From: Amylibacter sp. | GTDB lineage: Bacteria > Pseudomonadota > Alphaproteobacteria > Rhodobacterales > Rhodobacteraceae | DNA: 64,000 bases | Direction: 5' to 3' | Assembly: GCA_029252725.1 (NCBI GenBank) | Contig: JAQXAV010000052.1 | Coordinates: forward strand, 23,081 to 87,080 | Shown: positions 1 to 64,000 of the stretch, one piece after another | How positions within the stretch are numbered: the first letter of the stretch is position 1 | Layout of the letters: each line of letters begins with the position of its first letter | Translations under genes and position numbers: made by a program | Notes under the pieces: model-generated | The model's input: only the letters and a program-made list of their open reading frames with translations | The model's database searches: none | Told to the model about the DNA's origin: nothing

Positions 1-839
1 GCCACTGAAATATCCACTATAGAAACTGTCGTCTCCTCAAGCATGGCCTTAGCACGCTTCACCCGTAATCGTTTGTAAAATCGTGCGGGCGTATCATTGA
101 AAACCTCGTTAAACTGCCGTTCCAAATGACGCACTGACACTCCCAACTGATCCGCCAGATCTACTATTGGGAGCGGCTCACTGATTGTATCCTCCATCAG
201 ATTGATTGCCTTGGCGATGCGCCTATCAAACAAGCTCTCGTTATGACCAATGTTGCGCGGCTGTTCAGCACTCGTTTTGCGGATCAGCGGCATCAATAGA
301 AGGCTTGCCAATTCCGCCACTTGCAGGCCAGTCAAATGATTAGAGATCAAACCCACCATTAGATCAAGCGTACCTGAACGCCCCGCTGCTGTAATCACAC
401 CGTTAGAACTCTCGGCAATGTTAAAAGTCAAATTAGGATGATATCCCTTCTCGCTGAGTGTAATTACATCTCGCCAATGAGATGTAACTTTACCACCACT
501 TGATCCCGTGACCTCAATAAATGCCGTAGCAGCTTCAGATAACAGTGCAACCACCCGACCTGCCCGCTTCATAGCCCGTACTCGCGCGATCCAATCCCCA
601 CCTTGGGGTTTTTTCCCACCAGTGACTATCATGGCATCTGAAAAATCATGGTTAGCAACGGCGGGCTGTGCACGCACAATCATTCTTTGTGATCCCATTA
701 GCAAACCTGGCGTATCGGACACAAAACGCCAGTCAAAAACATCTTTAGACAGCACGTCGTTTGCCTTCTCCAAAACGCTACTGACTGCAGCGACCTCTAA
801 AGCGTTAAATCCAGGACTTACAAATATCTCAAACCGCAT
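1..839 (-). CDS. GlxA-family (DJ-1/PfpI + AraC HTH) transcriptional regulator, 3' end runs off the window
   Basis: Not in the ORF track (no stop in window). Manual translation from ATG at 839 (GGAGGG upstream): MRFEIFVSPGFNALEVAAVSSVLEKAN...VTSHWRD...ITAAGRSG...AINLMEDTISEPLPIVDLADQLGVSVRHLERQFNEVFNDTPARFYKRLRVKRAKAMLEET, typical GlxA architecture. Confidence 0.85.
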   Translation of the reverse strand, partial: MRFEIFVSPGFNALEVAAVSSVLEKANDVLSKDVFDWRFVSDTPGLLMGSQRMIVRAQPAVANHDFSDAMIVTGGKKPQGGDWIARVRAMKRAGRVVALLSEAATAFIEVTGSSGGKVTSHWRDVITLSEKGYHPNLTFNIAESSNGVITAAGRSGTLDLMVGLISNHLTGLQVAELASLLLMPLIRKTSAEQPRNIGHNESLFDRRIAKAINLMEDTISEPLPIVDLADQLGVSVRHLERQFNEVFNDTPARFYKRLRVKRAKAMLEETTVSIVDISV

Positions 840-1252
840 AGCAGAACCCTCCGATATATAAGCAAATTGAGTTGAATCCCGATCAGATATTACCCATTAA
901 CCGCAGCTCATTAACGCATTAATAACTCGCAGATCACGCTCAAGCCAAGAGGTTCAGCCGCAAAAGGCATAAAAAAAGCCGATTTTGAGACATATAATGA
1001 AGAAGATTTCATCAATTTCCATTATCTTCAACTACATGAAATTTTTTCATCAAAAAACTGTGATTATTCTCAAACACATACTTAAGAACATAAAACTTGG
1101 TATAAACGTAATAAATGTGTGCATTTTCGACAATATAAGGCTTTTCCACTGATCTTTGACCACTTCCTAGAACCAAGAAATCCCCGTTAACTCATATATT
1201 CTTGATCTACGACGACGTAAGAATAAGGGCATCAGCGCCATTACCTGTACCT

Positions 1253-1927
1253 CTATTCGTCACCAGGTACGCCATAAGACGGCGCAGCACGCGGGTCGAG
1301 CGCACGTTTCACGTAATCTGCCATCTGCGGCTTGTATACGTCCCACGCGGCAGAAATTGCTTTTATCGGGCAGCCTTCAGTCCAATCACATCGCAAATCC
1401 GCGCTAGGCCATTGCACATCATCACAAATCTGCATTCCTGCTGAATGAAGTGGTCCAGCTTCACCGCCCTCTGCAAGACCAGCCTGCATCGCAGCAATTA
1501 GGCGATCTCCAATGTGACCAGTGGCAGCTTCAAATTCCTTAACAATCGCTTGTGGCACACGGTCATTCGCCAGCAAATTACCTGCAGACAACACATCTTT
1601 TCCATGCGCTTCTGCCCAAATACCAAGAGAGTTCGGACCAGAATGAATGGCGGTATTACCCACCTTATCTATCGCTAAAACTTGGCGATATTCGAGAAAA
1701 GGCGCTTGGTCTTTGACACCTGCGATTGCCTCCTGCGCGGACATGCCTCCTTGAATTAGATCAAGCGCAAAGGGGCCAAGCCGTGGATCAGTTATATTTT
1801 GACTTGCAACCGCACCCACACTCGAGCGCGTATATGCACAGCGCGCGGCAACAGCGGGAGATGACGATGAAATCGCTATTCCAAACATGCCTGTTTTCAC
1901 GCAACGCGCCACCAATGAAAAAGTCAT
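1253..1927 (-). CDS. DUF1028 family protein (Ntn-hydrolase-like)
   Basis: N-terminus MTFSLVARC..GMFGIAISSSSPAVAARC, plus ASQNITDPRLG, GNLLA and GGEAGPLHSAG motifs. ATG at 1927 overlaps the upstream stop (ATGA). Confidence 0.85.
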   Translation of the reverse strand: MTFSLVARCVKTGMFGIAISSSSPAVAARCAYTRSSVGAVASQNITDPRLGPFALDLIQGGMSAQEAIAGVKDQAPFLEYRQVLAIDKVGNTAIHSGPNSLGIWAEAHGKDVLSAGNLLANDRVPQAIVKEFEAATGHIGDRLIAAMQAGLAEGGEAGPLHSAGMQICDDVQWPSADLRCDWTEGCPIKAISAAWDVYKPQMADYVKRALDPRAAPSYGVPGDE

Positions 1928-2337
1928 GGGATCACAGCCGTACCATCGATTTCGACCAACCATTCGGGCCGTGCAAGCGCTTGTACCACCAGCCCCGTAG
2001 ATACAGGATGCACCTCTTTGATGTATTCGCCAATGGTACGATAGATCACCTCTCGGTGGCGCACATCAGTGATGTAGACAACAATTTTAACAAGGTGCTC
2101 CATCTCACCACCCGCTTCTTTGATCAACTGACGGATGTTCTGCATCACTTTATGAGTTTGTTCCGCAGGGTCATGGCTGTCGATGTTCACAGCATCGTCC
2201 AAATTTTGTGGACATTGACCGCGCAGATAGACTGTTTTGCCACCCTGCGTGACAACAGCCTGACACAAATCATTATCAAGTTTCTGTTCCGGATAGGTCG
2301 CCGCAGTATTGAATTTGCGAATGCGAGTATGTGCCAT
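1924..2337 (-). CDS. Rid (YjgF/YER057c/UK114) family protein
   Basis: 137 aa with LVKIVVYITD and PVSTGLVVQALARPEWLVEIDGTAV motifs. Confidence 0.85.
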   Translation of the reverse strand: MAHTRIRKFNTAATYPEQKLDNDLCQAVVTQGGKTVYLRGQCPQNLDDAVNIDSHDPAEQTHKVMQNIRQLIKEAGGEMEHLVKIVVYITDVRHREVIYRTIGEYIKEVHPVSTGLVVQALARPEWLVEIDGTAVIP

Positions 2338-2451
2338 GATCGTTCCTCAAATATGCAGAGCAAAGTGACGCTAACCTTACGCAGACCTGGTGCAAACGAC
2401 TAGCCCTTTTTCGATTTATAAACTGTGGTTGGTTTGCAATGACACGACCTG

Positions 2452-3156
2452 TCAGTGCCCAAAATACGCTGCAGCCAACCTTTCATCATTCGCCAGCTCT
2501 GACGGCGCACCCGAGGCAGCAATATGACCATTTTCCATAACGTAAACCTTTTCGGCAAGTGTCATCGCAAAATTTGCATTCTGCTCGGTCATGACAACCG
2601 TCAGACCGAATTCACCGCGCAAACGCCGCAGAACTTCGGCAATTTCTAAACAAACCTTCGGTGCGAGGCCAATAGTTGGCTCATCAACCAATAATAATCG
2701 TGGAGACGACATTAATGCACGGCCCAACGAAACCATCTGCCGCTCTCCACCTGATTGGGTCGAGGTTTCCTGATCTTCGCGCTCAGCCAATCGTGGGAAC
2801 AAAGTGTGAATCATACCCATATTATTTTCGATATCATCGCGGGCAGTATAGCTGCCAACCAAAAGGTTGTCGCGCACCGTCATGTATGGGAACAAATTAA
2901 ACCGCTCAGGAGCGTAGCCAATCCCACGTTTCACCACATCCGCTGTAGATTTTCCGACGAGCGACAAACCATCAAACCGCATATCCCCCGTCATTTTGGT
3001 TAATCCCATAATACTATCAAGTAAAGTCGATTTCCCCGCACCATTCGCACCGATCAATGCAATCGCACCGCCCTCTTCCACGTCAAATGATACGTTATGC
3101 AATGCTTGCGCTTTGCCGTAAAAAGCGGACAAGTTTTCAATCTCTAGAAATGCCAT
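2452..3156 (-). CDS. livF: Liv-type (HAAT) ABC transporter ATP-binding subunit
   Basis: Walker A GANGAGKST, signature SGGERQM, LLLVDEPTIGLAP. Confidence 0.85.
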   Translation of the reverse strand: MAFLEIENLSAFYGKAQALHNVSFDVEEGGAIALIGANGAGKSTLLDSIMGLTKMTGDMRFDGLSLVGKSTADVVKRGIGYAPERFNLFPYMTVRDNLLVGSYTARDDIENNMGMIHTLFPRLAEREDQETSTQSGGERQMVSLGRALMSSPRLLLVDEPTIGLAPKVCLEIAEVLRRLRGEFGLTVVMTEQNANFAMTLAEKVYVMENGHIAASGAPSELANDERLAAAYFGH

Positions 3157-3887
3157 TACGCTTCCCCCAGATAGGATGCACGTACCTCATCGCTGGTTAT
3201 GACGTCTGCGTACGAACCTTGCGAAATCATACTGCCATGGTTGATGGCAATGGCAGTATCCACCAGAGGTTCCAGCGCTTTCAGATCATGGCTAACGATC
3301 AGAAATGTCATCCCATCAGAACGCATCTTTTGCACCAAATCACTGATCATTGCGATTTCGGCTACAGTCAGGCCTGCGAAGACCTCATCAAGCAACAGCA
3401 CTTTCGGGTCTGTCGCCATAGTCCGCGCCATTTCTAGTTTGCGCAAATCGCCCATCGACAGCTCCGCTGGGGTGCGCTCAAGATCATCTTCGGAGAAGCC
3501 GACGGAAAGCGCTAGTTCTAGCTCGCGATCACGGTTTGGACTATTCAAGATCATACCGAGAACACTGTCAGGCATTAGCCCAACTCGAATATTCTCGGCC
3601 ACTGTCATGTCAGAAAATGGTCGAGGCACTTGATATGTACGACTTACTCCACGGCGAATACGTAAGGGCGTAGACAGATTTGTGATCTCCTCAGTCCCTA
3701 ACTTGATCGAGCCCGACGTTTGGCGATGCTCACCCATAACCTGACTAAAAACAGTTGTCTTTCCCGCTCCGTTTGGCCCAATCAGTCCAACGGATTGCCC
3801 TGCCTCAATCTCGAACGACAAATCATTCGTCGCAGTCAGGCCCCCAAATTTTTTCACCAGATTGGTGACGGTCAACGACATGCTCAT
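3156..3887 (-). CDS. livG: Liv-type ABC transporter ATP-binding subunit
   Basis: KKFGGLTATNDLSF, GPNGAGKTT, LLLDEVFAGL, VSHD. Confidence 0.85.
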   Translation of the reverse strand: MSMSLTVTNLVKKFGGLTATNDLSFEIEAGQSVGLIGPNGAGKTTVFSQVMGEHRQTSGSIKLGTEEITNLSTPLRIRRGVSRTYQVPRPFSDMTVAENIRVGLMPDSVLGMILNSPNRDRELELALSVGFSEDDLERTPAELSMGDLRKLEMARTMATDPKVLLLDEVFAGLTVAEIAMISDLVQKMRSDGMTFLIVSHDLKALEPLVDTAIAINHGSMISQGSYADVITSDEVRASYLGEA

Positions 3888-4825
3888 GACCGCGCCCTTA
3901 CTTTGATCCAGCTTTGATTGATAATCTCATAGATCCCTTTGGGTTGGTACATATACAATAGCAATGCCACCCCACCATAAATAAAATAACGCTCTGCACC
4001 TGGCAGGTAAGGCCGCAGATATTCCAGCAGAAAGGTCAGAAAAAAAGCGCCTATTATGGGCCCAATCGTCGTGGATGCCCCGCCAATCAAAGCGGCTACA
4101 ATAATCGTAAATACAAAGTTGATATCAAACAATGCACGCGGCGCTATGGACCCAAGGTAGTGTACATACATTGCGCCCCCGAGCCCCGCAATCATCGCAC
4201 TTAATAGAAAAGCAAACAGCTTGAGCCGTGTCACAGACAGCCCCGAGCCCTTCACCGCTTCTTCATTCATTCCAATGGCAGACAGCGCAGTGCCGATACG
4301 CGTGCGCATCACAAGCCAGACACTAAAAGCAACAATCACCATCAAAGTCAGCGACATGTAATACCCATTCACTGCCCCACGCGTCAGCGTTGGCAGACCC
4401 GACATCCCACGTGTGCCACCCGTAAGATCGGGCCTTACAACTTGGACGAGTTGATAGATTAATTCCATATATGCCAGCGTAATCAGCGCAAAATAACTGC
4501 CTTTGATGCGCAAAGCCGGTAAAACAACAATCAAACCACCAATCATGGTCACGCCCACCGCAATTGGAATGGAAAGTTCCAAAGGAAAATCGAAGCGCTT
4601 AGTTAATATGGCCGTGGTGTACGCACCAATCCCAATCAAAAATGGATGCCCAAAACTTACGTACCCTGTGCGCCCAGACAGTACATCCCAACTGATCGCA
4701 AACACCGCCAAAAAATTCGCAAAAATGATGATCCGCAGTGTACCTTTGGACACCAGTTCGGGGAGCAGAAACATGAACCCAACGAAGCCAGCCCAAGCCA
4801 CAAAATGATACCAACGCAATCCCAT
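3884..4825 (-). CDS. livM: Liv-type ABC transporter permease (LivM-like)
   Basis: SWDVLSGRTGYVSFGH, LRIKGSYFALITLA, GGTRGMSG motifs. Start moved to MGLRWYH (4825), just after the livH stop. Confidence 0.8.
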   Translation of the reverse strand: MGLRWYHFVAWAGFVGFMFLLPELVSKGTLRIIIFANFLAVFAISWDVLSGRTGYVSFGHPFLIGIGAYTTAILTKRFDFPLELSIPIAVGVTMIGGLIVVLPALRIKGSYFALITLAYMELIYQLVQVVRPDLTGGTRGMSGLPTLTRGAVNGYYMSLTLMVIVAFSVWLVMRTRIGTALSAIGMNEEAVKGSGLSVTRLKLFAFLLSAMIAGLGGAMYVHYLGSIAPRALFDINFVFTIIVAALIGGASTTIGPIIGAFFLTFLLEYLRPYLPGAERYFIYGGVALLLYMYQPKGIYEIINQSWIKVRARS

Positions 4826-4827
4826 GG

Positions 4828-5679
4828 CTAAAGTTCCTCTCGTCCAAAGAGGCCCTTGGGCCGTAAAATTAAAACCGCAATGATCAGCACCATGGTCATC
4901 ACTCCACGAAGCTCGGGCGCGATAAAGGCAGATGTCATTACCTCCATAAACCCAATAATATGTGCTACAATGAGCGTACCAATAATTGACCCGATACCAC
5001 CCACAATCACAACTGCAACAGCTATAATAAGTGGCGCAACCCACATGCCAGGATATAGCTGTGTGTAACTGGCAAAGAACACACCCGAGACCGCGCCAAG
5101 CATCCCTGAAATCCCCCACGTGATCATATTGATGCGATTTGCGTCAATCCCGGAAATAGCTGCACCTTTAGGGTCCATCGACACTGCTTGCATGGCTCGA
5201 CCCGTATGGGTTTTACGTACAAACAGATAGAGAGAAATGAGGATCACCCAACTTGCCACCGCCGCAAACAAATTCGAATATGGGATTGCTGCGCCACCAA
5301 TACGTTCAACTCCCGGAATGATCGGCAGCAAAATTTTGGAACTATCGCCAAATAATAAGACGATACCTGCTTGCAAAACAACGGCAAGGATCAGCGACGA
5401 AATTTCAACCGCCACATGGTCGCCCTTAAGCGGTTTCACAAGCAAACGATATTTTAACAAGCCCATTAGGCAACCAAGGATCGCGGCTAAAAGAACGCCT
5501 GCAATTTTGGGCATTCCAAGTGTTTGCGCAAAATAGAAATATGTGTACCCGCCGATCAGCAAATATGCGCCATAGGCAAGGTTAAGGATACGTCCAACAC
5601 TAAAAATCAGCGTGAACCCCATCGCAATCAATGCGTATAGCCCGCTCAGCAATAGTCCTTGGATCAGGATTTGCGCCAT
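4828..5679 (-). CDS. livH: Liv-type ABC transporter permease (LivH-like)
   Basis: GLLLSGLYALIAMGFTLIFSVGRILNLAYG, TGRAMQAVSMD, VIVGGIGSIIG. Start set at MAQILIQ. Confidence 0.85.
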   Translation of the reverse strand: MAQILIQGLLLSGLYALIAMGFTLIFSVGRILNLAYGAYLLIGGYTYFYFAQTLGMPKIAGVLLAAILGCLMGLLKYRLLVKPLKGDHVAVEISSLILAVVLQAGIVLLFGDSSKILLPIIPGVERIGGAAIPYSNLFAAVASWVILISLYLFVRKTHTGRAMQAVSMDPKGAAISGIDANRINMITWGISGMLGAVSGVFFASYTQLYPGMWVAPLIIAVAVVIVGGIGSIIGTLIVAHIIGFMEVMTSAFIAPELRGVMTMVLIIAVLILRPKGLFGREEL

Positions 5680-5708
5680 AAAATCATGCCTATAAGAGAA
5701 ATCATTGA

Positions 5709-5735
5709 GGACGGCGCGAAGTGTCCGCGCCATCC
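5709..5735 (-). terminator. GC-rich hairpin after the substrate-binding gene (terminator or mRNA stabiliser)
   Basis: Minus strand GGATGGCGCG-GACACTT-CGCGCCGTCC, 10-bp stem with one G.U pair, between SBP and permease genes. Confidence 0.55.
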
Positions 5736-5746
5736 ATCAGGAAGAA

Positions 5747-7036
5747 TTACTTCTTAACCCAGCTAGGGAGGGAAAATGTCGTTGTTGCAAATTCAGGCGG
5801 ATAGACCACCCCAACACTGCCATCTTCTTTCCATTGCACAACAACCATGGACGGCGCCGCATCTTCATAAGGTGCGGTTAAGTCAAACAGAGCATTATGC
5901 GGATAAGTGCGGCCCGTGACCGGTTCAACGGTATCTTTGTCCCAAAAACCGTAGCGTAGGACCAATTTACCATCTTTTTCCAGCGTAAGGTCCTGCTTCT
6001 CCATTGCTTCAGACCATTTTTTTACATCGCCAAAACCACCAGCTTCTTCAGCTGCTGCCATGGCTTGTTTCATGCCATAATAAGCATTGAAACCATTGAA
6101 GTGCGGCATCATTGGCCGCGACTTATATTTAGTTTGGTAGGCCTTAACAAAAGCTTCAGACGTTGGATCCAGCGCGTAACCAACAGACGGAACAGGAGAC
6201 AACGTAGAAATTCCCCCGCCTTGTCCACCGGTATCTTCCCAGTACTCCATCCCAAGCGCTGATACATTCACACCTGTCATTCCCATTGGCACTTGCAGCT
6301 TCACATACTGCGATGAAATCACCTGAGAGTTCACAGAAGACACCTGATAAATGAAGTCTGCACCAGACGCTTCTGCCTTAGAAAACAGCGGTGCAAAGTC
6401 ATTTGTGTTGATGTCATAAGTGATGATTTCTTTCACCTCAATCCCTGCCACAGGGCCAAGCGCCTCTGTTACCAGACCCGTAATTGCACCACCAAAAGCT
6501 GTGTCTTCAGCCAAAATAACAACGCTTTCCCAACCCATTTCTTTCTTGAGAACATCCGCACCAAAATTGATGTAGAGCGTTGCTAAAGCTTCATCTGACG
6601 CGATGTTCATGAAATACGGCGCCATGGTTTCTGGGTCTTCAACCACCATATCAATGATGCCGATGTAAGACGTCCATGTATCAAGTGTCGGAATTTGGAA
6701 TTCCTGCATTCGAGGTAACCAGCCCAAGGATACATCGTCGATGGAACCTGAAATGATAAAATCCACCTCTTCGGTTTCGGCGAGATATTCATAGGCTTTC
6801 ACGCCTTCAGTCACGTCTTCGCCAGTATCAGCACTGACCAAAACAATCTTTTCGCCCATTACACCACCGTTGGCGTTTAACTCTTCAATTGCAATCTCTG
6901 CGCCGCGAAGCGTGGATAAGCCTGTATCAGACGACAAAGATCCAATAAATCCCACTTTGATATCTGCGAAAGTAGCTGAACCAAGTAGCAGCGCACTCAG
7001 TGTTACCGTTGAAAACACAGTTTTCTTTAATTGCAT
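5747..7036 (-). CDS. Liv-type ABC transporter periplasmic substrate-binding protein, ligand unknown
   Basis: Signal peptide (MQLKKTVFSTVTLSALLLGSATFA), IKVGFIGSLS..GAEIAIEELNANGGVMG, first gene of the permease/ATPase operon. Confidence 0.85.
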   Translation of the reverse strand: MQLKKTVFSTVTLSALLLGSATFADIKVGFIGSLSSDTGLSTLRGAEIAIEELNANGGVMGEKIVLVSADTGEDVTEGVKAYEYLAETEEVDFIISGSIDDVSLGWLPRMQEFQIPTLDTWTSYIGIIDMVVEDPETMAPYFMNIASDEALATLYINFGADVLKKEMGWESVVILAEDTAFGGAITGLVTEALGPVAGIEVKEIITYDINTNDFAPLFSKAEASGADFIYQVSSVNSQVISSQYVKLQVPMGMTGVNVSALGMEYWEDTGGQGGGISTLSPVPSVGYALDPTSEAFVKAYQTKYKSRPMMPHFNGFNAYYGMKQAMAAAEEAGGFGDVKKWSEAMEKQDLTLEKDGKLVLRYGFWDKDTVEPVTGRTYPHNALFDLTAPYEDAAPSMVVVQWKEDGSVGVVYPPEFATTTFSLPSWVKK

Positions 7037-7082
7037 AAAAATCTCCCTTGTTCTGATGAGACGGAAAATCTCCCAACTCCGT

Positions 7083-7098
7083 CGTATACAGTATACAG
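7083..7098. promoter_or_regulatory. Putative GntR/FadR-type operator upstream of the ABC transporter operon
   Basis: CGTATACAGTATACAG, tandem GTATAC units also seen at 14097 and 19328. Confidence 0.6.
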
Positions 7099-7363
7099 TG
7101 CACATAGTCAGATTCATTGCAACACTGGATTTTAAGGACTTTCAGCGGCTGAAGTTTCTAACACTCAGTATTTCGACATCTTGTTTTAGCACGCATACAA
7201 CCAATGATTTCTGCGAAAGGCATATTAAAATAAAAATATTTTCCTTCGATGGCAGTTGCAAATTTACACAAGCCATAAGCAAAAAAGTTATTTTCCATCC
7301 GTTTGAATCATTAAAACTTCAACATTAGTAACAAATAGGATACCAAAGAGAACCAATAAAAAT

Positions 7364-7771
7364 TTAATAGTGAATATTGCCTTCTTCGTCGTGTATAATC
7401 GCATCCACATCGATTTCTACCATCATACCAGGCTGAGTTAGTCCTGCCTCAACACCCGTCATCACAGGATCAATGCCCTTAAATACCTCCCCATGGGCTT
7501 TCACCAAACCCCCTGCAGCCGACATATCTGTGATATATGCCCTAGTCCGCACGACGTGGCGCATCTCTGCCCCCACTTCGCGCAATGCTCCTTCAATGCG
7601 GTCAAGGATGTAAACGCTTTGCGCGTAACAGTCGTTAGGTGCATGCAGTTTACCACTCGGCTCAATCGCTGTAGTCCCAGCGATATAAACAAATGGCCCG
7701 ACGCGTTTCGCACGAGAATAGCTACCGATCTCTTCAAATCGTCCACCCGAATTCCACCTACGAAGTGTCAT
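7364..7771 (-). CDS. Rid (YjgF) family protein, last gene of the BMC operon
   Basis: GYS-like GSYSRAKRVGPFVYIAGTTA, VVRTRAYITD, MMVEIDVDA. ATGA overlap with the mdh-like gene. Confidence 0.85.
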   Translation of the reverse strand: MTLRRWNSGGRFEEIGSYSRAKRVGPFVYIAGTTAIEPSGKLHAPNDCYAQSVYILDRIEGALREVGAEMRHVVRTRAYITDMSAAGGLVKAHGEVFKGIDPVMTGVEAGLTQPGMMVEIDVDAIIHDEEGNIHY

Positions 7772-8946
7772 AGGCCAAGCCGCGTGCGAATAGCCTCGGC
7801 CGCGCTGTGCAAAGCGTTGGTTTCATCAGGTGTAAGTCGTATTTCCTCTACGCTTACCAACCCTGTAGCACCCAGATGCGCAGGCACACCTAGCACCACG
7901 CCAGACATACCATATTCACCTTGGAGCATCACTGAAACAGGCACGGGGCCCACCTTTGCGCCGCGAATGTGATCCATTAATTCAACCGAAGAATGCGCGG
8001 GAGCTATCGTGGCTGAACCTGACTTCTTAATCGCAACAACCTGTCCACCCCCCGTGATCGCGTCCTGTACGCAACCCGAAATTTGTTCATCGGATAAAAA
8101 CCGCTCCAACCGCCGTCCTTTAATGCGCGCCAATGACGTAATTGGAGCCATTTCATCCCCGTGACTGCCTAATGTGATCGCAGACACATCATCAGGCGTT
8201 ACACCGGCCGCCATTGCCAACGCATTGCGGAAACGCGAACTGTCAAGCGTCCCTGCCATCCCAAGAACCCGTTCGCGCGGGAACCCTGTAGCCCGAAGCA
8301 TTTCAACCGTCATCTCATCAAGCGGATTGGTAACAACAATCACTATTGCATCGGGCGCAGAAGTTTTAATAGCCTCTCCAGCTGAGTGAATAACCCGTGT
8401 GTTTACATCAATCAGATCAGCCCGCGTCATACCGGGACTTCGGGCACGACCTGCAGTCACGACAACTAGATCAGCCCCTGCAACCAACGTCAAATCTTCG
8501 CCGCCCACACACCGCGCCTTTACACCCGTAATACCACTAGCGTGGTTGAGGTCGAGCGCTAAAGCCTCTGCCATTCCGGGTGCTATATCAATCAGTGAGA
8601 TCTCTTCCGCCATATCCGCAATGGCTGCTAGATGCGCGATATTACCACCAACACCGCCAGCACCAACCAGCGCAATCTTAGAAAACCGCCGAGCGGTACG
8701 TTTGACAATAGCCCTCGGCGCAACCCATTTTGGCGAACGCCGAAAGAGCCCCCGCCGCATTGCTGTTCGACCATCCGTCCTTACCACTGCTGGTTTTTCG
8801 AGCGGCCCTTCGACCAGCTTGATTCCCAATCTCGCAGCTGTTTCACGCGCTAAGTCTGTAACAATATCGCTCGGCAAAACTTCAAAGACAATGCGGCTGT
8901 GTTTTCGCGCATCCTCAATATGTTCTGACCCTACGATGCGTGACAT
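7768..8946 (-). CDS. Malate dehydrogenase (LDH-like MDH) with about 88-aa N-terminal extension
   Basis: KIALVGAGGVG Rossmann motif, TAGRARSPGMTR (Arg at the MDH specificity position), VTNPLD, LDSSRFR, GSHGD catalytic motifs intact. Confidence 0.85.
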   Translation of the reverse strand: MSRIVGSEHIEDARKHSRIVFEVLPSDIVTDLARETAARLGIKLVEGPLEKPAVVRTDGRTAMRRGLFRRSPKWVAPRAIVKRTARRFSKIALVGAGGVGGNIAHLAAIADMAEEISLIDIAPGMAEALALDLNHASGITGVKARCVGGEDLTLVAGADLVVVTAGRARSPGMTRADLIDVNTRVIHSAGEAIKTSAPDAIVIVVTNPLDEMTVEMLRATGFPRERVLGMAGTLDSSRFRNALAMAAGVTPDDVSAITLGSHGDEMAPITSLARIKGRRLERFLSDEQISGCVQDAITGGGQVVAIKKSGSATIAPAHSSVELMDHIRGAKVGPVPVSVMLQGEYGMSGVVLGVPAHLGATGLVSVEEIRLTPDETNALHSAAEAIRTRLGL

Positions 8947-9569
8947 TATTCTGTCCGTCCATCCACTGATTCAATCGCTTTAGTCGCCGCCTGAACAGCA
9001 GTTTGAACAGAGTCTTCCGACCCAGAAATAAATAATCGGCCAAACCGACCAACCGCACGAACTTCGACCATATCGATTTCGGCAGACTTCTCAGCCTCAT
9101 TTGCCGCAATTGAAATATAAGCCGCGGGAGCACATTCGATAATCCCCAGGGTTTGTCCTGGAACCAAAAGCGAACCCTTGCGCCACTTGTTCAATAGCTG
9201 CGCCTGATACGGCTCTACGCTTGTGATAATTTGCGTGTTTGTGATTGCTGGCTTCAACCGATCCGCCATTGTTGCACCCAGTTCTGAGAGCATTGCATCC
9301 CGAGCTGCAGTCACCTCAGCGTTACTCGGCGAGCGCAGAATAAAAAAGCCAAACTCCCGCTCCACCATTTGTGTCGTCGCCTCGACCGAGGAAGCCTTCA
9401 AAGCACGGTCGATCAGCGAAAAAACTCCGTTGCCTGGCGCAAATTCACCAATTAGCACAGTATCACCCGACAAAGGCACGGAACCCTGAACAGTAGCACC
9501 GTTATATGCGGCGAATTTTGGCTGTAAATTGTCGATCTGCATTAGCGCGCGAATTGTAATGTCACTCAT
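8946..9569 (-). CDS. BMC shell protein, tandem permuted BMC-T (CcmP/CsoS1D-like, BMC-Tdp type)
   Basis: 207 aa; IDNLQPKFAAY..G, E.APG, ALKASSV, VEREFG in domain 1; G..LGIIECAPAAY...AANEAEKSAEI..VEVRAVGRFGRLFISG in domain 2. Confidence 0.85.
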   Translation of the reverse strand: MSDITIRALMQIDNLQPKFAAYNGATVQGSVPLSGDTVLIGEFAPGNGVFSLIDRALKASSVEATTQMVEREFGFFILRSPSNAEVTAARDAMLSELGATMADRLKPAITNTQIITSVEPYQAQLLNKWRKGSLLVPGQTLGIIECAPAAYISIAANEAEKSAEIDMVEVRAVGRFGRLFISGSEDSVQTAVQAATKAIESVDGRTE

Positions 9570-10945
9570 TCGCCATACTCCTCATAGATATCGCGCCAAG
9601 GGCGGTTTTCATAGGCCACACGCTTGATATTGATCAGGTGCAGTGCTGTAACGTTGTCCGATGTGATACTGCCAGACCATGTGCCAGTGCCAAGCATAAA
9701 GGACGGTTCCAAATCAGTTGAATAACCCATGCCACCCAAAATCGCTGGTGTATTCACAAGGACGCGGCCCGTGGGCACCGCCGCAAACTGAGCCACGATT
9801 TCTGGATCGTTTGAGTGCAAGCAGGCTGAGTGGCCCCAGCCCTCAAACTTTGCAATATTAATCGACATCTCAATGCCATGCTGGCTGTCACGCACCTCAT
9901 AGAAGGCTAAAACAGGATTCAACTTTTCTGCACTAAGCGGACGATGCCAACCAATTTCGGTCTCCTCAGACACCAAACAACGCGTTTTGGGCGGAATCGA
10001 AAACCCAGCAGCGTCCGCTAATGCTTGTGGGCTTTGCCCAACACGCTCTGCATTCATCGCTTGCTTACCCATAAAGATTACTTTGGATAAACGGTCACTT
10101 TCCGCAAGGGTGCAGAAATACGCTCCACGCATCTTCATTTCTTGGCGCAACTCACGCGCAATCTCGGGATCGGCTATTACCGCTTGTTCCGAAACACAGG
10201 CAGTACCGTAGTCAAAACACTTGGAGGTTACGATCATCTCAGCAACTTCGCCGATCTCACCACCCTTCGATTTATGAACATAACAGGGTACGTTGCCTGC
10301 ACCAACAGCCAACGTCGGCTTACCACTTGAATAGGCCGCCTTTACCATCGCAGGGCCACCCGTCGCCATAACAACTGATGTGCGGCGGTGACTCATCAAT
10401 TCGGCCGTGCCTGCAATGGTCACTTGGTCTAAACACTGAATCAAACCCTTCGGCGCACCCATTTGTTCAGCTGCGTCCGCCATCACCTTGATTGTCGCCA
10501 TCCCACACTTAATGCCACGCGGATGTGGCGCACAAACAATTGCATTGCCTGCCTTCACTGCCGACAGTACCTTAAAAATAATCGTCGAAGTCGGGTTCGT
10601 AACTGGTATTAATGCTGCCACAACGCCCATAGGCTCGCCAAACGCCGCAACCTTCGTCGCATCATCACGCCACAACATTCCAAGCGTCGTCACATCACGT
10701 AGAAAATCCGCAACCGAAAGCGCGTTAAACAAATTCTTAAGCCGCTTATCAGGCACGTTCCCGTATCCTGTTTCTTCAACGGCCAGTGCGGCCAGCTCTT
10801 TGGCAACAGGTTCAATTGCCCGTGCCATCGAATCGACAATTGCATCTACATGCGCAGGGTCCGTGCCAAGAAATTTTTGATACGCCGTAAAAGCCGTTTC
10901 CGCGGTTCGCCGTGCAGCTGCAATGGATTTAAGATCATCGTCCAT
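9566..10945 (-). CDS. CoA-acylating aldehyde dehydrogenase (EutE/PduP family)
   Basis: PMGVVAALIPVTNPTST, ATGGPAMVKAAYSSGKP, catalytic SKCFDYGTACVSEQ, EKLNPVL, GHSACLHS, GTGTWSGSITSDN. Confidence 0.9.
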   Translation of the reverse strand: MDDDLKSIAAARRTAETAFTAYQKFLGTDPAHVDAIVDSMARAIEPVAKELAALAVEETGYGNVPDKRLKNLFNALSVADFLRDVTTLGMLWRDDATKVAAFGEPMGVVAALIPVTNPTSTIIFKVLSAVKAGNAIVCAPHPRGIKCGMATIKVMADAAEQMGAPKGLIQCLDQVTIAGTAELMSHRRTSVVMATGGPAMVKAAYSSGKPTLAVGAGNVPCYVHKSKGGEIGEVAEMIVTSKCFDYGTACVSEQAVIADPEIARELRQEMKMRGAYFCTLAESDRLSKVIFMGKQAMNAERVGQSPQALADAAGFSIPPKTRCLVSEETEIGWHRPLSAEKLNPVLAFYEVRDSQHGIEMSINIAKFEGWGHSACLHSNDPEIVAQFAAVPTGRVLVNTPAILGGMGYSTDLEPSFMLGTGTWSGSITSDNVTALHLINIKRVAYENRPWRDIYEEYGE

Positions 10946-10946
10946 A

Positions 10947-12134
10947 TCAACTTCCTCCCTTGGCTATTGCGTCCATGGCGGATCGCGCCGTGTCTATATC
11001 TTTGGCGGTAATCCCAATAGTATCAAGCCGCCGTCCCGCTGCCGCAACATCTGCACCCAAAATGGCACTCGCCAGCGTAATCATCGATTGCGTCACAGGC
11101 AGTTCAATCCCTGCCAGCTTTCCAGCTGACATAAGCGGCACGAGCGAGCCAATAACTCCATCACGCAACAATGCCTTAGCACCATCTTGATCCGGCACAG
11201 GCCTTTTAGCCTCTCCCTTTACAACACCGGCATGGGTTTCAATCAAAGTTTTCACACCCGCCAATCCACGGACACCAAAGGCTTTCGCAACAGACATCCG
11301 TTCTTTTGTCAATTGTTCGATTATATTGCGCTGTTCGATACCAATCAGAGCAGCAAAGTTCTGATTCTCCGCCAAAGGCGCCCCGCCCATGGGCACAGGC
11401 ACTGCGCCTGAACCCAGTGCCGGACCACTCATCAACAACGCGGGAAACTCTACCAGAGCAGATCCATCTGCGAAGCCAGATGTTAGGACACTGTCACAAG
11501 CTTCTAAATTTGGAAGGTATTTGGCCAAACCTTCCAAAACATCATCCCGACCACTTGGTAGAGTTGCGGCAGCTACAGGTCCGCACGGAGATAAGTTTAA
11601 AACCGCACCCTCTGCCTTAACAAAAAACGGCAAACCTTGCGCTTCGACAATCGTTATATCTGCAGTACAGCCACCAATACGTAAAAACCAAGCAGTTTCA
11701 AGTGCGCCCAACGATCGACCAGGGGCCAAAACCAAAACCTGCCCATCAGACAGATGATCAGCCAATACCATCGCGTAGGTGCGTTGCTTGTGTACAGGCC
11801 CCGTCAGGTAAATCACGTCTGCTTCTCTAACGGACGCATCTAGTTCCGCCGTTGTTTGGATGGACGGCGACGTACGATCTACCTGATAAGTGCCAACTGG
11901 CCCAGCGCCGCGCAGAGAGACACCGCTCGACGAGCGCAATGCCTCCAGTTCGGACCCATAGGCTGAAAAGAGTGAGACTTTCGCCCCTTCAGCCAGGCTC
12001 AGCGCCGCAATAAGCCTCGCATCTTCACCGCCACCCAGCACTGAGATACGGTCATAGGACGGCACGTTTCTTGACTTTTTGGACGCAGACGAGCTTGAAG
12101 CCGCATCCGCGAATTCTGCAAACGCATTGGTCAT
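10947..12134 (-). CDS. NAD/NADP octopine/nopaline (opine) dehydrogenase family homologue with degenerate motifs
   Basis: Family-like layout (ISVLGGG, A.V..ADVIYLTGP, GQVLVLAPG, GSLVPLMSAGKLAGIELPVTQSMITLASAILG.D....GRRLDTIG), but GGGEDA replaces GxGxxG and the expected NxxxHP and RYxxED motifs are missing. Confidence 0.75.
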   Translation of the reverse strand: MTNAFAEFADAASSSSASKKSRNVPSYDRISVLGGGEDARLIAALSLAEGAKVSLFSAYGSELEALRSSSGVSLRGAGPVGTYQVDRTSPSIQTTAELDASVREADVIYLTGPVHKQRTYAMVLADHLSDGQVLVLAPGRSLGALETAWFLRIGGCTADITIVEAQGLPFFVKAEGAVLNLSPCGPVAAATLPSGRDDVLEGLAKYLPNLEACDSVLTSGFADGSALVEFPALLMSGPALGSGAVPVPMGGAPLAENQNFAALIGIEQRNIIEQLTKERMSVAKAFGVRGLAGVKTLIETHAGVVKGEAKRPVPDQDGAKALLRDGVIGSLVPLMSAGKLAGIELPVTQSMITLASAILGADVAAAGRRLDTIGITAKDIDTARSAMDAIAKGGS

Positions 12135-12163
12135 GGAAGTATCCCTTCAGGCGTTAGATTTAA

Positions 12164-12460
12164 CTAACCAGCAATGCCTTCAAGAATGGCTTCCAGTTCA
12201 TCATGTGGGCGTGCGATCACATGGACAGACACCACTTCACCAACCTTGTTAGCTGCTGTCGCACCCGCGTCTGTTGCCGCCTTTACCGCGCCGACTTCGC
12301 CACGAACGAGCGTTGTTACCAACCCACCGCCCGCTTTTGTTTGTGCAACAATCGCAACGCTTGCTGCTTTGACCATCGCATCAGCCGCTTCAATAGAAGC
12401 GACCAAGCCACGTGTTTCGATCATACCTAGAGCCGATTGGCCCGCTGCTGGTTTCGCCAT
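12164..12460 (-). CDS. BMC shell hexamer protein (BMC-H, EutM/PduA-like)
   Basis: [60 protein letters not shown]. Confidence 0.95.
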
Positions 12461-12484
12461 TGTTTTTCTCCTAAATGACAGTGA

Positions 12485-12754
12485 TTATTTTGCGAGGGCG
12501 ACTTTATCCACCACCGCGACAATTGTTGCATCTACGGGCGAACCCGCGCTTCCAGCCGCCATACGAGCCGCTGATCCTGTAGTAATAAGCACGGTGTCTC
12601 CAACGCCTGCACCCACCGTATCCGTGGCTACTTGTGCCTCTGATAAAACGCCACCAACGCCATCGGTGATGTCACACAGAAGCAAGGTCGCCCCAACTAG
12701 CTGTGTATCTTTGGCGGTGGCCGTGACCGTCCCAACAACGCGAGCTAGTTTCAT
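12485..12754 (-). CDS. BMC shell pentamer/vertex protein (BMC-P, EutN/CcmL family)
   Basis: MKLARVVGTVTATAKDTQLVG, VATDTVGAGVGDTVLITTGSAAR, PVDATIVAVVD. Confidence 0.95.
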   Translation of the reverse strand: MKLARVVGTVTATAKDTQLVGATLLLCDITDGVGGVLSEAQVATDTVGAGVGDTVLITTGSAARMAAGSAGSPVDATIVAVVDKVALAK

Positions 12755-14061
12755 CAGAAGTTCCCCAGATAACGGTCAAGTTCGATCTGTGTAACTTGGT
12801 TGTTGATAAACTCATTATAAAAATTCAATTCCCGCTCGCACATTTGCAAATAGATTTCCCACTGTGTTTCTCCCATAACGTCCTTGAGCCACGCAGACCC
12901 GCGGGCAAGATCAATTGCAGTGCCTAAATCCGTTGGGATCGGAGCTGCACGTTGAGATTCATAAGCATTGCCCAGCTCACATTCATCGGGCTCTATACTC
13001 TGCTCAATACCATCCAAACCCGCTGCAATATCAGCAGCCAGTAACAAATATGGATTAGCATCTGCACCCGCGTCACGCTTTTCGATCCGTGTGGCTGTGT
13101 TAGACCCTTGAATCACGCGCAAACCGACAGTGCGGTTGTCCAATCCCCAAGCTGTGTTGATCGGACAAAACGTGTAAGGCTGACGGCGACGGTACCCGTT
13201 CACTGTAGCAGAACCACAAACAGACGCTTCCGCCATCCGCTTTTGCAAACCACCCAAAAAATGTCGGCCCATCTCACTCAACTCACCCTTATTTGCGAAG
13301 ACGTTCTTACCGTTTTCCCAAACTGAATAATGCGTATGGAACCCATTGCCACTCTCCTCAAAGAATGGCTTTGCCATAAAGGTCGCCTTGTAATCGTGCG
13401 CAGATGCCAGCTGCTTTACCAAAGTGCGGAATTCAACCGCACGATCTGCAGACAACATTGCTTCGCCGTAACGTATATTCACCTCAACCTGGCCGGCCGC
13501 ATACTCCGGATTAGACTGCTCGATTGGGATACCGTACTCATTAATTTGTTGGCGGATCGGACCAAGCACATGCTCTAACTCCGCTGAACGATCAAGACCA
13601 TAAACACCGATCCCCCGGTCTTTTGGCAAATTTGTTTCGGGGTCAAGCAGATAGAATTCGAGTTCCGTACCAACTTGTACCTGAAAGCCCATCTTTTCCG
13701 CACGCGTCAACTGTCGTTTCAAAACGTTGCGCGGATCAATCGGTAATTCGCTGTGATCCATTGCTTCAGAACGCCCCATGCACATCGCCACACCCGGCTC
13801 CCAAGGCAACTCTACAGGTTGTGTCATCGGAAACATGTGAAAATCAGGGTAGCCATTGTCAAAGTTCACATAGGGTGTGTCCCAGACATCGCATGTCATA
13901 TCGATCGCGAACAAAGCGATAGAATAAGCATTTCCGTTCTTACAAATATTGTCCCAATGAGTTGCAGGGATGCGCTTTCCACGCATTATTCCACACATAT
14001 CTCCTAAACCCATTACAACAGTATGCGTTCCCTCTGGTAATTTAAAGCTTTGATTAGACAC
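12754..14061 (-). CDS. Glutamine synthetase family gamma-glutamylamide ligase (PuuA/PauA-like), first gene of the BMC operon
   Basis: D..GIMRGKRIP, ELEFYLL, EYAAGQVEVNI, SGNGFHTHYSVW, WGLDNRTVGLR, RIEKRDAGADANPY. The GS glutamate-flap 'EAP' is replaced by 'FCP'. GTG start with GGGAG upstream; TGATG overlap with the BMC-P gene. Confidence 0.85.
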   Translation of the reverse strand: MSNQSFKLPEGTHTVVMGLGDMCGIMRGKRIPATHWDNICKNGNAYSIALFAIDMTCDVWDTPYVNFDNGYPDFHMFPMTQPVELPWEPGVAMCMGRSEAMDHSELPIDPRNVLKRQLTRAEKMGFQVQVGTELEFYLLDPETNLPKDRGIGVYGLDRSAELEHVLGPIRQQINEYGIPIEQSNPEYAAGQVEVNIRYGEAMLSADRAVEFRTLVKQLASAHDYKATFMAKPFFEESGNGFHTHYSVWENGKNVFANKGELSEMGRHFLGGLQKRMAEASVCGSATVNGYRRRQPYTFCPINTAWGLDNRTVGLRVIQGSNTATRIEKRDAGADANPYLLLAADIAAGLDGIEQSIEPDECELGNAYESQRAAPIPTDLGTAIDLARGSAWLKDVMGETQWEIYLQMCERELNFYNEFINNQVTQIELDRYLGNF

Positions 14062-14096
14062 ATTTTTCTCCCTGTCCTACAGTCCTTGCTATCAAA

Positions 14097-14118
14097 CTGT
14101 ATTCTGTATACAGTATCC
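14097..14118. promoter_or_regulatory. Putative GntR/FadR-type operator in the divergent promoter of the BMC operon and the flavoprotein gene
   Basis: CTGTATTCTGTATACAGTATCC, containing the perfect palindrome CTGTATACAG within three 7-bp-period units. Confidence 0.65.
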
Positions 14119-14147
14119 ATAAATACAGTTTCCGCAAGGATTTTCTG

Positions 14148-15290
14148 ATGTCGAAAGCTAACATTATAATAGTCGGTGGGGGAATAGCTGGCGCCATGAC
14201 CGCGCTAAACCTCCAACGCAATGGCGAGCGTGTGACTCTCATCGATCGATGGGAGCCCGGTCATCCCCGTGCTGCCTCGACCGACTATAACCGCGTTATC
14301 CGCGCCATCTCCGGTCGTGATGAATTCTACACTAGATGGGCACGCGAAAGCCGCACGCGCTGGCTGGAACTTCAAACTGAGACTGGCCAGAAACTAATGT
14401 ATGAATGTGGCGCTCTTATCCTCGCCACTAGGGGCCACTGTGACTGGGAAGACGCCACCGCTACCACCTTCGACCGTGTTGGTGTCCCCTACTACAAACT
14501 CAGCAAAGAGGAAGTGCAACAACGTTTTCCACAATTCAAAGTGGACGAAATCGAATACGCCTTGTTTGAACCTGAAGCCGGCCTCCTCATGGCGCACCGC
14601 TGTGTAATCACCGCCATTGACCTATTCAAGAAACTTGGCGGCACGGTCAAACGCGAAATCGTCACAACAGACGCAACCGAACGCCCAATGGTTAACGGAA
14701 AGCCGCTAGAGGCAGACGTGATAATCGTTGCTACAGGCGCTTGGATGGCAGAAATGTTTCCAAAAACAATCAAACCAATCAGTGCAATAATGGGAATAAA
14801 CGTGCTTTACACTTCTACCCCTGACGGATCCGATGCGTTCGACATGGATAACATGCCTTGCTGGATCGATCATGGCCAAGGTTCATTCGGCATCCCAAGT
14901 TCGGAGGGATCAGGCGTCAAAGCCGCCGTTGTTATTCCAAACACACCTATCGATATTAACAACGACGAACGTTTGATCGAAAAACAATCGCTCAACAAAA
15001 CCCGCCAATATATACGTCACCGACTCCCGGGCCTTGAAGGACAACGCATTGTGGACAGTAAATTTAATCAAGTCATCTTAACGCCCGACACACATTTTAT
15101 CGTCGACTGGCATCCCAAACATAAAAACGTCCTGCTCGCTGGCGGTTGTTCGGGACACCTGTTCAAACACGGCCCAATCTTTGGCGAATTTACTGCTGGG
15201 GTTGCCATGAAAAACTATGGCACAGCCGACCGTTTCAAAATCGCGGGCCGCCGCAAACTCTCTCCTAAGGAGAGCCCAAGTGGACGTTAA
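14148..15290 (+). CDS. FAD-dependent amine oxidase, monomeric sarcosine oxidase / N-methyl-amino-acid oxidase family
   Basis: IIIVGGGIAG FAD motif, AASTDYNRVIR, TPDTHFIVDWHP, GCSGHLFK. Confidence 0.8.
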   Translation: MSKANIIIVGGGIAGAMTALNLQRNGERVTLIDRWEPGHPRAASTDYNRVIRAISGRDEFYTRWARESRTRWLELQTETGQKLMYECGALILATRGHCDWEDATATTFDRVGVPYYKLSKEEVQQRFPQFKVDEIEYALFEPEAGLLMAHRCVITAIDLFKKLGGTVKREIVTTDATERPMVNGKPLEADVIIVATGAWMAEMFPKTIKPISAIMGINVLYTSTPDGSDAFDMDNMPCWIDHGQGSFGIPSSEGSGVKAAVVIPNTPIDINNDERLIEKQSLNKTRQYIRHRLPGLEGQRIVDSKFNQVILTPDTHFIVDWHPKHKNVLLAGGCSGHLFKHGPIFGEFTAGVAMKNYGTADRFKIAGRRKLSPKESPSGR

Positions 15291-15563
15291 GACTTAGTGC
15301 TGGCAACCAATAAAAACCTCAGCCTTCGGACAGATAAAGATAAACAAACCTCTGAACATAATTGCTTGAGGCCACCCATGCCATTGCCAAAAAGTAAATA
15401 TCTCTGCTTCAGCCCCACTCAAAGACCGCTTCAATTTGGAGAATAACAGCTAGCTTTCGATCGGTTTAGGCACTTTTGCTTAGGTCTGACAAACGAGCTT
15501 AGGGATGCGTCAGGCTAGGATGTGACATCTTTTTGAATACCGACGACACGGATCAAAATAAAA

Positions 15564-16271
15564 TTATAGATTAGCCGCGTGCACGCGAAAGAATTTGGCT
15601 ACTTTTTCAGTCATTAAATCAGCTTTCACGTCTCCTGCGTCAAAGCTGGCCAGGGCGGCTGCCATTTCCGCATCGTTCGGAAAACCTGACTGGCCTTGCG
15701 CACGCGCAAACACATCCGAAATGTGCTTCTTCGTATGTTCGGGATGAAATTGGACACTGGCAGCTGGAAAGTCATATTCTAACGCACCCACTGGACAGTA
15801 ATCCGCTATCCCCGTGACCTTAGCATTTGGGGGCACTTGGGTGACCTGATCCTGGTGCCACACATGCGCGTCCACCTCAATACCATTGAGATCAAATTGA
15901 CGCACGCCAACAACGTTGCCACCCAAAGTCTTTTCAGCCTTACCTCCAAACGTATCTGCCATGATCTGATGCCCAAAACAAATTCCGAAGATCGGCTTAC
16001 CCACCACTTTGGTGTTCCGTAACAATTGGCGCAGCGGCTCCATCCACGGCGTATCATCGTAAACACCAAACTCTGACCCAGTCAGCAACAGTCCATCAAA
16101 CGTATCCAGTCGCGGCATGGGCGCGCCACCCTCCGCCACATCAATCCGCGCAAATTCCGCATCAGACATCGCAGGTGCGATCCACTCGACAGTTTGCTCC
16201 CCAACGCTGGGTAATCCCTCCAACATTGGAACTGGATGTCGTGTCAGATCGAGAACGGCAATTCTCACCAC
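15564..16271 (-). CDS. Class I glutamine amidotransferase (possible gamma-glutamyl hydrolase)
   Basis: LTGS, nucleophile elbow GICFGHQ, WHQDQV, QFHPE catalytic His-Glu. Confidence 0.85.
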   Translation of the reverse strand: MVRIAVLDLTRHPVPMLEGLPSVGEQTVEWIAPAMSDAEFARIDVAEGGAPMPRLDTFDGLLLTGSEFGVYDDTPWMEPLRQLLRNTKVVGKPIFGICFGHQIMADTFGGKAEKTLGGNVVGVRQFDLNGIEVDAHVWHQDQVTQVPPNAKVTGIADYCPVGALEYDFPAASVQFHPEHTKKHISDVFARAQGQSGFPNDAEMAAALASFDAGDVKADLMTEKVAKFFRVHAANL

Positions 16272-17689
16272 TCATAGGCCCTATCAATTCCAGCCATCTT
16301 CACCCCCGTAAAAGCAGAAGCTTCAAAAGACAATGCACGCAGATCTTCAACCTCTAAGTTATGTACCGATGATTTACCACATGCCTTAGCCAATGCCGTG
16401 ATTTCCATCGTCATCGCTGTCAGATACCGCGCCACACGTTCGGCACCCGCGTGGGGGTCCATGCGCTTCTCCAACTCTGGATCTTGCGTTGCCACGCCAA
16501 CTGGACACATCCCTGTATGACAGTGGTGACAAGCCCCTGGAGATGTGCCAAGCTTCGCGTAATCTTCTAAATAACGGGGCGAATTACAGCCCATTGCGAT
16601 CATCGCCGCATTTCCAATCATTACCGCATCTGCGCCCAAGGCGATCGCCTTGGCCGCATCGACACCTGATCGAATACCGCCCGCCGCAACAAGCGACACC
16701 TTATCCGACATCCCACATTCATCCAGACTTTCTCGCGCTGCACGAATGGCCGACATATTCGGAATACCTGTATGGTTAAGCAGAAGTTCAGGCGACGCAC
16801 CAGTGCCGCCTTCCGCCCCATCTACCACGATAATATCAGCACCAGCCTTTGCCGCAACCGCCACATCGAACCGTGGACGCGTTGCACCCATCTTTATGGA
16901 AATTGGCACCTTATAGTTGGTCGCAATCCGCAGCTCTTCAATTTTTACAGCCAGATCATCGGCACCAAGGAAGTCTGGGTGTCGAATTGTCGACCGCTGA
17001 TCCACGCCTTCAGGCAAAGTGCGCATCTTTGATACGCGCGGGGACACTTTCATCCCAAGCAGCAAGCCACCCGTTCCAGGCTTTGCGCCCTGCCCTACAA
17101 CAATCTCGAGCCCATCCGCGCGACGCAGATGTTCCAGATCAATTCCATATCGGGCGGGTGACATTTGATAAACAAGCCTCTGCGAAGCCTCCCGCTCCTC
17201 TTCGAGCATCCCACCTTCACCCGTGCAGGTCATTGTTCCAACTTTGGATGCACCGTAACCTAACGAAGCTTTTGCAGATGCAGACAATGCACCAAAAGAC
17301 ATCGACGCGATATAGATTGGAATTTTTAGTTCGAGCGGATTTTCAACAATCCCACGTCCACCACCTAAAATGGTTGTTGTATCACACTTCTCGCGGTAGC
17401 CTTCTAACGGTAACCGCGTCATCGTTGCGGGCACAAACGTCAGGTCATCGAAAGTTGGCATCCGTTTATTAAAGGAATTATAGCCACGCACCTGATAACG
17501 CCCCAGCTGAGCTAATGCATGCACTTCCGAAATCGCTTCGGGTGTCCAGCGAGCTGAACCACCTTCGTCATAAGATGCGGGAACACCTGCTGGACGACCT
17601 TCTACAGCACCCGCATCTTTAAATCGAATTTCATCCTCGGGCGGCAGCTCGAATGGATAATCATATGGTTTGCTTAGATCATGAGCCAT
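16265..17689 (-). CDS. FMN-binding glutamate synthase domain protein (N-methylglutamate synthase subunit C, MgsC/GlxD-like)
   Basis: MSFGALS, TGEGG, GQGAKPGTGG, DGAEGGTGA, GGIRSG.D, Fe-S motif CHHCHTGMCPVGVATQD. Confidence 0.85.
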   Translation of the reverse strand: MAHDLSKPYDYPFELPPEDEIRFKDAGAVEGRPAGVPASYDEGGSARWTPEAISEVHALAQLGRYQVRGYNSFNKRMPTFDDLTFVPATMTRLPLEGYREKCDTTTILGGGRGIVENPLELKIPIYIASMSFGALSASAKASLGYGASKVGTMTCTGEGGMLEEEREASQRLVYQMSPARYGIDLEHLRRADGLEIVVGQGAKPGTGGLLLGMKVSPRVSKMRTLPEGVDQRSTIRHPDFLGADDLAVKIEELRIATNYKVPISIKMGATRPRFDVAVAAKAGADIIVVDGAEGGTGASPELLLNHTGIPNMSAIRAARESLDECGMSDKVSLVAAGGIRSGVDAAKAIALGADAVMIGNAAMIAMGCNSPRYLEDYAKLGTSPGACHHCHTGMCPVGVATQDPELEKRMDPHAGAERVARYLTAMTMEITALAKACGKSSVHNLEVEDLRALSFEASAFTGVKMAGIDRAYEW

Positions 17690-18366
17690 GCGCTTGCGTC
17701 CCTGCTTTCAAAATACCATAGGCGCTGGCCGGATACCAGTTTACGCCATTCCCGTGATGTGTCCACCAAGCCCAAAGGATCCAAAATAGTGTCCACTTCT
17801 GCAACTTCTTCAGCTGTAGGCTCAACTGCATGGGCATCCACGCCCAAACTTTCAATTTCGCCCGCAACCCAAATCTCACCTTCCCACAAGGCATCAGCGC
17901 AGCTTTCACCCGCACCACCCAGCGCAATGATCTTACCGCTATGGGACATAAATCCAGACTGGTACCCAATCTTGCCTTCAACCACAATATTGCCGCCCTT
18001 CATGGCGACCCCAACGCGCGGTCCTGCATCACCTTTGACGTGAATCGTCCCGCCCATCATGGCCGCACCACAGGACATGCCTGCGTAGCCACCCACGGTG
18101 ATGTGCCCTTTGGACATTCCCTCACCACAGGCCCAGCCAGCATTGCGTTCTATATCGATGGTCGCACCCACATTGAGCCCTCCACAGTAATATCCTGTGG
18201 AGCCTTCAAAACTAATTTTACATCCATCGGGCAATCCAATGCCAAGGTTGTGACGTGACAATGTATTGACCACACGGACTACCTTATCTGAGGCCGCAGC
18301 ATCCTGGATTTCCTCATTAATTTCTTTTATGTGACGCTTACCAACCTCGATGATATGTTCGCTCAT
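17674..18366 (-). CDS. Glutamate synthase GXGXG domain protein (MgsB/GlxC-like)
   Basis: GSTGYYCGG, GWACGEGMSKG, repeated G-x-A-G beta-helix units; sits between the GATase II and FMN-domain genes. Confidence 0.85.
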   Translation of the reverse strand: MSEHIIEVGKRHIKEINEEIQDAAASDKVVRVVNTLSRHNLGIGLPDGCKISFEGSTGYYCGGLNVGATIDIERNAGWACGEGMSKGHITVGGYAGMSCGAAMMGGTIHVKGDAGPRVGVAMKGGNIVVEGKIGYQSGFMSHSGKIIALGGAGESCADALWEGEIWVAGEIESLGVDAHAVEPTAEEVAEVDTILDPLGLVDTSREWRKLVSGQRLWYFESRDASAWLMI

Positions 18367-19307
18367 GCTGCTATGCTCCGATTGTTAACACCCCACAGCC
18401 CAGTCAAAGACGGTCCGTCATGGTTGATCACATCACACTCATTGCTGAATACACGGCGCACGGCTTGTTCTTCAGTTGCCATTGCTAAATCACCATTTTG
18501 GTCTATCACAACTAACGGCTTCATCGCGAAGCGGTCTTTGGCAAAGCCAACCCCTTCTGTATTCGCAATCATGTAGGTAAAAACTCCATCAATGCTGCTA
18601 ATAGATTTTCTGAGCGCCTGTTCCATACTAAGTCCTGCTTTAATCTGGTCACTAACCCAAACTGCAATTAGCTCGCTGTCGTTCTCGGTTAGGAAGCGGT
18701 AACCTCGACGCTCCAGCTTATCCCGCCACGTATAATAATCTGTGATCTGGCCATTGTGGACAATCGCTACATCACTAAATGGACGCGCCCAAAACGGATG
18801 ACTTGCATTGGGCAGCACGCTAGACTCAGTCGCCAATCGCGCATGTCCTAAACCGTGCGTCCCTTGCATATCATGAACGCCGTGCTTGTCCGCCACTTCG
18901 GCAGAGCCACCCATGTCCTTGATGATCTCAAGTGAGCGCCCACAAGATTGAATTTCAATCCGATCCGTCAACTCATCCGCATCAGCAATCCAAGCGGCCA
19001 GATCGTTGGGATCTTTGATTTCCATACGAAAACAGTAGTGTTTATTAGCATCTTGAACAATCTTTGGCTCAGACAGTAAATCACTACCATTATCACGCAG
19101 AATGTTTGTAAAATCAGCCAAATCGGCATCCATCTGCATCTTACTAAACCCTATTCCCCTCAACACATATCCCACATCGCGCGGTGGGCCATAAATTGCA
19201 AACCCTGTGCTATCGGCTCCACGGTGTTCCTGTGCATCCATTAAGTCGACTAAATCACGGCCAACAGCGCCAACGCCCTGCATTATTCGTCCTGCAATTC
19301 CACACAT
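18363..19307 (-). CDS. Class II glutamine amidotransferase (MgsA/GlxB-like)
   Basis: Start MCGIAG (Cys2 nucleophile), HRGADSTG, GHARLATES, HPF, VHNGQITDY, ENDSE, GFAKDRFAMKP. Confidence 0.85.
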   Translation of the reverse strand: MCGIAGRIMQGVGAVGRDLVDLMDAQEHRGADSTGFAIYGPPRDVGYVLRGIGFSKMQMDADLADFTNILRDNGSDLLSEPKIVQDANKHYCFRMEIKDPNDLAAWIADADELTDRIEIQSCGRSLEIIKDMGGSAEVADKHGVHDMQGTHGLGHARLATESSVLPNASHPFWARPFSDVAIVHNGQITDYYTWRDKLERRGYRFLTENDSELIAVWVSDQIKAGLSMEQALRKSISSIDGVFTYMIANTEGVGFAKDRFAMKPLVVIDQNGDLAMATEEQAVRRVFSNECDVINHDGPSLTGLWGVNNRSIAA

Positions 19308-19327
19308 AAACAGACCCTCCACTTTCA

Positions 19328-19344
19328 TTGTATACTGTATACAG
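19328..19344. promoter_or_regulatory. Putative GntR/FadR-type operator between mgsA-like and gntR genes
   Basis: TTGTATACTGTATACAG; a further CTGTATACG copy lies at 19418-19426. Confidence 0.65.
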
Positions 19345-19451
19345 CCCAATAAAACAGGCAAGGAGAAAATGAGCGCTTGTGACACAGGGGTTTCGCTTGC
19401 CAGTGTATTTGTGGATTCTGTATACGGTTAAAAGGAAATAAAGGACCAAGC

Positions 19452-20114
19452 ATGAGCTTCAAAAGCATTCAACCCGCCCGTCGCCGCTTGGCAGACGAAG
19501 TTTATGACGAATTGATTGAGGCGATTATCCGCCGTGATGTTGGCCCTGGAGACAGCCTTGTTCAAGAAAAGCTCGCGAATGAAATGCAGATCAGCCGCAC
19601 CCCAGTGCGTGAAGCATTGATGCGGCTGGAAAGTGAGGGTGTGCTAGAAGTCTCCAACCGCGGCAGCTTCCGTCTGTATCAAATGGATGATGAAGAAGTC
19701 AAAGAGCTATATCAATCCCGCGCAGCAGTTGAAGGGCAATGCGCACGCATTCTGGCAGTAAACCATACACAAGACGACATCGACACTCTTCGCCACGTTG
19801 TCGAAAAGGAAGAGAATATCCCGGACAAAACAGCGCGAAGCTATTTTGAAGCCAACCGCAACATTCATATGGCCTTTGTAAAGCAAGCCAACAATCGTTT
19901 TCTCATGGATATGTTCAACATGATTTGGGGCAAAGCTTTGGTCTTTCCTCTTTTCGCCACCATTGAGAACGTCAAATTGGAAAAATCACTCGGCGATCAT
20001 ATGCAACTAATAGAAGTCATCGCCAGTGGCGACAAAACCGAAGCACTCGAAGTATTCACAGATCACATTCAAGACGGCTTCGACCTACAAATCAAAGGGT
20101 TGCACGCCAATTAG
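19452..20114 (+). CDS. GntR family (FadR/FCD) transcriptional regulator
   Basis: LADEVYDELIEAI...LVQEKLANEMQISRTPVREAL HTH, FCD-type NRNIHMAF and DHMQLIEVI. Confidence 0.9.
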   Translation: MSFKSIQPARRRLADEVYDELIEAIIRRDVGPGDSLVQEKLANEMQISRTPVREALMRLESEGVLEVSNRGSFRLYQMDDEEVKELYQSRAAVEGQCARILAVNHTQDDIDTLRHVVEKEENIPDKTARSYFEANRNIHMAFVKQANNRFLMDMFNMIWGKALVFPLFATIENVKLEKSLGDHMQLIEVIASGDKTEALEVFTDHIQDGFDLQIKGLHAN

Positions 20115-21133
20115 ATTTGCGCAGTAGTTACTCGCGCCACCAGCTCAGGCTGCAACTCCTCACGGCTAATGTCCAGGCTATCCCCCGCGATCAACCGTAC
20201 TATTAAATCCGCCGCCTGCCCACCAATGGTGCGTGCGGGCAAGCGCACTGTGCTCAGGGCAGGCTCCATATCTTTGGAACCTTTGAAATCACCAATCCCC
20301 ATGACACTTATATCTCCTGGTACACGCACCCCCATTTGCATTGCAGCATATAGACATCCCTGTGCGATCACGTCATTTCCACACAATAATGCACTCGGCC
20401 GATCTTTTTGTGACAATATTTCCAGACAAACGGCCTTCGCTTGAGACACACTGTAAGGCGTCATCCACTGCCTCGAAGGTGGCAACGAAATTCCAGCGGT
20501 GGCCAAAACCTCTTTGGCCCCGCGCAACCGATCAAACGATCGGTCGTTCCCTTGCGTATCCGGAAACACTGCACCAACATCTCTATGCCCTAGATCTAAC
20601 AGGTGCTGTGCTCCCATGCGGCCCGCCAGAAGATTTTGTGTGCCCACACATGATATCCTCGATCTTTCGTTGTAATTCCAAACAGCAACCACAGGCAATT
20701 TTTGCTGCTTCAGCAATAAAAATGTCTCTTCAGAATGCTCCAACCCAATTAGAGCGATACCATCCACGCGGTGTTCTAATAATTTACGTACCACCGCGTA
20801 TTCGCGCTCCAAGTCATACCCATGCGAAGTCATCAAAATCGTAAACCCCACCGACTCCAACTTTTCTGAAAACGACTGAACTAACTCGGCAAAGATCGCA
20901 TGATCAATCGTTGGCACCACCAACCCCACTGTCCCAGAGCGCTTCCCATGCATTGCCTGCGCCGCCCGATTACGGATGTACCCCAACCGTCTCACCGCAC
21001 GATCAATCTTCTTGCGAGTCGCAGGATTAACCAAGTCGGGGTGATTAAACGTCCGCGACACCGTCGATGCAGACACTTTTGCGGCTCGCGCAACAGTCGT
21101 AATATCAACCTTACTCTGATGTTTTTTAACCAT
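20111..21133 (-). CDS. LacI family transcriptional regulator
   Basis: ITTVARAAKVSASTVSR HTH, LGYIRN, NDVIAQG, DISVMGIGD, LSTVRLP. Confidence 0.9.
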   Translation of the reverse strand: MVKKHQSKVDITTVARAAKVSASTVSRTFNHPDLVNPATRKKIDRAVRRLGYIRNRAAQAMHGKRSGTVGLVVPTIDHAIFAELVQSFSEKLESVGFTILMTSHGYDLEREYAVVRKLLEHRVDGIALIGLEHSEETFLLLKQQKLPVVAVWNYNERSRISCVGTQNLLAGRMGAQHLLDLGHRDVGAVFPDTQGNDRSFDRLRGAKEVLATAGISLPPSRQWMTPYSVSQAKAVCLEILSQKDRPSALLCGNDVIAQGCLYAAMQMGVRVPGDISVMGIGDFKGSKDMEPALSTVRLPARTIGGQAADLIVRLIAGDSLDISREELQPELVARVTTAQI

Positions 21134-21158
21134 TAAAGTTATCCTAATAGCTAATTTT

Positions 21159-21186
21159 ATGAAAACATTTGCAAAACTATTTTCAT
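21159..21186. promoter_or_regulatory. Putative LacI-type operator between lacI and tctA
   Basis: ATGAAAACATTTGCAAAACTATTTTCAT: ATGAAAA/TTTTCAT inverted ends, and TGAAAACATTTGCA resembles the LacI-family TG-AANCGNT--CA consensus. Confidence 0.45.
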
Positions 21187-21251
21187 TCCATAGCTTGGTG
21201 CCTTACCAAAGGTCAACCAGCTGCCCTTTGAAAATTTCGTTTGGAGGCGGA

Positions 21252-22751
21252 ATGGAATTTATTTATTACTTCGGTGAGGTGTTTACCTTCTGGTCGTTCA
21301 GTCTGTTGTTACTTGGCACCATCTTTGGTCTGATATTAGGCGCAACCCCTGGCCTATCACCAACGATGGCGGTCGCTCTAGCAATCCCTTTCACATTCAA
21401 ACTAGAGCCAGCACAGGGTTTGATTTTATTGGGTGCACTGTACACATCCACCGTTGCTGGCGGTGCAGTCTCTGCAATTTTGTTAAAAATCCCCGGTGCG
21501 CCAGCAAACATTGCAACCACACTTGACGGTCACGCAATGGCGCAAAAAGGTGAAGGTGCTCGCGCGCTACAAGTTTCATTTCTAGCGTCTTTATTTGGTG
21601 GCGTCATCGGTGTCTTACTATTAATTTTCCTTACTCCAATTCTGGCGCAATGGGCGCTTGCGTTCGGCCCATCCGAGAGTTTTTGGGTCGCCATTCTTGG
21701 GGTTACCATTATTGGTACACTGGGCGGCGGATCAGTAGTCAAAGGTCTTCTTGCTGGTTGCATCGGTCTTTGGCTCTCAACAATCGGGTTTGACGATATC
21801 CTTGGAACACAACGGTTTATCTTTCACTCATCCCTCTCTGGTGGCATCAACATCATTGCCGCCCTCATAGGACTCTTCGCAATTCCACAGGTGATTTCCA
21901 TGTTTGCGAAGGGTCGCCAAACCCAAGACATGGAGGTAATTGACGTCAAACCCCATTCGCTGTTTAAATCTGTGCGTGAGGTTTTTTCCTCGGTCCGCGC
22001 CCTTGGCATCGGCACAACTGTGGGTTCCATCATTGGCCTTATTCCAGGTGTAGGTGGTCAAATCGCAGGCCTCGTAGCCTATGACCAATCCAAAAACTTC
22101 TCACCTGATCGCAAAAGATTTGGGAAAGGCCATCCCGAAGGGGTTATCGCCGCCGAAAGTGCGAACAACGCCATGGTCGGCCCCTCACTTGTACCGCTGC
22201 TCACGCTGTCGATCCCTGGCAGCCCAACAGCGGCTGTTCTCCTTGGTGGCCTTATAATTCATGGTATTTTCCCTGGCCCAAATATCTTTCGTGATTACCC
22301 AGCTGTGGTTTGGCCCTTCATCAACTCCATGCTAATCGGTCAGGTACTGATGTGTATTTTTGGCCTCGCCATCGCTGGCTACGCCGCACGCATTGCGAGA
22401 GTTCCACCTCATATCATGGCCGCCATCGTTCTTACGCTAGCAATCTTTGGCAGCTACTCGGTGCAAACCTCCATGAACGACGTTTATGTGATGATGATCC
22501 TAGGTGTCGGAATGTATTTCCTGGAACGCTACGGTTATTCGGCAGCTCCTCTGGTTCTCGGCCTAATCCTTGGGCCCATAGCCGAAGGCAACTTCGTCGA
22601 AGGCTCCATGATCGCTAACGCACAAAATGGTGTCGCCACCTATTTCCTCATGGGCACACTGAACTTGGTGTTAATCCTCATGGTCGTTGCCTCAATAAGC
22701 TATTCGGTCTGGTTAGAACTGCGTAGCAGCAAGGCAGGATTACCATCATGA
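21252..22751 (+). CDS. tctA: Tripartite tricarboxylate transporter large permease TctA
   Basis: GATPGLSPTMAVAL, GGAVSAIL.KIPG.P, GLIPGVG, AAESANNA, L.IPGSP, PLVLGLILG. Start set at MEFIYYF. Confidence 0.9.
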   Translation: MEFIYYFGEVFTFWSFSLLLLGTIFGLILGATPGLSPTMAVALAIPFTFKLEPAQGLILLGALYTSTVAGGAVSAILLKIPGAPANIATTLDGHAMAQKGEGARALQVSFLASLFGGVIGVLLLIFLTPILAQWALAFGPSESFWVAILGVTIIGTLGGGSVVKGLLAGCIGLWLSTIGFDDILGTQRFIFHSSLSGGINIIAALIGLFAIPQVISMFAKGRQTQDMEVIDVKPHSLFKSVREVFSSVRALGIGTTVGSIIGLIPGVGGQIAGLVAYDQSKNFSPDRKRFGKGHPEGVIAAESANNAMVGPSLVPLLTLSIPGSPTAAVLLGGLIIHGIFPGPNIFRDYPAVVWPFINSMLIGQVLMCIFGLAIAGYAARIARVPPHIMAAIVLTLAIFGSYSVQTSMNDVYVMMILGVGMYFLERYGYSAAPLVLGLILGPIAEGNFVEGSMIANAQNGVATYFLMGTLNLVLILMVVASISYSVWLELRSSKAGLPS

Positions 22752-23206
22752 ATCGCCTAGAACACGCCATTCCTGCGGGAGTTATTATGCTCGTCGGCCT
22801 TTGGGTCGCATGGATCAGCTTCACTCAAAACCCCGCCGAAGCTTTTTTGTTTCCACGCTTAATTTCAACGATTTTTTTGACACTCTCCATTTGGACCTTT
22901 GTTGCCGCGTGGGTCAAACCTTCAGAGGTAAACGCCACCATTTCCGCCACAACCTGGATGAACATTTTACCAGGCCTGATTATTGGTGCAATTTGTGTTT
23001 TTTGGATGGGCAAAGCATTTGGTTTTTACACCGCCAGCATCATTACGGTTTTCACACTGATTTCGTACTATGACCCAGCACCACATCGGCAGATCAGCAG
23101 TTGGATTAAGCGCATACTTATCACCGCAGGTTTCATCGCTGTGATGTACCTTTTATTTGCAATGCTCCTTGGCGTCTTCACTCCAAGGGAAACTCTGTTT
23201 CGCTAA
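22748..23206 (+). CDS. tctB: Tripartite tricarboxylate transporter small subunit TctB
   Basis: About four TM segments, FP motif, GFYTAS; ATGA overlap with tctA. Confidence 0.75.
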   Translation: MNRLEHAIPAGVIMLVGLWVAWISFTQNPAEAFLFPRLISTIFLTLSIWTFVAAWVKPSEVNATISATTWMNILPGLIIGAICVFWMGKAFGFYTASIITVFTLISYYDPAPHRQISSWIKRILITAGFIAVMYLLFAMLLGVFTPRETLFR

Positions 23207-23250
23207 ACAACCGCGCAACAGTTAACTAAGAACTCTCGGGAGGAGTTATC

Positions 23251-24219
23251 ATGAAGAAACTACTAGCAGGGGCAGCCATCGTGCTTGCCGCAATTACCGG
23301 AACTGCACAGGCTGAAAGCCACGCAAACTACCCGGATCGCCCAGTAATGATGGTTGTAAGCTATGGTGCTGGGGGTGCTACAGACTTTCAAGCACGCATC
23401 GTAACAATGACTGCTGGCAATAAGGACGCTCTTGGCATGCCAATTGCAATCCTTAATAAGCCGGGAGCAGGTGGCCGGGTTGGCTGGAACTGGTTCGCTA
23501 CTCAAGCCGAAGCAGATGGATATACATTATCTGCCTACAACGTACCGCACTTCATCGCGCAGTCGATCAAAGGTGGCGTTGAATACTCCACCGACAGCTT
23601 TGAGCCAATCGCAAACTGGGGCGCTGACCCTGCTGTTTTTGTTGTTGCGGCAGACAGCAAATTTAATTCTATGGCGGATGTAGTGGACTTCGCGAAAGCC
23701 AACCCCGGCAAACTTACTTTTTCCGGCGCAGGACTATTCGTGGGTCACCACATCGCAGCACTACAACTTGAAAAAGCAGCAGGCGTAAAATTAGCCTATA
23801 TCCCCAATAAGAAAGGTGGTGCTGGAGCTATGAAAGCCGTCGTTGCGGGCGAAGTGCTCGGTGGTGTTAACAACCTCTCCGACGCATTTCGCGCACGTGA
23901 AGCAGGCACTGTGAAAATACTTGGTGTGTTCGATCTTGAACGCAATTCGTTCATGGATGACGTTCCAACTATGAAGGAGCAGGGCTTTAACATCGACAAT
24001 GCATCCGTAAACTTCCGCGGTGTAATGGTTCCAAAAGGCACACCACAAGGTGTGATCGACAAACTGGCCGCAACTGTGCCTAGCATGTTCGAAAACGGTC
24101 GTGTTGCCAAACGTATGAAAGCTGGCGGTTCACCAATGGCAATTATGAACCGAGAAGAGGTTCAGGCTATGTGGGCCAAGCGCCAAGCAACATTGGAAGA
24201 ACTGCTCGCAGGTCTCTGA
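23251..24219 (+). CDS. tctC: Tripartite tricarboxylate transporter substrate-binding protein TctC
   Basis: Signal peptide, YPDRPV..VVSYGAGGATD, NKPGAGG, ADGYTL, GGGAGAM-like motif. Confidence 0.9.
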   Translation: MKKLLAGAAIVLAAITGTAQAESHANYPDRPVMMVVSYGAGGATDFQARIVTMTAGNKDALGMPIAILNKPGAGGRVGWNWFATQAEADGYTLSAYNVPHFIAQSIKGGVEYSTDSFEPIANWGADPAVFVVAADSKFNSMADVVDFAKANPGKLTFSGAGLFVGHHIAALQLEKAAGVKLAYIPNKKGGAGAMKAVVAGEVLGGVNNLSDAFRAREAGTVKILGVFDLERNSFMDDVPTMKEQGFNIDNASVNFRGVMVPKGTPQGVIDKLAATVPSMFENGRVAKRMKAGGSPMAIMNREEVQAMWAKRQATLEELLAGL

Positions 24220-24229
24220 TACTTCGTCG

Positions 24230-24261
24230 CCTTGGGTGGGGTTTGCTAAACCCACCCAAGG
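24230..24261 (+). terminator. Hairpin after tctC
   Basis: CCTTGGGTGGGGTTT-GCT-AAACCCACCCAAGG, 14-bp stem with one bulge. Confidence 0.55.
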
Positions 24262-24334
24262 TAAACAAACGGCGTTTTTCGTAAGACCCTATGTTTGGAT
24301 CTTACGAAAAACGCACAGAAACGGGAAATCTAAC

Positions 24335-25738
24335 ATGAATGTCCATGACGATCTGATCGCTGTAGATGACATCCTTAAGCGTGCCATTTCTGCACAAAGA
24401 GCATATGAGTCAGGCGCAACCCAAAACCGATACGATGGTGCGGCAAAAGCAGCAGCTTGGGCGATTATGGAACCCACACGCAACAAGACGCTAGCAGAAT
24501 TGGCCGTGGCGACTACTGGGCTTGGCAACGTTCCAGACAAAATCATCAAAAATCATCGTAAAACGTTGGGCTTGATGCGCGACATCGCTGGCGCAAAAAC
24601 ATGTGGCGTGGTATCCGACGACGTAACGTTAGGTATTACAGAAATCGCACGCCCCGTAGGCGTGGTGGGGGCAGTAGTACCCTCCACAAACCCCGCTGCA
24701 ACTCCCGCAAACAATATTATCAATGCTCTTAAAGGTGGCAACGCCATTATCGTGGCTCCATCACCCAAAGGTGTCGCTTCTTGCGAACTATTGCTTAGCT
24801 ACATTCATTCGGAGTTTGACAAACTCAACCTATCTCATGACCTTGTTCAAATGCTTCCCGCACCGGGATCAAAAGCGAAAACTCAGCGTATGATGGAGGG
24901 CGTCAACCGTGTAATCTGCACAGGAAGCCAAAACAACGTTGAACGCGCACAAACCTGCGGCACGCCCGCCATTGCAGTGGGTGCCGGAAACGTAACAGTG
25001 ATTGTTGATGAAACCGCTGACCTTGCAGCAACAGCTGAAAAAATTGCTGCGTCAAAAACCTTCGACAACGCTACATCTTGTTCATCAGAAAACGCCATCA
25101 TAGTCGTCGACTCAATCTACGATGCCTTTATCTCCGAGATGGCTAGAGCAGGTGGCGCGCTTATTAAAGATGAAGCACGTATCGTCGCAAAACTATGGCC
25201 CGACGGACACCTAAACCGCAAAGTTATAGCACAGGATGCCGACAAGATGCTCGTAGCGCTCGGTTTTGAAGGTGAAGTATCCTCCAACACAAAATTCCTC
25301 GCTGTGGAAACCAAAGGTATTGGCCCAGAACACCCACTATCCGGGGAAAAACTCAGCCGCGTTCTAGCAGTCTACCGCGCTAGCAACTTCAAAGCCGCGA
25401 CGCAAACGGCTAACAAAATCCTACACTACATGGGCGCTGGTCACTCCATCGGATTACACTCAACCGACGACAGTCGCGCGATTGCACTTGGCCAGTCCAT
25501 CCCTACATGTCGCGTCATTGTAAATCAGGCTCACTGTTTCGCTACAGGCGGTGCCTTTAACAACGGCATGCCATTTTCACTATCAATGGGCTGTGGAAGC
25601 TGGGGAGGAAACTCAATTGACGACAATCTAAACTGGAAACACTTTATCCAAACCACGAAAGTCATTCGCGAAATCCCCTCAGTGGAACCAGCCGTAGAAG
25701 ATATCTTTGCGGATTATTGGGCGGCGGTAGGAAAATGA
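24335..25738 (+). CDS. sauS: Acylating sulfoacetaldehyde dehydrogenase
   Basis: Acylating ALDH motifs (PSTNPAATP, SKTFDNATSCSSEN, GEKLS, GHSIGLHS, SMGCGSWG.NSIDDN) with ATGA coupling to an acyl-CoA ligase, the known sauST arrangement. Confidence 0.75.
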   Translation: MNVHDDLIAVDDILKRAISAQRAYESGATQNRYDGAAKAAAWAIMEPTRNKTLAELAVATTGLGNVPDKIIKNHRKTLGLMRDIAGAKTCGVVSDDVTLGITEIARPVGVVGAVVPSTNPAATPANNIINALKGGNAIIVAPSPKGVASCELLLSYIHSEFDKLNLSHDLVQMLPAPGSKAKTQRMMEGVNRVICTGSQNNVERAQTCGTPAIAVGAGNVTVIVDETADLAATAEKIAASKTFDNATSCSSENAIIVVDSIYDAFISEMARAGGALIKDEARIVAKLWPDGHLNRKVIAQDADKMLVALGFEGEVSSNTKFLAVETKGIGPEHPLSGEKLSRVLAVYRASNFKAATQTANKILHYMGAGHSIGLHSTDDSRAIALGQSIPTCRVIVNQAHCFATGGAFNNGMPFSLSMGCGSWGGNSIDDNLNWKHFIQTTKVIREIPSVEPAVEDIFADYWAAVGK

Positions 25739-27198
25739 AGGCACCGACAGGAACCGTCCGGGACTGGCTTGACAAACGAGCATTCAGCGATGCTGCCGCC
25801 TTTCTGTTCCCGGATGGCGAAGAGGCTCTCACATGGGGCGACGTACAAACCGAGGCCTCGCGAATTGCCGGTCATGTCACTGCACAAGGTGTTGCCAAAG
25901 GCGAGAGTGTCGCAGTCATGCATCCCAACGGACGCAGTGGCGTGATTGCACTGTTCGGCTTACTTTACGGTGGCTTTCGCGCCACCATGATTAACCTGGT
26001 GGCAGGTCAAGAAGCCATCACTTATGCACTTGAACACTCTGAGGCGCGATTTGCGTTTGTCCATGACCAAGCTGAAGCCCTGTTTCAAACCTCAGCCCAA
26101 AAAATCAAAAAATTATATCTTGATGACAGCCAGACCGCTTCACTGCACGACGTGTCCACCACTGACCATGCCCTACTGATGTACACTTCAGGCACCACGG
26201 GCCGCCCAAAAGGCGTTGTCCATACACACGCAAGCCTACTTGCAGGCGGCTGGACGCCTACGCTTGCCCATAACCTGACCGAGGTTGATCGCGGCTACTG
26301 TGTCCTGCCAATCTACCACATCAACGGCCTCTGCGTAACCGTCATGGGAACGCTGATTGCAGGTGGTTCCCTCGTAATGGTTCCAAAGTTCTCCGCTAGT
26401 AAGTTTTGGAACCATATCGAAGAAACAGGCGCCACCTGGTTTTCTGTGGTGCCAACAATCATCTCACACCTCTTGCACGGCAAAGCGACACCAGGGGAGC
26501 ACAAACTTCGTTTTGGCCGCTCTGCGTCTTCTGCACTAGCCCCCAAAACGCAAACCTTATTCGAAAACCGCTTCAAAGTACCGATAATCGAAACGATGGG
26601 ACTTACAGAAACTGCAGCTCAAATGCTCTCAAACCCGTTGCCCCCAGGCAATAGAAAGATTGGCTCACCAGGGGTTGCAGTCGGCAACGAAACCGAGATT
26701 CTTAACAACGACCTAAAAATAGTCACCGACGGATCTGAGGGTGAGATAGCAGTGCGTGGTCCAAATGTTATGCTAGAGTACTTGCACAATGCTGAAGCCA
26801 CCTCAGCAACTTTTACGCCCGACGGTTGGCTTCGCACTGGCGACTTGGGCCGCCGAGACAAAGACGGCTATTTCTACGTCACAGGCCGCCTTAAAGAGTT
26901 AATAATCAAAGGCGGCGAAAATATTGCACCACGTGAAATTGATGATGCACTTTACACCCACCCAGACGTAATTGAGGCTGCAGCCTTCGCCCGCCCCTGC
27001 GACAGCTACGGCGAACGGATCGAAGCCGCCGTTAAGCTCACAAACAATTCTAAGGCTACAATTGCGGACCTTCTGGACGTTTGTAGAACACGGCTGGGCA
27101 AATTCAAAAGTCCAGACACTATTCACCTCATGGACGAGTTGCCAAAGGGCCCTTCTGGAAAAATCCAACGCTTAAAGCTTGTTGAGCTTACAGGTTAA
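25735..27198 (+). CDS. sauT: AMP-binding acyl-CoA synthetase, probable sulfoacetate-CoA ligase
   Basis: YTSGTTGRPKG, LPIYHING, ETMGLTE, LRTGDLG, IIKGGENIAP, PSGKIQR; directly after sauS. Confidence 0.7.
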   Translation: MKAPTGTVRDWLDKRAFSDAAAFLFPDGEEALTWGDVQTEASRIAGHVTAQGVAKGESVAVMHPNGRSGVIALFGLLYGGFRATMINLVAGQEAITYALEHSEARFAFVHDQAEALFQTSAQKIKKLYLDDSQTASLHDVSTTDHALLMYTSGTTGRPKGVVHTHASLLAGGWTPTLAHNLTEVDRGYCVLPIYHINGLCVTVMGTLIAGGSLVMVPKFSASKFWNHIEETGATWFSVVPTIISHLLHGKATPGEHKLRFGRSASSALAPKTQTLFENRFKVPIIETMGLTETAAQMLSNPLPPGNRKIGSPGVAVGNETEILNNDLKIVTDGSEGEIAVRGPNVMLEYLHNAEATSATFTPDGWLRTGDLGRRDKDGYFYVTGRLKELIIKGGENIAPREIDDALYTHPDVIEAAAFARPCDSYGERIEAAVKLTNNSKATIADLLDVCRTRLGKFKSPDTIHLMDELPKGPSGKIQRLKLVELTG

Positions 27199-27276
27199 TT
27201 TACAAAAAATAAAATTTTTGTGATTTAAAAATGTAAAGAGCCCAAAATATGCCAACCCGCAATCGAGACCAACCAG

Positions 27277-27309
27277 AAAAAAGGGAATGAACCTGCATCC
27301 CCTTTTTTT
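27277..27309. terminator. Bidirectional intrinsic terminator between convergent sauT and DUF2312 genes
   Basis: AAAAAAGGG-AATG-AACCTG-CATC-CCCTTTTTTT. Confidence 0.6.
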
Positions 27310-27331
27310 GACTTAAACAGTAGAAATCAGG

Positions 27332-27625
27332 CTACATGCCAAGAGCTTCTTTGTAAATTTCAAGAACTGCTTCTTCCTCAGAAATCTCCGCAGGCTCACG
27401 TTTGCGCAAAGCCATAATTTTGCGTAACACCTTGACGTCGTAACCACGACCCTTGGCTTCCGCCATCACCTCTTTTTGTTGTTCTACGATGTCTTTCTTC
27501 TCGGCTTCTAGCCGCTCATAGCGCTCTACAAATGCACGCAATTCACCCGCAGCAACACGGTAGGATCCCTCACCAGCTACTGAAGTTTGACCAAAGCCTT
27601 GTACATCATCTAATACTTCTTCCAT
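27332..27625 (-). CDS. DUF2312 (UPF0335, GapR-like nucleoid-associated) protein
   Basis: YRVAAGELRAFVERYERLEAEKKDIVEQQKEVMAEAKGRGYDVKVLRKIMALRKR...EEEAVLEIYKEALGM. Confidence 0.9.
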   Translation of the reverse strand: MEEVLDDVQGFGQTSVAGEGSYRVAAGELRAFVERYERLEAEKKDIVEQQKEVMAEAKGRGYDVKVLRKIMALRKREPAEISEEEAVLEIYKEALGM

Positions 27626-28193
27626 AGCAGTTCTCCATAACGCGTTTCGAATCTCAGGCCCAATGCCTAACGCCCTGTTGCAAACGCTACAAGTCTCTCC
27701 TGCGCGGTTATGCGACAAAGTGGTTTGAGACTGCACAGCGCTTTTCTAGGTAAACCCAGCTTTAAACATTGCCTCAAAATGTAGCTCATCTCAAAGTCCA
27801 TCATAAAGTTGTGGTGTATGCAAAACATCAAGATCACAATCAAAAATAACGGAGCATCCTCAGGCTAAACTTCGATGAGACTGCGGCACAAAGCCGCCTG
27901 GCGTCAGTTCCTCTCGCGAACCGCATCACCAATCCTTTTTAACCAATAATTGGCAGCTCCAGCTATTTCAAATTTCAAACAACAGATTGGCAGAACATCG
28001 TGTCGAACGCCATTACGGCAATGAACGCCAATACAGGGACCAGATCCCTTAAAACAGCTTATTCCGAACGACTAACTTCCTTACTTTTTTCAGAGCAGTC
28101 AAACAGCACATAAATTAATCAAATGGCGACAACTTAATGCTTGGTCGGCGTACAACATCATGCTACCGCCAGAAAAACAAACAAGAGGCTTCC

Positions 28194-28406
28194 ATGAATT
28201 GGCTCATCATCATTGGTACGATTATAACTACCGTCGGCATCGCAGGCCTTGGCTATTGTATAAAAACCGCCATGGTCCTTCGCTCAAAGGACATGGAGAA
28301 CGGTGAGGTCACAGTACAGCTCCAACGCCTTGTACCTATCAATCTTGCCTCTGTTTGCATCTCAACGATCGGTCTTATGGTGATAATCACCAGCATTCTA
28401 ATTTAA
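28194..28406 (+). CDS. Small membrane protein, two TM helices
   Basis: MNWLIIIGTIITTVGIAGLGYCI...LVPINLASVCISTIGLMVIITSILI, preceded by GAGG. Confidence 0.6.
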   Translation: MNWLIIIGTIITTVGIAGLGYCIKTAMVLRSKDMENGEVTVQLQRLVPINLASVCISTIGLMVIITSILI

Positions 28407-28433
28407 CGAAGCACCTTTGAGAGATCAAAAAGA

Positions 28434-29804
28434 TCAATACGAATACTCCTCGTAAATCTTTGAAAGGTCACCACCCCATTCATTGCGGTATTTTCGAACC
28501 ATCTCACACGCAGGCGAAGAACCTGTTTCCACCACTTCTTCCAACGCGTTCAAGAAATGCGTTTCATCAGGAACTAACCCACCATTACCTTGTTTACCAC
28601 GTGCCAAAAGACCAGCTTTTGAGATCCCAATGCATTCTCGTGCCAGATCCATCATTCTTTTGCCATCAACCTCCGCAGTCATGCCGTCCGTACTAGCTGA
28701 GACTCTAAACGCTTCGCGTGTTTCTACATTCCAGTCTTTACAAACGTCCCAAGCGGCATCCAGCGACGTTTGATCGTAGAGCAACCCAACCCAAAACGCG
28801 GGCAAAGCGCACAGTCGTCGCCAAGGCCCACCATCTGCGCCACGCATCTCCATAAATTTCTTAATCCGCACCTCAGGGAAGCAGGTGGTCAAATGATCCG
28901 CCCAATCACTTTCTGAAGGTATTTCACCAGGCAGAGCGGGCAACTCACCCTTCATAAAATCTCGAAACGACATACCTAATGCGTCGATATATTTTCCATC
29001 CCGGTAGACAAAATACATTGGTACATCCAGAGCATATTGCGCGTAGCGTTCAAACCCCATGCCATCCTCAAACACAAACGGTAGCATCCCAGTACGTGCG
29101 TCATCCAGATTTCGCCAAATACGGCTTCGCCAGCTTTTGTGGTTATTTTCTCTGCCATCAAAAAAAGGTGAATTAGCAAACAGGGCCGTAGCAACGGGCT
29201 GTAACGCCAACGCCACTCGGAACTTTTGCACCATATCTGCCTCAGACCCAAAATCTAGGTTTACTTGAACCGTACACGTGCGCCGCATCATCTGCGTCCC
29301 ATGTGTGCCCACATTTCCCATGTAGCGGTCCATCAACTTATAACGCCCCTTAGGCATCAACGGCATCTGCTCGTGCGTCCAAATCGGCGCTGCACCGAGC
29401 CCTATAAACCCTGCACCAATCTTATCGGCGATATGTTTCACCTCTTTCAAATGCGAATTTACTTCATCACATGTTTCATGAATTGTCTCCAGCGGAGCAC
29501 CAGACAGCTCCAACTGCCCACCAGGCTCAAGTGACACATTAGCGCCACCTTTGGTCAGGCCAATGATGTTACCGTCCTCTTCGACAGGCCTCCAACCAAA
29601 TCCTTCTCGCAAACCTTCAAGCATAGCTTTAATCCCACAAAAACCGTTGTAAGGAAGTGGATTAAGGCCCGCCTTGTCGTAACCAAATTTCTCGTGCTCA
29701 GTCCCAATGCGCCAATCGCTCTTTGGTTTGCACCCATCCGCTAGATACTGGGCCAATTGATTGTGGTGTTCGAGGGGAATACCACCCGATTGAGGAATAG
29801 ACAT
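28434..29804 (-). CDS. gshA: Glutamate--cysteine ligase
   Basis: WRIGTEHEKFG, SLEPGGQLELSGAP, MMRRTCTVQVNLD, FANSPF, EMRGADGGPW. Confidence 0.95.
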   Translation of the reverse strand: MSIPQSGGIPLEHHNQLAQYLADGCKPKSDWRIGTEHEKFGYDKAGLNPLPYNGFCGIKAMLEGLREGFGWRPVEEDGNIIGLTKGGANVSLEPGGQLELSGAPLETIHETCDEVNSHLKEVKHIADKIGAGFIGLGAAPIWTHEQMPLMPKGRYKLMDRYMGNVGTHGTQMMRRTCTVQVNLDFGSEADMVQKFRVALALQPVATALFANSPFFDGRENNHKSWRSRIWRNLDDARTGMLPFVFEDGMGFERYAQYALDVPMYFVYRDGKYIDALGMSFRDFMKGELPALPGEIPSESDWADHLTTCFPEVRIKKFMEMRGADGGPWRRLCALPAFWVGLLYDQTSLDAAWDVCKDWNVETREAFRVSASTDGMTAEVDGKRMMDLARECIGISKAGLLARGKQGNGGLVPDETHFLNALEEVVETGSSPACEMVRKYRNEWGGDLSKIYEEYSY

Positions 29805-29891
29805 CACATGTCTCCAAAATTTTTAACTACCGCAGACGTGAAACAGGGGATCCGGAGTGTCAAGAGATGAAGTCATCACAACACGTAATGC

Positions 29892-30449
29892 CTAATGTAA
29901 TCGTTGCTTTTCCCAGATTAAGAATCGCGCGTTTTCCTTACTGGTCATAGCCCTGGCAGCTTCTTCAAAATCTACACCCTTAAGTGCTGCAAACGCATCG
30001 AACAGCAACTCACTACCCTTGGCATCGGCAGGGATCGAAAGCGGAGCGCCAGCATGTGACAGAACCCAAAACGCAACTTCTTCTGCACTGCCCACACTGC
30101 TTGCTATAATCTCTAGCTTTGTTAAATCATCAAGCGATATCAATGCTCCACCGTCAGGAGAAAGATAACCAACCTCACGTTCCTTCACCACAACGACACC
30201 GGATCGCTTTAGTGGTTTGTACATCTTCACCCTTAATATTGCCCAGAATGTCAGCACAGCAAATAAAACGGTAATTGCTGCACCGATAAATGCTTGCAGC
30301 ACACTCCCACGCACCAGCCCAAACCCGATCAGCCACAAACCCCACAAAATCAACATTCCATACGCAATGACTTCACTCCAACGCCAAAGCCCTTCACGTA
30401 CTTCTGGTCTGATGAAACTCACCCCCAGTCCCCCAAAGCATCCTGCCAA
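29892..30449 (-). CDS. Conserved hypothetical membrane-anchored protein
   Basis: Open frame with two N-terminal TM segments and G.V.V.EREVGY..P..G motif, in operon with rsmE and gshA. Confidence 0.6.
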   Translation of the reverse strand: MAGCFGGLGVSFIRPEVREGLWRWSEVIAYGMLILWGLWLIGFGLVRGSVLQAFIGAAITVLFAVLTFWAILRVKMYKPLKRSGVVVVKEREVGYLSPDGGALISLDDLTKLEIIASSVGSAEEVAFWVLSHAGAPLSIPADAKGSELLFDAFAALKGVDFEEAARAMTSKENARFLIWEKQRLH

Positions 30450-31147
30450 AGCGCGAGTGCTGCCACAGCCGCTGTATCTGCGCGCAGTATCCTTGGCCCT
30501 AAACTCACCGAATAGACTCCGTCCATCCCTCGTAACCGCACAACCTCATCAGGTGAAAACCCACCTTCTGGCCCAATCAATATCGCCCAAGGCCCACCGC
30601 ACAGTTCTGCCAAATCTGTTGCAGCCTCGCCAACCCGCGTTTCGTCACAAAACAATAACTTCCGTTCTTTGGGCCATTCAGTCAAAATAAAATCTAACTT
30701 TGCCAATTCTGCCACTTCAGGTACAAACGTTCCACCACATTGCTCAGCCGCTTCAACCGCATGAGCCTGCAACCGATCGCGTTTAACCCGCTCGGCTTGT
30801 GTGAATTTAGTAACAACAGGGCAAATCCGCGCCACACCCATTTCTGTCGCCTTTTCAACAATGAAATCTGTTCGAGCCTTTTTTATTGGCGCAAAAAGCA
30901 ACCACAAGTCAGGCGGATTTTGCAAAATCTTGGATTGCTCCAAACATTTCAGCGTTCCATTCCGCTTGTTTGCACACGTAACCTCAGCCTGAAATTCGCC
31001 GTCATGCCCATTAAACAACGAAATGCGTGCACCAACTTGCAAGCGCATTACCGCAAAAAGGTAATGCGCCTGAGCTCGTGACACTGCTACGGCTTGCCCC
31101 TGAAACAACTCTGCGTTTACATACAACCTTATTTTTGCTTGCTTCAT
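30419..31147 (-). CDS. rsmE: 16S rRNA (uracil1498-N3)-methyltransferase
   Basis: AHYLFAVMRL, FIVEKATEMGV, EAAEQCG, LIGPEGGFS, SLGPRILRADTA. Confidence 0.95.
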   Translation of the reverse strand: MKQAKIRLYVNAELFQGQAVAVSRAQAHYLFAVMRLQVGARISLFNGHDGEFQAEVTCANKRNGTLKCLEQSKILQNPPDLWLLFAPIKKARTDFIVEKATEMGVARICPVVTKFTQAERVKRDRLQAHAVEAAEQCGGTFVPEVAELAKLDFILTEWPKERKLLFCDETRVGEAATDLAELCGGPWAILIGPEGGFSPDEVVRLRGMDGVYSVSLGPRILRADTAAVAALALWQDALGDWG

Positions 31148-31158
31148 AGGCGCACCAT

Positions 31159-32166
31159 ATGACCGATCAAAACCAGACGCCAGACCCTCAATCAACAATC
31201 AAAAATGTAGATGGTGGGCGGGTTGCAGATGCCACAGACTTTAACTGGGTAGACCAGCACTGCCCACTTTGGGCGCGACCGTATCTGCGGCTTTCGCGTG
31301 CGGATCGCCCCGCTGGCACATGGCTTTTACTGATCCCTTGCTGGTGGGGGCTGCAACTCGCCATTTTAATAGATCCCAACGGCCTACAACCAATAGACGG
31401 CTGGATCGCCATAGGTTGTGCCATTGGCGCATTCCTAATGCGTGGCGCAGGCTGCACATGGAACGACATCACTGATCGCCATATCGACGCCCAAGTTGAG
31501 CGCACACGCTCTCGACCCATACCATCTGGCCAAGTCACCACAAAACAGGCTGCCATTTGGATGATTGTCCAACTGCTGCTTGCGGCCTGTATCCTCTTCA
31601 CCTTCAACTGGTTCACAATCATACTCGGAGTGCTGTCTTTGCTACCTGTCGCTATCTACCCCTTCGCCAAACGCTTCACATGGTGGCCACAGGTTTTTCT
31701 CGGAATTGCATTTAACTGGGGCGCATTACTGGCATGGGCCGCGCACACAGGCTCTCTATCCCTCAGCCCCGCGCTCCTGTACTCCGCAGGAATAGCATGG
31801 ACACTATTTTATGACACAATTTACGCTCATCAAGACATAGAAGATGACGCTCTCATTGGTGTAAAATCTACTGCAAGACTTTTTGCAGACAACACACCGC
31901 GCTGGCTATTCATCTTTCAGTTAATCGCCCTGACGCTAATGCTGTTAGCGATCTTTGCTTCAACCGCTGTGACCCAACTAATCTCCAATCCCTTTGCTTT
32001 CCTATTTATTCTAATGGGTATTTTTGGCTTCATTGTTCATTTGTTTCTTCAACTGCGGCGGCTCAATATCTACGATACTCTCAATTGCCTCCATTTGTTT
32101 CGATCTAACCGCGAAGCAGGGCTCATTCCAATCATATTTTGGACACTTGCGATTATTATCGCTTAA
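31159..32166 (+). CDS. ubiA: 4-hydroxybenzoate octaprenyltransferase
   Basis: RLSRADRPAGTWLL, GAGCTWNDITDRHID..V.RTRSRPIPSG, YPFAKR, YDTIYAHQDIEDD. Confidence 0.95.
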   Translation: MTDQNQTPDPQSTIKNVDGGRVADATDFNWVDQHCPLWARPYLRLSRADRPAGTWLLLIPCWWGLQLAILIDPNGLQPIDGWIAIGCAIGAFLMRGAGCTWNDITDRHIDAQVERTRSRPIPSGQVTTKQAAIWMIVQLLLAACILFTFNWFTIILGVLSLLPVAIYPFAKRFTWWPQVFLGIAFNWGALLAWAAHTGSLSLSPALLYSAGIAWTLFYDTIYAHQDIEDDALIGVKSTARLFADNTPRWLFIFQLIALTLMLLAIFASTAVTQLISNPFAFLFILMGIFGFIVHLFLQLRRLNIYDTLNCLHLFRSNREAGLIPIIFWTLAIIIA

Positions 32167-32238
32167 CTTGCTACTAGTCTTTCGATCATCTAAATGAAAA
32201 AATGATATGAAACGCGTTAACCCGTTCCGAGGATTTAA

Positions 32239-34101
32239 ATGCACCGATCGGCTCTTCTGTTTTTGACGTTCAGCTTTTTTCTGGTGGCAACGTTGGTTTT
32301 TCTCTTAGCTGGTCGGGCAGTACAATATTTGGAAAGCACAACGCAAAAATCAGTTGATACGGCGCTCCTTGCCTCTGGTCAAAACTGGGCCACGACGCGT
32401 GCAGACGGCCTCGTCGTGCATCTTACGGGCATTGCACCAAATGAGGCGGCGCGTATGAATGCCTTGGAAATCATCGGCCAAGTAATCGATATAAAACGCA
32501 TTTCAGATAACACCACGGTTTTGCAATCCTCCGACATAACTGAGCCCCGTTTTTCGCTCGAAGTTTTGCGCAATCTGGATCGCATATCGCTTATCGGTCT
32601 GATCCCAGAACGAGTCGGGCGCTCTTTCATCCTTGACCGCGCTACGAAAATAGCAGCCGGCGGCACAGTGACTGACATGTTGGAAAGCAGTGAACACACT
32701 GTGCCCCCAGGCTGGACCACAAATCTCGACTTTGGGCTCGAAAGCCTCGAACGACTTAAACGTTCTAAAATTTCTGTTACCCCAAAACAAGTCCGCGTAA
32801 CTGCAGTAACCGAATCCACCGAAGAACAATCGGCCGTGGAACAGGCACTGCTAAAAGCAAAGCCCAAAGGCGTTATTTTGGTAATGGAAATTTCTGCCCC
32901 TCGGCCAGTTATCGCACCCTTCCGTTTTAGAATGCGCATCGATGGAGATAACATAGCGCTGCAATCCTGCTCTTCTGATACGCGCGCTGCACGTGATCGA
33001 ATTCTGCGCGCCGTTCGAGAGGCGGGTGGAAAACAAAAACTCGCCTGTGACATCGGCCTTGGTGTTCCAACAACCGAGTGGGACGAAGCAATCGTTCAAA
33101 GTGTCCGAACTCTTGCCGCCTTGGGCAGCGGTACACTAGATGTGTCTGACAGCGATATTTCTCTCGTTATCGCAGATCCTCTCAGCCAAAGCCGCTTTAA
33201 CTCACTGGTCGGATCCCTGGAAAGTTCTCTACCTGAACTTTTCTCTTTGCAAGCAGTCCCTCCCCCAAAAATCTCTTTGGATGGCATACAAACGGCGACT
33301 GAGGCTCCTGAATTCGTAGCAACACGAAGCCCAGAAGGGCTGGTTCAATTGCGCGGACGTATTCAAAACCAACAGGCCAAAGAGAGCGTTGGAGCGTTTG
33401 CAGCAGCATTATTTGGCGCAAGCGCAGTGAATAATAGAACTCTTATAGATCCAGATCTGCCTGATGGCTGGCCCACCCGCGTTCTTGCAGGGCTCGAAGG
33501 TCTATCAGAACTAAACCACGGCTCAATTGTCGTGCAACCAAATAATGTGGAGATTCGCGGGGTCAGTGCTCAGCCTGAAATTACTACGAAGATATCAAAA
33601 ATCTTTGCCATGCGTTTCGGTTTTGGTATGCACTATAAAATTGATGTGAAGCATAACCCGAAATTGATTGCTAAGGACAAACCGGTAGATGCGCATCAAT
33701 GCGAAGCTCAGTTGAACACCGTTTTAGCCAAACAACAAATAGCTTTTGCCCCTGGTTCTTCTTCGATTGAGGCCTCCAGCCAAGGCGTCCTCGATGCCAT
33801 TGCCGTTATACTTCGCAAATGCCCGGACATCCGCTTTGTAATTGAGGGCCATACTGATAGCCAAGGCAGAGATGAAATGAACCTCTCGCTCAGTCAGCAA
33901 CGGGCCAATGCTGTGCTTTATGGTCTTCTATCACGACGTATCCTAATCACAGGTCTCACCGCCAAAGGGTTTGGTGAAACACAACCACTTAGAGACAACT
34001 CCACCGAAACAGGCCGCGCCGCTAACCGTCGCATCGCCTTCCGATTGACTATCGATGATGCAACCGCAAAAGTACCGAAGGAAACTCAAGCAGATGAATA
34101 A
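32239..34101 (+). CDS. OmpA-family peptidoglycan-binding protein with BON-like domains
   Basis: N-terminal TM, repeated BON-like segments, C-terminal IAFAPGSS, IEGHTDSQG, LSQQRA, GFGETQP, NRRI. Confidence 0.85.
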   Translation: MHRSALLFLTFSFFLVATLVFLLAGRAVQYLESTTQKSVDTALLASGQNWATTRADGLVVHLTGIAPNEAARMNALEIIGQVIDIKRISDNTTVLQSSDITEPRFSLEVLRNLDRISLIGLIPERVGRSFILDRATKIAAGGTVTDMLESSEHTVPPGWTTNLDFGLESLERLKRSKISVTPKQVRVTAVTESTEEQSAVEQALLKAKPKGVILVMEISAPRPVIAPFRFRMRIDGDNIALQSCSSDTRAARDRILRAVREAGGKQKLACDIGLGVPTTEWDEAIVQSVRTLAALGSGTLDVSDSDISLVIADPLSQSRFNSLVGSLESSLPELFSLQAVPPPKISLDGIQTATEAPEFVATRSPEGLVQLRGRIQNQQAKESVGAFAAALFGASAVNNRTLIDPDLPDGWPTRVLAGLEGLSELNHGSIVVQPNNVEIRGVSAQPEITTKISKIFAMRFGFGMHYKIDVKHNPKLIAKDKPVDAHQCEAQLNTVLAKQQIAFAPGSSSIEASSQGVLDAIAVILRKCPDIRFVIEGHTDSQGRDEMNLSLSQQRANAVLYGLLSRRILITGLTAKGFGETQPLRDNSTETGRAANRRIAFRLTIDDATAKVPKETQADE

Positions 34102-34438
34102 AACTGAGCTGATCGTCATCATCGCAATAACCCTTTTCTTTACTTTCCTCCTAGGATGGCTGCTAAGCTGGGCCTTCGCACGCCTAAATAACAAACACCC
34201 CGTAGAGGTTTCTGAAATCGATAACCTGGCCCAACGGCTACACGAGGCAGAGGAAGCCCGCGACCAGTCAATGACCTACATTCAACAGCGTGAGTATGAA
34301 CTAACTAATCAATTAACCCAAGTTGAAGCAGAGCTTTCCGCCGCTATGGAAGGCCTTGGCGCTGCCCGGCGCGAAGTAGGCGACCTACAGTCTCAACTCG
34401 AAGCCTTTCAATCAAAAGCGTCACAAAGAAAAAGCTAA
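34094..34438 (+). CDS. Hypothetical protein, N-terminal TM plus coiled coil
   Basis: MNKTELIVIIAITLFFTFLLGW followed by a heptad-like acidic helix; overlaps the ompA-family stop. Confidence 0.65.
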   Translation: MNKTELIVIIAITLFFTFLLGWLLSWAFARLNNKHPVEVSEIDNLAQRLHEAEEARDQSMTYIQQREYELTNQLTQVEAELSAAMEGLGAARREVGDLQSQLEAFQSKASQRKS

Positions 34439-34521
34439 ACCAATTTTTTAAAACTAAACTACTCCGACAAAAGCTACGGTGTTTATGGGAATGGTCCAAA
34501 AAAATAATTGAAAGCACAGGC

Positions 34522-34962
34522 TTACCAACGTTTCAAGAAAGCCTCATCGTCTTCTTTTGCGTCCACCCATTCGGCTCCGCCTATTCCCGTTTCTTTTTTC
34601 CAAAACGGAGCGCGAGATTTGAGAAAATCCATCAAAAAATCTGCGGCTTCAAAGGCCACTTTGCGGTGTCGCGACGCCACCGCGACCATCATGATCTGCT
34701 CTCCAGGTTTTAACGACCCATAACGGTGGATAATTAACGTTGCATTCAAATTCCACCTCCTACACGCCTCAGCCTCAATCTCTGCCAGGGCCTTTGTGGT
34801 CATGCTTGGATAATGTTCCAACTCCAGCGTTTGTAAATCACCCATATCATCACGCACCAAGCCAGAGAAACTTACAAGCGCGCCAATGTTCGTGCTCTCT
34901 GCACGCAACACTGCCATTTCAAATCCAAGATCAAAATCCTCACACTGCACTCGAACGGCCAT
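34522..34962 (-). CDS. moaE: Molybdopterin synthase catalytic subunit
   Basis: GALVSFSGLVRD, LEHYPSM, IIHRYG, SRHRKVAFEAADFLMDFLKSRAPFWKKE. Confidence 0.95.
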   Translation of the reverse strand: MAVRVQCEDFDLGFEMAVLRAESTNIGALVSFSGLVRDDMGDLQTLELEHYPSMTTKALAEIEAEACRRWNLNATLIIHRYGSLKPGEQIMMVAVASRHRKVAFEAADFLMDFLKSRAPFWKKETGIGGAEWVDAKEDDEAFLKRW

Positions 34963-34963
34963 G

Positions 34964-35215
34964 CTAACCACCAGTCATTGGCGGAAAAAACGCCACTTCA
35001 CTCACACCATCAAGCGGAGCATCAAAATCACTCAACGTCTGATCAAGTGCGACACGCACCACAGACACGTCACTAAACACCAGGTCATATCGATCTTCAC
35101 GCGCGCGTAATTCCGTTACCAGCGCAGCAACCGTCTCCGCCTCAGTCTGAACAGTTTCACGCGGCACACCAATCCGCTCGCGCACCCATGCAAAGTAGAC
35201 AACCTCTAACTTCAC
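34964..35215 (-). CDS. moaD: Molybdopterin synthase sulfur carrier subunit
   Basis: GTG start overlapping the pgsA stop, VVYFAWVRERIG, C-terminal EVAFFPPMTGG. Confidence 0.95.
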   Translation of the reverse strand: MKLEVVYFAWVRERIGVPRETVQTEAETVAALVTELRAREDRYDLVFSDVSVVRVALDQTLSDFDAPLDGVSEVAFFPPMTGG

Positions 35216-35895
35216 GTTCTTGGCTCCCGCAAGAACGGCAAGGATTTCAAAAAGTAATCCCATCCCGTAATTGCCGTCAGTGCCGCCGCAATCCATAACA
35301 GAACCACACCCACAGTCCATGTACCATCCATCCACATCGCGTACCCGGCAACTCCGTTCACATCCTCAATCGCACCAGACATCACATCACCATAAATCTT
35401 CGCATTCATACCCTGGATTAGGTTCAAGTAGTGATGCTCAAAAACACCCTTTGCAAACAAAACCGCGATAGCGATCATCTGGACAGTAGTCTTGTATTTA
35501 GCTAAATTGGTTACCTTCAATGTCCCTGCTGAAGCCCCTAAAAATTCGCGCAATCCAGACACAAAGACTTCACGAAATAGAATAACAGTCGCGGGCAGCA
35601 AAATCCATGCATCCATGACCAATTTATCCGCAGTGGAAAGTCCTACGATTATCACTAACGCGATAATCACCATCGCTTTGTCAGCAATTGGATCTAACAT
35701 TGCACCAAATTTACTCTCTTGCTTCCACAGACGCGCGAGATAGCCATCCAAAAAATCCGTCAAAGCTGCAGTAACAAACAAAACTAGCGCAAACCAATCT
35801 GCCACAGGCCTCTGAAAATACAAAAATAAGATTGCCACGCCTGGTGCTGCAATCAACCGCAGAACCGTAAGAATATTTGGAATGTTCCACTGCAT
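35212..35895 (-). CDS. pgsA: CDP-diacylglycerol--glycerol-3-phosphate 3-phosphatidyltransferase
   Basis: NIPNILTVLR, TDFLDGYLAR, FGAMLDPIADK, REVFVSGLRE, AKYKTTVQM. Confidence 0.95.
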   Translation of the reverse strand: MQWNIPNILTVLRLIAAPGVAILFLYFQRPVADWFALVLFVTAALTDFLDGYLARLWKQESKFGAMLDPIADKAMVIIALVIIVGLSTADKLVMDAWILLPATVILFREVFVSGLREFLGASAGTLKVTNLAKYKTTVQMIAIAVLFAKGVFEHHYLNLIQGMNAKIYGDVMSGAIEDVNGVAGYAMWMDGTWTVGVVLLWIAAALTAITGWDYFLKSLPFLREPRT

Positions 35896-35944
35896 TAGGG
35901 CACCTATTGAAAAAACTTACTCCTGCAAAGACATAGCCAATGGC

Positions 35945-37843
35945 TTAGCCTTTGTCATGAAAGAAGTCATAAATTGTCTGCGCCAAAGTACCTGAAATCC
36001 CACTTACCGCCTTCAAATCTTCGAGACCTGCGCGAGAAACTGCCTTCGCCGAACCAAAATGCAACAATAACGCCCGTTTGCGTCCGGAACCTACACCCAT
36101 CACTTCATCAAGCGGATTTGCAAACTGCGCCTTCGAACGTTTTGCACGGTGCGTTCCAATCGCGAAGCGGTGAGCCTCGTCACGCAACCGTTGAACGAAA
36201 TACAGTACGGGGTCATTGAAACGCAGCGCAAATTTGCTTCCATTGGCACGATAGAATTCTTCCTTACCCGCATCTCGATCGACCCCTTTGGCAACGCCAA
36301 TGAGCGGTACATCATGCACATTCAATTTTCGGAAAATCTCTTGCACAGCTGACACTTGCCCCCCACCGCCATCGATCAGGATCAGCCCTGGCCAGTTTTC
36401 TGATTTCCGAAACGGATCCTCTTTCAACAACCGCTTAAAACGGCGGTTTAGAACTTCTTTCATCATGCCAAAATCATCACCAGGTGTCAGTTCATCACCC
36501 TTAATGTTAAATTTACGATAGGCAGACTTCATGTATCCTTCTGGTCCCGCAACAATCATCCCACCAACCGCATTGGTGCCTTGAATATGCGAGTTGTCGT
36601 ACACCTCTACACGCTTTGGAACTTCTTTCAGTTCAAACGCCTCTTTGAGCCCCACCAATAAGCTCCTTTGCGTTGAAGTTTCCGCCATCTTACGTGCCAA
36701 ACTCTCACGCGCGTTACGCAACGCCCCCGCTAATAGACCAAGCTTCTCCCCTCGTTGAGGCACCAGGACCTCAACTTTCTTTTCCCGCTTATCCGTGAGC
36801 AGTTGTTCTACTAAATCGTGATTCTCTACCATATCAGACAACAAAACCAGCCTAGGTGGTGTCTTGTTAGAGTAGAATTGCCCTAGAAACCCCTCCAAAA
36901 CCTCTGCAGCTTCGGCTCCAGATCCAGTGCGTGGGAAATAAGCCCGGTTACCCCAATTTTGATTGGCCCTAATAAAAAATACCTGCACGCAAGCCTGCCC
37001 ACCCTCCATATGCAGCGCCACAATGTCCGCCTCGCGCACGCCATCTGGGTTGATGCCCTGCACCTGCTGCACATTGGTCAGGGCCTTGATCCGATCGCGC
37101 AGGGCGGCCGCACGTTCAAACTCCATCTTCTCAGAGGCCTCGCTCATCTGCTCGGCTAAGACCTCCTGCACATTCGTTGAAGAACCACGTAAAAATTGTC
37201 CTGCTTCACGCACAAGTTCTCCATAATCCACCTCACTGATGTGACCTACACAGGGCGCAGAACACCGCGCAATCTGGTACTGCAGACATGGTCTTGTCCG
37301 AGTTGAAAAATCGCTGTCCGTACAATTACGCAGTAAAAACACTCGTTGCAGTTGATGCAGTGTACGGTTCACCGAACCCGCGCTGGCAAACGGGCCATAG
37401 TAATCCGCATTTTGCCTCTTCGCTCCTCGATGTTTGGTGATGCGCGGAAAATTATGATCCTTCGTGACGATGATATTTGGGAAACTTTTGTCATCGCGCA
37501 ACAACACATTGTAACGCGGCTTCAACTGTTTTATTAGGTTTTGCTCTAACAACAGCGCCTCAGTCTCTGTCTTTGTTGTCAAAAACATCATCGTCGCTGT
37601 AGATGCAATCATTCGCCCAATCCGCGCTGAATGCCCATGCGCTTTGCCATAATTAGAGACCCGCTTCTTCAGGTTCCGCGCCTTACCCACATACAGAACC
37701 TCACCCTGCCGATCCAACATACGATAGACCCCAGGGCTACCATCCAAGGTCTTAACGTAAGCTTGAATAACCATGTGGCCTGTCGGCGTATCCGCTCTGG
37801 CTTGACCTTCTTCTACTAAATTTTTGTCACTCGACTCTGGCAT
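35945..37843 (-). CDS. uvrC: Excinuclease ABC subunit C
   Basis: GIY-YIG ([18 protein letters not shown]), [37 protein letters not shown], HhH end. Confidence 0.97.
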
Positions 37844-37920
37844 AATCTCTCTTAGCCTGATTCCCTAAGTGGCTGCACCGAAACAATTGAGTAAACAAGT
37901 ATTTTTCTGTCCACTACTCC

Positions 37921-38117
37921 TGTGGATAACTCTGCGGATAACTCCACCATATCCAGAAATTTTCCTTTGTTTTCGTACTCTTCTTTAATTTGCCTACTTT
38001 TTAAGCAGTTTTTTAAGTCTTTGTTTTAAATGAATAAAACTTTATTTACGCTCCAAATTCCTGAAAACATTAATAAAATTATTGTAGCGATCTAAGAAAA
38101 GTTAACTTCGTGGACAA
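37921..38117. promoter_or_regulatory. DnaA-box cluster flanking an AT-rich tract
   Basis: Perfect TGTGGATAA (37921), TGCGGATAA (37933), weaker ATATCCAGA (37949) and CGTGGACAA (38109); 28 G+C in the 120 bases 37981-38100. Confidence 0.6.
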
Positions 38118-38155
38118 ATCTAGTTAGCGCTTTCGAGTTTTGAGACTCAAAGCTC

Positions 38156-38932
38156 TCAACTTTGAATGTCAGGCGTACGCCATCCAAGATGTTGCCCACC
38201 GTCTATGTTTAATAATTGACCCGTCACAGCAGGGCTGTCCAGCAGGTAATTCATCGCTGATACAATTTCCTCCGAATTGGACCCACGTTTTAAGATCGTC
38301 GCTTTACGTTGTTTGTCAAAATGACTTTGGCTTTGTCGCTTACCAATAATTGTAGACCCAGGCGCAATGCCGTTCACCCGAGTGGCAGGAGCCATACCCC
38401 GAGCTGCCGTTTGTGTGAACGCCCACAACCCCATTTTTGCAATGGTATAGGTCATGAAATCCGGTGTTAATTTACGTACACGCTGATCAACAATATTTAT
38501 TACCGCCGAAGTAGCCTTCATCTCACAGTTCTCATCACACTCCGCCTCTGGCACCTGCGCCCCGAAAGCCTGCGTCAAGAAAAATGGCGCGCGTAGGTTA
38601 GAATTTATATGCCGCTCCCAACTCTCAGGCGTCGCCGTATCCAATCCGTCATACTCAAAAATTGACGCATTGTTTACCAACACATCCAATGGCTGACCAA
38701 GCGCCTTTGACGCCAGCTCCACCAAAGTTTGTGTCGCCTTTAGATCTAGCAGATCCGCCTGTATGGACGCCACTTTCACTCCATAAGACGACGCCAAACG
38801 AACCGTTTCAACAGCCTCGTCCACCGATCGGTTGTAATGCACCACCACATTTATCTTGCGTTGTGCCAAAGCCAAAACCAATTCGCGCCCCAATCGCTTG
38901 GCACCACCCGTGATCAGCGCCGCGTGATACAT
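38156..38932 (-). CDS. SDR family oxidoreductase (pteridine-reductase-like)
   Basis: ALITGGAKRLG, VVHYNRS, LVNNASIF, YTIAK, RVNGIAPG. Confidence 0.9.
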   Translation of the reverse strand: MYHAALITGGAKRLGRELVLALAQRKINVVVHYNRSVDEAVETVRLASSYGVKVASIQADLLDLKATQTLVELASKALGQPLDVLVNNASIFEYDGLDTATPESWERHINSNLRAPFFLTQAFGAQVPEAECDENCEMKATSAVINIVDQRVRKLTPDFMTYTIAKMGLWAFTQTAARGMAPATRVNGIAPGSTIIGKRQSQSHFDKQRKATILKRGSNSEEIVSAMNYLLDSPAVTGQLLNIDGGQHLGWRTPDIQS

Positions 38933-39114
38933 TAAACGTCATCCCCGCAGGAACATGTCTCACCCGCCGTGTTGTAGCGTCCACATCTCTCGCATTTCTT
39001 CGCAGCTTTCACTGTTTTACTTTTAAACGGGTTCTTCACCTTGGGCAGGCGGAGGCGCCCAAAAATACCTAACATCATTATGAAGATCAGAAAAAGAATG
39101 ACTACCTTTGACAC
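38932..39114 (-). CDS. Small hypothetical protein, TM plus CxxC...CxC
   Basis: 60 aa, overlaps both neighbours by 1 nt; MSKVVILFLIFIMMLGIFG...KCERCGRY....TCSCG. Confidence 0.6.
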   Translation of the reverse strand: MSKVVILFLIFIMMLGIFGRLRLPKVKNPFKSKTVKAAKKCERCGRYNTAGETCSCGDDV

Positions 39115-39926
39115 TAATTAACTCCATATTGCGCCCAAAGCGCTTGATCTTCGACGCTCGCAATCGCGCTTCCAACAGCTGCTTGCACACCAAAGCGCGA
39201 CAGAAATGATCTCTTTTGCCCGAGTACGTTAAACTGGACCTTATCGCCAAATTTCTTTTGCATAAAAGGTATCAGATGCCCAATACCGTCTGCTAAACCA
39301 TCTTGAACCGCTTTGGGCCCAACCCAAACCTCTCCTGTAAACAAATCACGATCCGCCAACCTATTGCCACGCCGCCCTTCTACATGGTCTTTAAAATTCT
39401 GATGTATTACCCGCTGCAAATCCTTCAGCCGCTCCACATCTTCCGCCCGTTCCTCTCGGAATGGATCGAGCATAGACTTATCTGTGCCCGCCGTGTGCAC
39501 GCGGCGCTCAATTCCCTGCTTTTTCATTAGCCCGGCAAACCCAAAAGAAGCAGAAATCACACCTATAGATCCCACGATGGAACTTGAATCCACGTAGATT
39601 TCATCCGCCGCACAGGCTAACCAGTAACCACCAGAAGCTGCAACATCTTCACAAAATGCATAGGTCTTTACGTCCGTTTCCTCAGCTAATCGCCGGATAC
39701 GCGCACCAATTAACGACGATTGCACAGGCGAACCACCCGGCGAATTAATCAAAAGGGCCACCGCCTTTGGCTTGCCTTTCTTAAACGCCTTCTCCAACAA
39801 AGGTGCCATTCCTACATCATTCAACGCACCGCCATCAAAACGTCCGCTAGGCGAAATTACGCCAGACATTCGAACTACAGACACGGTTGGGTAGCTTTTC
39901 AGCCCAGGTACAAATTTTCGCATCAA
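39114..39926 (-). CDS. S49 family (SppA-like) peptidase
   Basis: INSPGGSPVQS, DVAASGGYWLAC, VGSIGVI, TAGTDKSMLDPF. Confidence 0.9.
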   Translation of the reverse strand: MMRKFVPGLKSYPTVSVVRMSGVISPSGRFDGGALNDVGMAPLLEKAFKKGKPKAVALLINSPGGSPVQSSLIGARIRRLAEETDVKTYAFCEDVAASGGYWLACAADEIYVDSSSIVGSIGVISASFGFAGLMKKQGIERRVHTAGTDKSMLDPFREERAEDVERLKDLQRVIHQNFKDHVEGRRGNRLADRDLFTGEVWVGPKAVQDGLADGIGHLIPFMQKKFGDKVQFNVLGQKRSFLSRFGVQAAVGSAIASVEDQALWAQYGVN

Positions 39927-40047
39927 AGATACATAGGGCCAAACTTCACGGAATTAAACCCAAACAAACCACTCTTTTTGTAAAAATACCTAAATTCAAA
40001 TATCCAACCTTGCCGCCTCTGCGACAAAAGCATACCCGTGATCGAAC

Positions 40048-40983
40048 ATGATTAGAAGTATTATAGCAAAACACTCCAGTAACGGTACAGCCCCCAATCT
40101 TGGGCCAGCCACCGAACGGGACAACTGGCGTGGTTTAAAATGGATGATGCTCTCAGTTATCGCGTCTTCTGCTATGACAATAGCAGCCCGCATCGCGTCC
40201 GAAGAACTCGACAGCCGAATGGTCGTTCTTGGGCGCGGCGCACTAACGCTAATCACAATGCTAGCCCTTCTGGCTGTCTCAACAAAATTGCGCGGAAAAC
40301 TTCAGTTTACTGACTTGCGCGGTCATCTGATCCGTGGATTCCTTATCGCAATTTCCACGCAAATGGGTTTTTACACCATCGCTACCATCCCGCTGGCCAC
40401 CACCACAATTCTCTTCTTCACCGCCCCCATCTTTGCAACGATCCTTGCCATAATGGTGCACGGGGAAAAAATAGGCCCCCGTCGCATCAGCGCAATCGTT
40501 GGCGGATTTGCAGGCGTTCTCATAATCCTACGACCAGGCTTTGACGCACTGGAATTAGGCCTTGTTACTGCAATCGGCTCCTCACTGACCTTTGCCACCG
40601 CACTAACAATGTCGCGAAACCTTTCCAATGCAGACGGCCCAATCTCCACTTACTTCTCCTCGGTAGTGATTATGGTCATTGTCTCGATCCCCATCGCGGC
40701 ACCTGCTATGACCATCCCGAGCTTGAACATCACATGGATTGCAATTTTGACACTTGTTATCACCTCTACCACACGAGGCATCAGCGATATTGAGGCCTAC
40801 CGCCACGCAGATGCAGCGCTCCTAACACCCATCACTTATCTACGCATTGTCCTAATTGGTCTCGCTGCTTTTTTCTTCTTTGATGAAACTCCTGACACAC
40901 CCACCTTGCTTGGCGCCACAGTCATCATCACCGCAACGCTCTATATTGCAAAACGCGAACGGACCCTAAAAAATTCAAAATAA
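40048..40983 (+). CDS. DMT/EamA family transporter
   Basis: About 10 TM segments, FFTAPIF, GEKIGPRR..A..GFAGVLIILRPG. Start position uncertain. Confidence 0.85.
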   Translation: MIRSIIAKHSSNGTAPNLGPATERDNWRGLKWMMLSVIASSAMTIAARIASEELDSRMVVLGRGALTLITMLALLAVSTKLRGKLQFTDLRGHLIRGFLIAISTQMGFYTIATIPLATTTILFFTAPIFATILAIMVHGEKIGPRRISAIVGGFAGVLIILRPGFDALELGLVTAIGSSLTFATALTMSRNLSNADGPISTYFSSVVIMVIVSIPIAAPAMTIPSLNITWIAILTLVITSTTRGISDIEAYRHADAALLTPITYLRIVLIGLAAFFFFDETPDTPTLLGATVIITATLYIAKRERTLKNSK

Positions 40984-41064
40984 ATTTTCTTGTTCCAGAT
41001 CGAAAATAAGCCTCTGCTGGCCCATTTACAAATGCTCTACAAAACGCAATGAGTACTCGTGTGC

Positions 41065-41151
41065 GCGAGCGTGGTGGAATCGGTAGACACGCCAGACTTA
41101 AAATCTGTTGTCCTTATGGACGTGGGGGTTCAAGTCCCCCCGCTCGCACCA
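41065..41151 (+). tRNA. tRNA-Leu (anticodon TAA)
   Basis: Acceptor GCGAGCG/CGCTCGC-A-CCA, D-loop GGAATCGGTAGAC, anticodon loop CTTAAAA, long variable arm, T-arm GGGGG-TTCAAGT-CCCCC. Confidence 0.92.
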
Positions 41152-41259
41152 TATTACTTTTCTCCGCGAAACCATCAATTCGTCACCAATCTCACTTAGG
41201 AGAACGCTGAAACACAGCAAAAAAGATTACCAAATAAACTTTCAATGTTCCAAAAACAT

Positions 41260-42225
41260 CTAACGCCCTCGCATCCGTGGATCGAGCGCATCGCGCAAGC
41301 CATCACCGATATAGTTCACTGACAGCACTGTAAGTGAAATAAGCAATCCTGGTAAAAATACTCTCTCAGGATAAAGGTCCATCCTCTGCACCGCATCAGC
41401 CAACAACTTACCCCAAGTCGGAAAATCTGATGGGAAACCAACCCCGAGAAACGACAGCGCACTTTCTGTAATGATCGCCACAGCTAACCCTAGCGTAGCA
41501 GACACCATGATTGGTGACAGCACATTTGGTAGCAAATGGCGCATAATAATATTACCGGGTTTTGTACCGATGGAGTGGGCCGCCAGTACGAATTCTCGTT
41601 CTTTCAACGCCAATACATCCGCTCTCACAATTCGAGCCGTCTGCATCCAACTAGTGATCCCAACCACACTAACAATCAAAATAAACATGCCAGTTTCAAT
41701 ACCAAATGTTTTGCTCAACTTTTCACGAAACAAAGTAACAGCTACCAGTAGGATCGGCAGCAATGGCAGGGACAACATCAGATCAGTAAACCGCATCAAT
41801 ATAAAATCGAGCCGTTTAAAAAAGCCCGACAACACCCCCACAGTGGTGCCTAGCAATAATGACAATATCATGGCTGCCCAACCTACTGCCATAGATGCGC
41901 GACCCCCTTCAATCATCTGGCTCAGCAAGTCACGGCCCAACTGATCCGTTCCAAGCGGATGATTCCAGGCTACCTTGGCTTCATCATCGAACAGCCCCCA
42001 AATGATCGGTCTCATATCTTTAGCTCGAATATCTAACTTGGTGGCCTCTACGGTCCAAATAGCGGGTCCGATCAAAACAAATAGCGTTATAAATAAAAGG
42101 AACCCGCCACCCATGACAGCACCTTTATGCTGTTTGAACTGGCGCCAAATATCTTGCATCTGGCTCGTAGGAGGTGCAACAGGCGCGACTTCGGGAAGAG
42201 AATTATTTGAGCTTGTATCAGTCAT
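41260..42225 (-). CDS. Peptide/opine ABC transporter permease (OppC/DppC-like)
   Basis: HPLGTDQLGRD, AR..RADVLALKEREFV.AA, RHLLPN, ESALSFLG, NYIGDGLRDALDPR. Confidence 0.9.
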   Translation of the reverse strand: MTDTSSNNSLPEVAPVAPPTSQMQDIWRQFKQHKGAVMGGGFLLFITLFVLIGPAIWTVEATKLDIRAKDMRPIIWGLFDDEAKVAWNHPLGTDQLGRDLLSQMIEGGRASMAVGWAAMILSLLLGTTVGVLSGFFKRLDFILMRFTDLMLSLPLLPILLVAVTLFREKLSKTFGIETGMFILIVSVVGITSWMQTARIVRADVLALKEREFVLAAHSIGTKPGNIIMRHLLPNVLSPIMVSATLGLAVAIITESALSFLGVGFPSDFPTWGKLLADAVQRMDLYPERVFLPGLLISLTVLSVNYIGDGLRDALDPRMRGR

Positions 42226-43255
42226 ATCGGATCCTTGGGTCAAGCACACCGTAAAGGACATCAGCAATCAGGTTAAATAGAACAATCAGGATCGCAAAGA
42301 TGAAAGTAAAAGTCATCACCGTTGGAATATCACTGGCGAACAGCGCGATCAGCAACTGATACCCCAGCCCATTTACGGCAAACACGTTTTCTGTAATGAT
42401 CGCACCACCAAAGATTGCAGGAACTCCTAAGGCGATGACTGTAACCACAGGGATCATAGAGTTACGCAGCACGTGTACCATGATGACAACGCTCTCTTTC
42501 AAACCCTTAGCACGCGCTGTACGCACATAATCCTGCATGAGATTATCGAGCATGGCAGAACGCATATATCGACTGATCTGCGCCGTGGTTTGCAAGGCCA
42601 ACACCATTACAGGCAGAACCATCTGTTTTAACTGCAACACGAAAGTATTCCAGTCCACTACATCCAGAACCGTGTTGTATTTCGATGGCAACCAACCTAG
42701 CTGCACAGCAAAAATCCAAATCAACAGCGGCCCTGTGAAAAACGGTGGAATAGAAAAGCCGATCATAGTTACAAAGGTACCTGTTTGATCGAAAACTGAG
42801 TAATGTCGATACGCCGAATAAATCCCGATCGGTAGTGCAATTGCCACACCAACGACATATGACATGCCCACAACCCAGAAAGTTTGTGGTAACGACTGTA
42901 TCACCAAATCCATCACAGGCCCACGAGTTTGCCAAGAAATCACACGCAACTTGCCCTCTGAAAATGTGGCGTCAGGCAACCAACCCGCCCACCAAGTGTT
43001 GGCTGTCGCCCAGTCTACAAACACCAGTGGTTCAATCCAGAAGAATTGTACCAACCATTTCCAGTATTGAACATATACGGGCTGACCCAGACCCAGCGCC
43101 TCGCGCATCTTTTCCTTTACCTCGGGAGGCACGGTAAGTGGCACCTGAGCCATCGGATCACCTGGTGATAACTGCAGTAGCATGAAAATAGCCAGAGAGA
43201 TAAACAAAAGTGTCGGGATCGACAGGAATAGCCGGCGGATAGTGAAAGTCAGCAT
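42218..43255 (-). CDS. Peptide/opine ABC transporter permease (OppB/DppB-like)
   Basis: PGDP, DYVRTARAKGL, HVLRN, ITENVF, NLIADVLYGVLDPRIRY. Confidence 0.9.
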   Translation of the reverse strand: MLTFTIRRLFLSIPTLLFISLAIFMLLQLSPGDPMAQVPLTVPPEVKEKMREALGLGQPVYVQYWKWLVQFFWIEPLVFVDWATANTWWAGWLPDATFSEGKLRVISWQTRGPVMDLVIQSLPQTFWVVGMSYVVGVAIALPIGIYSAYRHYSVFDQTGTFVTMIGFSIPPFFTGPLLIWIFAVQLGWLPSKYNTVLDVVDWNTFVLQLKQMVLPVMVLALQTTAQISRYMRSAMLDNLMQDYVRTARAKGLKESVVIMVHVLRNSMIPVVTVIALGVPAIFGGAIITENVFAVNGLGYQLLIALFASDIPTVMTFTFIFAILIVLFNLIADVLYGVLDPRIRYD

Positions 43256-43314
43256 TGACGTCTCAGTTCATTTTTAGTGGCGCTTAAAACTAAACAACCG
43301 CCCTGGACTTGATA

Positions 43315-43345
43315 CGGGGCCCTGCGTATCCAACGCAGGGCCCCG
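43315..43345 (-). terminator. 13-bp hairpin after the peptide-binding gene (stabiliser or attenuator)
   Basis: CGGGGCCCTGCGT-ATCCA-ACGCAGGGCCCCG perfect inverted repeat. Confidence 0.7.
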
Positions 43346-43371
43346 ACGTTCTAGTTAACAGCTTGAATGGC

Positions 43372-45075
43372 TTACTTGATGCGATGCCAATCTGCCGCAT
43401 TCCACAACTCACTGTCGAAAACGTTCAAAACAACGCCGCCGAGGCTATTAGCGTGCGCGGAAACGCGACCACGATCCACTAGAGGAACAATTGTCATGCT
43501 TTCTTTGGTCAACATGTCATTCATCTTTTTGGCAATCTCACCGCGCTTGTTCAAGTCACCAGTTACGGCTAACTCATCGATGAGCTTGTCATATTCTGGA
43601 TCACAGAAACGGTTAATGTTTTCACCTTGCCACTGACTAGATGGCTTTGGCTCGTTACCACACCGATACGCTGCAAGGTAAGCTTGCGGATCTGTTCCGT
43701 CGAACACGTTGGCGTACATTTCTACATCAGCGTAGAATTTTTGGAATGTGTCAGGAGAACCTGGATCACCACCAAAAAACACAGACGCATCAAGATTGCG
43801 CAACTCTGTTTCCACACCGATTTCAGACCACCACTGCTTAATCAATGCTTGGAAATCCTGACGCACGGCGTTTGTCGACGTCTGGTATAAAAGGGATAAT
43901 TTCATACCATCTTTTTCGCGAATGCCATCACCATCAGTGTCAGCCCAACCCGCTTCATCCAACAGCGCTTTCGCACCTTCGATATCCTGTGTCAGACACC
44001 CAGTATTGTCAGATGCATAGATCGCAGGAGCAGGAACCAGGTTGCATGTCGGACGACCTGCTGGACCGTAACCAACTTCAACCAAAATATCACGGTCAAT
44101 AGCTTTGGACAGCGCTTCGCGAACACGAATATCGCTCAGGATTGGGTGTGGTTCAGCCACTGTCGCCCGCGTTTCCGCCGGCAAGTCTGATGATGGGTTG
44201 GTGAGGTTCATCTCGATACGCTCAACCAGCGCACCAAAAGCAGAGATTGCTTTACCTTTGCCACCTTCTTGCATCTTCGCAATCACATCTGGTGCCAATT
44301 GCAAATTCCAACCGTAATCAAATTCACCAGTTTCAAGAACGGCACGACCAGAAGCTTCAGCGGAACCACCACCTTTAAAGGTTAAAGACGCAAACGCTGG
44401 CTTTGCTGGGTCACGGTAATTCGGATTCGCAGACATTTGAATTACGTCATTTGGACGAAATTCATCTACGACAAATGGACCTGTACCGATTGGTCCAAAG
44501 TTAGCTTCCGTACACTCTGGCGCTTTCGCACCCGTGCAGTCAGCAAATTGTGCTGCCTGAATAATGGGGGACTGGCCACCCATGAACGGACCGTAGGGGT
44601 TTGGCTTTGGCGCACTAAATGTGACTTTAACAGTTAGATCATCTATCGCCTCAACGCTTGTCACACCATCGAACTTGGCCAACTGCGCACAACCACCATC
44701 CGGGTTCATGCAATAATCAGCAGTAAATTTCACATCAGCAGATGTGACAGCAGATCCGTCGGACCATTTGAGGCCCTGCTTCAGTTTCCAGGTGATAGAT
44801 GTCAGGTCTTTAGAAACCCCACCATTTTCAACGGTTGGGATTTCAGAAGCCAAATACGGAATAGGCGCGCCGTCTTGGTCATAACGACCCATCGGCTCGA
44901 TTACTAAACTGGATGACTCGATATCCTTCGTGCCACCAGACAGATACGGATTTAAAATAGAAGGCGCTTGCCAATAAATGATGCTCACGTTGCCATCTGA
45001 ACCACGCTCAGCGGCTGCCATGGACGCCATCGAAAGCGCTAATGCACTCGCCAATGTCAAAGATTTCTTCATCAT
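43372..45075 (-). CDS. Peptide ABC transporter substrate-binding protein (family 5)
   Basis: Signal peptide, LKWSDG..VTSADVKFT, PIGTGPF, VREALSKAIDR. Confidence 0.9.
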   Translation of the reverse strand: MMKKSLTLASALALSMASMAAAERGSDGNVSIIYWQAPSILNPYLSGGTKDIESSSLVIEPMGRYDQDGAPIPYLASEIPTVENGGVSKDLTSITWKLKQGLKWSDGSAVTSADVKFTADYCMNPDGGCAQLAKFDGVTSVEAIDDLTVKVTFSAPKPNPYGPFMGGQSPIIQAAQFADCTGAKAPECTEANFGPIGTGPFVVDEFRPNDVIQMSANPNYRDPAKPAFASLTFKGGGSAEASGRAVLETGEFDYGWNLQLAPDVIAKMQEGGKGKAISAFGALVERIEMNLTNPSSDLPAETRATVAEPHPILSDIRVREALSKAIDRDILVEVGYGPAGRPTCNLVPAPAIYASDNTGCLTQDIEGAKALLDEAGWADTDGDGIREKDGMKLSLLYQTSTNAVRQDFQALIKQWWSEIGVETELRNLDASVFFGGDPGSPDTFQKFYADVEMYANVFDGTDPQAYLAAYRCGNEPKPSSQWQGENINRFCDPEYDKLIDELAVTGDLNKRGEIAKKMNDMLTKESMTIVPLVDRGRVSAHANSLGGVVLNVFDSELWNAADWHRIK

Positions 45076-45433
45076 ACGTAGGGTTCTCCCAATTGATTAT
45101 TGTTAAGATCGGTGCTCTTAAACAAGCGCGGCCTTTAAGCGGAGTTTTCCAAGTTCGAGCACCCTCGAAAAAAGGAAAACACGACGTGACTAACACACGT
45201 CTTTTGGCGTTCTTGCAACACTTTCTCCCCAAGAGCAAAGTTTTGAAACTGATTCCAAAACTGCAGATCGTGCGGTGATTTAAAACGATAAAGAAATGAT
45301 TTACAATGACTTTCCTTTTTTTATCATCTTTCATGATAAAACGTAACAGTAGGACACATCAGTGCAGCCACCGCTTGACGCACGCTACGCTAACGAACAC
45401 AGTCACGGAATCATTATATGCAGAAAGAGATCT

Positions 45434-46588
45434 ATGCCCGACGCTTATACCCCCTTTGAAATGCTGGAAAAACTGATTGGCTTCAACACAGTGTCAGATC
45501 GCTCGAACTTACCCTTAATTGACTTTGTAGAAGATTATCTGACGCAGCATGGTGTTCAATCGAAACGCGTTTACAATAGCACGGGGGATAAATCGAACCT
45601 CTATGCACACATCGGCCCAATGATTGAAGGTGGAGTTATTCTTTCAGGGCACACGGATGTGGTCCCTGTGGAGGGGCAAGATTGGTCCACAGACCCTTGG
45701 ACCGTTGTGGAAAAAGATGGTAAATATTTTGGTCGCGGCACCTGCGACATGAAAGGTTTTCTTGCCATAGTGCTAGCCTATGTGCCCCAAATGATTGCCG
45801 CAGATCTACAAACTCCGATCCAAATTGCGCTTTCCTACGATGAAGAAGTCGGCTGCGAGGGAGTGATACCGATGGTCAAAGAGCTTGCAAGTATTATGCC
45901 CAAGGCCGCCATGTGCATCGTTGGTGAACCCTCTGATATGAAGGTTGTTACTGGCCACAAAGGTGGTATTGGCTTTTATACCGAAGTTACAGGGTACGAG
46001 GTACACTCTTCGCTCGCCCACATCGGCGTTTCTGCTGTAATGACCGCAGCAACACTTGTTGAATGGCACAACAAAAAAAATGAAGACGCCGTTGCCAATC
46101 AAGATCCAAAGAATAAATTCGTGCCCCCCTTTCCAACTTATCACGTAGGCAAGATTCAAGGCGGCACAGCAGGAAACATCACGGCCAAGACTTGTACTTT
46201 CATCAACGATTTCCGCCTCCTTCCTACGCAAAATGCCGAAGCCGAAGCCGAGGCATACATGGCTTTCGCAGCCAAATTAGACGCAAAAATCAAAAGCATC
46301 CGTCCAGAAGCAGGCATCAAGGTAACGCCCAAATTTGGAGTTCCTGGCCTACGGCCTGAAGAACATGGAGCAGCAGAAACATTAGTGCGTCGACTTACTG
46401 GTGATAATTCTATCAATGTGGTTAGCTATGGTACCGAAGCAGGCCATTTCCAAACCGAAAGCATCTCCACCGTCATATGCGGACCCGGCTCTATTGACCA
46501 AGCCCACCAAGCAGATGAATACATCACCGTCGACCAATACAATCAGGGCGCTAAGTTCCTGCGTAACTTAATTTCTGATCTATCTTGA
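45434..46588 (+). CDS. argE: Acetylornithine deacetylase (M20)
   Basis: LSGHTDVVP, GRGTCDMKGF, SYDEEVGC, GEPS, AHSS-like VHSS, YGTEAG, GPGSIDQAHQADE. Confidence 0.8.
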   Translation: MPDAYTPFEMLEKLIGFNTVSDRSNLPLIDFVEDYLTQHGVQSKRVYNSTGDKSNLYAHIGPMIEGGVILSGHTDVVPVEGQDWSTDPWTVVEKDGKYFGRGTCDMKGFLAIVLAYVPQMIAADLQTPIQIALSYDEEVGCEGVIPMVKELASIMPKAAMCIVGEPSDMKVVTGHKGGIGFYTEVTGYEVHSSLAHIGVSAVMTAATLVEWHNKKNEDAVANQDPKNKFVPPFPTYHVGKIQGGTAGNITAKTCTFINDFRLLPTQNAEAEAEAYMAFAAKLDAKIKSIRPEAGIKVTPKFGVPGLRPEEHGAAETLVRRLTGDNSINVVSYGTEAGHFQTESISTVICGPGSIDQAHQADEYITVDQYNQGAKFLRNLISDLS

Positions 46589-46598
46589 GGATTCCCCG

Positions 46599-47771
46599 AT
46601 GCCATTGATCAACCGTTTTGCCGAAACACACGCATCGCTCACCGTAATACGTCGCGATTTGCACGAACACCCTGAGCTACAATTCGATTGTCACCGCACT
46701 GCAAACATTATCGCTGAAAAACTTCGCGAATGGGGCTGTGACGAAGTAAAAACGGGCATAGGCCAAACAGGTGTGGTCGGCGTGATCAAAGGCAAACAGA
46801 GCGCCTCAGGCAAAGTCATCGGCCTTCGCGCCGACATGGATGCCCTACCAATATTCGAAGCAACGGGCCTACCCTACGCTTCTAAAACTAAGGGCAAAAT
46901 GCATGCCTGTGGCCACGATGGTCACACCGCAATGTTGCTTGGAGCCGCGCAGTATCTATGTGAAACTCGTAATTTCGACGGTACTGCAGTTGTAATTTTC
47001 CAACCCGCCGAAGAAGGCGGTGGCGGTGGTCGTGAAATGGTCAAGGACGGCATGATGGAGGAGTTTGATATTCAAGAGATCTATGGCATGCACAACTGGC
47101 CTGGTGTTCCTGTTGGCAAATTCGGTATCCGCCCCGGCCCATTCTTTGCTGCTGCTGACCTGATACAAATCGACGTCACCGGCAAAGGAGCACACGCTGC
47201 CAAGCCCCAGGATGGCGTTGACACCACAGTCGTTGCAGCACACATTGTCATCGCACTCCAGACCATTTCATCTAGAGTTGCAAATCCCCTGGATCCCATT
47301 GTAGTCTCTGTCACCAGTTTTGAAACTGAAAGCAAAGCTTTTAACGTCATCCCAGAGAAGGTCGAGCTGCGCGGAACGGTTCGTACACTGTCACTCAACA
47401 TGCGTGACATAGCGGAAGAGCAGATCAAACGGATTGCTGAAAATACCGCTTCAGCCTTTGGCGCAAAGGCAAAGGTTACCTACAATCGCAACTACCCTGT
47501 CATGGTGAACCATGCAGATCAAACAAATTTTATGGCAGACGTAGCTAAGTCAGTAGTCGGTGAACAAAACGTTGAAACAAATATGGAACAAACAATGGGA
47601 GGCGAAGATTTCGCCTTTATGTTAGAAGCACGCCCTGGTGCATATATCCTGTGCGGCAACGGCGAAGGCGCGATGGTTCACCACCCTGAATACAACTTCA
47701 ACGACGAGGCTATTCCGACTGGCTGTTCCCTTTGGGCGAATATAATCGAACAGGGGATGCCAGCAGCGTAA
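46599..47771 (+). CDS. M20 amidohydrolase (hippurate-hydrolase-like)
   Basis: RRDLHEHPEL, LRADMDALP, MHACGHDGH, QPAEE, GMHNWP, EDFAF, LHH-like VHHPEY. Confidence 0.9.
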   Translation: MPLINRFAETHASLTVIRRDLHEHPELQFDCHRTANIIAEKLREWGCDEVKTGIGQTGVVGVIKGKQSASGKVIGLRADMDALPIFEATGLPYASKTKGKMHACGHDGHTAMLLGAAQYLCETRNFDGTAVVIFQPAEEGGGGGREMVKDGMMEEFDIQEIYGMHNWPGVPVGKFGIRPGPFFAAADLIQIDVTGKGAHAAKPQDGVDTTVVAAHIVIALQTISSRVANPLDPIVVSVTSFETESKAFNVIPEKVELRGTVRTLSLNMRDIAEEQIKRIAENTASAFGAKAKVTYNRNYPVMVNHADQTNFMADVAKSVVGEQNVETNMEQTMGGEDFAFMLEARPGAYILCGNGEGAMVHHPEYNFNDEAIPTGCSLWANIIEQGMPAA

Positions 47772-48326
47772 CCTTTACTTAACATACCTGAGGTGCTTCC
47801 AGCAGAACCAATCTCACAATCCATCGCATTTACGTGCCACCACTCGATGTCTTGGCTTGAGCAGTCCACAATGCATAACGCAAATGTTTTTGTTGCTGCA
47901 AGACCGGAAAACCACAAGCAATCTTGCAGCAAGCATGAAAATGCAGCCCAACACGCTGACCCCACTTTAAAAAGGGCTGGAGGCTTTTTACCATATGAGC
48001 CGTGTCCACTGAACGTAAGTTCCACATCAAGCTAATTCATCAGTTTAGGATCTTAAAAACACTTCCCAGTTATTTAACTTGGCCATGAATAAAGCGTAGG
48101 GCTTTAAACTCACCAAATCTATCTTCACACTTATATAGCACAGCTAAAAGAGAAAGTTCACACTGTCAAAACGAGCCTACAACTCTGACTAAAAATAGAA
48201 CGTATTTTTACTTACCACCGGGAGTAAAATAGCGATACAACAGAAGGCTTCAACATATTTAGCCAAACCTTCAAGAATAGCGTCATAGGAAAAAACCTAA
48301 TCTAGTTAGACAAACTTTAAAACTGT

Positions 48327-50165
48327 TCAAGGCTCCAACCGCACAGCACCCTGTGATGCGTTGCCAACATGTGCCGCATAAACCCGCAACGCACGGCTCA
48401 CTTTTCGCGCACGCGGTTCTGCTGGTGCCCAAGGGTTCTCACGGGCCTCCATCGAAGCGCGGCGTGCTGCCAATTCTTCATCAGTCAGCTTCACATTCAT
48501 TAAACGGTTCGGGATATCAATCTCAATGATGTCGCCTTCTTCGATCAACGCAATATTACCCCCTTCACCCGCTTCAGGTGAAATATGCCCAATTGACAGA
48601 CCAGAGGTCCCACCGCTGAACCGACCATCCGTGATCAGCGCACATGCCTTACCCAGCTTCATGGATTTCAGGTATGTCGTTGGATACAGCATTTCTTGCA
48701 TACCCGGTCCACCACGTGGCCCTTCATAACGGATAACAACTACGTCACCTGCCATAACTTCTCTGCCAAGAATACGCTTACACGCCTCGTCTTGTGATTC
48801 ACAAACAACTGCCCGGCCATTGAACTTCAAAATGCTCTCGTCCACACCCGCCGTCTTAACAACACAACCCTCTTGGGAAATGTTGCCAAACAAAACAGCC
48901 AAACCACCCTCCTCAGAATGTGCATGTTCTAAATCGCGGATCACACCGTTTTCACGATCCAAATCCAGCTCTTTGTAGCGACGCGATTGGCTAAACGCCT
49001 GCGTCGTGCGCACGCCACCTGGGGCGGCAAGAAACAAATTTTGCACTTGCTCATCGTTAGACGTACGCACATCCCATTTGGTAATTGCATCACCCAAGGT
49101 CGGCGCATGGATGGTCCCAACAGTTGTATCAAGCATCCCCGCGCGGTTCATTTCTCCGAGAAGTCCAAAAATCCCACCCGCACGATGCACGTCTTCCATA
49201 TGAACATTTGCGACTGCAGGGGCTACCTTGCAAAGGCAGGGTGTGTTTCGCGACAGGCGATCGATGTCATCCACCGTAAAATCCACGTCACCCTCCTGTG
49301 CCATAGCGAGTAAGTGCAAAATCGTGTTCGTAGAACCACCCATGGTAATATCCATGCGCATCGCATTTTCGAATGCGGCCTTAGTTGCAATCCCACGCGG
49401 AGATACAGATCGGTTACCATCAACGTAATATTCTTTGGTCAACTCAACAATTCGTTTGCCCGCCTGACGGAACAATCCCTCGCGATCCGAATGTGTTGCC
49501 AATGTTGACCCATTGCCAGGCAAGGCAAGACCCAAAGCCTCGGCCAAACAGTTCATCGAATTGGCTGTAAACATACCAGAGCAAGATCCACATGTCGGAC
49601 AGGCCGCCTCTTCAATCGCAAGCACTTCTTCCTCAGTGCGATCAGGATTTGCCGCTTCCATCATGGCGTCTACCAAATCAACAGCTTTCAAATCACCGTC
49701 AATGTCCACCTTACCCGCTTCCATCGGACCACCCGAAACAAAGACAACAGGGATATCGATGCGCAGCGCAGCCATCATCATGCCCGGCGTAATCTTGTCA
49801 CAGTTTGAAATACACACCATCGCATCGGCACAATGCGCATTAACCATGTATTCCACACTATCCGCAATCACTTCGCGCGAAGGCAAGGAATAGAGCATTC
49901 CATCATGCCCCATCGCAATTCCATCATCTACGGCAATGGTGTTCATTTCTTTGGCCACACCGCCAGCAGCGTGAATTTCTTCAGCCACCAATTGTCCCAA
50001 GTCCTTTAGGTGAACATGCCCTGGTACAAACTGCGTGAAAGAGTTCACAACCGCGATGATCGGTTTGCCAAAATCACTATCAGTCATTCCCGTCGCGCGC
50101 CAAAGGCCACGAGCCCCCGCCATATTACGGCCATGTGTCGATGTTCGGGAACGATACGGTATCAT
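48327..50165 (-). CDS. ilvD: Dihydroxy-acid dehydratase
   Basis: [75 protein letters not shown]. Confidence 0.97.
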
Positions 50166-50753
50166 TGGGTCTGTCCTCACGTAGAATTGTTCCAAGTTGT
50201 TTTGCCTGATGCATTATGGAAATGCCAGCCCCGAGCGTAGAACAGTTCTTTAATATCCTTAAAAAATGTTTGTAGCCATGTACTGAAAGCTCAAACTTGC
50301 ATTTCACAAAATTACGACTCAGGACACTCAGCTACACATCAGCCTGAGCGAAGAAAGACAGATTCCAGCCGGAGAAGACAGTTCGAGTATTGTCTGTCTT
50401 AATTTTCCAGACCACGTCTCGTTGCGGCAGCGCAAAAGGAGTGAGCCAAAAGCCGCCCAAAAAAACTAAATCCGGTTAATCCAATGTATCCACGTACCCT
50501 AAAATAAAATCTATCGTTAGATTAGCATCAACATCCACTATATGTGGAACCCTTCAGGATATCGTAATGTTATCAGATATATAAATTCCAATGCGCTAAA
50601 TTTAAAATTAGTGATGAGCACAATTCTTGTCTAACGTCAGATTGCTGTAAGTTTCATCAAGCTCATTCACGAATTAGCCAGAGACAACACTTGCTCTACG
50701 AGCCTAATTCGTGTCAGGACTGCCATAAAGCCAGACCTATTATGGAGCAAATC

Positions 50754-52229
50754 ATGCTGACGACCACAAACCTCAAGAACCTTCTCAAGGACCCAACCCT
50801 CCTGTGCAACAAAGCGTTCGTCGCAGGTGAATGGATCGACGCCAATGACGGCGCCACGTTTGATGTCAAAAATCCTGCCCGCGGTGACGTACTCACAACC
50901 TTACCCGATCTGAGCATAATAGAAGTCAAACGCGCAATTGACGCAGCCGAAGCATCTCAGAGAGCCTGGGCCGCCCGAACAGGTAAAGATCGCGCTGCCA
51001 TTTTGCGCAAATGGCACGACCTCATGGTTGCCAATGCTGACGACCTAGGCATGATCCTGACCGCTGAGATGGGCAAACCAATTGCCGAGGGCAAGGGTGA
51101 AATTATTTATGGTGCTTCCTTCATCGAATGGTTCGCAGAAGAAGCCAAACGCATCTACGGGGAAACCATTCCTGGCCACTTGCCAGACAAACGCATCACT
51201 GTACTGAAACAACCAGTCGGCGTAGTCGCCTCTATCACACCATGGAACTTCCCAAACGCCATGATTGCCCGCAAAGTTGCACCCGCACTTGCAGTTGGCT
51301 GTACATTCGTTGCACGACCAGCGAAAGAAACACCACTCTCCGCCCTTGCAATGGCCCTTTTAGCTGAGCGTGCAGGCGTCCCCGCTGGTGTATTTTCCGT
51401 CATCACGAACACCCGCGCTTCCATTGTTGGAAAAGAATTCTGCGACAACCCAATTGTTCGCAAACTTACTTTCACAGGCTCCACTGAAGTAGGGCGCATT
51501 CTTATGGAACAGGCCGCTGGCCAGATCATGAAAACATCAATGGAGCTTGGTGGAAACGCCCCGTTCATCGTATTTGATGACGCAGATCTAGACAAAGCCG
51601 TCGAGGGCGCGATGATCTCAAAATATCGTAACAACGGACAAACTTGCGTCTGTGCCAACCGCATATACGTGCAAGCTGGCATTTACGACGCCTTCGCCAA
51701 GAAACTCGCGGCAGCCGTTAATGCCATGAGCATCGGTGACGGCCTCGAGGAAGGAATTACAGTTGGTCCACTGATCAGCATGGATGCCGTTGAAAAAGTA
51801 GAAGAACACATCGCTGACGCCACCACCAAAGGCGCGAAGATAGCGGCAGGCGGAACCAGACACGCGTTGGGCGGCACGTTCTTTCAACCCACAATCCTTA
51901 CAGGGGTCACATCCGATATGATTGTAACCAACGACGAAACCTTCGGCCCCGTTGCCCCCCTGTTCAAATTCGAAACAGAAGAGGAAGTTGTTGCAGCCGC
52001 CAACGACACAATATTCGGTCTTGCATCCTATTTTTACTCCAACGATCTCTCCCGAGTTCACCGCGTACAAGAAGCACTGGAATATGGCATGGTTGGCGTG
52101 AATACAGGCCTAATCTCAACAGAAGTCGCACCCTTTGGTGGCATCAAACAATCTGGTATTGGCCGCGAGGGTTCTTCGCACGGGACAGAAGACTACCTTG
52201 AAATGAAATATATCTGCACAAGCATTTAA
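50754..52229 (+). CDS. gabD: NAD(P)-dependent succinate-semialdehyde dehydrogenase
   Basis: ITPWNFP, TFTGSTEVG, MELGGNAP, RNNGQTCVC, ETFGP, PFGGIKQSG.GREG. Start set after GGAG. Confidence 0.9.
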   Translation: MLTTTNLKNLLKDPTLLCNKAFVAGEWIDANDGATFDVKNPARGDVLTTLPDLSIIEVKRAIDAAEASQRAWAARTGKDRAAILRKWHDLMVANADDLGMILTAEMGKPIAEGKGEIIYGASFIEWFAEEAKRIYGETIPGHLPDKRITVLKQPVGVVASITPWNFPNAMIARKVAPALAVGCTFVARPAKETPLSALAMALLAERAGVPAGVFSVITNTRASIVGKEFCDNPIVRKLTFTGSTEVGRILMEQAAGQIMKTSMELGGNAPFIVFDDADLDKAVEGAMISKYRNNGQTCVCANRIYVQAGIYDAFAKKLAAAVNAMSIGDGLEEGITVGPLISMDAVEKVEEHIADATTKGAKIAAGGTRHALGGTFFQPTILTGVTSDMIVTNDETFGPVAPLFKFETEEEVVAAANDTIFGLASYFYSNDLSRVHRVQEALEYGMVGVNTGLISTEVAPFGGIKQSGIGREGSSHGTEDYLEMKYICTSI

Positions 52230-52657
52230 CATTAAATTCTATATAGTGCTTAGACAAATAACTTTTAGCGAAAGCAAGTCGGGGCGAAGCATGGGTTAAA
52301 CGTAAAATTTAAATTTGCTGAACTAGCTTGCGTATGGAATGAAAAATTCCCGCTGGAAGAAACGCAACGCACTACACCCATGCTGCAAGAAAACCATTAA
52401 CTTGTTCGTAATCTGTGGGCAATCTTCAAAATAGGTAATAAATTGCAGAGAGCGGACGAAATTGAACTCATAATTGCAGCCACCAAAGGACACAACCCTC
52501 ACCACAATCTGCCACAGTTATTATAATCTACTGATCGTGCTCACTGGTAGGCCGATCACCCTAATGCGGCGATGGTTCCGCCAGCCGACGAGTGATAATG
52601 TTTGGTAAGTGGCGCACTCTAAGACGGAAGATAAAGAGCGCCAATTACTTTATAAAA

Positions 52658-53146
52658 TTACGCTATGGTTCGAGGTTTTGGGACTTTTCCACAAGATTTA
52701 GCCTCGATTGTTTTACCTGTACCCGTAATCTCAATACGGCGAGGTTTTAACGCTTCAGGTACTTCGCGGACCATTTCTACATGCAAAATACCATTTTCAG
52801 TGCTCGCGCCAATGGCCCGCACGTGATCCGCCAGATGAAAGCGCTTCTCAAAAGCGCGAGATGCAATACCACGGTGCAGATAAGTAACCTGACCCGTGTC
52901 TTCCTCCTCGGCCTTCTTAGCCGAAATCACAAGCTGTCCATCACGCATTTCAATCAGGAGATCATCTTCCGAAAAACCAGCAATAGCTACTGAAATGCGA
53001 AAGTCATTTTCGTCAGTTTTTTCAATATTATATGGCGGGTATCCATTTGTATTTACATCAACTGACATGGCACGATCTACCATAGACGCAAGACGATCAA
53101 AACCAACAGTTGAGCGATATAGGGGCGCAAAATCATAAGTTCGCAT
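52658..53146 (-). CDS. Hsp20 small heat-shock protein (IbpA-like)
   Basis: MRTYDFAPLYRSTVGFDR, YPPYNIEK, AIAGF, YLHRGIA.RAFE, ENGIL, PEALKPRRIEI. Confidence 0.95.
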   Translation of the reverse strand: MRTYDFAPLYRSTVGFDRLASMVDRAMSVDVNTNGYPPYNIEKTDENDFRISVAIAGFSEDDLLIEMRDGQLVISAKKAEEEDTGQVTYLHRGIASRAFEKRFHLADHVRAIGASTENGILHVEMVREVPEALKPRRIEITGTGKTIEAKSCGKVPKPRTIA

Positions 53147-53275
53147 AAGCAAACATCCTCCTTAAGAAGCAACATTTAAATACGGCCTTCCATGTTGGAC
53201 AGACCAATTTTCACTACCAGACCCCTTGGGGCATCCGATACACTCTACGTGGGAACGCCCTAGAGGACTTTCAAG
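53144..53275 (-). promoter_or_regulatory. RpoH-type promoter and ROSE-like RNA thermometer leader of Hsp20
   Basis: Minus strand CTTGAA (53270-53275) followed by CCCACGTAG (53245-53253); TTGCT five bases before the AGGAGGA Shine-Dalgarno. Confidence 0.45.
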
Positions 53276-53352
53276 ACTGTTTGTTTGCGAAAACTAATTT
53301 TATGTCTAATTCAGTTGCTAATTCAAAATTTCGTTCGATGGGCACGCAAACC

Positions 53353-53838
53353 TCAACACGTCAAATCGTATCGTTTTATCATTCGATCTACAGGTGTTCC
53401 ATCCTTCAAAGGCACGGCTTTTACCATATCAAACGGCGCAAACCCCATAGCCGTATAGTACGCCATACCCGGCAGGTTATCCGCCCTAATTTGCGCATTA
53501 ATTTCTAAAAAACCAGCCTGTTGCACCACTACACGCGTATGCTGGAAAAGTACTCTCCCAACGCCCTTAATTTGAGCACATGCTCGCGCAAAGGTTGCAA
53601 TATCACTGATCTGGTTAGAACCGCACCCTAACTTGTTAACTTTTTGAAAGCCAAGAATGACACCATCCTTTTCAGCGACAAAACAACTGATACTGCCTTC
53701 ACCCTCAAAATATTTCGCGTGAAACGTGGACAAGGACATGACCTCTTCCATCGCCGTGGTTCCACCAATCTCAATGATTTCATTGAGCAATGCACACATC
53801 TGTACCGAGTCTGCTACCAACGCCTCACGCACAACCAT
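53353..53838 (-). CDS. GNAT family N-acetyltransferase
   Basis: EIIEIGGTTA, ILGFQ, IATFAR...KGVGRVLF, INAQIRADN..G.AYY..MGF. Confidence 0.85.
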   Translation of the reverse strand: MVVREALVADSVQMCALLNEIIEIGGTTAMEEVMSLSTFHAKYFEGEGSISCFVAEKDGVILGFQKVNKLGCGSNQISDIATFARACAQIKGVGRVLFQHTRVVVQQAGFLEINAQIRADNLPGMAYYTAMGFAPFDMVKAVPLKDGTPVDRMIKRYDLTC

Positions 53839-53839
53839 A

Positions 53840-55129
53840 TTAAACCTGCAACATGGCAACAGGCTTCGGCCCACCCGTTGCCCAATCAAGTAATTCAACC
53901 GTATGCACAATGGGCACCTCAGTTCCTGACCCAATCTGCATCATACAGCCAATGTTGCCTGCCGAGATCACATCAGGCTGCCTAGCTTCCAATGTCCGCA
54001 CCTTCCGTTCCTTCAATTGCCCTGAAATTTCAGGCTGCATCAGGTTGTAGGTCCCAGCTGAACCACAACATAAATGACTATCCAAAGGCTCAATTACCTC
54101 GTATCCAACACGTTCTAAAAGCACTTTAGGGTAAGTCTTAATCTGCTGACCGTGCTGCAAACTACAAGCTGCATGATAAGCAACTCTTAGTCCCTGATCA
54201 GATCCCTCAGGCATATCCAACTTCATCAATACCTCCGACACATCCATCGCAATCGCAGACACTCTTATCGCATCATCCGACAGCGGGCCACATCGGAACA
54301 TATGCCGGTAATCCTTAATCGTGGTCCCGCACCCAGAGGTATTAATTACCACCGCATCCAGTCCCTCTCCATTCATTTCAGTGATCCAAGCATTAATATT
54401 CTTTCTAGCCGTGTTGTGGCTCTCCGCCGTTTTGCCCATATGATGGGTTAACGCACCACAACATCCCTGCCCACGAGCAATCACCACATCACAGCCTAGT
54501 CGACGCAACAAACGAATGGTTGCATCATTGATATCCGTATTCAGCGCCCGCTGGGCACAGCCAGTCATTAGCGCTACGCGCATTTTACGTTTACCCATCG
54601 CTGGAAAAACCTGCGCATCATCATTACGGCTCACAGGCGGAATAACCTTAGGCACCATTTCAAACATCGCCTTGAGGCGTGGATCAGGAATTAATTTTAC
54701 AAACGGCTGCCCAATCTTTGCCAACAGCAAAGCTATCCGAAACCGTCTTGGATAAGGCAAAATTTTTGCTAAAAGCCAGCGTAAAATCCGCTCGAACACA
54801 GGCCGGGTATAGGTTTTCTCAATGTATTCCCGCGCATGGTCTACGAGGTGCATGTAATGGACACCACTCGGACACGTTGTCATACAAGCCAAGCAAGACA
54901 AACAACGATCCACATGCTTAACGGTCTTCTCATCTGCAGGCCGCCCCGTTTCAAGCATATCCTTGATCAGATATATCCGGCCCCTTGGGCTATCCAACTC
55001 ATCGCCAAGCACCTGATACGTTGGACACGTTGCCGTACAAAATCCACAGTGTACGCAAGATCTTAAAATCTCGTTAGACCGTCGAGTAGCTGGGTCCACT
55101 AATTGCTCTGGTGTAAATTCTGTTCTCAT
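53840..55129 (-). CDS. glcF: Glycolate oxidase iron-sulfur subunit
   Basis: CVHCGFCTATCPT, SPRGRI, CLSCLACMTTCPSGV, CCGAL, CCGSAGTYN, NIGC. Confidence 0.95.
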   Translation of the reverse strand: MRTEFTPEQLVDPATRRSNEILRSCVHCGFCTATCPTYQVLGDELDSPRGRIYLIKDMLETGRPADEKTVKHVDRCLSCLACMTTCPSGVHYMHLVDHAREYIEKTYTRPVFERILRWLLAKILPYPRRFRIALLLAKIGQPFVKLIPDPRLKAMFEMVPKVIPPVSRNDDAQVFPAMGKRKMRVALMTGCAQRALNTDINDATIRLLRRLGCDVVIARGQGCCGALTHHMGKTAESHNTARKNINAWITEMNGEGLDAVVINTSGCGTTIKDYRHMFRCGPLSDDAIRVSAIAMDVSEVLMKLDMPEGSDQGLRVAYHAACSLQHGQQIKTYPKVLLERVGYEVIEPLDSHLCCGSAGTYNLMQPEISGQLKERKVRTLEARQPDVISAGNIGCMMQIGSGTEVPIVHTVELLDWATGGPKPVAMLQV

Positions 55130-56214
55130 CTCATCAAACCTGGATTTAAAATCCCACGTGGATCAAATTGCTTTCGTAGCCCGTCAGTCACAGCGGCTAA
55201 CGCACCGGTCGGTGGCTCAAAAACAGGCCCCGAACCAATGCCCCTGATCAACGTACAGTGCCCTGCAATCTCAACTAAGGCTCCACGCACATCAGTGCCC
55301 TTAGCGACCTCGGCCCAAACCAAACCACCACCCCAGTCATAAAGTAGTTTTGCCCCACCTAAAGCCAGCCCTACGCGCATCCCATCGGAAGGCTTTACGG
55401 ATATTCGCCATAAATCACCGTCACCATCAATAAACTTCCAGGCATCCCGAACAGCCACCCAGTTAGTAGCTTCATTCAACGAAACATCCCCAAAGGACGC
55501 CAACAGCTTGCTCAATTCTGCCGCTCGGTAAGCCACCGAGTCCATAAATCCTTCAATCCGAAGCATTGTCACGCCCATATCGGGGTCATGCGCCGCCCCG
55601 GACACCTCAAATGGAGAGCCCAAAGCAGCTGACATTGCCGTAACTGCCGCATTGTCATCCAAGCCTGCAATCTCAACCGTTATGACAGCCTCAACTCCAG
55701 GCAACACCTTGAACGCCACTTCGCTCAAAACTCCAAGCGTCCCAAAGGCACCACACATCAATTTAACCAAATCATAGCCCGTGACATTCTTCATCACACG
55801 ACCGCCGTTCTTTACTATATCACCTCGCCCATCAACAAAACGCACGCCAATTAAGCTGTCCCGACACGCCCCTGCTTGAATGCGCCGTGGCCCTGACACA
55901 TTGGCGGCTACAACCCCACCAATCGTGCTCTCGCCAGTGGTCCCAAACACCGCATGCCCGCGCATTGGCTCAAATGGCAACCGCTGGTTTTTTGCCTCTA
56001 GCGCCGCCTCAATTTCTACAAGTGGCGTGCCTGCACCCGCTACAATCGTTAGAGCACCCGGCTCATAGAGCGAAATTCCAGACAGACCAGACGTGGTCAA
56101 AGCCTCACCGGTACCGAGCCCCAGGGGGCGCGTTCCTCCACCCAAAATTCTCAAAGAACCTTCCGCTTCGCGGATAAAATTACTCAACGACACTTCACTC
56201 TCAGGTTTTATCAT
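55126..56214 (-). CDS. glcE: Glycolate oxidase FAD-binding subunit
   Basis: YEPGALT, LPFEP, TIGG, SGPRR, KNGGRVMKNVTGYDLVKL, FDPRGILNPG. Confidence 0.95.
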   Translation of the reverse strand: MIKPESEVSLSNFIREAEGSLRILGGGTRPLGLGTGEALTTSGLSGISLYEPGALTIVAGAGTPLVEIEAALEAKNQRLPFEPMRGHAVFGTTGESTIGGVVAANVSGPRRIQAGACRDSLIGVRFVDGRGDIVKNGGRVMKNVTGYDLVKLMCGAFGTLGVLSEVAFKVLPGVEAVITVEIAGLDDNAAVTAMSAALGSPFEVSGAAHDPDMGVTMLRIEGFMDSVAYRAAELSKLLASFGDVSLNEATNWVAVRDAWKFIDGDGDLWRISVKPSDGMRVGLALGGAKLLYDWGGGLVWAEVAKGTDVRGALVEIAGHCTLIRGIGSGPVFEPPTGALAAVTDGLRKQFDPRGILNPGLMR

Positions 56215-56290
56215 CTTATTTCAGCTCAATTTATCAGGTGTTTGTCAGACATTTTCTAAGCAGTTTTCGAAGTCCGCAAATTCAGTCTGC

Positions 56291-57730
56291 TTAGTCTCGC
56301 GCAGAGCGCCGCGTTTCAGTCACATTCAGGGGGAACACCTTCGAAGGGTTAAGCAACCAACTTGGGTCAAATACGTCCTTCACTCGCAGCTGCGCCTCCA
56401 TATCAATGGGATCAAACTGCGCATACATTAGATCTCGCTTTTCCACTCCAACTCCGTGCTCGCCAGTCAAACAGCCACCAACCTCGACACACAGTTTAAG
56501 AATCTCCGCTCCCATCGCCTCGCATAAATCTAAGTCACCTTCTTTGTTGGCATCGAACAAGATCAGGGGATGCATATTTCCATCTCCGGCATGAAACACG
56601 TTTCCAACTCCCAATCCATATTGGTCCGACAACTCCCCAATTCGCTTCAGCACGTAGGATAACTCCGACACAGGAATCGTTCCATCCAAACACATGTAGT
56701 CGTTGATCTGACCCATGGCCCCAAAGGCTGACTTACGTCCCAACCAAATTGCAGCACTTTCTTCCTCTGATTTACTTTCACGGAAATCCACGGGGTGATG
56801 AGTTGCCGCAATCTGACGTATCAGACCCAGCTGCATGTCAATCTCAGCCTCAGACCCCTCCACCTCAATAATTAGTAATGCCTCGCACTCAGGATACCCC
56901 GCCTTCGCATGCTTTTCGACAACCTCCAGCACACGTCGATCCATAAACTCAATTGCTACAGGCAGCACACCGGCTTTAATTATTTCGGACACGCAAGCTC
57001 CCGCCACCTCATTTGAGGCAAACCCAATTAGCGCGGGCCGTGCACCTTCGGGTTTACGTAAAATCCGCAGCGTGGCCTCTGTCACCACACCTAATTGCCC
57101 CTCAGACCCACATATTAAGCCAAGCAGATCCAATCCGCCTGCATCCAAATACGGGCCACCAACCTCTGTCACAGTGCCATCCATCATGACCATTGTCACA
57201 CCAAGCAAATTATTTGTCGTCACACCATACTTCAAACAATGTGCTCCACCCGAATTCATAGCGATATTACCTGCAATGGCGCAAGCCAACTGGGATGAAG
57301 GGTCAGGTGCATAAAAGAAATCTTCAACCTCAACCGCACCGGTCACACTCAGGTTCGTACGCCCAGACTGCACTCTAATGTAGCGATCGGCATAATTTGT
57401 CTCGATCACGTTATTCAATCGCGCAACGCCAAGGATCACACAATCCATTGTCGGTAACGCGCCACCCGCCAGCGACGTGCCCGATCCACGAGGTACTACA
57501 GGCACACCAATTTCGTAGCACACTTTAAGCACCGCCGACACTTCCTGCGTATTACGCGGCAAAACTGCTGCCAAAGGTGGACATTTGTACGCCGTCAGTG
57601 CGTCGCACTCGTATACCCGGGTCTCATTTGGCTCATGGATCACAGCATCCATCGGTAGAACCTCCTGCAAGCGCGTCACAATTTCAGCTTTACGATTTAG
57701 AATGTGAAAATCTGGGACTGGCATTTGCAT
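56291..57730 (-). CDS. glcD: Glycolate oxidase subunit (FAD-linked oxidase)
   Basis: PRGSGTSLAGGA, YAPDPSS, NSGGAHCLKYGVT, GSEGQLG, HAGDGNMHP, GEHGVG.EK. Confidence 0.95.
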   Translation of the reverse strand: MQMPVPDFHILNRKAEIVTRLQEVLPMDAVIHEPNETRVYECDALTAYKCPPLAAVLPRNTQEVSAVLKVCYEIGVPVVPRGSGTSLAGGALPTMDCVILGVARLNNVIETNYADRYIRVQSGRTNLSVTGAVEVEDFFYAPDPSSQLACAIAGNIAMNSGGAHCLKYGVTTNNLLGVTMVMMDGTVTEVGGPYLDAGGLDLLGLICGSEGQLGVVTEATLRILRKPEGARPALIGFASNEVAGACVSEIIKAGVLPVAIEFMDRRVLEVVEKHAKAGYPECEALLIIEVEGSEAEIDMQLGLIRQIAATHHPVDFRESKSEEESAAIWLGRKSAFGAMGQINDYMCLDGTIPVSELSYVLKRIGELSDQYGLGVGNVFHAGDGNMHPLILFDANKEGDLDLCEAMGAEILKLCVEVGGCLTGEHGVGVEKRDLMYAQFDPIDMEAQLRVKDVFDPSWLLNPSKVFPLNVTETRRSARD

Positions 57731-57750
57731 AGCAACTCTCCATAAATTAT

Positions 57751-57771
57751 TTGGTAATATAATATTACCAA
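57751..57771. promoter_or_regulatory. Perfect palindromic operator upstream of glcD
   Basis: TTGGTAATAT-A-ATATTACCAA, 10-bp arms with the FadR-family TGGT...ACCA core. Confidence 0.6.
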
Positions 57772-57833
57772 TTCATAGAATTACAATCGCTATATTACCT
57801 GACAAAAGCCAATACTTGCGCTAAACTTTCGCA

Positions 57834-58532
57834 ATGACCGTAGCTGTGCCAGAATTCTTCGTCCATTTCGTTTTATCCGATGCCTTTTCCGTCGTTGGCT
57901 TGATCTTAGCATGGCTCGGCAGCACTGTGGTCATAGAGCGCACAAACGTTGCTAAGCCTTCCACACACATCCTTATGGAAACTTATCGTGAACAATGGAT
58001 GGTACAGATGGTTACCCGGAACCCACGCATTTTTGATAGTTCTGTTCTGGGTATGATGCGCCAAGGTGCCACCTTTTTCGCCTCATCCTGTATGATTGCA
58101 ATTGGTGGCTGCGTCGCCCTCATCGGTGGCGCTGATCAAATCACAGTATTTGCGTCCGAACTCGCAAACACAACCGTTGCTCCCAAGATCGTATGGGAAG
58201 TAAAGATCCTTCTTCTGATGGCACTCCTCGCAAACGGCTTTCTCAAATTCGTTTGGGCTGTGCGCTTATTTGGCTACTGCGCCATTGTGATGGCGTCGAC
58301 CCCAAACGATCCAAAGAACAAAACTACCTACGCCACCGCCGCCAAGGCCGCAGAAATTGCGAACCATGCAGCGCGCAGCTTTAATCGAGGGATGCGATCA
58401 GTCTATTTTACTATCGCAGCTCTTACATGGTTGATCGGCCCATTACCCCTTATGCTCGCCACCATCACCACACTTATCCTAATCTACCGTCGTGAATTTT
58501 CGTCTCGCACTCGCCGCGCCCTTGCTAACTAA
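57834..58532 (+). CDS. DUF599 family membrane protein
   Basis: YREQWM..M..R.PRIFD, FFASSC, FLKFVW..RL..YC, FNRG.R..YF..A.L.W..G. Confidence 0.85.
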   Translation: MTVAVPEFFVHFVLSDAFSVVGLILAWLGSTVVIERTNVAKPSTHILMETYREQWMVQMVTRNPRIFDSSVLGMMRQGATFFASSCMIAIGGCVALIGGADQITVFASELANTTVAPKIVWEVKILLLMALLANGFLKFVWAVRLFGYCAIVMASTPNDPKNKTTYATAAKAAEIANHAARSFNRGMRSVYFTIAALTWLIGPLPLMLATITTLILIYRREFSSRTRRALAN

Positions 58533-58915
58533 CAAAAAAACACCCTAAAATCTCCATAGCCGCCGCACCGCTCAGAAAATGAAGCGTCTGGCGAAACGTT
58601 AAATGCAAGGAGGCAACACAAAAACGCCAGTGCATAATCATTGTTTATCCCCAGTATCTCGGGGTCCAAAATATCTTCCGGCATCAGATCGGGCTTTGAC
58701 TGCACCCAGTTAGCGCTTAGCTCAAACACTTTCTCAAGCATATCCAAAAGGCGTGTTTTCGCCAACCCAGATTTACGTACCAACAGGGTGTGACCACCAC
58801 AGAGAAGCGCCACCATATCCTCTATCACAACCTGTTCTTGCCCAATGGTCCACTTCTCATTCCAAGCTCGAGGTTCCTCAAGAAAAGTGAGAGTCTTGAC
58901 CACCTTATCTGCCAG
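58529..58915 (-). pseudogene. Decayed N-terminal fragment of a MoxR-family AAA+ ATPase
   Basis: IGQEQVV...ALLCGGHTLLVRKSGLAKTRL...WVQSKPDLMPEDILDPEIL matches the MoxR start (IGQ...LL.GGH.LL.G.PGLxKT...QFTPDLMP.DI.G.E), but Walker A is broken and homology fades after about 90 codons. Confidence 0.8.
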
Positions 58916-59000
58916 ACTTACGAAGCCACTTGTATTATGAAACAAGTACAATACCTTCTTGATATTGGACAAGTAAAACAAATTTTTGCGACAAAGAAAA

Positions 59001-59603
59001 ATGACAAATCATAACGACGATCAAGTAGTTATAAAGCCGAATGCAGATAGCATAGCTCAATCCGCCACGGCCGCCTCAAAAAAAGGCCCACCACCTGTCC
59101 ACTCATGGAATCCCCCCTTTTGTGGCAACCTAGACATGCGCATCGCGCGAGATGGTACATGGTTTTACCTCGGCACTCCCATCGGCCGCAAACCACTTGT
59201 GAAACTTTTCTCCAGCATCATCCGCAAAGACGGTGGGGATTATTTTCTCGTAACCCCAGTTGAAAAAGTTGGCATCAAAGTTGATGATGCTCCGTTTGTT
59301 GCAGTCGACTTTGATGTAGACTCCACCGGCTCTCATTCAAATCTAACTTTCACGACAAACGTAGAAGACAAAGTAACAGCGGGTCCAGACAACCCCATTC
59401 GCGTGATCCGCGACGCCAAAACAGGTGAACCCAGCCCCTACATCTTAGTGCGCGCCAATCTTGAGGCTCTAATCGACCGAAAATCTTTCTACCGCCTTGT
59501 TGACATGGGTGAATATGATACAATCGGTGACGAAAACTGGTTCGGTGTACGCTCATCAGGCACTTTCTTTCCTATCATCCCCTCGAATGAACTAGACATC
59601 TAG
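59001..59603 (+). CDS. DUF1285 family protein
   Basis: PPVHSWNPPFCG.LDMRIARDGTWFY.G.PI.R..LVKLFS, LVTPVEK, DDAPF, PYILVR..LEA. Confidence 0.9.
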   Translation: MTNHNDDQVVIKPNADSIAQSATAASKKGPPPVHSWNPPFCGNLDMRIARDGTWFYLGTPIGRKPLVKLFSSIIRKDGGDYFLVTPVEKVGIKVDDAPFVAVDFDVDSTGSHSNLTFTTNVEDKVTAGPDNPIRVIRDAKTGEPSPYILVRANLEALIDRKSFYRLVDMGEYDTIGDENWFGVRSSGTFFPIIPSNELDI

Positions 59604-60115
59604 TCAGCCTAGAGTGATGCACCTTGCCTGCTGCTTTGCCTTTGGGAGGCTCTAAATGCAAAAATTATCAAACTCGCTTTGTTAGACCCTCGTGACCGTT
59701 TCATCATAATCTGTCCCAAAGGCACGATTTCAAAAACCAGGTAAGAGGCTATCATCAGTTAAAGGAACCGGTACCGTACGCATATCATATGCAATTGGAA
59801 ATATTACCCCCTTGTATATGATGTTTGGCCACGCAAATAAAATGTAGACATTGTGGTCAGCATTGTTTCACACCATGCCGGCCCTTTTAGATACCGAACC
59901 AGACATAGCAAAAAACCGCTACACCTAATACGCAGTCAATGAGGCAGTCACACACACTCAATCACGCGCACGTATTAGTTCCAAGCACCTCGATCAGGTG
60001 ATCAAAGATAACATTCAACGCAACATGCGAACACTCGGTATTGATCTATCCACTACTGAGAACAGTGCACACAAACTGAGTTGCCACCCATTCGGGCTTA
60101 TGCGAAGTTATTATT

Positions 60116-60721
60116 ATGGAAATCATCACGACTATATCCGAACTCGAAGCACTCTATGACAATGCATCTCCTGCCTCCCTCGACAAAGTCACTCCAGTCA
60201 TCACACCAATGTACCGAACTTGGATCGAGGCCTCTCGATTTTGCATTCTCTCCACCGTTGGGACCGAAGGGACAGATGCCACACCGCGCGGTGATGACGG
60301 CCCAGTAGTCCGTATCACAGACTCCAAAACGCTCTTGATGCCAGACTGGCGCGGCAATAACCGCCTCGACAATTTACGCAACATCGTAATCGATCCCCGA
60401 ATCTCACTAATGTTTATGATTCCAGGCAATTGCAACTTAGTCCGCATAAACGGCACAGCCAAACTAACTGCAGATCCCGAGCTTTGCGCTAGCTTTGCAA
60501 AGAAAGACATTCATCCCAAGATCGTTATCGTCATTACGGTTGATGAACTATATTTTCAATGCGCTAAAGCTATCATGCGATCAGGCCTTTGGAATGGCAC
60601 AGATGATACACTCAACATTCCGACAGCGGGCGATTTGATCAAAGAAATACAGAAAAATTTCGACGGCGAGACTTACGACAATTCCTATTTAGATCACGCG
60701 AGCCAAACGATATGGGGATAA
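60116..60721 (+). CDS. Pyridoxamine 5'-phosphate oxidase family FMN-binding protein
   Basis: DATPRGD, PDWRGNNRLDNLRNI..DPRISLMF.IPG, RING.A, YFQCAKAIMRS.LW. Confidence 0.85.
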   Translation: MEIITTISELEALYDNASPASLDKVTPVITPMYRTWIEASRFCILSTVGTEGTDATPRGDDGPVVRITDSKTLLMPDWRGNNRLDNLRNIVIDPRISLMFMIPGNCNLVRINGTAKLTADPELCASFAKKDIHPKIVIVITVDELYFQCAKAIMRSGLWNGTDDTLNIPTAGDLIKEIQKNFDGETYDNSYLDHASQTIWG

Positions 60722-61092
60722 ACCCAGCATTTTTATTCACCTGGGTCCTGTATGATGTCAAAGATGCTTTGCTTAAGCATGGCGTCTTTCTTGAAACAGT
60801 TGGCCGTCAGAAAATGAGTATAGCCCTGAACAGGCTCTAAACAAACATCTGCTGCTAAACTGAAACACCCGATGGATCGCCGTCAAACCGCCCGATCTCA
60901 TCAGCGAGATCCGAAGAACTAGTTGACTTTAAAGCGCATAGGTTGGGATCGATGCAACTTCTTGACCACCGATTGAACTCTACCCAGCGTTTAAATGCAA
61001 GATAGTGTTATCTAGGATAAGGCGACTAGTTAGGTTTAAATATCTGACCAAATCATTTGAATGGGGATTTCACACTCCACTAAGAATGTTCG

Positions 61093-63912
61093 TCAATGCG
61101 CCTCGGCCCAGTTTGCACCTTGTCCAGCATCGACAATCAACGGCACGTCAATCTGCACAGCAGGCTTCGCTGCACCTTCCATTACGCATTTCGCCACCGA
61201 AATGGTCTCATCAACCGCTTCTTTTGACACCTCGAACAGTAGCTCATCATGAACTTGTAACAACATCCGCGCGGGCAAATGCGTAATTGCATTGGGCATA
61301 CGGATCATTGCACGACGAATAATATCCGCCGCAGTACCCTGGATTGGCGCATTGATCGCAGCCCGCTTCGAAAAGCCTGCCTGCGGTCCTTTTGCACCTA
61401 TATTAGGCGTATGGATTTTGCGCCCAAACAGCGTTTGCACAAAACCGTGTTCCTTCGCAAACGCCACGGTATCATCCATGTAGGTTCGGATTCCAGGGAA
61501 CCGCTCAAAGTACCGATCAATAAATCCCTGTGCATCCTTGCGCGGGATGCGTAAATTACGCGCCAAACCAAATCCGGAAATCCCATAAATCACACCAAAG
61601 TTTATCGCTTTAGCCTGCCTTCGAACGTCAGGCGTCATCTCATCCAGCGGCACATTAAACATCTCTGACGCAGTCAGTGCATGAATATCGATCTTGTTAG
61701 CAAAGGCTTGCCGCAATTCGGGTATTTTCGCAATATGCGCCAAAATTCGCAATTCAATCTGGCTGTAATCAAGTGCAACTAGCACATTTCCCTTTTCCGC
61801 TACAAAAGCCTCACGGATCTTGCGGCCTTCTTCGGTGCGGATTGGAATGTTCTGCAAATTCGGATCAGTGGAAGCTAAACGCCCCGTCGAGGCTCCCGCA
61901 ATGTTGTAAGACGTATGCACCCGCCCCGTCTCAGTATTAATGTGGTTCTGTAACGCATCTGTGTAGGTAGATTTCAGCTTTGACATCTGACGCCAATCCA
62001 GCACCCGCGCAGGCAATTCATTACCTTCTGCCGCCAAATCCTCCAAAATATCTACGCCCGTAGAATAAGCCCCTGTCTTACCCTTCTTGCCACCCTGCAA
62101 GCCCATCTCTTCAAATAAAATCTCCCCCAACTGCTTGGGTGAGCCAACATTGAACGACCTTCCCACCAGTTTATGTATCTCATCCTCCAAACCTACCATC
62201 TTTTGTGCAAAATTGTTAGACATGCGTGACAGCACATCGCGATCTACCATGATCCCATGCATCTCCATTGTCGCCAGAACAGGCACCAAAGGCCGTTCTA
62301 AGGTCTCATAAACTTTGGTAACCCTCGACGAATGCAACTGCGGCTTAAAAAGTTGCCACAAACGCAGCGTGATGTCTGCATCTTCAGCGGCGTATTTTAC
62401 TGCCTCATCAATGGCCACCTGATCAAAAGTTATTGCTGATTTCCCGGCACCTAAAAGGGTCTTGATACTAATTGGCTTGTGATCCAGGTATCGCTCTGAA
62501 AGCGCATCCATCCCATGATTGTGTAGCCCCCCATGCAACGCATAGGATAAAAGCATTGTGTCTTCAATTGGTGCCACCTCTACACCCTGACGGCGTAAAA
62601 TCTTCAGATCATATTTCATGTTTTGGCCAATTTTAATGATCGCATCATCCTCTAACAGAGGTTTAAGCATCTCAATCGCTTCGTCGATATCCATCTGCCG
62701 CTCAGCCAGCTTAGCGCCACCGAACAAATCCCCGTCACCGTCCTTATGAGCTAGCGGAATGTAACAAGCCCGGCCTGGCTGCACACATAAACAAATCCCT
62801 ACTAGATCCACTATCAACTCGTCGAGGCCGGTAGTCTCTGTATCCACCGCAACCCAGCCGCGCTCATAAATTTCATCAATCCAAACCTGTAGCGCCGCGG
62901 CATCCCGAACACATTCATAAGATGCCACCTCAAACGGAACGTTTGCGACAAGACCACTGCCGTTGGAAGTTGATACCTCTGCAGAAACACTTCCCACAGC
63001 GTTAGAAATATCGGGCGCCTCAACTCCCAACTTCGATGCAATCCGCGTCATCAGCGTGCGAAACTCCATCTTCGCTAGAAACCCTAGAACATCCCTCGCG
63101 ACAGGCTCGCGCACTTCCATTTCCACTAGATCAATGTCCAGATCCATATCCTGCTTTAATGTTACCAAATCTCGACTAATTCGAATTTGATCTGCGTAGT
63201 CAATCAGCGTTTGCTTCCGCTTTGGTTGTTTGATCTCTTCCGCCCTCGCTAGCAGGGTATCAAGATCTCCAAACTCATTAATCAACAACGCTGCCGTCTT
63301 GATCCCAATCCCGGGTGCCCCAGGCACATTATCAACGCTATCACCGGCAAGCGATTGAACATCAATGACCCTTTCAGGTGCCACACCAAATTTGTCTTCA
63401 ACTTGTTCCACACCAATACGATTGTTCTTCATGGCATCAAACATCTCGATCCCACCGCCCACCAACTGCATCAAATCCTTATCTGAACTGATTATCGTAA
63501 CCCGCGCGCCCGCATCCCGCGCCTTCACAGCTAGAGTAGCAATAATATCATCTGCCTCAAATCCGACTTCTTCGATACAAGCCAAATTAAACGCCCGTGT
63601 CGCATCACGGGTTAACGGAAACTGCGGCACCAAATCCTCAGGTGCAGGTGGACGGTTCGCCTTGTACTCAGGATAGATATCAGAACGAAACGTTTTACCT
63701 TTGGCATCAAAAATCACCGCACAGTGCGTGGGAGCGTCATGGCCTTGGTTATCTTCAACAAATTTATAAAGCATGTTGCAAAAACCACTTACGGCACCAA
63801 CCGGAAGCCCATCTGATTTACGCGTAAGCGGTGGAAGCGCATGATAGGCCCGAAAAATAAAGCCAGATCCATCGATTAAATGTAGATGATGCCCTTTACC
63901 AATATTAGCCAT
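61093..63912 (-). CDS. polA: DNA polymerase I
   Basis: 5'-exo LIDGSGFIFRAYHA, EADD, DKDL; 3'-exo DTETTG; polymerase LDYSQIELR, RRQAKAINFGVIYG, LQVHDEL. Confidence 0.98.
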   Translation of the reverse strand: MANIGKGHHLHLIDGSGFIFRAYHALPPLTRKSDGLPVGAVSGFCNMLYKFVEDNQGHDAPTHCAVIFDAKGKTFRSDIYPEYKANRPPAPEDLVPQFPLTRDATRAFNLACIEEVGFEADDIIATLAVKARDAGARVTIISSDKDLMQLVGGGIEMFDAMKNNRIGVEQVEDKFGVAPERVIDVQSLAGDSVDNVPGAPGIGIKTAALLINEFGDLDTLLARAEEIKQPKRKQTLIDYADQIRISRDLVTLKQDMDLDIDLVEMEVREPVARDVLGFLAKMEFRTLMTRIASKLGVEAPDISNAVGSVSAEVSTSNGSGLVANVPFEVASYECVRDAAALQVWIDEIYERGWVAVDTETTGLDELIVDLVGICLCVQPGRACYIPLAHKDGDGDLFGGAKLAERQMDIDEAIEMLKPLLEDDAIIKIGQNMKYDLKILRRQGVEVAPIEDTMLLSYALHGGLHNHGMDALSERYLDHKPISIKTLLGAGKSAITFDQVAIDEAVKYAAEDADITLRLWQLFKPQLHSSRVTKVYETLERPLVPVLATMEMHGIMVDRDVLSRMSNNFAQKMVGLEDEIHKLVGRSFNVGSPKQLGEILFEEMGLQGGKKGKTGAYSTGVDILEDLAAEGNELPARVLDWRQMSKLKSTYTDALQNHINTETGRVHTSYNIAGASTGRLASTDPNLQNIPIRTEEGRKIREAFVAEKGNVLVALDYSQIELRILAHIAKIPELRQAFANKIDIHALTASEMFNVPLDEMTPDVRRQAKAINFGVIYGISGFGLARNLRIPRKDAQGFIDRYFERFPGIRTYMDDTVAFAKEHGFVQTLFGRKIHTPNIGAKGPQAGFSKRAAINAPIQGTAADIIRRAMIRMPNAITHLPARMLLQVHDELLFEVSKEAVDETISVAKCVMEGAAKPAVQIDVPLIVDAGQGANWAEAH

Positions 63913-64000
63913 GCGCTCACCTCTAGAATGGAATACTCATTGTTTCGTCGAGCATAAATGAACACTTATGCCTTTGCGATAGCCATTTTAACCTTTACCA

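Follow-up and report, generated by a model that had tools for sequence, protein, structure and literature searches.

The locus raised the question of what a malate dehydrogenase (MDH) with an 88-residue N-terminal arm does in a BMC operon whose genes include no alcohol dehydrogenase. It lies in the window (the whole stretch of 64,000 nucleotides of Amylibacter sp. DNA that was analysed) and is another member of the MIC2 type of Sutter et al. [quoted passage not shown] The whole genome had two PF00936 matches, both at this locus, and no other BMC locus. The best explanation, which we hold with roughly even confidence, is that the extended protein is a dedicated MDH of the MIC2 metabolosome, composed of an EutQ-like arm fastening it to the shell and an oxaloacetate-reducing core recycling NAD+.

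Neither the gene type nor its extension is new, both having been catalogued in 2021. The extension of the MIC2 protein and its similarity to EutQ were noted by Sutter et al. (2021, Nat Commun, Supplementary Data 2; PMC8217296), who gave it about 70 aa, suggested a role in ligand binding, and described a similar N-terminal domain in the MIC1 homologue. Nothing essential differed between their LDH/MDH-family protein and ours, in which the extension has 88 aa and three distinct parts: module, basic block and linker. The idea of an NAD+ recycler also extends a published one, since an LDH/MDH-family protein was proposed as the substitute for the core alcohol dehydrogenase in PVM and discussed as such for MIC1 (Axen et al. 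2014; PMC4207490). The PVM/MIC1 proteins and the MIC2 enzyme belong to the same family and have the same proposed role, that of the only other NAD-dependent enzyme that could regenerate NAD+ for the aldehyde dehydrogenase. The MIC2 enzyme retains Arg102, the residue specifying oxaloacetate. NAD+ regeneration in MIC2 was still listed as undetermined in 2024 (PMC11626177), and no experimental work on MIC2 or on any roseobacter BMC turned up in the literature searched.

Table 1. Genes of the MIC2 locus and parts of the extended MDH (positions in the window).
Feature	Position	Strand	Basis
RidA-family protein	7364..7771	-	Pfam Ribonuc_L-PSP; start overlaps MDH stop
Extended malate dehydrogenase gene	7768..8946	-	392 aa + stop; ORF, Pfam Ldh_1_N + Ldh_1_C, NCBIfam NF004863
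LDH-like (tetramer-type) NAD-dependent MDH core, residues 89-392	7771..8682	-	Foldseek, phmmer, catalytic residues
Variable basic linker, residues 78-88, probably flexible	8683..8715	-	Low conservation, pLDDT ~54
Conserved basic block RTDGxTAxRRxLYRRSPKWVAP, residues 57-77	8716..8778	-	Conservation, predicted helix 59-70
EutQ-N-terminus / eut_hyp / PduM-type module, residues 1-48	8803..8946	-	hhalign, profile search, EutQ model, AlphaFold2, dN/dS
BMC-T, CcmP/CsoS1D-like tandem-domain trimer	8946..9569	-	Pfam BMC; NCBIfam CcmP model match below cut-off
CoA-acylating aldehyde dehydrogenase, without terminal extension	9566..10945	-	TIGR02518 + Pfam Aldedh
Opine-dehydrogenase / 6PGDH-like protein	10947..12134	-	Pfam Octopine_DH
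BMC-H shell hexamer gene	12164..12460	-	Pfam BMC, 87.7 bits
BMC-P shell pentamer gene	12485..12754	-	Pfam EutN_CcmL, 89.1 bits
Glutamine-synthetase-like ligase, first gene of the operon	12754..14061	-	Pfam Gln-synt_C, 302 bits

The gene is on the minus strand, which the first-pass annotation had not mentioned, and the extension is an integral part of it. The translation began with MSRIVGSEHIEDARKHSRIVFEVLPSDIVTDLARETAARLGIKLVEG, as quoted in the first-pass annotation, and the ATG overlapped the TAA stop of the BMC-T gene (junction TAATG), while the MDH stop overlapped the RidA start (junction ATGA). Had orthologues started at about residue 89, the arm proposed at the first pass would have been in doubt; none did among the 85 related loci, and all the full-length orthologues recovered from them carried the extension. 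The possibility that translation starts internally near residue 89 was dismissed in view of conservation, dN/dS and start-stop coupling. The BMC-T gene was directly upstream of the MDH gene in 84 of the 85 loci, with full synteny, and the same gene order was seen in loci L010-L012 and about 70 further loci. In the host's family, the module was found in 8 of 201 genomes, adjoined by BMC genes in all 8; its occurrence was hence restricted to BMC contexts (8/8 genomes, 84/85 loci). The wider genome collection was scanned with an alignment of closer extensions, one of diverse extensions being too variable for this purpose.

The catalytic core does begin at about residue 89, as had been proposed: Pfam placed Ldh_1_N at residues 90-229 and Ldh_1_C at residues 233-387, and the NCBIfam model NF004863 (“malate dehydrogenase”) matched residues 89-388 with 311.6 bits, above its cut-off of 283. 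The score against the stricter equivalog TIGR01763 was below the cut-off (260.7 vs. 351.85 bits), and the MDH thus represents a divergent subfamily. The motifs ARSPGMTR, LDSSRFR and GSHGD, from which the catalytic residues had been read, were all found in the core, and the correspondence with LDH numbering was R169 = R102, R175 = R109, N207 = N140, D235 = D168, R238 = R171 and H262 = H195. These catalytic and specificity residues were invariant in 58 close homologues and kept in 83 of 85 related genes (80 of them from species-level genomes). The Rossmann motif GxGxxG was GAGGVG (residues 95-100), and the acidic residue selecting NAD over NADP was the invariant D120. Foldseek of the full model matched MDH and LDH cores only, with a TM of 0.93 and rmsd of 1.6-1.9 A for Chloroflexus, Methylobacterium and other MDH structures, and phmmer gave E values of about 1e-67 against the MDHs of the PDB.

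A housekeeping MDH of 320 aa, 38% identical to the enzyme of the BMC locus, was encoded separately in the same genome (contig 55). The fold (TM 0.93), the catalytic residues and the NAD specificity were common to the BMC-locus enzyme and the housekeeping LDH-like MDHs (Chloroflexus 4CL3, Methylobacterium 4ROS and the copy of the same genome), but the former differed in its 88-aa arm, in a 5-residue deletion near residue 283 and in being confined to BMC operons. These data support the prediction that the enzyme is a catalytically competent MDH of the NAD type, separate from the housekeeping enzyme.

The first-pass annotation had proposed that the MDH possibly replaces the encapsulated alcohol dehydrogenase, of which none was seen. 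This was true of the locus, where neither a phosphotransacylase nor an alcohol dehydrogenase (Fe-ADH or Zn-ADH) nor a PduS-type enzyme was encoded; Fe-ADH genes were present in the genome on other contigs only, and PduL was absent from it. The MDH itself fell outside the core alcohol dehydrogenases of metabolosomes, since it belongs to another family than Fe-ADH and Zn-ADH and its Arg102 points to oxaloacetate; it is at most their functional analogue, as a sink for NADH. The aldehyde dehydrogenase that would supply this NADH matched TIGR02518 over residues 2-454 (498.6 bits, under the cut-off of 620.1 bits). Besides it, the sole other NAD-fold protein of the locus, the opine-dehydrogenase-like protein, lacks the opine-dehydrogenase catalytic His (His202 of CENDH, 1BG6, aligned to Glu). 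By this pathway logic, NAD+ recycling and a malate/oxaloacetate shuttle are plausible: in this proteobacterial lineage the core would most likely re-oxidise the NADH produced by the acylating aldehyde dehydrogenase, converting imported oxaloacetate into malate, whose reducing power would then pass to the housekeeping MDH of the cytosol and to respiration. Because cells contain little free oxaloacetate, the shuttle would have to import it efficiently. If the MDH is the recycler, it would carry redox equivalents across a protein shell, an arrangement that suits aerobes able to respire the reducing power sent out.

The tight coupling with RidA is a hint at another source of the 2-oxo acid, namely the pathway itself. 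Oxaloacetate, or a near analogue, would be formed there, for example when RidA helps to hydrolyse an imino acid released by amine oxidation, and the MDH would convert it to malate as a carbon product. The overlap between the MDH stop and the RidA start, and the presence of RidA after the MDH in 82 of 85 loci, agree with such a role, as do the enzymes of the surrounding regulon, which include gamma-glutamylation, N-alkylglutamate-synthase-like and MSOX-like amine-oxidising enzymes that yield imines. However, no enzyme of the locus obviously makes iminosuccinate, and an NADH sink for the aldehyde dehydrogenase, the core logic of metabolosomes, is simpler, so that we consider a pathway enzyme improbable. 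The glutamine-synthetase-like ligase, with below-cut-off matches to type III glutamine synthetase and gamma-glutamylputrescine synthetase, is probably a gamma-glutamyl-amine synthetase.

The N-terminal module had been likened at the first pass to one fused to several BMC-locus proteins, a likeness borne out by profile methods. These were needed because Pfam gave no match for residues 1-90 alone, even at E = 10, and NCBIfam only a weak one to EutQ (E = 0.026). BLASTP of the extension against E. coli EutQ was also weak (24 residues, E = 0.004), and a word-indexed search with residues 1-88 returned MDH fusions only. With hhalign, residues 3-47 of the MDH aligned to residues 3-48 of E. coli EutQ (E = 0.0012), a match of modest significance over about 45 residues to a single EutQ sequence. 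A search of 1.84 billion proteins with the extension profile retrieved, besides MDH fusions, EutQ-cupin proteins (E = 2e-4 and 5e-4) and proteins with tandem modules, which in turn matched TIGR02536, the EutQ N-terminus and the PduM C-terminus; the NCBIfam EutQ model matched 14 of 16 diverse extensions, with a best E value of 1.7e-5. The homology of residues 3-47 accordingly extends to the N-terminus of EutQ, the “eut_hyp” repeats of TIGR02536 and the C-terminus of PduM. Of the two comparisons suggested in the first-pass annotation, HHpred and Foldseek, profile comparison matched EutQ, whereas Foldseek of the isolated N-terminal model against the PDB gave no significant structural relative (best E = 0.28). 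Reciprocal profile evidence supports the assignment of the N-terminal piece as a BMC-associated module.

This homology bears on function through the work on EutQ. In Salmonella, EutQ contacts the shell through H1/H2 (residues 9-41), at the interface of EutL and EutM (BMC-T and BMC-H), and a second region, H3/H4, binds the encapsulation peptides of cargo; EutQ is encapsulated, its dimer linking shell and cargo on the inside (PMC12487888). GFP is directed to the Eut compartment when fused to no more of EutQ than residues 1-99 (Yang et al. 2025, Sci Adv; PMC12487888). The MDH arm and EutQ H1/H2 have in common about 45 homologous residues, two predicted helices, an N-terminal place, a flexible segment thereafter and an oligomeric enzyme as partner, which is tetrameric in the MDH but a dimeric cupin acetate kinase in EutQ. 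By homology of residues 1-48 with the shell-binding H1/H2, the arm most likely ties the tetrameric MDH to the shell.

It is very improbable that the extension binds a ligand or has a regulatory function and does not serve in targeting or tethering. The suggestion made by Sutter et al. (PMC8217296) would suit a module predicted with confidence as a compact alpha/beta fold and not as a simple amphipathic helix. Nevertheless, the part of EutQ homologous to it is the N-terminus outside the cupin, which binds the shell (PMC12487888), and the same module of about 45 residues (IT..D....G...L.L....IVTP.ARD.A...GI) recurs, single or in tandem, in “eut_hyp” and PduM proteins which, unlike the MDH, have no enzyme domain.

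The three parts of the arm differed in structure and conservation. For the module, AlphaFold2 predicted strands at residues 4-5, 20-23, 27-28 and 43-46 and helices at 7-15 and 31-40 (pLDDT 80-92), and for the block and the linker the pLDDT was about 57 and 54, respectively. With respect to the closest relative, dN/dS was 0.05 for residues 2-48, 0.10 for 57-77, 0.11 for 78-88 and 0.07 for the core; more distant comparisons, where computable, gave mostly about 0.4-1.4 for the linker, dS being saturated in most pairwise comparisons and dN/dS usable from the closest few alone. The linker was thus the fast-evolving part. The dN/dS of the arm was similar to that of the core, and the extension is under purifying selection.

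The basic segment reported at the first pass corresponded to the block at residues 57-77, in which R65, L67 (Met in two) and R70 were kept across all lineages, including the catalytically dead clade described below. The similarity to EutQ ended at about residue 48-58, and sequence comparison detected no similarity between residues 57-77 and H3/H4: where EutQ has its cargo-binding helices, the MDH has an unrelated, strongly basic block, which could do an analogous job though not homologous. An encapsulation peptide is an amphipathic helix of about 15-20 residues joined to its enzyme via a poorly conserved linker; helix 59-70 followed by the variable linker resembles this layout, with a helix that is short, very basic and predicted at low confidence. 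The opine-dehydrogenase-like protein carried at its N-terminus a short acidic helix resembling an encapsulation peptide (NAFAEFADAA) and a Ser-rich linker, with the FxEFAEA motif and a variable linker conserved in 69 homologues.

Taken as a working model, the arm would attach the tetramer to the shell from within, and the basic helix (residues 57-77) may hold other cargo: either the aldehyde dehydrogenase, in which an encapsulation peptide is lacking, or the opine-dehydrogenase-like protein by way of its acidic peptide. With four arms, the tetramer would be a multivalent shell-cargo linker, as is the EutQ dimer. Shell binding by the MDH arm is a prediction from homology, and the face of the shell that the module would bind cannot be told from sequence alone. 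Docking on the outer (cytosolic) face, where the enzyme would feed or drain metabolites at the pores, would profit from the CcmP/CsoS1D-type BMC-T encoded just upstream. This class has gated pores that could pass cofactors. Against it, the homologous EutQ is encapsulated and links cargo inside, and a dedicated paralogue on the outer face would be unnecessary because a housekeeping MDH exists; we consider such docking quite improbable. If the arm is a shell-cargo linker, a compact targeting module of about 48 residues would be common to Eut, Pdu and MIC compartments and could be of use in engineering.

The new result of this work is a monophyletic actinobacterial clade that has the arm and lacks the catalytic residues. 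Seventeen actinobacterial cluster representatives formed one clade (100/100 support) which lost R102, R109, N140, D168 and mostly H195, but retained the extension, T30, A33, R65, L67, R70 and the NAD-specifying Asp, as well as GxGxxG in 16 of the 17. Their genes sit in MIC2-like loci. Since the arm outlasted the active site, a compartment of this BMC type can work with no MDH activity, and catalysis by the MDH cannot be among its necessary design principles; this weakens recycling as the reason for the presence of the protein. The family-wide role is therefore probably architectural, that of a shell-cargo linker, and the pattern of retained residues suggests that the structural role of the arm is the conserved one. 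The clade is a natural experiment separating the roles of recycler and scaffold.

Carried to its end, this argument would make the protein mainly a scaffold: a tetrameric hub between shell and cargo, possibly holding NAD(H), whose MDH activity would be an ancestral leftover with little part in the chemistry. The dead clade speaks for it, as does EutQ, in which assembly requires the N-terminus but not the enzymatic C-terminus (PMC12487888). In the window's lineage, however, the invariance of the catalytic residues (83 loci, 58 homologues) and the core dN/dS of about 0.07 place catalysis under strong selection, and we regard a mere scaffold as rather unlikely. A synthesis of both roles is offered tentatively. 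The extended MDH would be the organising linker of MIC2, with four arms like EutQ H1/H2 seizing the BMC-T/BMC-H interface and four basic helices gathering cargo devoid of such peptides for encapsulation; the proteobacterial form would in addition drive a malate/oxaloacetate shuttle exporting NADH equivalents without loss of carbon to alcohol, and in Actinobacteria it would be a pseudo-dehydrogenase serving as scaffold only.

Two further observations concern the actinobacterial loci. RidA was absent from those with a dead MDH, which fits the role of a pathway enzyme or its alternative. A complementary arrangement, in which a dead MDH is paired with a live opine dehydrogenase and vice versa, was considered and rejected: His202 was replaced by Glu in the window's protein and by Leu in the actinobacterial one, which was also devoid of GxGxxG. 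MIC2 compartments were present in at least 132 species-level genomes, mostly of marine Rhodobacteraceae, Rhizobiales and Granulosicoccaceae, and Ruegeria sp. ANG-R, a MIC2 genome listed by Sutter et al., had a homologue whose extension was 66% identical to that of the window.

The extended MDH of the window was made up of two clear halves: an N-terminal extension, or arm (residues 1-88), and a dehydrogenase (residues 89-392). Pfam placed Ldh_1_N at 90-229 and Ldh_1_C at 233-387, and residues 89-392 exceeded the cut-off of the NCBIfam model NF004863 "malate dehydrogenase" (but fell under the own cut-off of a stricter NCBIfam equivalog MDH model), in agreement with the first-pass annotation, which had the catalytic core beginning at about residue 89. 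The core grouped with tetramer-type LDH-like MDHs (PDB sequence search E ~1e-67; fold search TM 0.93, rmsd 1.6-1.9 A). Arg102, Arg109, Asn140, Asp168, Arg171 and His195 (LDH numbering) and the NAD-selecting Asp were all present, including the Arg, Asp/Arg and His already recognized in that annotation, and the chemistry-defining residues did not vary among 58 close homologues, nor in 83 of the 85 related loci. A second, housekeeping MDH (320 aa, 38% identity) was encoded on another contig of the same genome.

The extension is real and tripartite: every full-length orthologue recovered carried it, and none began near residue 89. With respect to the closest relative, dN/dS values were 0.05 (module), 0.10 (basic block), 0.07 (core) and 0.11 (linker); in more distant comparisons, where computable, linker values were mostly ~0.4-1.4. 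The MDH ATG overlapped the stop codon of BMC-T, the gene upstream, and the RidA start overlapped the MDH stop; these overlaps suggest translational coupling and a fixed stoichiometry between the BMC-T trimer shell protein and MDH.

Features of the extended MDH, its operon and related loci (window coordinates unless a locus is named)
Feature	Position	Description
Extended MDH	7768-8946, minus strand	ORF of 392 codons
Module	residues 1-48	Predicted small alpha/beta unit, helices 7-15 and 31-40, good confidence (pLDDT 80-92)
Basic block	residues 57-77	RTDGxTAxRRxLYRRSPKWVAP; conserved, strongly basic; helix predicted at low confidence
Linker	residues 78-88	Variable
BMC-T/MDH overlap	8946	TAATG
MDH/RidA overlap	7768-7771	ATGA
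Opine-DH-like protein	10947-12134, minus strand	Glu at CENDH (1BG6) His202
Conserved gene set around the BMC operon	14148-19385 and 2452-7117	MSOX-like flavoprotein, MgsABC-like trio (GATase, GXGXG, GltS-FMN), class I amidotransferase, GntR/FCD regulator, Liv-type ABC importer
BCCT-family transporter, Geminicoccaceae MIC2 locus	L012:1703-3304	Between MgsABC-like genes and flavoprotein gene
Dead extended MDHs	L013:10001-11188, L014:7658-8845	Proteins P0213, P0234-P0251
Actinobacterial opine-DH-like protein	L013:6788-7981	Leu at CENDH His202; IGADPVG instead of GxGxxG
MDH-less BMC locus L095 (G077:C1:1083000-1102000)	~5256-11349	APH-family kinase, class III aminotransferase, 524-aa aldehyde dehydrogenase, BMC-T, BMC-H

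The module had no Pfam match, and no similar solved structure was found. NCBIfam weakly matched the extension to EutQ positions 1-59, and a 35-sequence profile aligned residues 3-47 to residues 3-48 of E. coli EutQ (hhalign E = 0.0012). In a search of 1.84 billion representative proteins that used no word index, the same profile matched 55 proteins, the majority MDH fusions or fragments of them. Among the others were two EutQ-cupin proteins, aligned via their N-termini, and, carrying the module in duplicate, three small proteins that matched TIGR02536 "eut_hyp", the EutQ N-terminus and the PduM C-terminus; the remaining non-MDH matches were weak (E >= 3e-5: an ABC substrate-binding protein, an ankyrin/TIR protein and two without a Pfam family). 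In the reverse test, the EutQ model matched 14 of 16 diverse extensions. Judged by these profiles, which matched in both directions, the module is a BMC module, and the motif given in the first-pass annotation ("IT..D...IVTP.ARD.A...GI") was thus correctly recognized.

In Salmonella EutQ, residues 1-99 are enough to direct GFP to the compartment; the shell-binding part is H1/H2 (residues 9-41), which attaches at the EutL/EutM interface, cargo encapsulation peptides are bound by H3/H4 (residues 62-99), and the cupin domain is not needed for assembly (Yang et al. 2025, PMC12487888). Of these parts, the MDH arm shows homology to H1/H2 alone. The arm might instead be a ligand-binding domain, but since its homology is to the shell-binding part of EutQ, a shell tether is favoured; such a tether is also consistent with the MDH and BMC-T genes being coupled almost universally. 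The window aldehyde dehydrogenase had no terminal extension, and the opine-DH-like protein carried a short acidic helix (FxEFAEA) and a linker, conserved in 69 homologues. Speculatively, the basic block of MDH could hold either of these proteins or both.

The extended MDH was gene 7 of an eight-gene minus-strand operon (GS-like ligase, BMC-P, BMC-H, opine-DH/6PGDH-like, acylating aldehyde dehydrogenase, BMC-T, extended MDH, RidA), followed by the Liv-type importer and preceded by the divergent flavoprotein, the MgsABC-like trio, the amidotransferase and the GntR regulator; distant members had identical gene order. BMC-T lay -4 to 78 nt upstream of MDH in 84 of 85 related loci, the single exception being a contig that ended 40 nt before the MDH gene. 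In a sample of 201 family genomes (about one per genus), the module was found in eight, adjoined by BMC genes in all eight, and seven others had BMC genes but no module (hypergeometric p ~1e-10, by our own arithmetic from these counts). Of 185,579 species genomes scanned, 132 had the module, belonging to Rhodobacteraceae, Rhizobiales, Geminicoccaceae and the gammaproteobacterial Granulosicoccaceae and Halioglobus.

We give roughly even chances to a composite role as linker and enzyme, in which the arm would tether a probably encapsulated MDH to the shell, MDH would reduce oxaloacetate and so re-oxidize the NADH of the aldehyde dehydrogenase (its most likely use in this bacterium), and malate would leave the compartment. 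Binding of this particular shell is suggested by homology to the shell-binding region, and NAD+ recycling by an intact MDH next to an aldehyde dehydrogenase. Alternatively, MDH might be docked on the outer shell face, or be a pathway enzyme supplied through RidA. Of the earlier proposal of a BMC-type MDH replacing the alcohol dehydrogenase, the observation of a BMC module was confirmed and the interpretation was supported in part.

A clade of actinobacterial homologues cuts across the recycler idea. P0213, a representative from the profile search, lacked the catalytic residues and was encoded in a MIC2-like locus (BMC-H, opine-DH-like, aldehyde dehydrogenase, BMC-T, MDH-like, GntR and DAO, with a divergent GS-like ligase upstream). 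A homologue search gave ~19 cluster representatives with such changes, from Leucobacter, Nocardioides and Nocardioidaceae: R109 was lost, D168 replaced by A, N140 mostly by W, H195 mostly by D/E and R102 usually by G/C/S (retained in two). The NAD-specifying Asp was kept in all and GxGxxG in nearly all, as were arm residues T30, A33, R65, L67 and R70 in members with an intact N-terminus. The 17 members on the tree formed one clade (100/100 support), which branched on a long stem from within the active extended MDHs; they look like pseudo-dehydrogenases. An arm-bearing protein is thus kept where dehydrogenase activity is impossible; what is constant across the family is the arm, not the chemistry. 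This would suit a role as scaffold only, but in the window's lineage the chemistry is clearly under selection. The opine-DH-like partner does not obviously compensate for the dead MDH, because the CENDH catalytic His is absent in both lineages; this partner could be another pseudo-enzyme or have a different chemistry. Four metagenomic proteins with apparently long or short architectures (P0192, P0200, P0205 and P0233) were rejected as frameshifted gene calls, being normal to about residue 230-280 and then running into Arg/Pro-rich nonsense or a fused LuxR domain.

The window locus is of the MIC2 type of Sutter et al. 2021 (PMC8217296), whose Supplementary Data 2 gives an identical set of enzymes and shell proteins and already records the N-terminal extension and its likeness to EutQ; Ruegeria sp. 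ANG-R is among their MIC2 genomes. Axen et al. 2014 (PMC4207490) had proposed that core NAD+ regeneration in PVM loci falls to an LDH/MDH-family protein and had weighed this for MIC1 too, and a 2024 PNAS paper (PMC11626177) counts MIC2 among the types for which NAD+ regeneration "has yet to be determined"; our literature search found no experimental work on MIC2. The extended MDH is a further member of a catalogued kind, and the functional hypothesis builds on a published one. The additions made here are modest: the mapping of the arm to the experimentally defined EutQ H1/H2 region, its three-part anatomy with a selection profile, and the clade with a dead catalytic site.

The conserved gene set around the operon points to primary amine catabolism via gamma-glutamyl and N-alkylglutamate intermediates, with release of an aldehyde, and the transporter inserted in the Geminicoccaceae locus may hint at a quaternary or small polar amine substrate. 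The seven family genomes with BMC genes but no module carried a different BMC locus, without MDH; the one examined (L095) resembles the RMM/AAUM amino-alcohol type and was adjoined by an MttB-family methyltransferase and an OpuAC-type transporter.

Follow-up and report, generated by a model that had tools for sequence, protein, structure and literature searches.

The open reading frame at positions 10947..12134 (minus strand) of the window, the 64,000-nucleotide stretch of Amylibacter sp. DNA that was analysed, starts with ATG and encodes a 395-amino-acid protein with the opine dehydrogenase fold. Comparison with its relatives shows that the ancestor of the protein was an opine-type dehydrogenase linked to microcompartments, which actinobacterial MIC2-like loci still encode in intact form, and that the His-Asp dyad turned dispensable in a lineage with an MSOX/MTOX-type flavoprotein, usually together with RidA. 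Judged by its sequence, the protein has lost canonical opine-dehydrogenase catalysis and is predicted to be a shell-targeted cargo. We lean tentatively, at a little short of even likelihood, to the reading that it now serves as a non-redox adaptor or ligand binder.

The homology to opine dehydrogenases proposed in the preliminary description is confirmed by Pfam (Octopine_DH, PF02317, 31.4 bits with a cut-off of 30), by phmmer against the Arthrobacter enzyme CENDH (1BG6, E=2.8e-16, residues 31-386) and by Foldseek, whose top match is 1bg6 (E=6e-22, TM 0.74/0.83). The AlphaFold (AF2) model has a pLDDT of 91.7. An N-terminal Rossmann domain is followed by a helical Octopine_DH domain, as seen with AF2, Foldseek and Pfam. 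No NCBIfam model matches the protein, and the literature search returned no paper in which 'bacterial microcompartment' and 'opine dehydrogenase' appear together.

The His-Asp dyad is conserved in opine dehydrogenases (ODHs) of any organism (PMC10787698), and Arg324 of octopine dehydrogenase (OcDH) contacts the pyrophosphate of NADH (PMC2924402). In CENDH, the dyad is His202/Asp297 (His212/Asp329 in OcDH) and the pyrophosphate arginine is Arg292 (Arg324 in OcDH). In 1BG6 numbering, the replacements are N196→D223, N198→S225, H202→E229, R292→A321, Y293→L322, E296→D325 and D297→G326. The former N.NxxxHP helix, now GFADGSALVEFP (residues 220-231; 11442..11477, minus strand), carries Glu229 in place of the catalytic His202, and the former RYxxED segment, now ALLRDG (residues 321-326; 11157..11174, minus strand), carries G326 in place of Asp297; both assignments are found in three independent alignments. 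A321 aligns with Arg292 in the most variable column of the active site (entropy 2.78). The motif losses first read as ADGSALVEFP for N.NxxxHP and ALLRDG for RYxxED are thus real at the level of the individual residues. D325, which aligns with position 296 beside the lost D297, is conserved, and R324, three residues past the Arg-sensor column, is conserved in 120/120 orthologues. In the query subclade, the His202 position is always occupied by an acidic residue (E 119/120, D 1/120), which could take the role of an acid/base. The possibility, raised earlier, that the dyad is retained at shifted positions finds no match in the alignment with 1BG6, as domain II has no conserved His. H115 was considered as the shifted catalytic residue; it is conserved, yet belongs to the Rossmann domain, three residues ahead of the canonical H88 position, and together with D325 it does not restore the dyad.

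The rest of the cleft is remodelled. The segment HKQRTY (residues 115-120; 11775..11792, minus strand), located after β4, replaces the canonical xxH88 loop, and its TYA is common to the intact BMC-type relatives. Arg140 (11715..11717, minus strand) occupies position 111 of ArODH, the determinant of acidic amino-acid preference (PMC10787698). None of R140, D223, S225, E229, HKQRTY and R324 varies among the 120 orthologues. Of the 11 ArODH active-site positions that were mapped, seven are invariant, a pattern that would fit catalysis as well as binding. Taken together, conservation at the mapped positions does not significantly exceed that of randomly drawn core positions (mean entropy 0.635 vs 0.946, P=0.14), because the equivalents of R292, Y293, K156 and Y259 vary.

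The dinucleotide-loop remnant G34-G35-G36-E37-D38-A39 (12018..12035, minus strand) had been described as VLGGGEDA rather than GxGxxG. This was overstated, since G34-x-G36-x-x-A39 reads GxGxxA, and GxGxxG and GxGxxA are both accepted variants of the loop (PMC10787698); the acidic position 38 is nevertheless unusual. It is acidic in all orthologues (D 116/120, E 4/120) and Gly in canonical and intact relatives. Q, S or K take the place of G36 in 4/120 orthologues; among cluster representatives of the query subclade, 6/28 have lost the second loop Gly, as compared to 1/55 and 0/97 elsewhere. P109 and G110 are also relaxed; the query itself retains them as P138-G139. On the adenosine side, LFSAYGSEL follows the pattern LFSxYxxEL of the intact relatives, invariant in 120 orthologues. 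Together with G34, G36, A39 and P138-G139, this pattern is as predicted for a protein that continues to bind a nucleotide. The term pseudo-enzyme, previously applied to the protein, is apt insofar as the dyad and the Arg 'NADH sensor', essential residues of the family, are lost and purifying selection is retained; the invariant cleft replacements and LFSxYxxEL speak against its unqualified use.

The operon, on the minus strand, begins with a GS-family γ-glutamyl ligase (12754..14061), followed by the shell genes BMC-P (EutN/CcmL; 12485..12754) and BMC-H (12164..12460), the latter directly upstream of the opine-dehydrogenase-fold gene. Downstream are an acylating AldDH (9566..10945), a BMC-T shell gene of the double-stacking type (8946..9569), an LDH/MDH-family protein with an N-terminal arm of ~88 residues (7768..8946) and, as the last gene, a RidA-family imine/enamine deaminase (7364..7771). 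The gene thus sits between a shell gene and the AldDH gene, where the preliminary description had placed it. Its own ribosome binding site, GAAGGGA, is spaced 9 nt upstream of the ATG. The AldDH gene is translationally coupled to it, starting 1 nt past its stop with a ribosome binding site within its final codons. Two further loci lie nearby: a divergent MSOX/MTOX-type FAD amine oxidoreductase (DAO; 14148..15290, plus strand), for which no targeting helix is predicted, and an MgsABC-like trio with GATase-II, GXGXG and FMN glutamate-synthase domains (16265..19385, minus strand), probably the maker of N-alkylglutamate. The operon's gene order, from the GS-like gene through to RidA, is constant in 80/80 related loci, and the opine-dehydrogenase-fold gene and the MIC2 BMC-T co-occur in the same 6/151 family genomes. 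An apparent OpDH-AldDH fusion of 630 residues (P0199) was dropped because the call is riddled with frameshifts. The locus has the composition that defines MIC2 in Sutter et al. (2021, Nat Commun 12:3809) and is of this type, a known but uncharacterised microcompartment; its genomic context and the N-terminal peptide are already published there. Cultured carriers of MIC2 include Ruegeria profundi, Sulfitobacter aestuariivivens and Aliishimia ponticola.

Residues 3-14 (NAFAEFADAASS; 12093..12128, minus strand) form a helix in the AF2 model, which is amphipathic (muH 1.41 vs 0.64 in shuffles, P=0.009); every orthologue (120/120) has F5 and F8. A low-complexity Ser/Lys-rich linker follows (residues 15-28; 12051..12092, minus strand), poorly conserved and with a pLDDT of ~65, and the alignment with CENDH starts past it, at residue ~29-31. 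An amphipathic terminal helix, a poorly conserved linker and a location in a shell-gene operon are the marks of encapsulation-peptide cargo, and a helical encapsulation peptide of ~10 residues is predicted on the MIC2 '6-PGDH-like protein' (Sutter 2021, Suppl. Data 2). The N-terminal stretch and Ser-rich linker therefore stand as the candidate encapsulation peptide suggested before. The amphipathic C-terminus, suggested for the same role, does not: helix 380-392 aligns with the native last helix of CENDH, up to its final residue 359, and is therefore no terminal extension and a poor candidate. The AldDH lacks a terminal extension, as had been remarked, both in our sequence and in Suppl. Data 2 of Sutter 2021. 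AldDH terminal extensions fail to separate the two locus types; a C-terminal tail resembling an encapsulation peptide occurs only in locus L093.

The intact BMC-associated family (P0177/P0334 type) is represented by 97 sequences from Acidimicrobiia and other Actinomycetota. All 97 retain H202, G11/G13/G16, P109, R111 and D296, 96 retain G110, and 96% have an acid at position 297. Their loci contain MgsABC, GS, shell genes and AldDH, but neither DAO nor RidA occurs in the complete ones (0/4). In the His-labile clade, 82/84 loci carry DAO (Fisher p=6e-6), although only four complete intact-type loci enter this comparison and DAO could sit elsewhere in their genomes. In this flavoprotein-linked clade, in which the MSOX/MTOX-type DAO is usually accompanied by RidA, residue 202 changed state at least 26 times over 84 rows vs 3 times in the 39 other rows; for Arg111, the relation is reversed (3 vs 13). 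A degenerate OpDH-like protein and a DAO tend to go together. A rule by which His is present only where DAO is absent is broken by P0160 and P0208, which carry both, and DAO gain therefore came first, with repeated loss of His later. In a sister MIC2 subclade with Gly or Ala at position 202, GxGxxG is perfect, which suggests that the protein can depend on NAD(P) for its function even when His is absent.

Query-type loci have an OpDH/AldDH distance ratio of 2.26, intact-type loci one of 0.73, approximately a 3-fold faster rate in the former; the intact-type OpDH evolves slower than its own AldDH. NG86 dN/dS for the query gene is 0.07 against its nearest relatives, with a median of 0.25, indicating purifying selection. 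With residue 202 labile and the rate raised, the earlier idea of a repurposed protein gains support. As to relaxed selection, the dN/dS values show that purifying selection persists, with a constraint ~3-fold looser than in the intact relatives. Most of the cleft replacements are fixed in the 120 orthologues, so that the substitutions, for which conservation and dN/dS had been proposed as a check, are mostly retained. The intact actinobacterial relatives, the lability of residue 202, the rate difference, and the invariant Arg140 with the remodelled cleft are new here.

We propose that the query protein is a core cargo of a MIC2-type metabolosome, directed to the shell and built on the opine-dehydrogenase fold. 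This protein would no longer cleave an N-alkyl acidic amino acid oxidatively, a step that the flavoprotein and RidA would have taken over. The protein would be kept for its N-terminal encapsulation peptide and also for the remodelled cleft (Arg140, Asp223, Ser225, Glu229, His115-Tyr120 and Arg324/Asp325), which may still bind a partner protein or a ligand similar to glutamate. The protein would then act in the lumen, as an adaptor or by binding a ligand, and might, for example, ferry the peptide-less AldDH or a substrate into the shell.

MIC2 is among the metabolosome types for which neither the substrate nor the signature enzyme nor the mode of NAD+ recycling is known (Sutter 2021; PNAS 2024, PMC11626177). 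The intact relatives hint that the compartment degrades amines via N-alkylated glutamate, and the genes for the MgsABC-like proteins and the γ-glutamyl ligase are constantly adjacent to that of the opine-type MIC2 protein. The pathway would run from amine to γ-glutamyl-amide, N-alkylglutamate, aldehyde (within the shell) and acyl-CoA. Recognising the '6-PGDH-like' protein as an opine-type dehydrogenase thus gives MIC2 a concrete, testable pathway. On that pathway, the proteobacterial version would be a natural cargo enzyme that lost catalysis after the flavoprotein and RidA arrived and was kept as the bearer of an encapsulation peptide, which is of relevance to the loading of cargo without a peptide of its own and to the design of synthetic microcompartments.

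A lesser but real possibility is that the protein has remained an active oxidoreductase that uses NAD(P) but has changed its chemistry. In the lumen, it would serve as a secondary-amine/imine dehydrogenase that interconverts N-alkyl-glutamate and NAD(P)+ with the imine, or carries out reductive amination of an aldehyde with Glu. The His-Asp relay would be taken over by Glu229/Asp325 and the part of the Arg sensor by Arg324, one helical turn further on, and RidA would hydrolyse the imine. At their proton-donor position, imine reductases accept Asp, Tyr, Asn or other residues, a latitude that favours such chemistry. GxGxxA, P138-G139-R140, E164-x-Q166 and S57/Y59/E62 at the end of β2 are inherited from the intact relatives and invariant in the subclade; the strictly acidic position 202, the invariant R324 and the perfect GxGxxG of the sister subclades without His point the same way, as does Arg111, conserved throughout the clade and found in acidic-preferring ODHs (PMC10787698). 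Against this, Asp38 lies at the contact of the pyrophosphate with the helix N-terminus, several orthologues have Q, K, S, N or D instead of the second loop Gly, constraint on the PG motif is relaxed, and the Arg-sensor column is the most variable one of the active site. Measured against AldDH, the protein also evolves ~3-fold faster than its intact relatives do, and a flavoprotein capable of the same oxidation always adjoins it.

We consider it improbable that the protein has acquired a new, cofactor-independent lumenal activity, such as hydrolysis of an N-alkylidene-glutamate imine made by the flavoprotein, with the aldehyde freed only inside the shell. The old substrate cleft does hold an acid/base cluster (D223, E229, D325, R140, R311, R324, H115, K116 and Y120), the constraint on the cofactor loop is relaxed and the flavoprotein has no predicted targeting helix. 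However, the idea is purely inferential and RidA of the same operon already supplies imine hydrolysis. We know of no precedent in the opine dehydrogenase family, which also tells against it. In a similarly improbable form, the former dehydrogenase would have turned into a release module that needs no cofactor once amine oxidation had passed to the flavoprotein; this module would grip N-alkylidene- or N-alkyl-glutamate via Arg140 and the acidic cluster and then hydrolyse the imine or dock the flavoprotein or AldDH. If true, the aldehyde would first appear inside the shell and the pseudo-dehydrogenase would be a gatekeeper of the metabolosome.

A decaying pseudogene or mis-called frame, to which the missing catalytic residues and a Pfam score just over threshold might point, can be dismissed in view of the frame uninterrupted in >600 homologues, 86 near-invariant positions, the confident AF2 model, 80/80 synteny and dN/dS of 0.07-0.25, in line with the full-length, intact frame first reported.

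The query protein can be compared with four known systems. Like CENDH/ArODH (1BG6) and octopine dehydrogenase (3C7A), the protein has a Rossmann domain and a helical Octopine_DH domain; it aligns with 1BG6 over the full length and keeps P84, PG109-110, E134 and the GR motif near the C-terminus, along with a remnant of the GxGxxG/A loop. It differs from both in His202→Glu, Asp297→Gly and Arg292→Ala (variable), in substitutions of N196, N198, N209, E214, D238 and Y263, in the acidic residue of the Gly loop, in a predicted 28-residue N-terminal targeting extension and in a gene located in a microcompartment operon. Acidic-preferring metagenomic ODHs such as mODH-582 share Arg at ArODH position 111 and a small residue at 198, which set Asp/Glu-type substrate preference in these enzymes (PMC10787698); unlike the query, they are catalytically intact and cytosolic, without a BMC link. 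The '6-phosphogluconate dehydrogenase-like superfamily protein' of MIC2 (Sutter 2021) is the same protein as the query. That catalogue holds no opine-dehydrogenase assignment, no mention of catalytic-residue loss, no intact actinobacterial versions and no link to flavoprotein/RidA or MgsABC-like genes; it agrees in the AldDH without encapsulation peptide, a pfam02866 LDH/MDH with an EutQ-like arm, GS, one BMC-H, one BMC-P and one BMC-Tdp, and in the short helical N-terminal peptide predicted on the '6-PGDH-like' protein. The intact P0177/P0334-type family differs from the query in His202 and GxGxxG (both 97/97), in having no DAO or RidA nearby and in evolving slower relative to AldDH. It shares MgsABC, GS, BMC-P/H, AldDH, BMC-T and the LDH/MDH module, a predicted N-terminal amphipathic targeting helix, and Ser34, F/Y36, E39, TYA, PGR111, ExQ and D296.

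The OpDH-like protein (395 residues) is encoded on the minus strand at 10947-12134, and a GAAGGGA ribosome-binding site precedes the ORF. Its stop codon (TGA) is separated by one base from the start (ATG) of the acylating aldehyde dehydrogenase (AldDH; 9566-10945, minus strand) at 10946-10950, and the final four codons of the OpDH-like ORF (KGGS) contain the AldDH Shine-Dalgarno AAGGGAGGAAG (10950-10965). Such an arrangement in the sequence points to tight translational coupling of the two genes. Pfam matches the helical Octopine_DH domain alone (31.4 bits; cut-off 30), and there are zero NCBIfam matches. Despite the marginal Pfam score, homology with opine dehydrogenases is secure. Residues 31-386 match Arthrobacter opine dehydrogenase (CENDH; PDB 1BG6) in phmmer (E=2.8e-16), and a family profile gives 3.7e-112. 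The AlphaFold model (74 input sequences; pLDDT 91.7, pTM 0.89) has 1bg6 as its top Foldseek match (E=6e-22, TM 0.74/0.83), followed by octopine dehydrogenase and then by staphylopine-type dehydrogenases and ketopantoate reductases.

The operon runs GS-like ligase, BMC-P, BMC-H, OpDH-like, AldDH, BMC-T, LDH/MDH-like (with an N-terminal arm) and RidA, so that the gene does lie between shell and AldDH genes, as described earlier. An MSOX/MTOX-type flavoprotein (DAO; 14148-15290, plus strand) is divergent, with an MgsABC-like trio farther out. The locus is of the MIC2 microcompartment type of Sutter et al. 2021. When one genome was scanned for each species, 80 loci kept the operon order wherever the contig allowed (OpDH 80, BMC-H 80, GS 79, DAO 78, AldDH 77, BMC-T 74, LDH 71, RidA 70). 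Of 151 genomes from the window's family, 6 have the gene, and it is these six that carry a MIC2-type BMC-T about 2 kb away. At 1253-2337 (minus strand), downstream of the Liv-type ABC transporter, another RidA-family gene and a DUF1028 gene overlap; this second RidA is found in 24/80 related loci. The C-terminal tail of the flavoprotein (…RRKLSPKESPSGR) has final residues that are >95% conserved in ~77 orthologous loci; the tail lacks helical amphipathicity, and partner docking is a candidate role.

Both termini had been proposed as encapsulation peptides. The N-terminal amphipathic helix is borne out: it is modelled at residues 3-14, has a hydrophobic moment of 1.41 versus 0.64 in shuffles (P=0.009), and keeps F5 and F8 in 120/120 orthologues, followed by a weakly conserved linker. 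The C-terminal helix matches the last helix of CENDH to its final residue and, by this alignment, is part of the fold and no appendage. We conclude with high confidence that the protein belongs to the conserved core of MIC2 and carries a peptide tag. An EP-like amphipathic helix (PRRVIEDLVQHALERF) in a C-terminal tail of ~40 residues is seen in the AldDH of one intact-type locus (L093:11459-12955) and is absent from all other MIC2-type AldDHs examined.

Three independent alignments agreed on the motifs. G11-x-G13-x-G15-G16 of CENDH corresponds to G34-G-G36-E-D38-A39, and N196, N198, H202, R292, Y293, E296 and D297 correspond to D223, S225, E229, A321, L322, D325 and G326. The preliminary description was thus right about the catalytic motifs, but the Gly loop is formally still GxGxxA; what is odd there is that position 38 is invariably acidic. 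R292 is equivalent to Arg324 in domain II of octopine dehydrogenase, a pyrophosphate-binding 'NADH sensor' (PMC2924402). The 120 orthologues (63-97% identity) have 86 near-invariant positions, including the replacements D223, S225, E229 (119 E, 1 D) and G326, as well as D38, F56-S-A-Y-G60, H115-K-Q-R-T-Y120, R140, R311, R324 and S330. The canonical opine-dehydrogenase reaction is, with high confidence, beyond the capacity of this protein.

An exhaustive profile-free search, two further homologue searches and a tree resolved three layers. Ordinary opine dehydrogenases carry H202, R292 and D297. The second layer, a large family linked to BMCs and found mostly in actinobacteria (P0177/P0334 type), has a classic amphipathic targeting helix at the N-terminus and retains G11, G13, G16, S34, P109, R111, H202 and D296 (each 97/97), G110 (96/97), H88 (95/97) and E/D at 297 (96% of 97 sequences), with R292 already replaced by N or H. 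The third layer is a well-supported clade (SH-like 98-99) into which the query falls together with every other MIC2 protein linked to DAO. Here the query's subclade has E/D at residue 202; an actinobacterial-type subclade, comprising Nocardioides and its relatives, has G, A, T, S, N, Y, H or R, and the remaining members have D or N. With the trait columns left out of tree building, residue 202 required at least 26 state changes in the 84 rows of this clade versus 3 in 39 others; Arg111 required only 3 versus 13. Arg111 with a small residue at 198 experimentally sets acidic amino-acid preference in metagenomic enzymes (PMC10787698). A 630-residue metagenomic 'OpDH-AldDH fusion' (P0199) was rejected: its gene call is riddled with frameshifts, and the middle part is out of frame and rich in Arg, Pro and Ser.

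Gene content follows the state of the protein. The intact-type loci, four complete (L090-L093) and one partial (L089), contain MgsABC, GS, shell genes, AldDH and usually LDH/MDH, with no DAO or RidA gene within 10 kb. DAO is present in 82/84 loci of the His-labile clade (Fisher p=6e-6), including its His-retaining members P0160 and P0208. Because DAO-less loci are intact and DAO lies beside members that still have the His, the likely order is an encapsulated active opine-type dehydrogenase, then gain of the flavoprotein, usually with RidA, then repeated loss of the catalytic His. The OpDH-like protein evolves at 2.26 times the rate of the neighbouring AldDH in query-type loci and 0.73 times in intact-type loci (15 non-independent pairs with differing divergence ranges), which is consistent with relaxed constraint. 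The second loop Gly is replaced in 6/28 cluster representatives of the query's subclade. The corresponding figures are 1/55 for the remaining MIC2 subclades (p=0.005) and 0/97 for the intact relatives (p=8e-5), and 4/120 close orthologues have Q, S or K there. Constraint on the 100%-conserved PG motif has likewise eased in the query's subclade.

Several features favour a non-redox adaptor or ligand binder: the His-Asp dyad and the Arg sensor are lost, the pyrophosphate position is acidic, absence of the key Gly is tolerated, evolution is faster, and a flavoprotein that could oxidise N-alkyl amino acids is a constant neighbour, with RidA for imine hydrolysis. However, G34, G36, A39, PG-R140 and E164-x-Q166 are kept, the motif LFSxYxxEL at the end of β2 is unchanged from intact relatives, the His replacement is strictly acidic, and a His-less sister subclade has a perfect GxGxxG. 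Because these points pull both ways, we prefer the adaptor or ligand binder tentatively, at a little under an even chance, and regard an NAD(P)-dependent amine/imine oxidoreductase with altered chemistry as a credible though doubtful alternative. The earlier observation was largely correct and its interpretation is partly supported. A new cofactor-independent activity, such as lumenal imine hydrolysis, is unlikely. The gene is not in decay, as had been anticipated, and a pseudogene is highly improbable: there are >600 homologues, and comparison with the closest relatives gives a Nei-Gojobori dN/dS of 0.07, with a median of 0.25 over pairs with dS <1.5 (AldDH 0.125, GS 0.16, LDH 0.17, BMC-P 0.315).

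The invariant neighbours suggest a route from amine through γ-glutamyl-amide and N-alkylglutamate to aldehyde plus glutamate and then acyl-CoA. The GS-like ligase would form the γ-glutamyl-amide and the MgsABC-like trio the N-alkylglutamate; the aldehyde would be released by intact OpDH in actinobacterial loci and by DAO with RidA in the query locus, and oxidised by AldDH within the shell, with the MDH-like protein as candidate NAD+ recycler. Two cytochrome P450 genes directly 3' of OpDH in one intact-type actinobacterial MIC2-like locus (L092:12385-14846) recall the γ-glutamyl/P450 isopropylamine (ipu) pathway and may hint at the amine substrate class.

Since MIC2 is known from Sutter et al. 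2021, the locus context and the targeting-peptide idea are already published. Our literature search found no paper joining 'bacterial microcompartment' with 'opine dehydrogenase'; what appears to be new is the placing of the protein in this family, its loss of catalytic residues, the existence of intact relatives and the association with flavoprotein/RidA gain. A 2024 paper (PNAS; PMC11626177) still counts MIC2 among the types with unexplained NAD+ regeneration. In a related BMC locus of P0177 type (L085:3797-5715), the place of the LDH/MDH gene is taken by one for an RnfC/Complex1_51K-like Fe-S flavoprotein, with a 183-residue BMC-domain protein after it; this pair is the electron-export NAD+ recycling module of that paper. 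Because the one is exchanged for the other, the NAD+-recycling role of the RnfC-like module probably falls to the MDH-like protein in MIC2.
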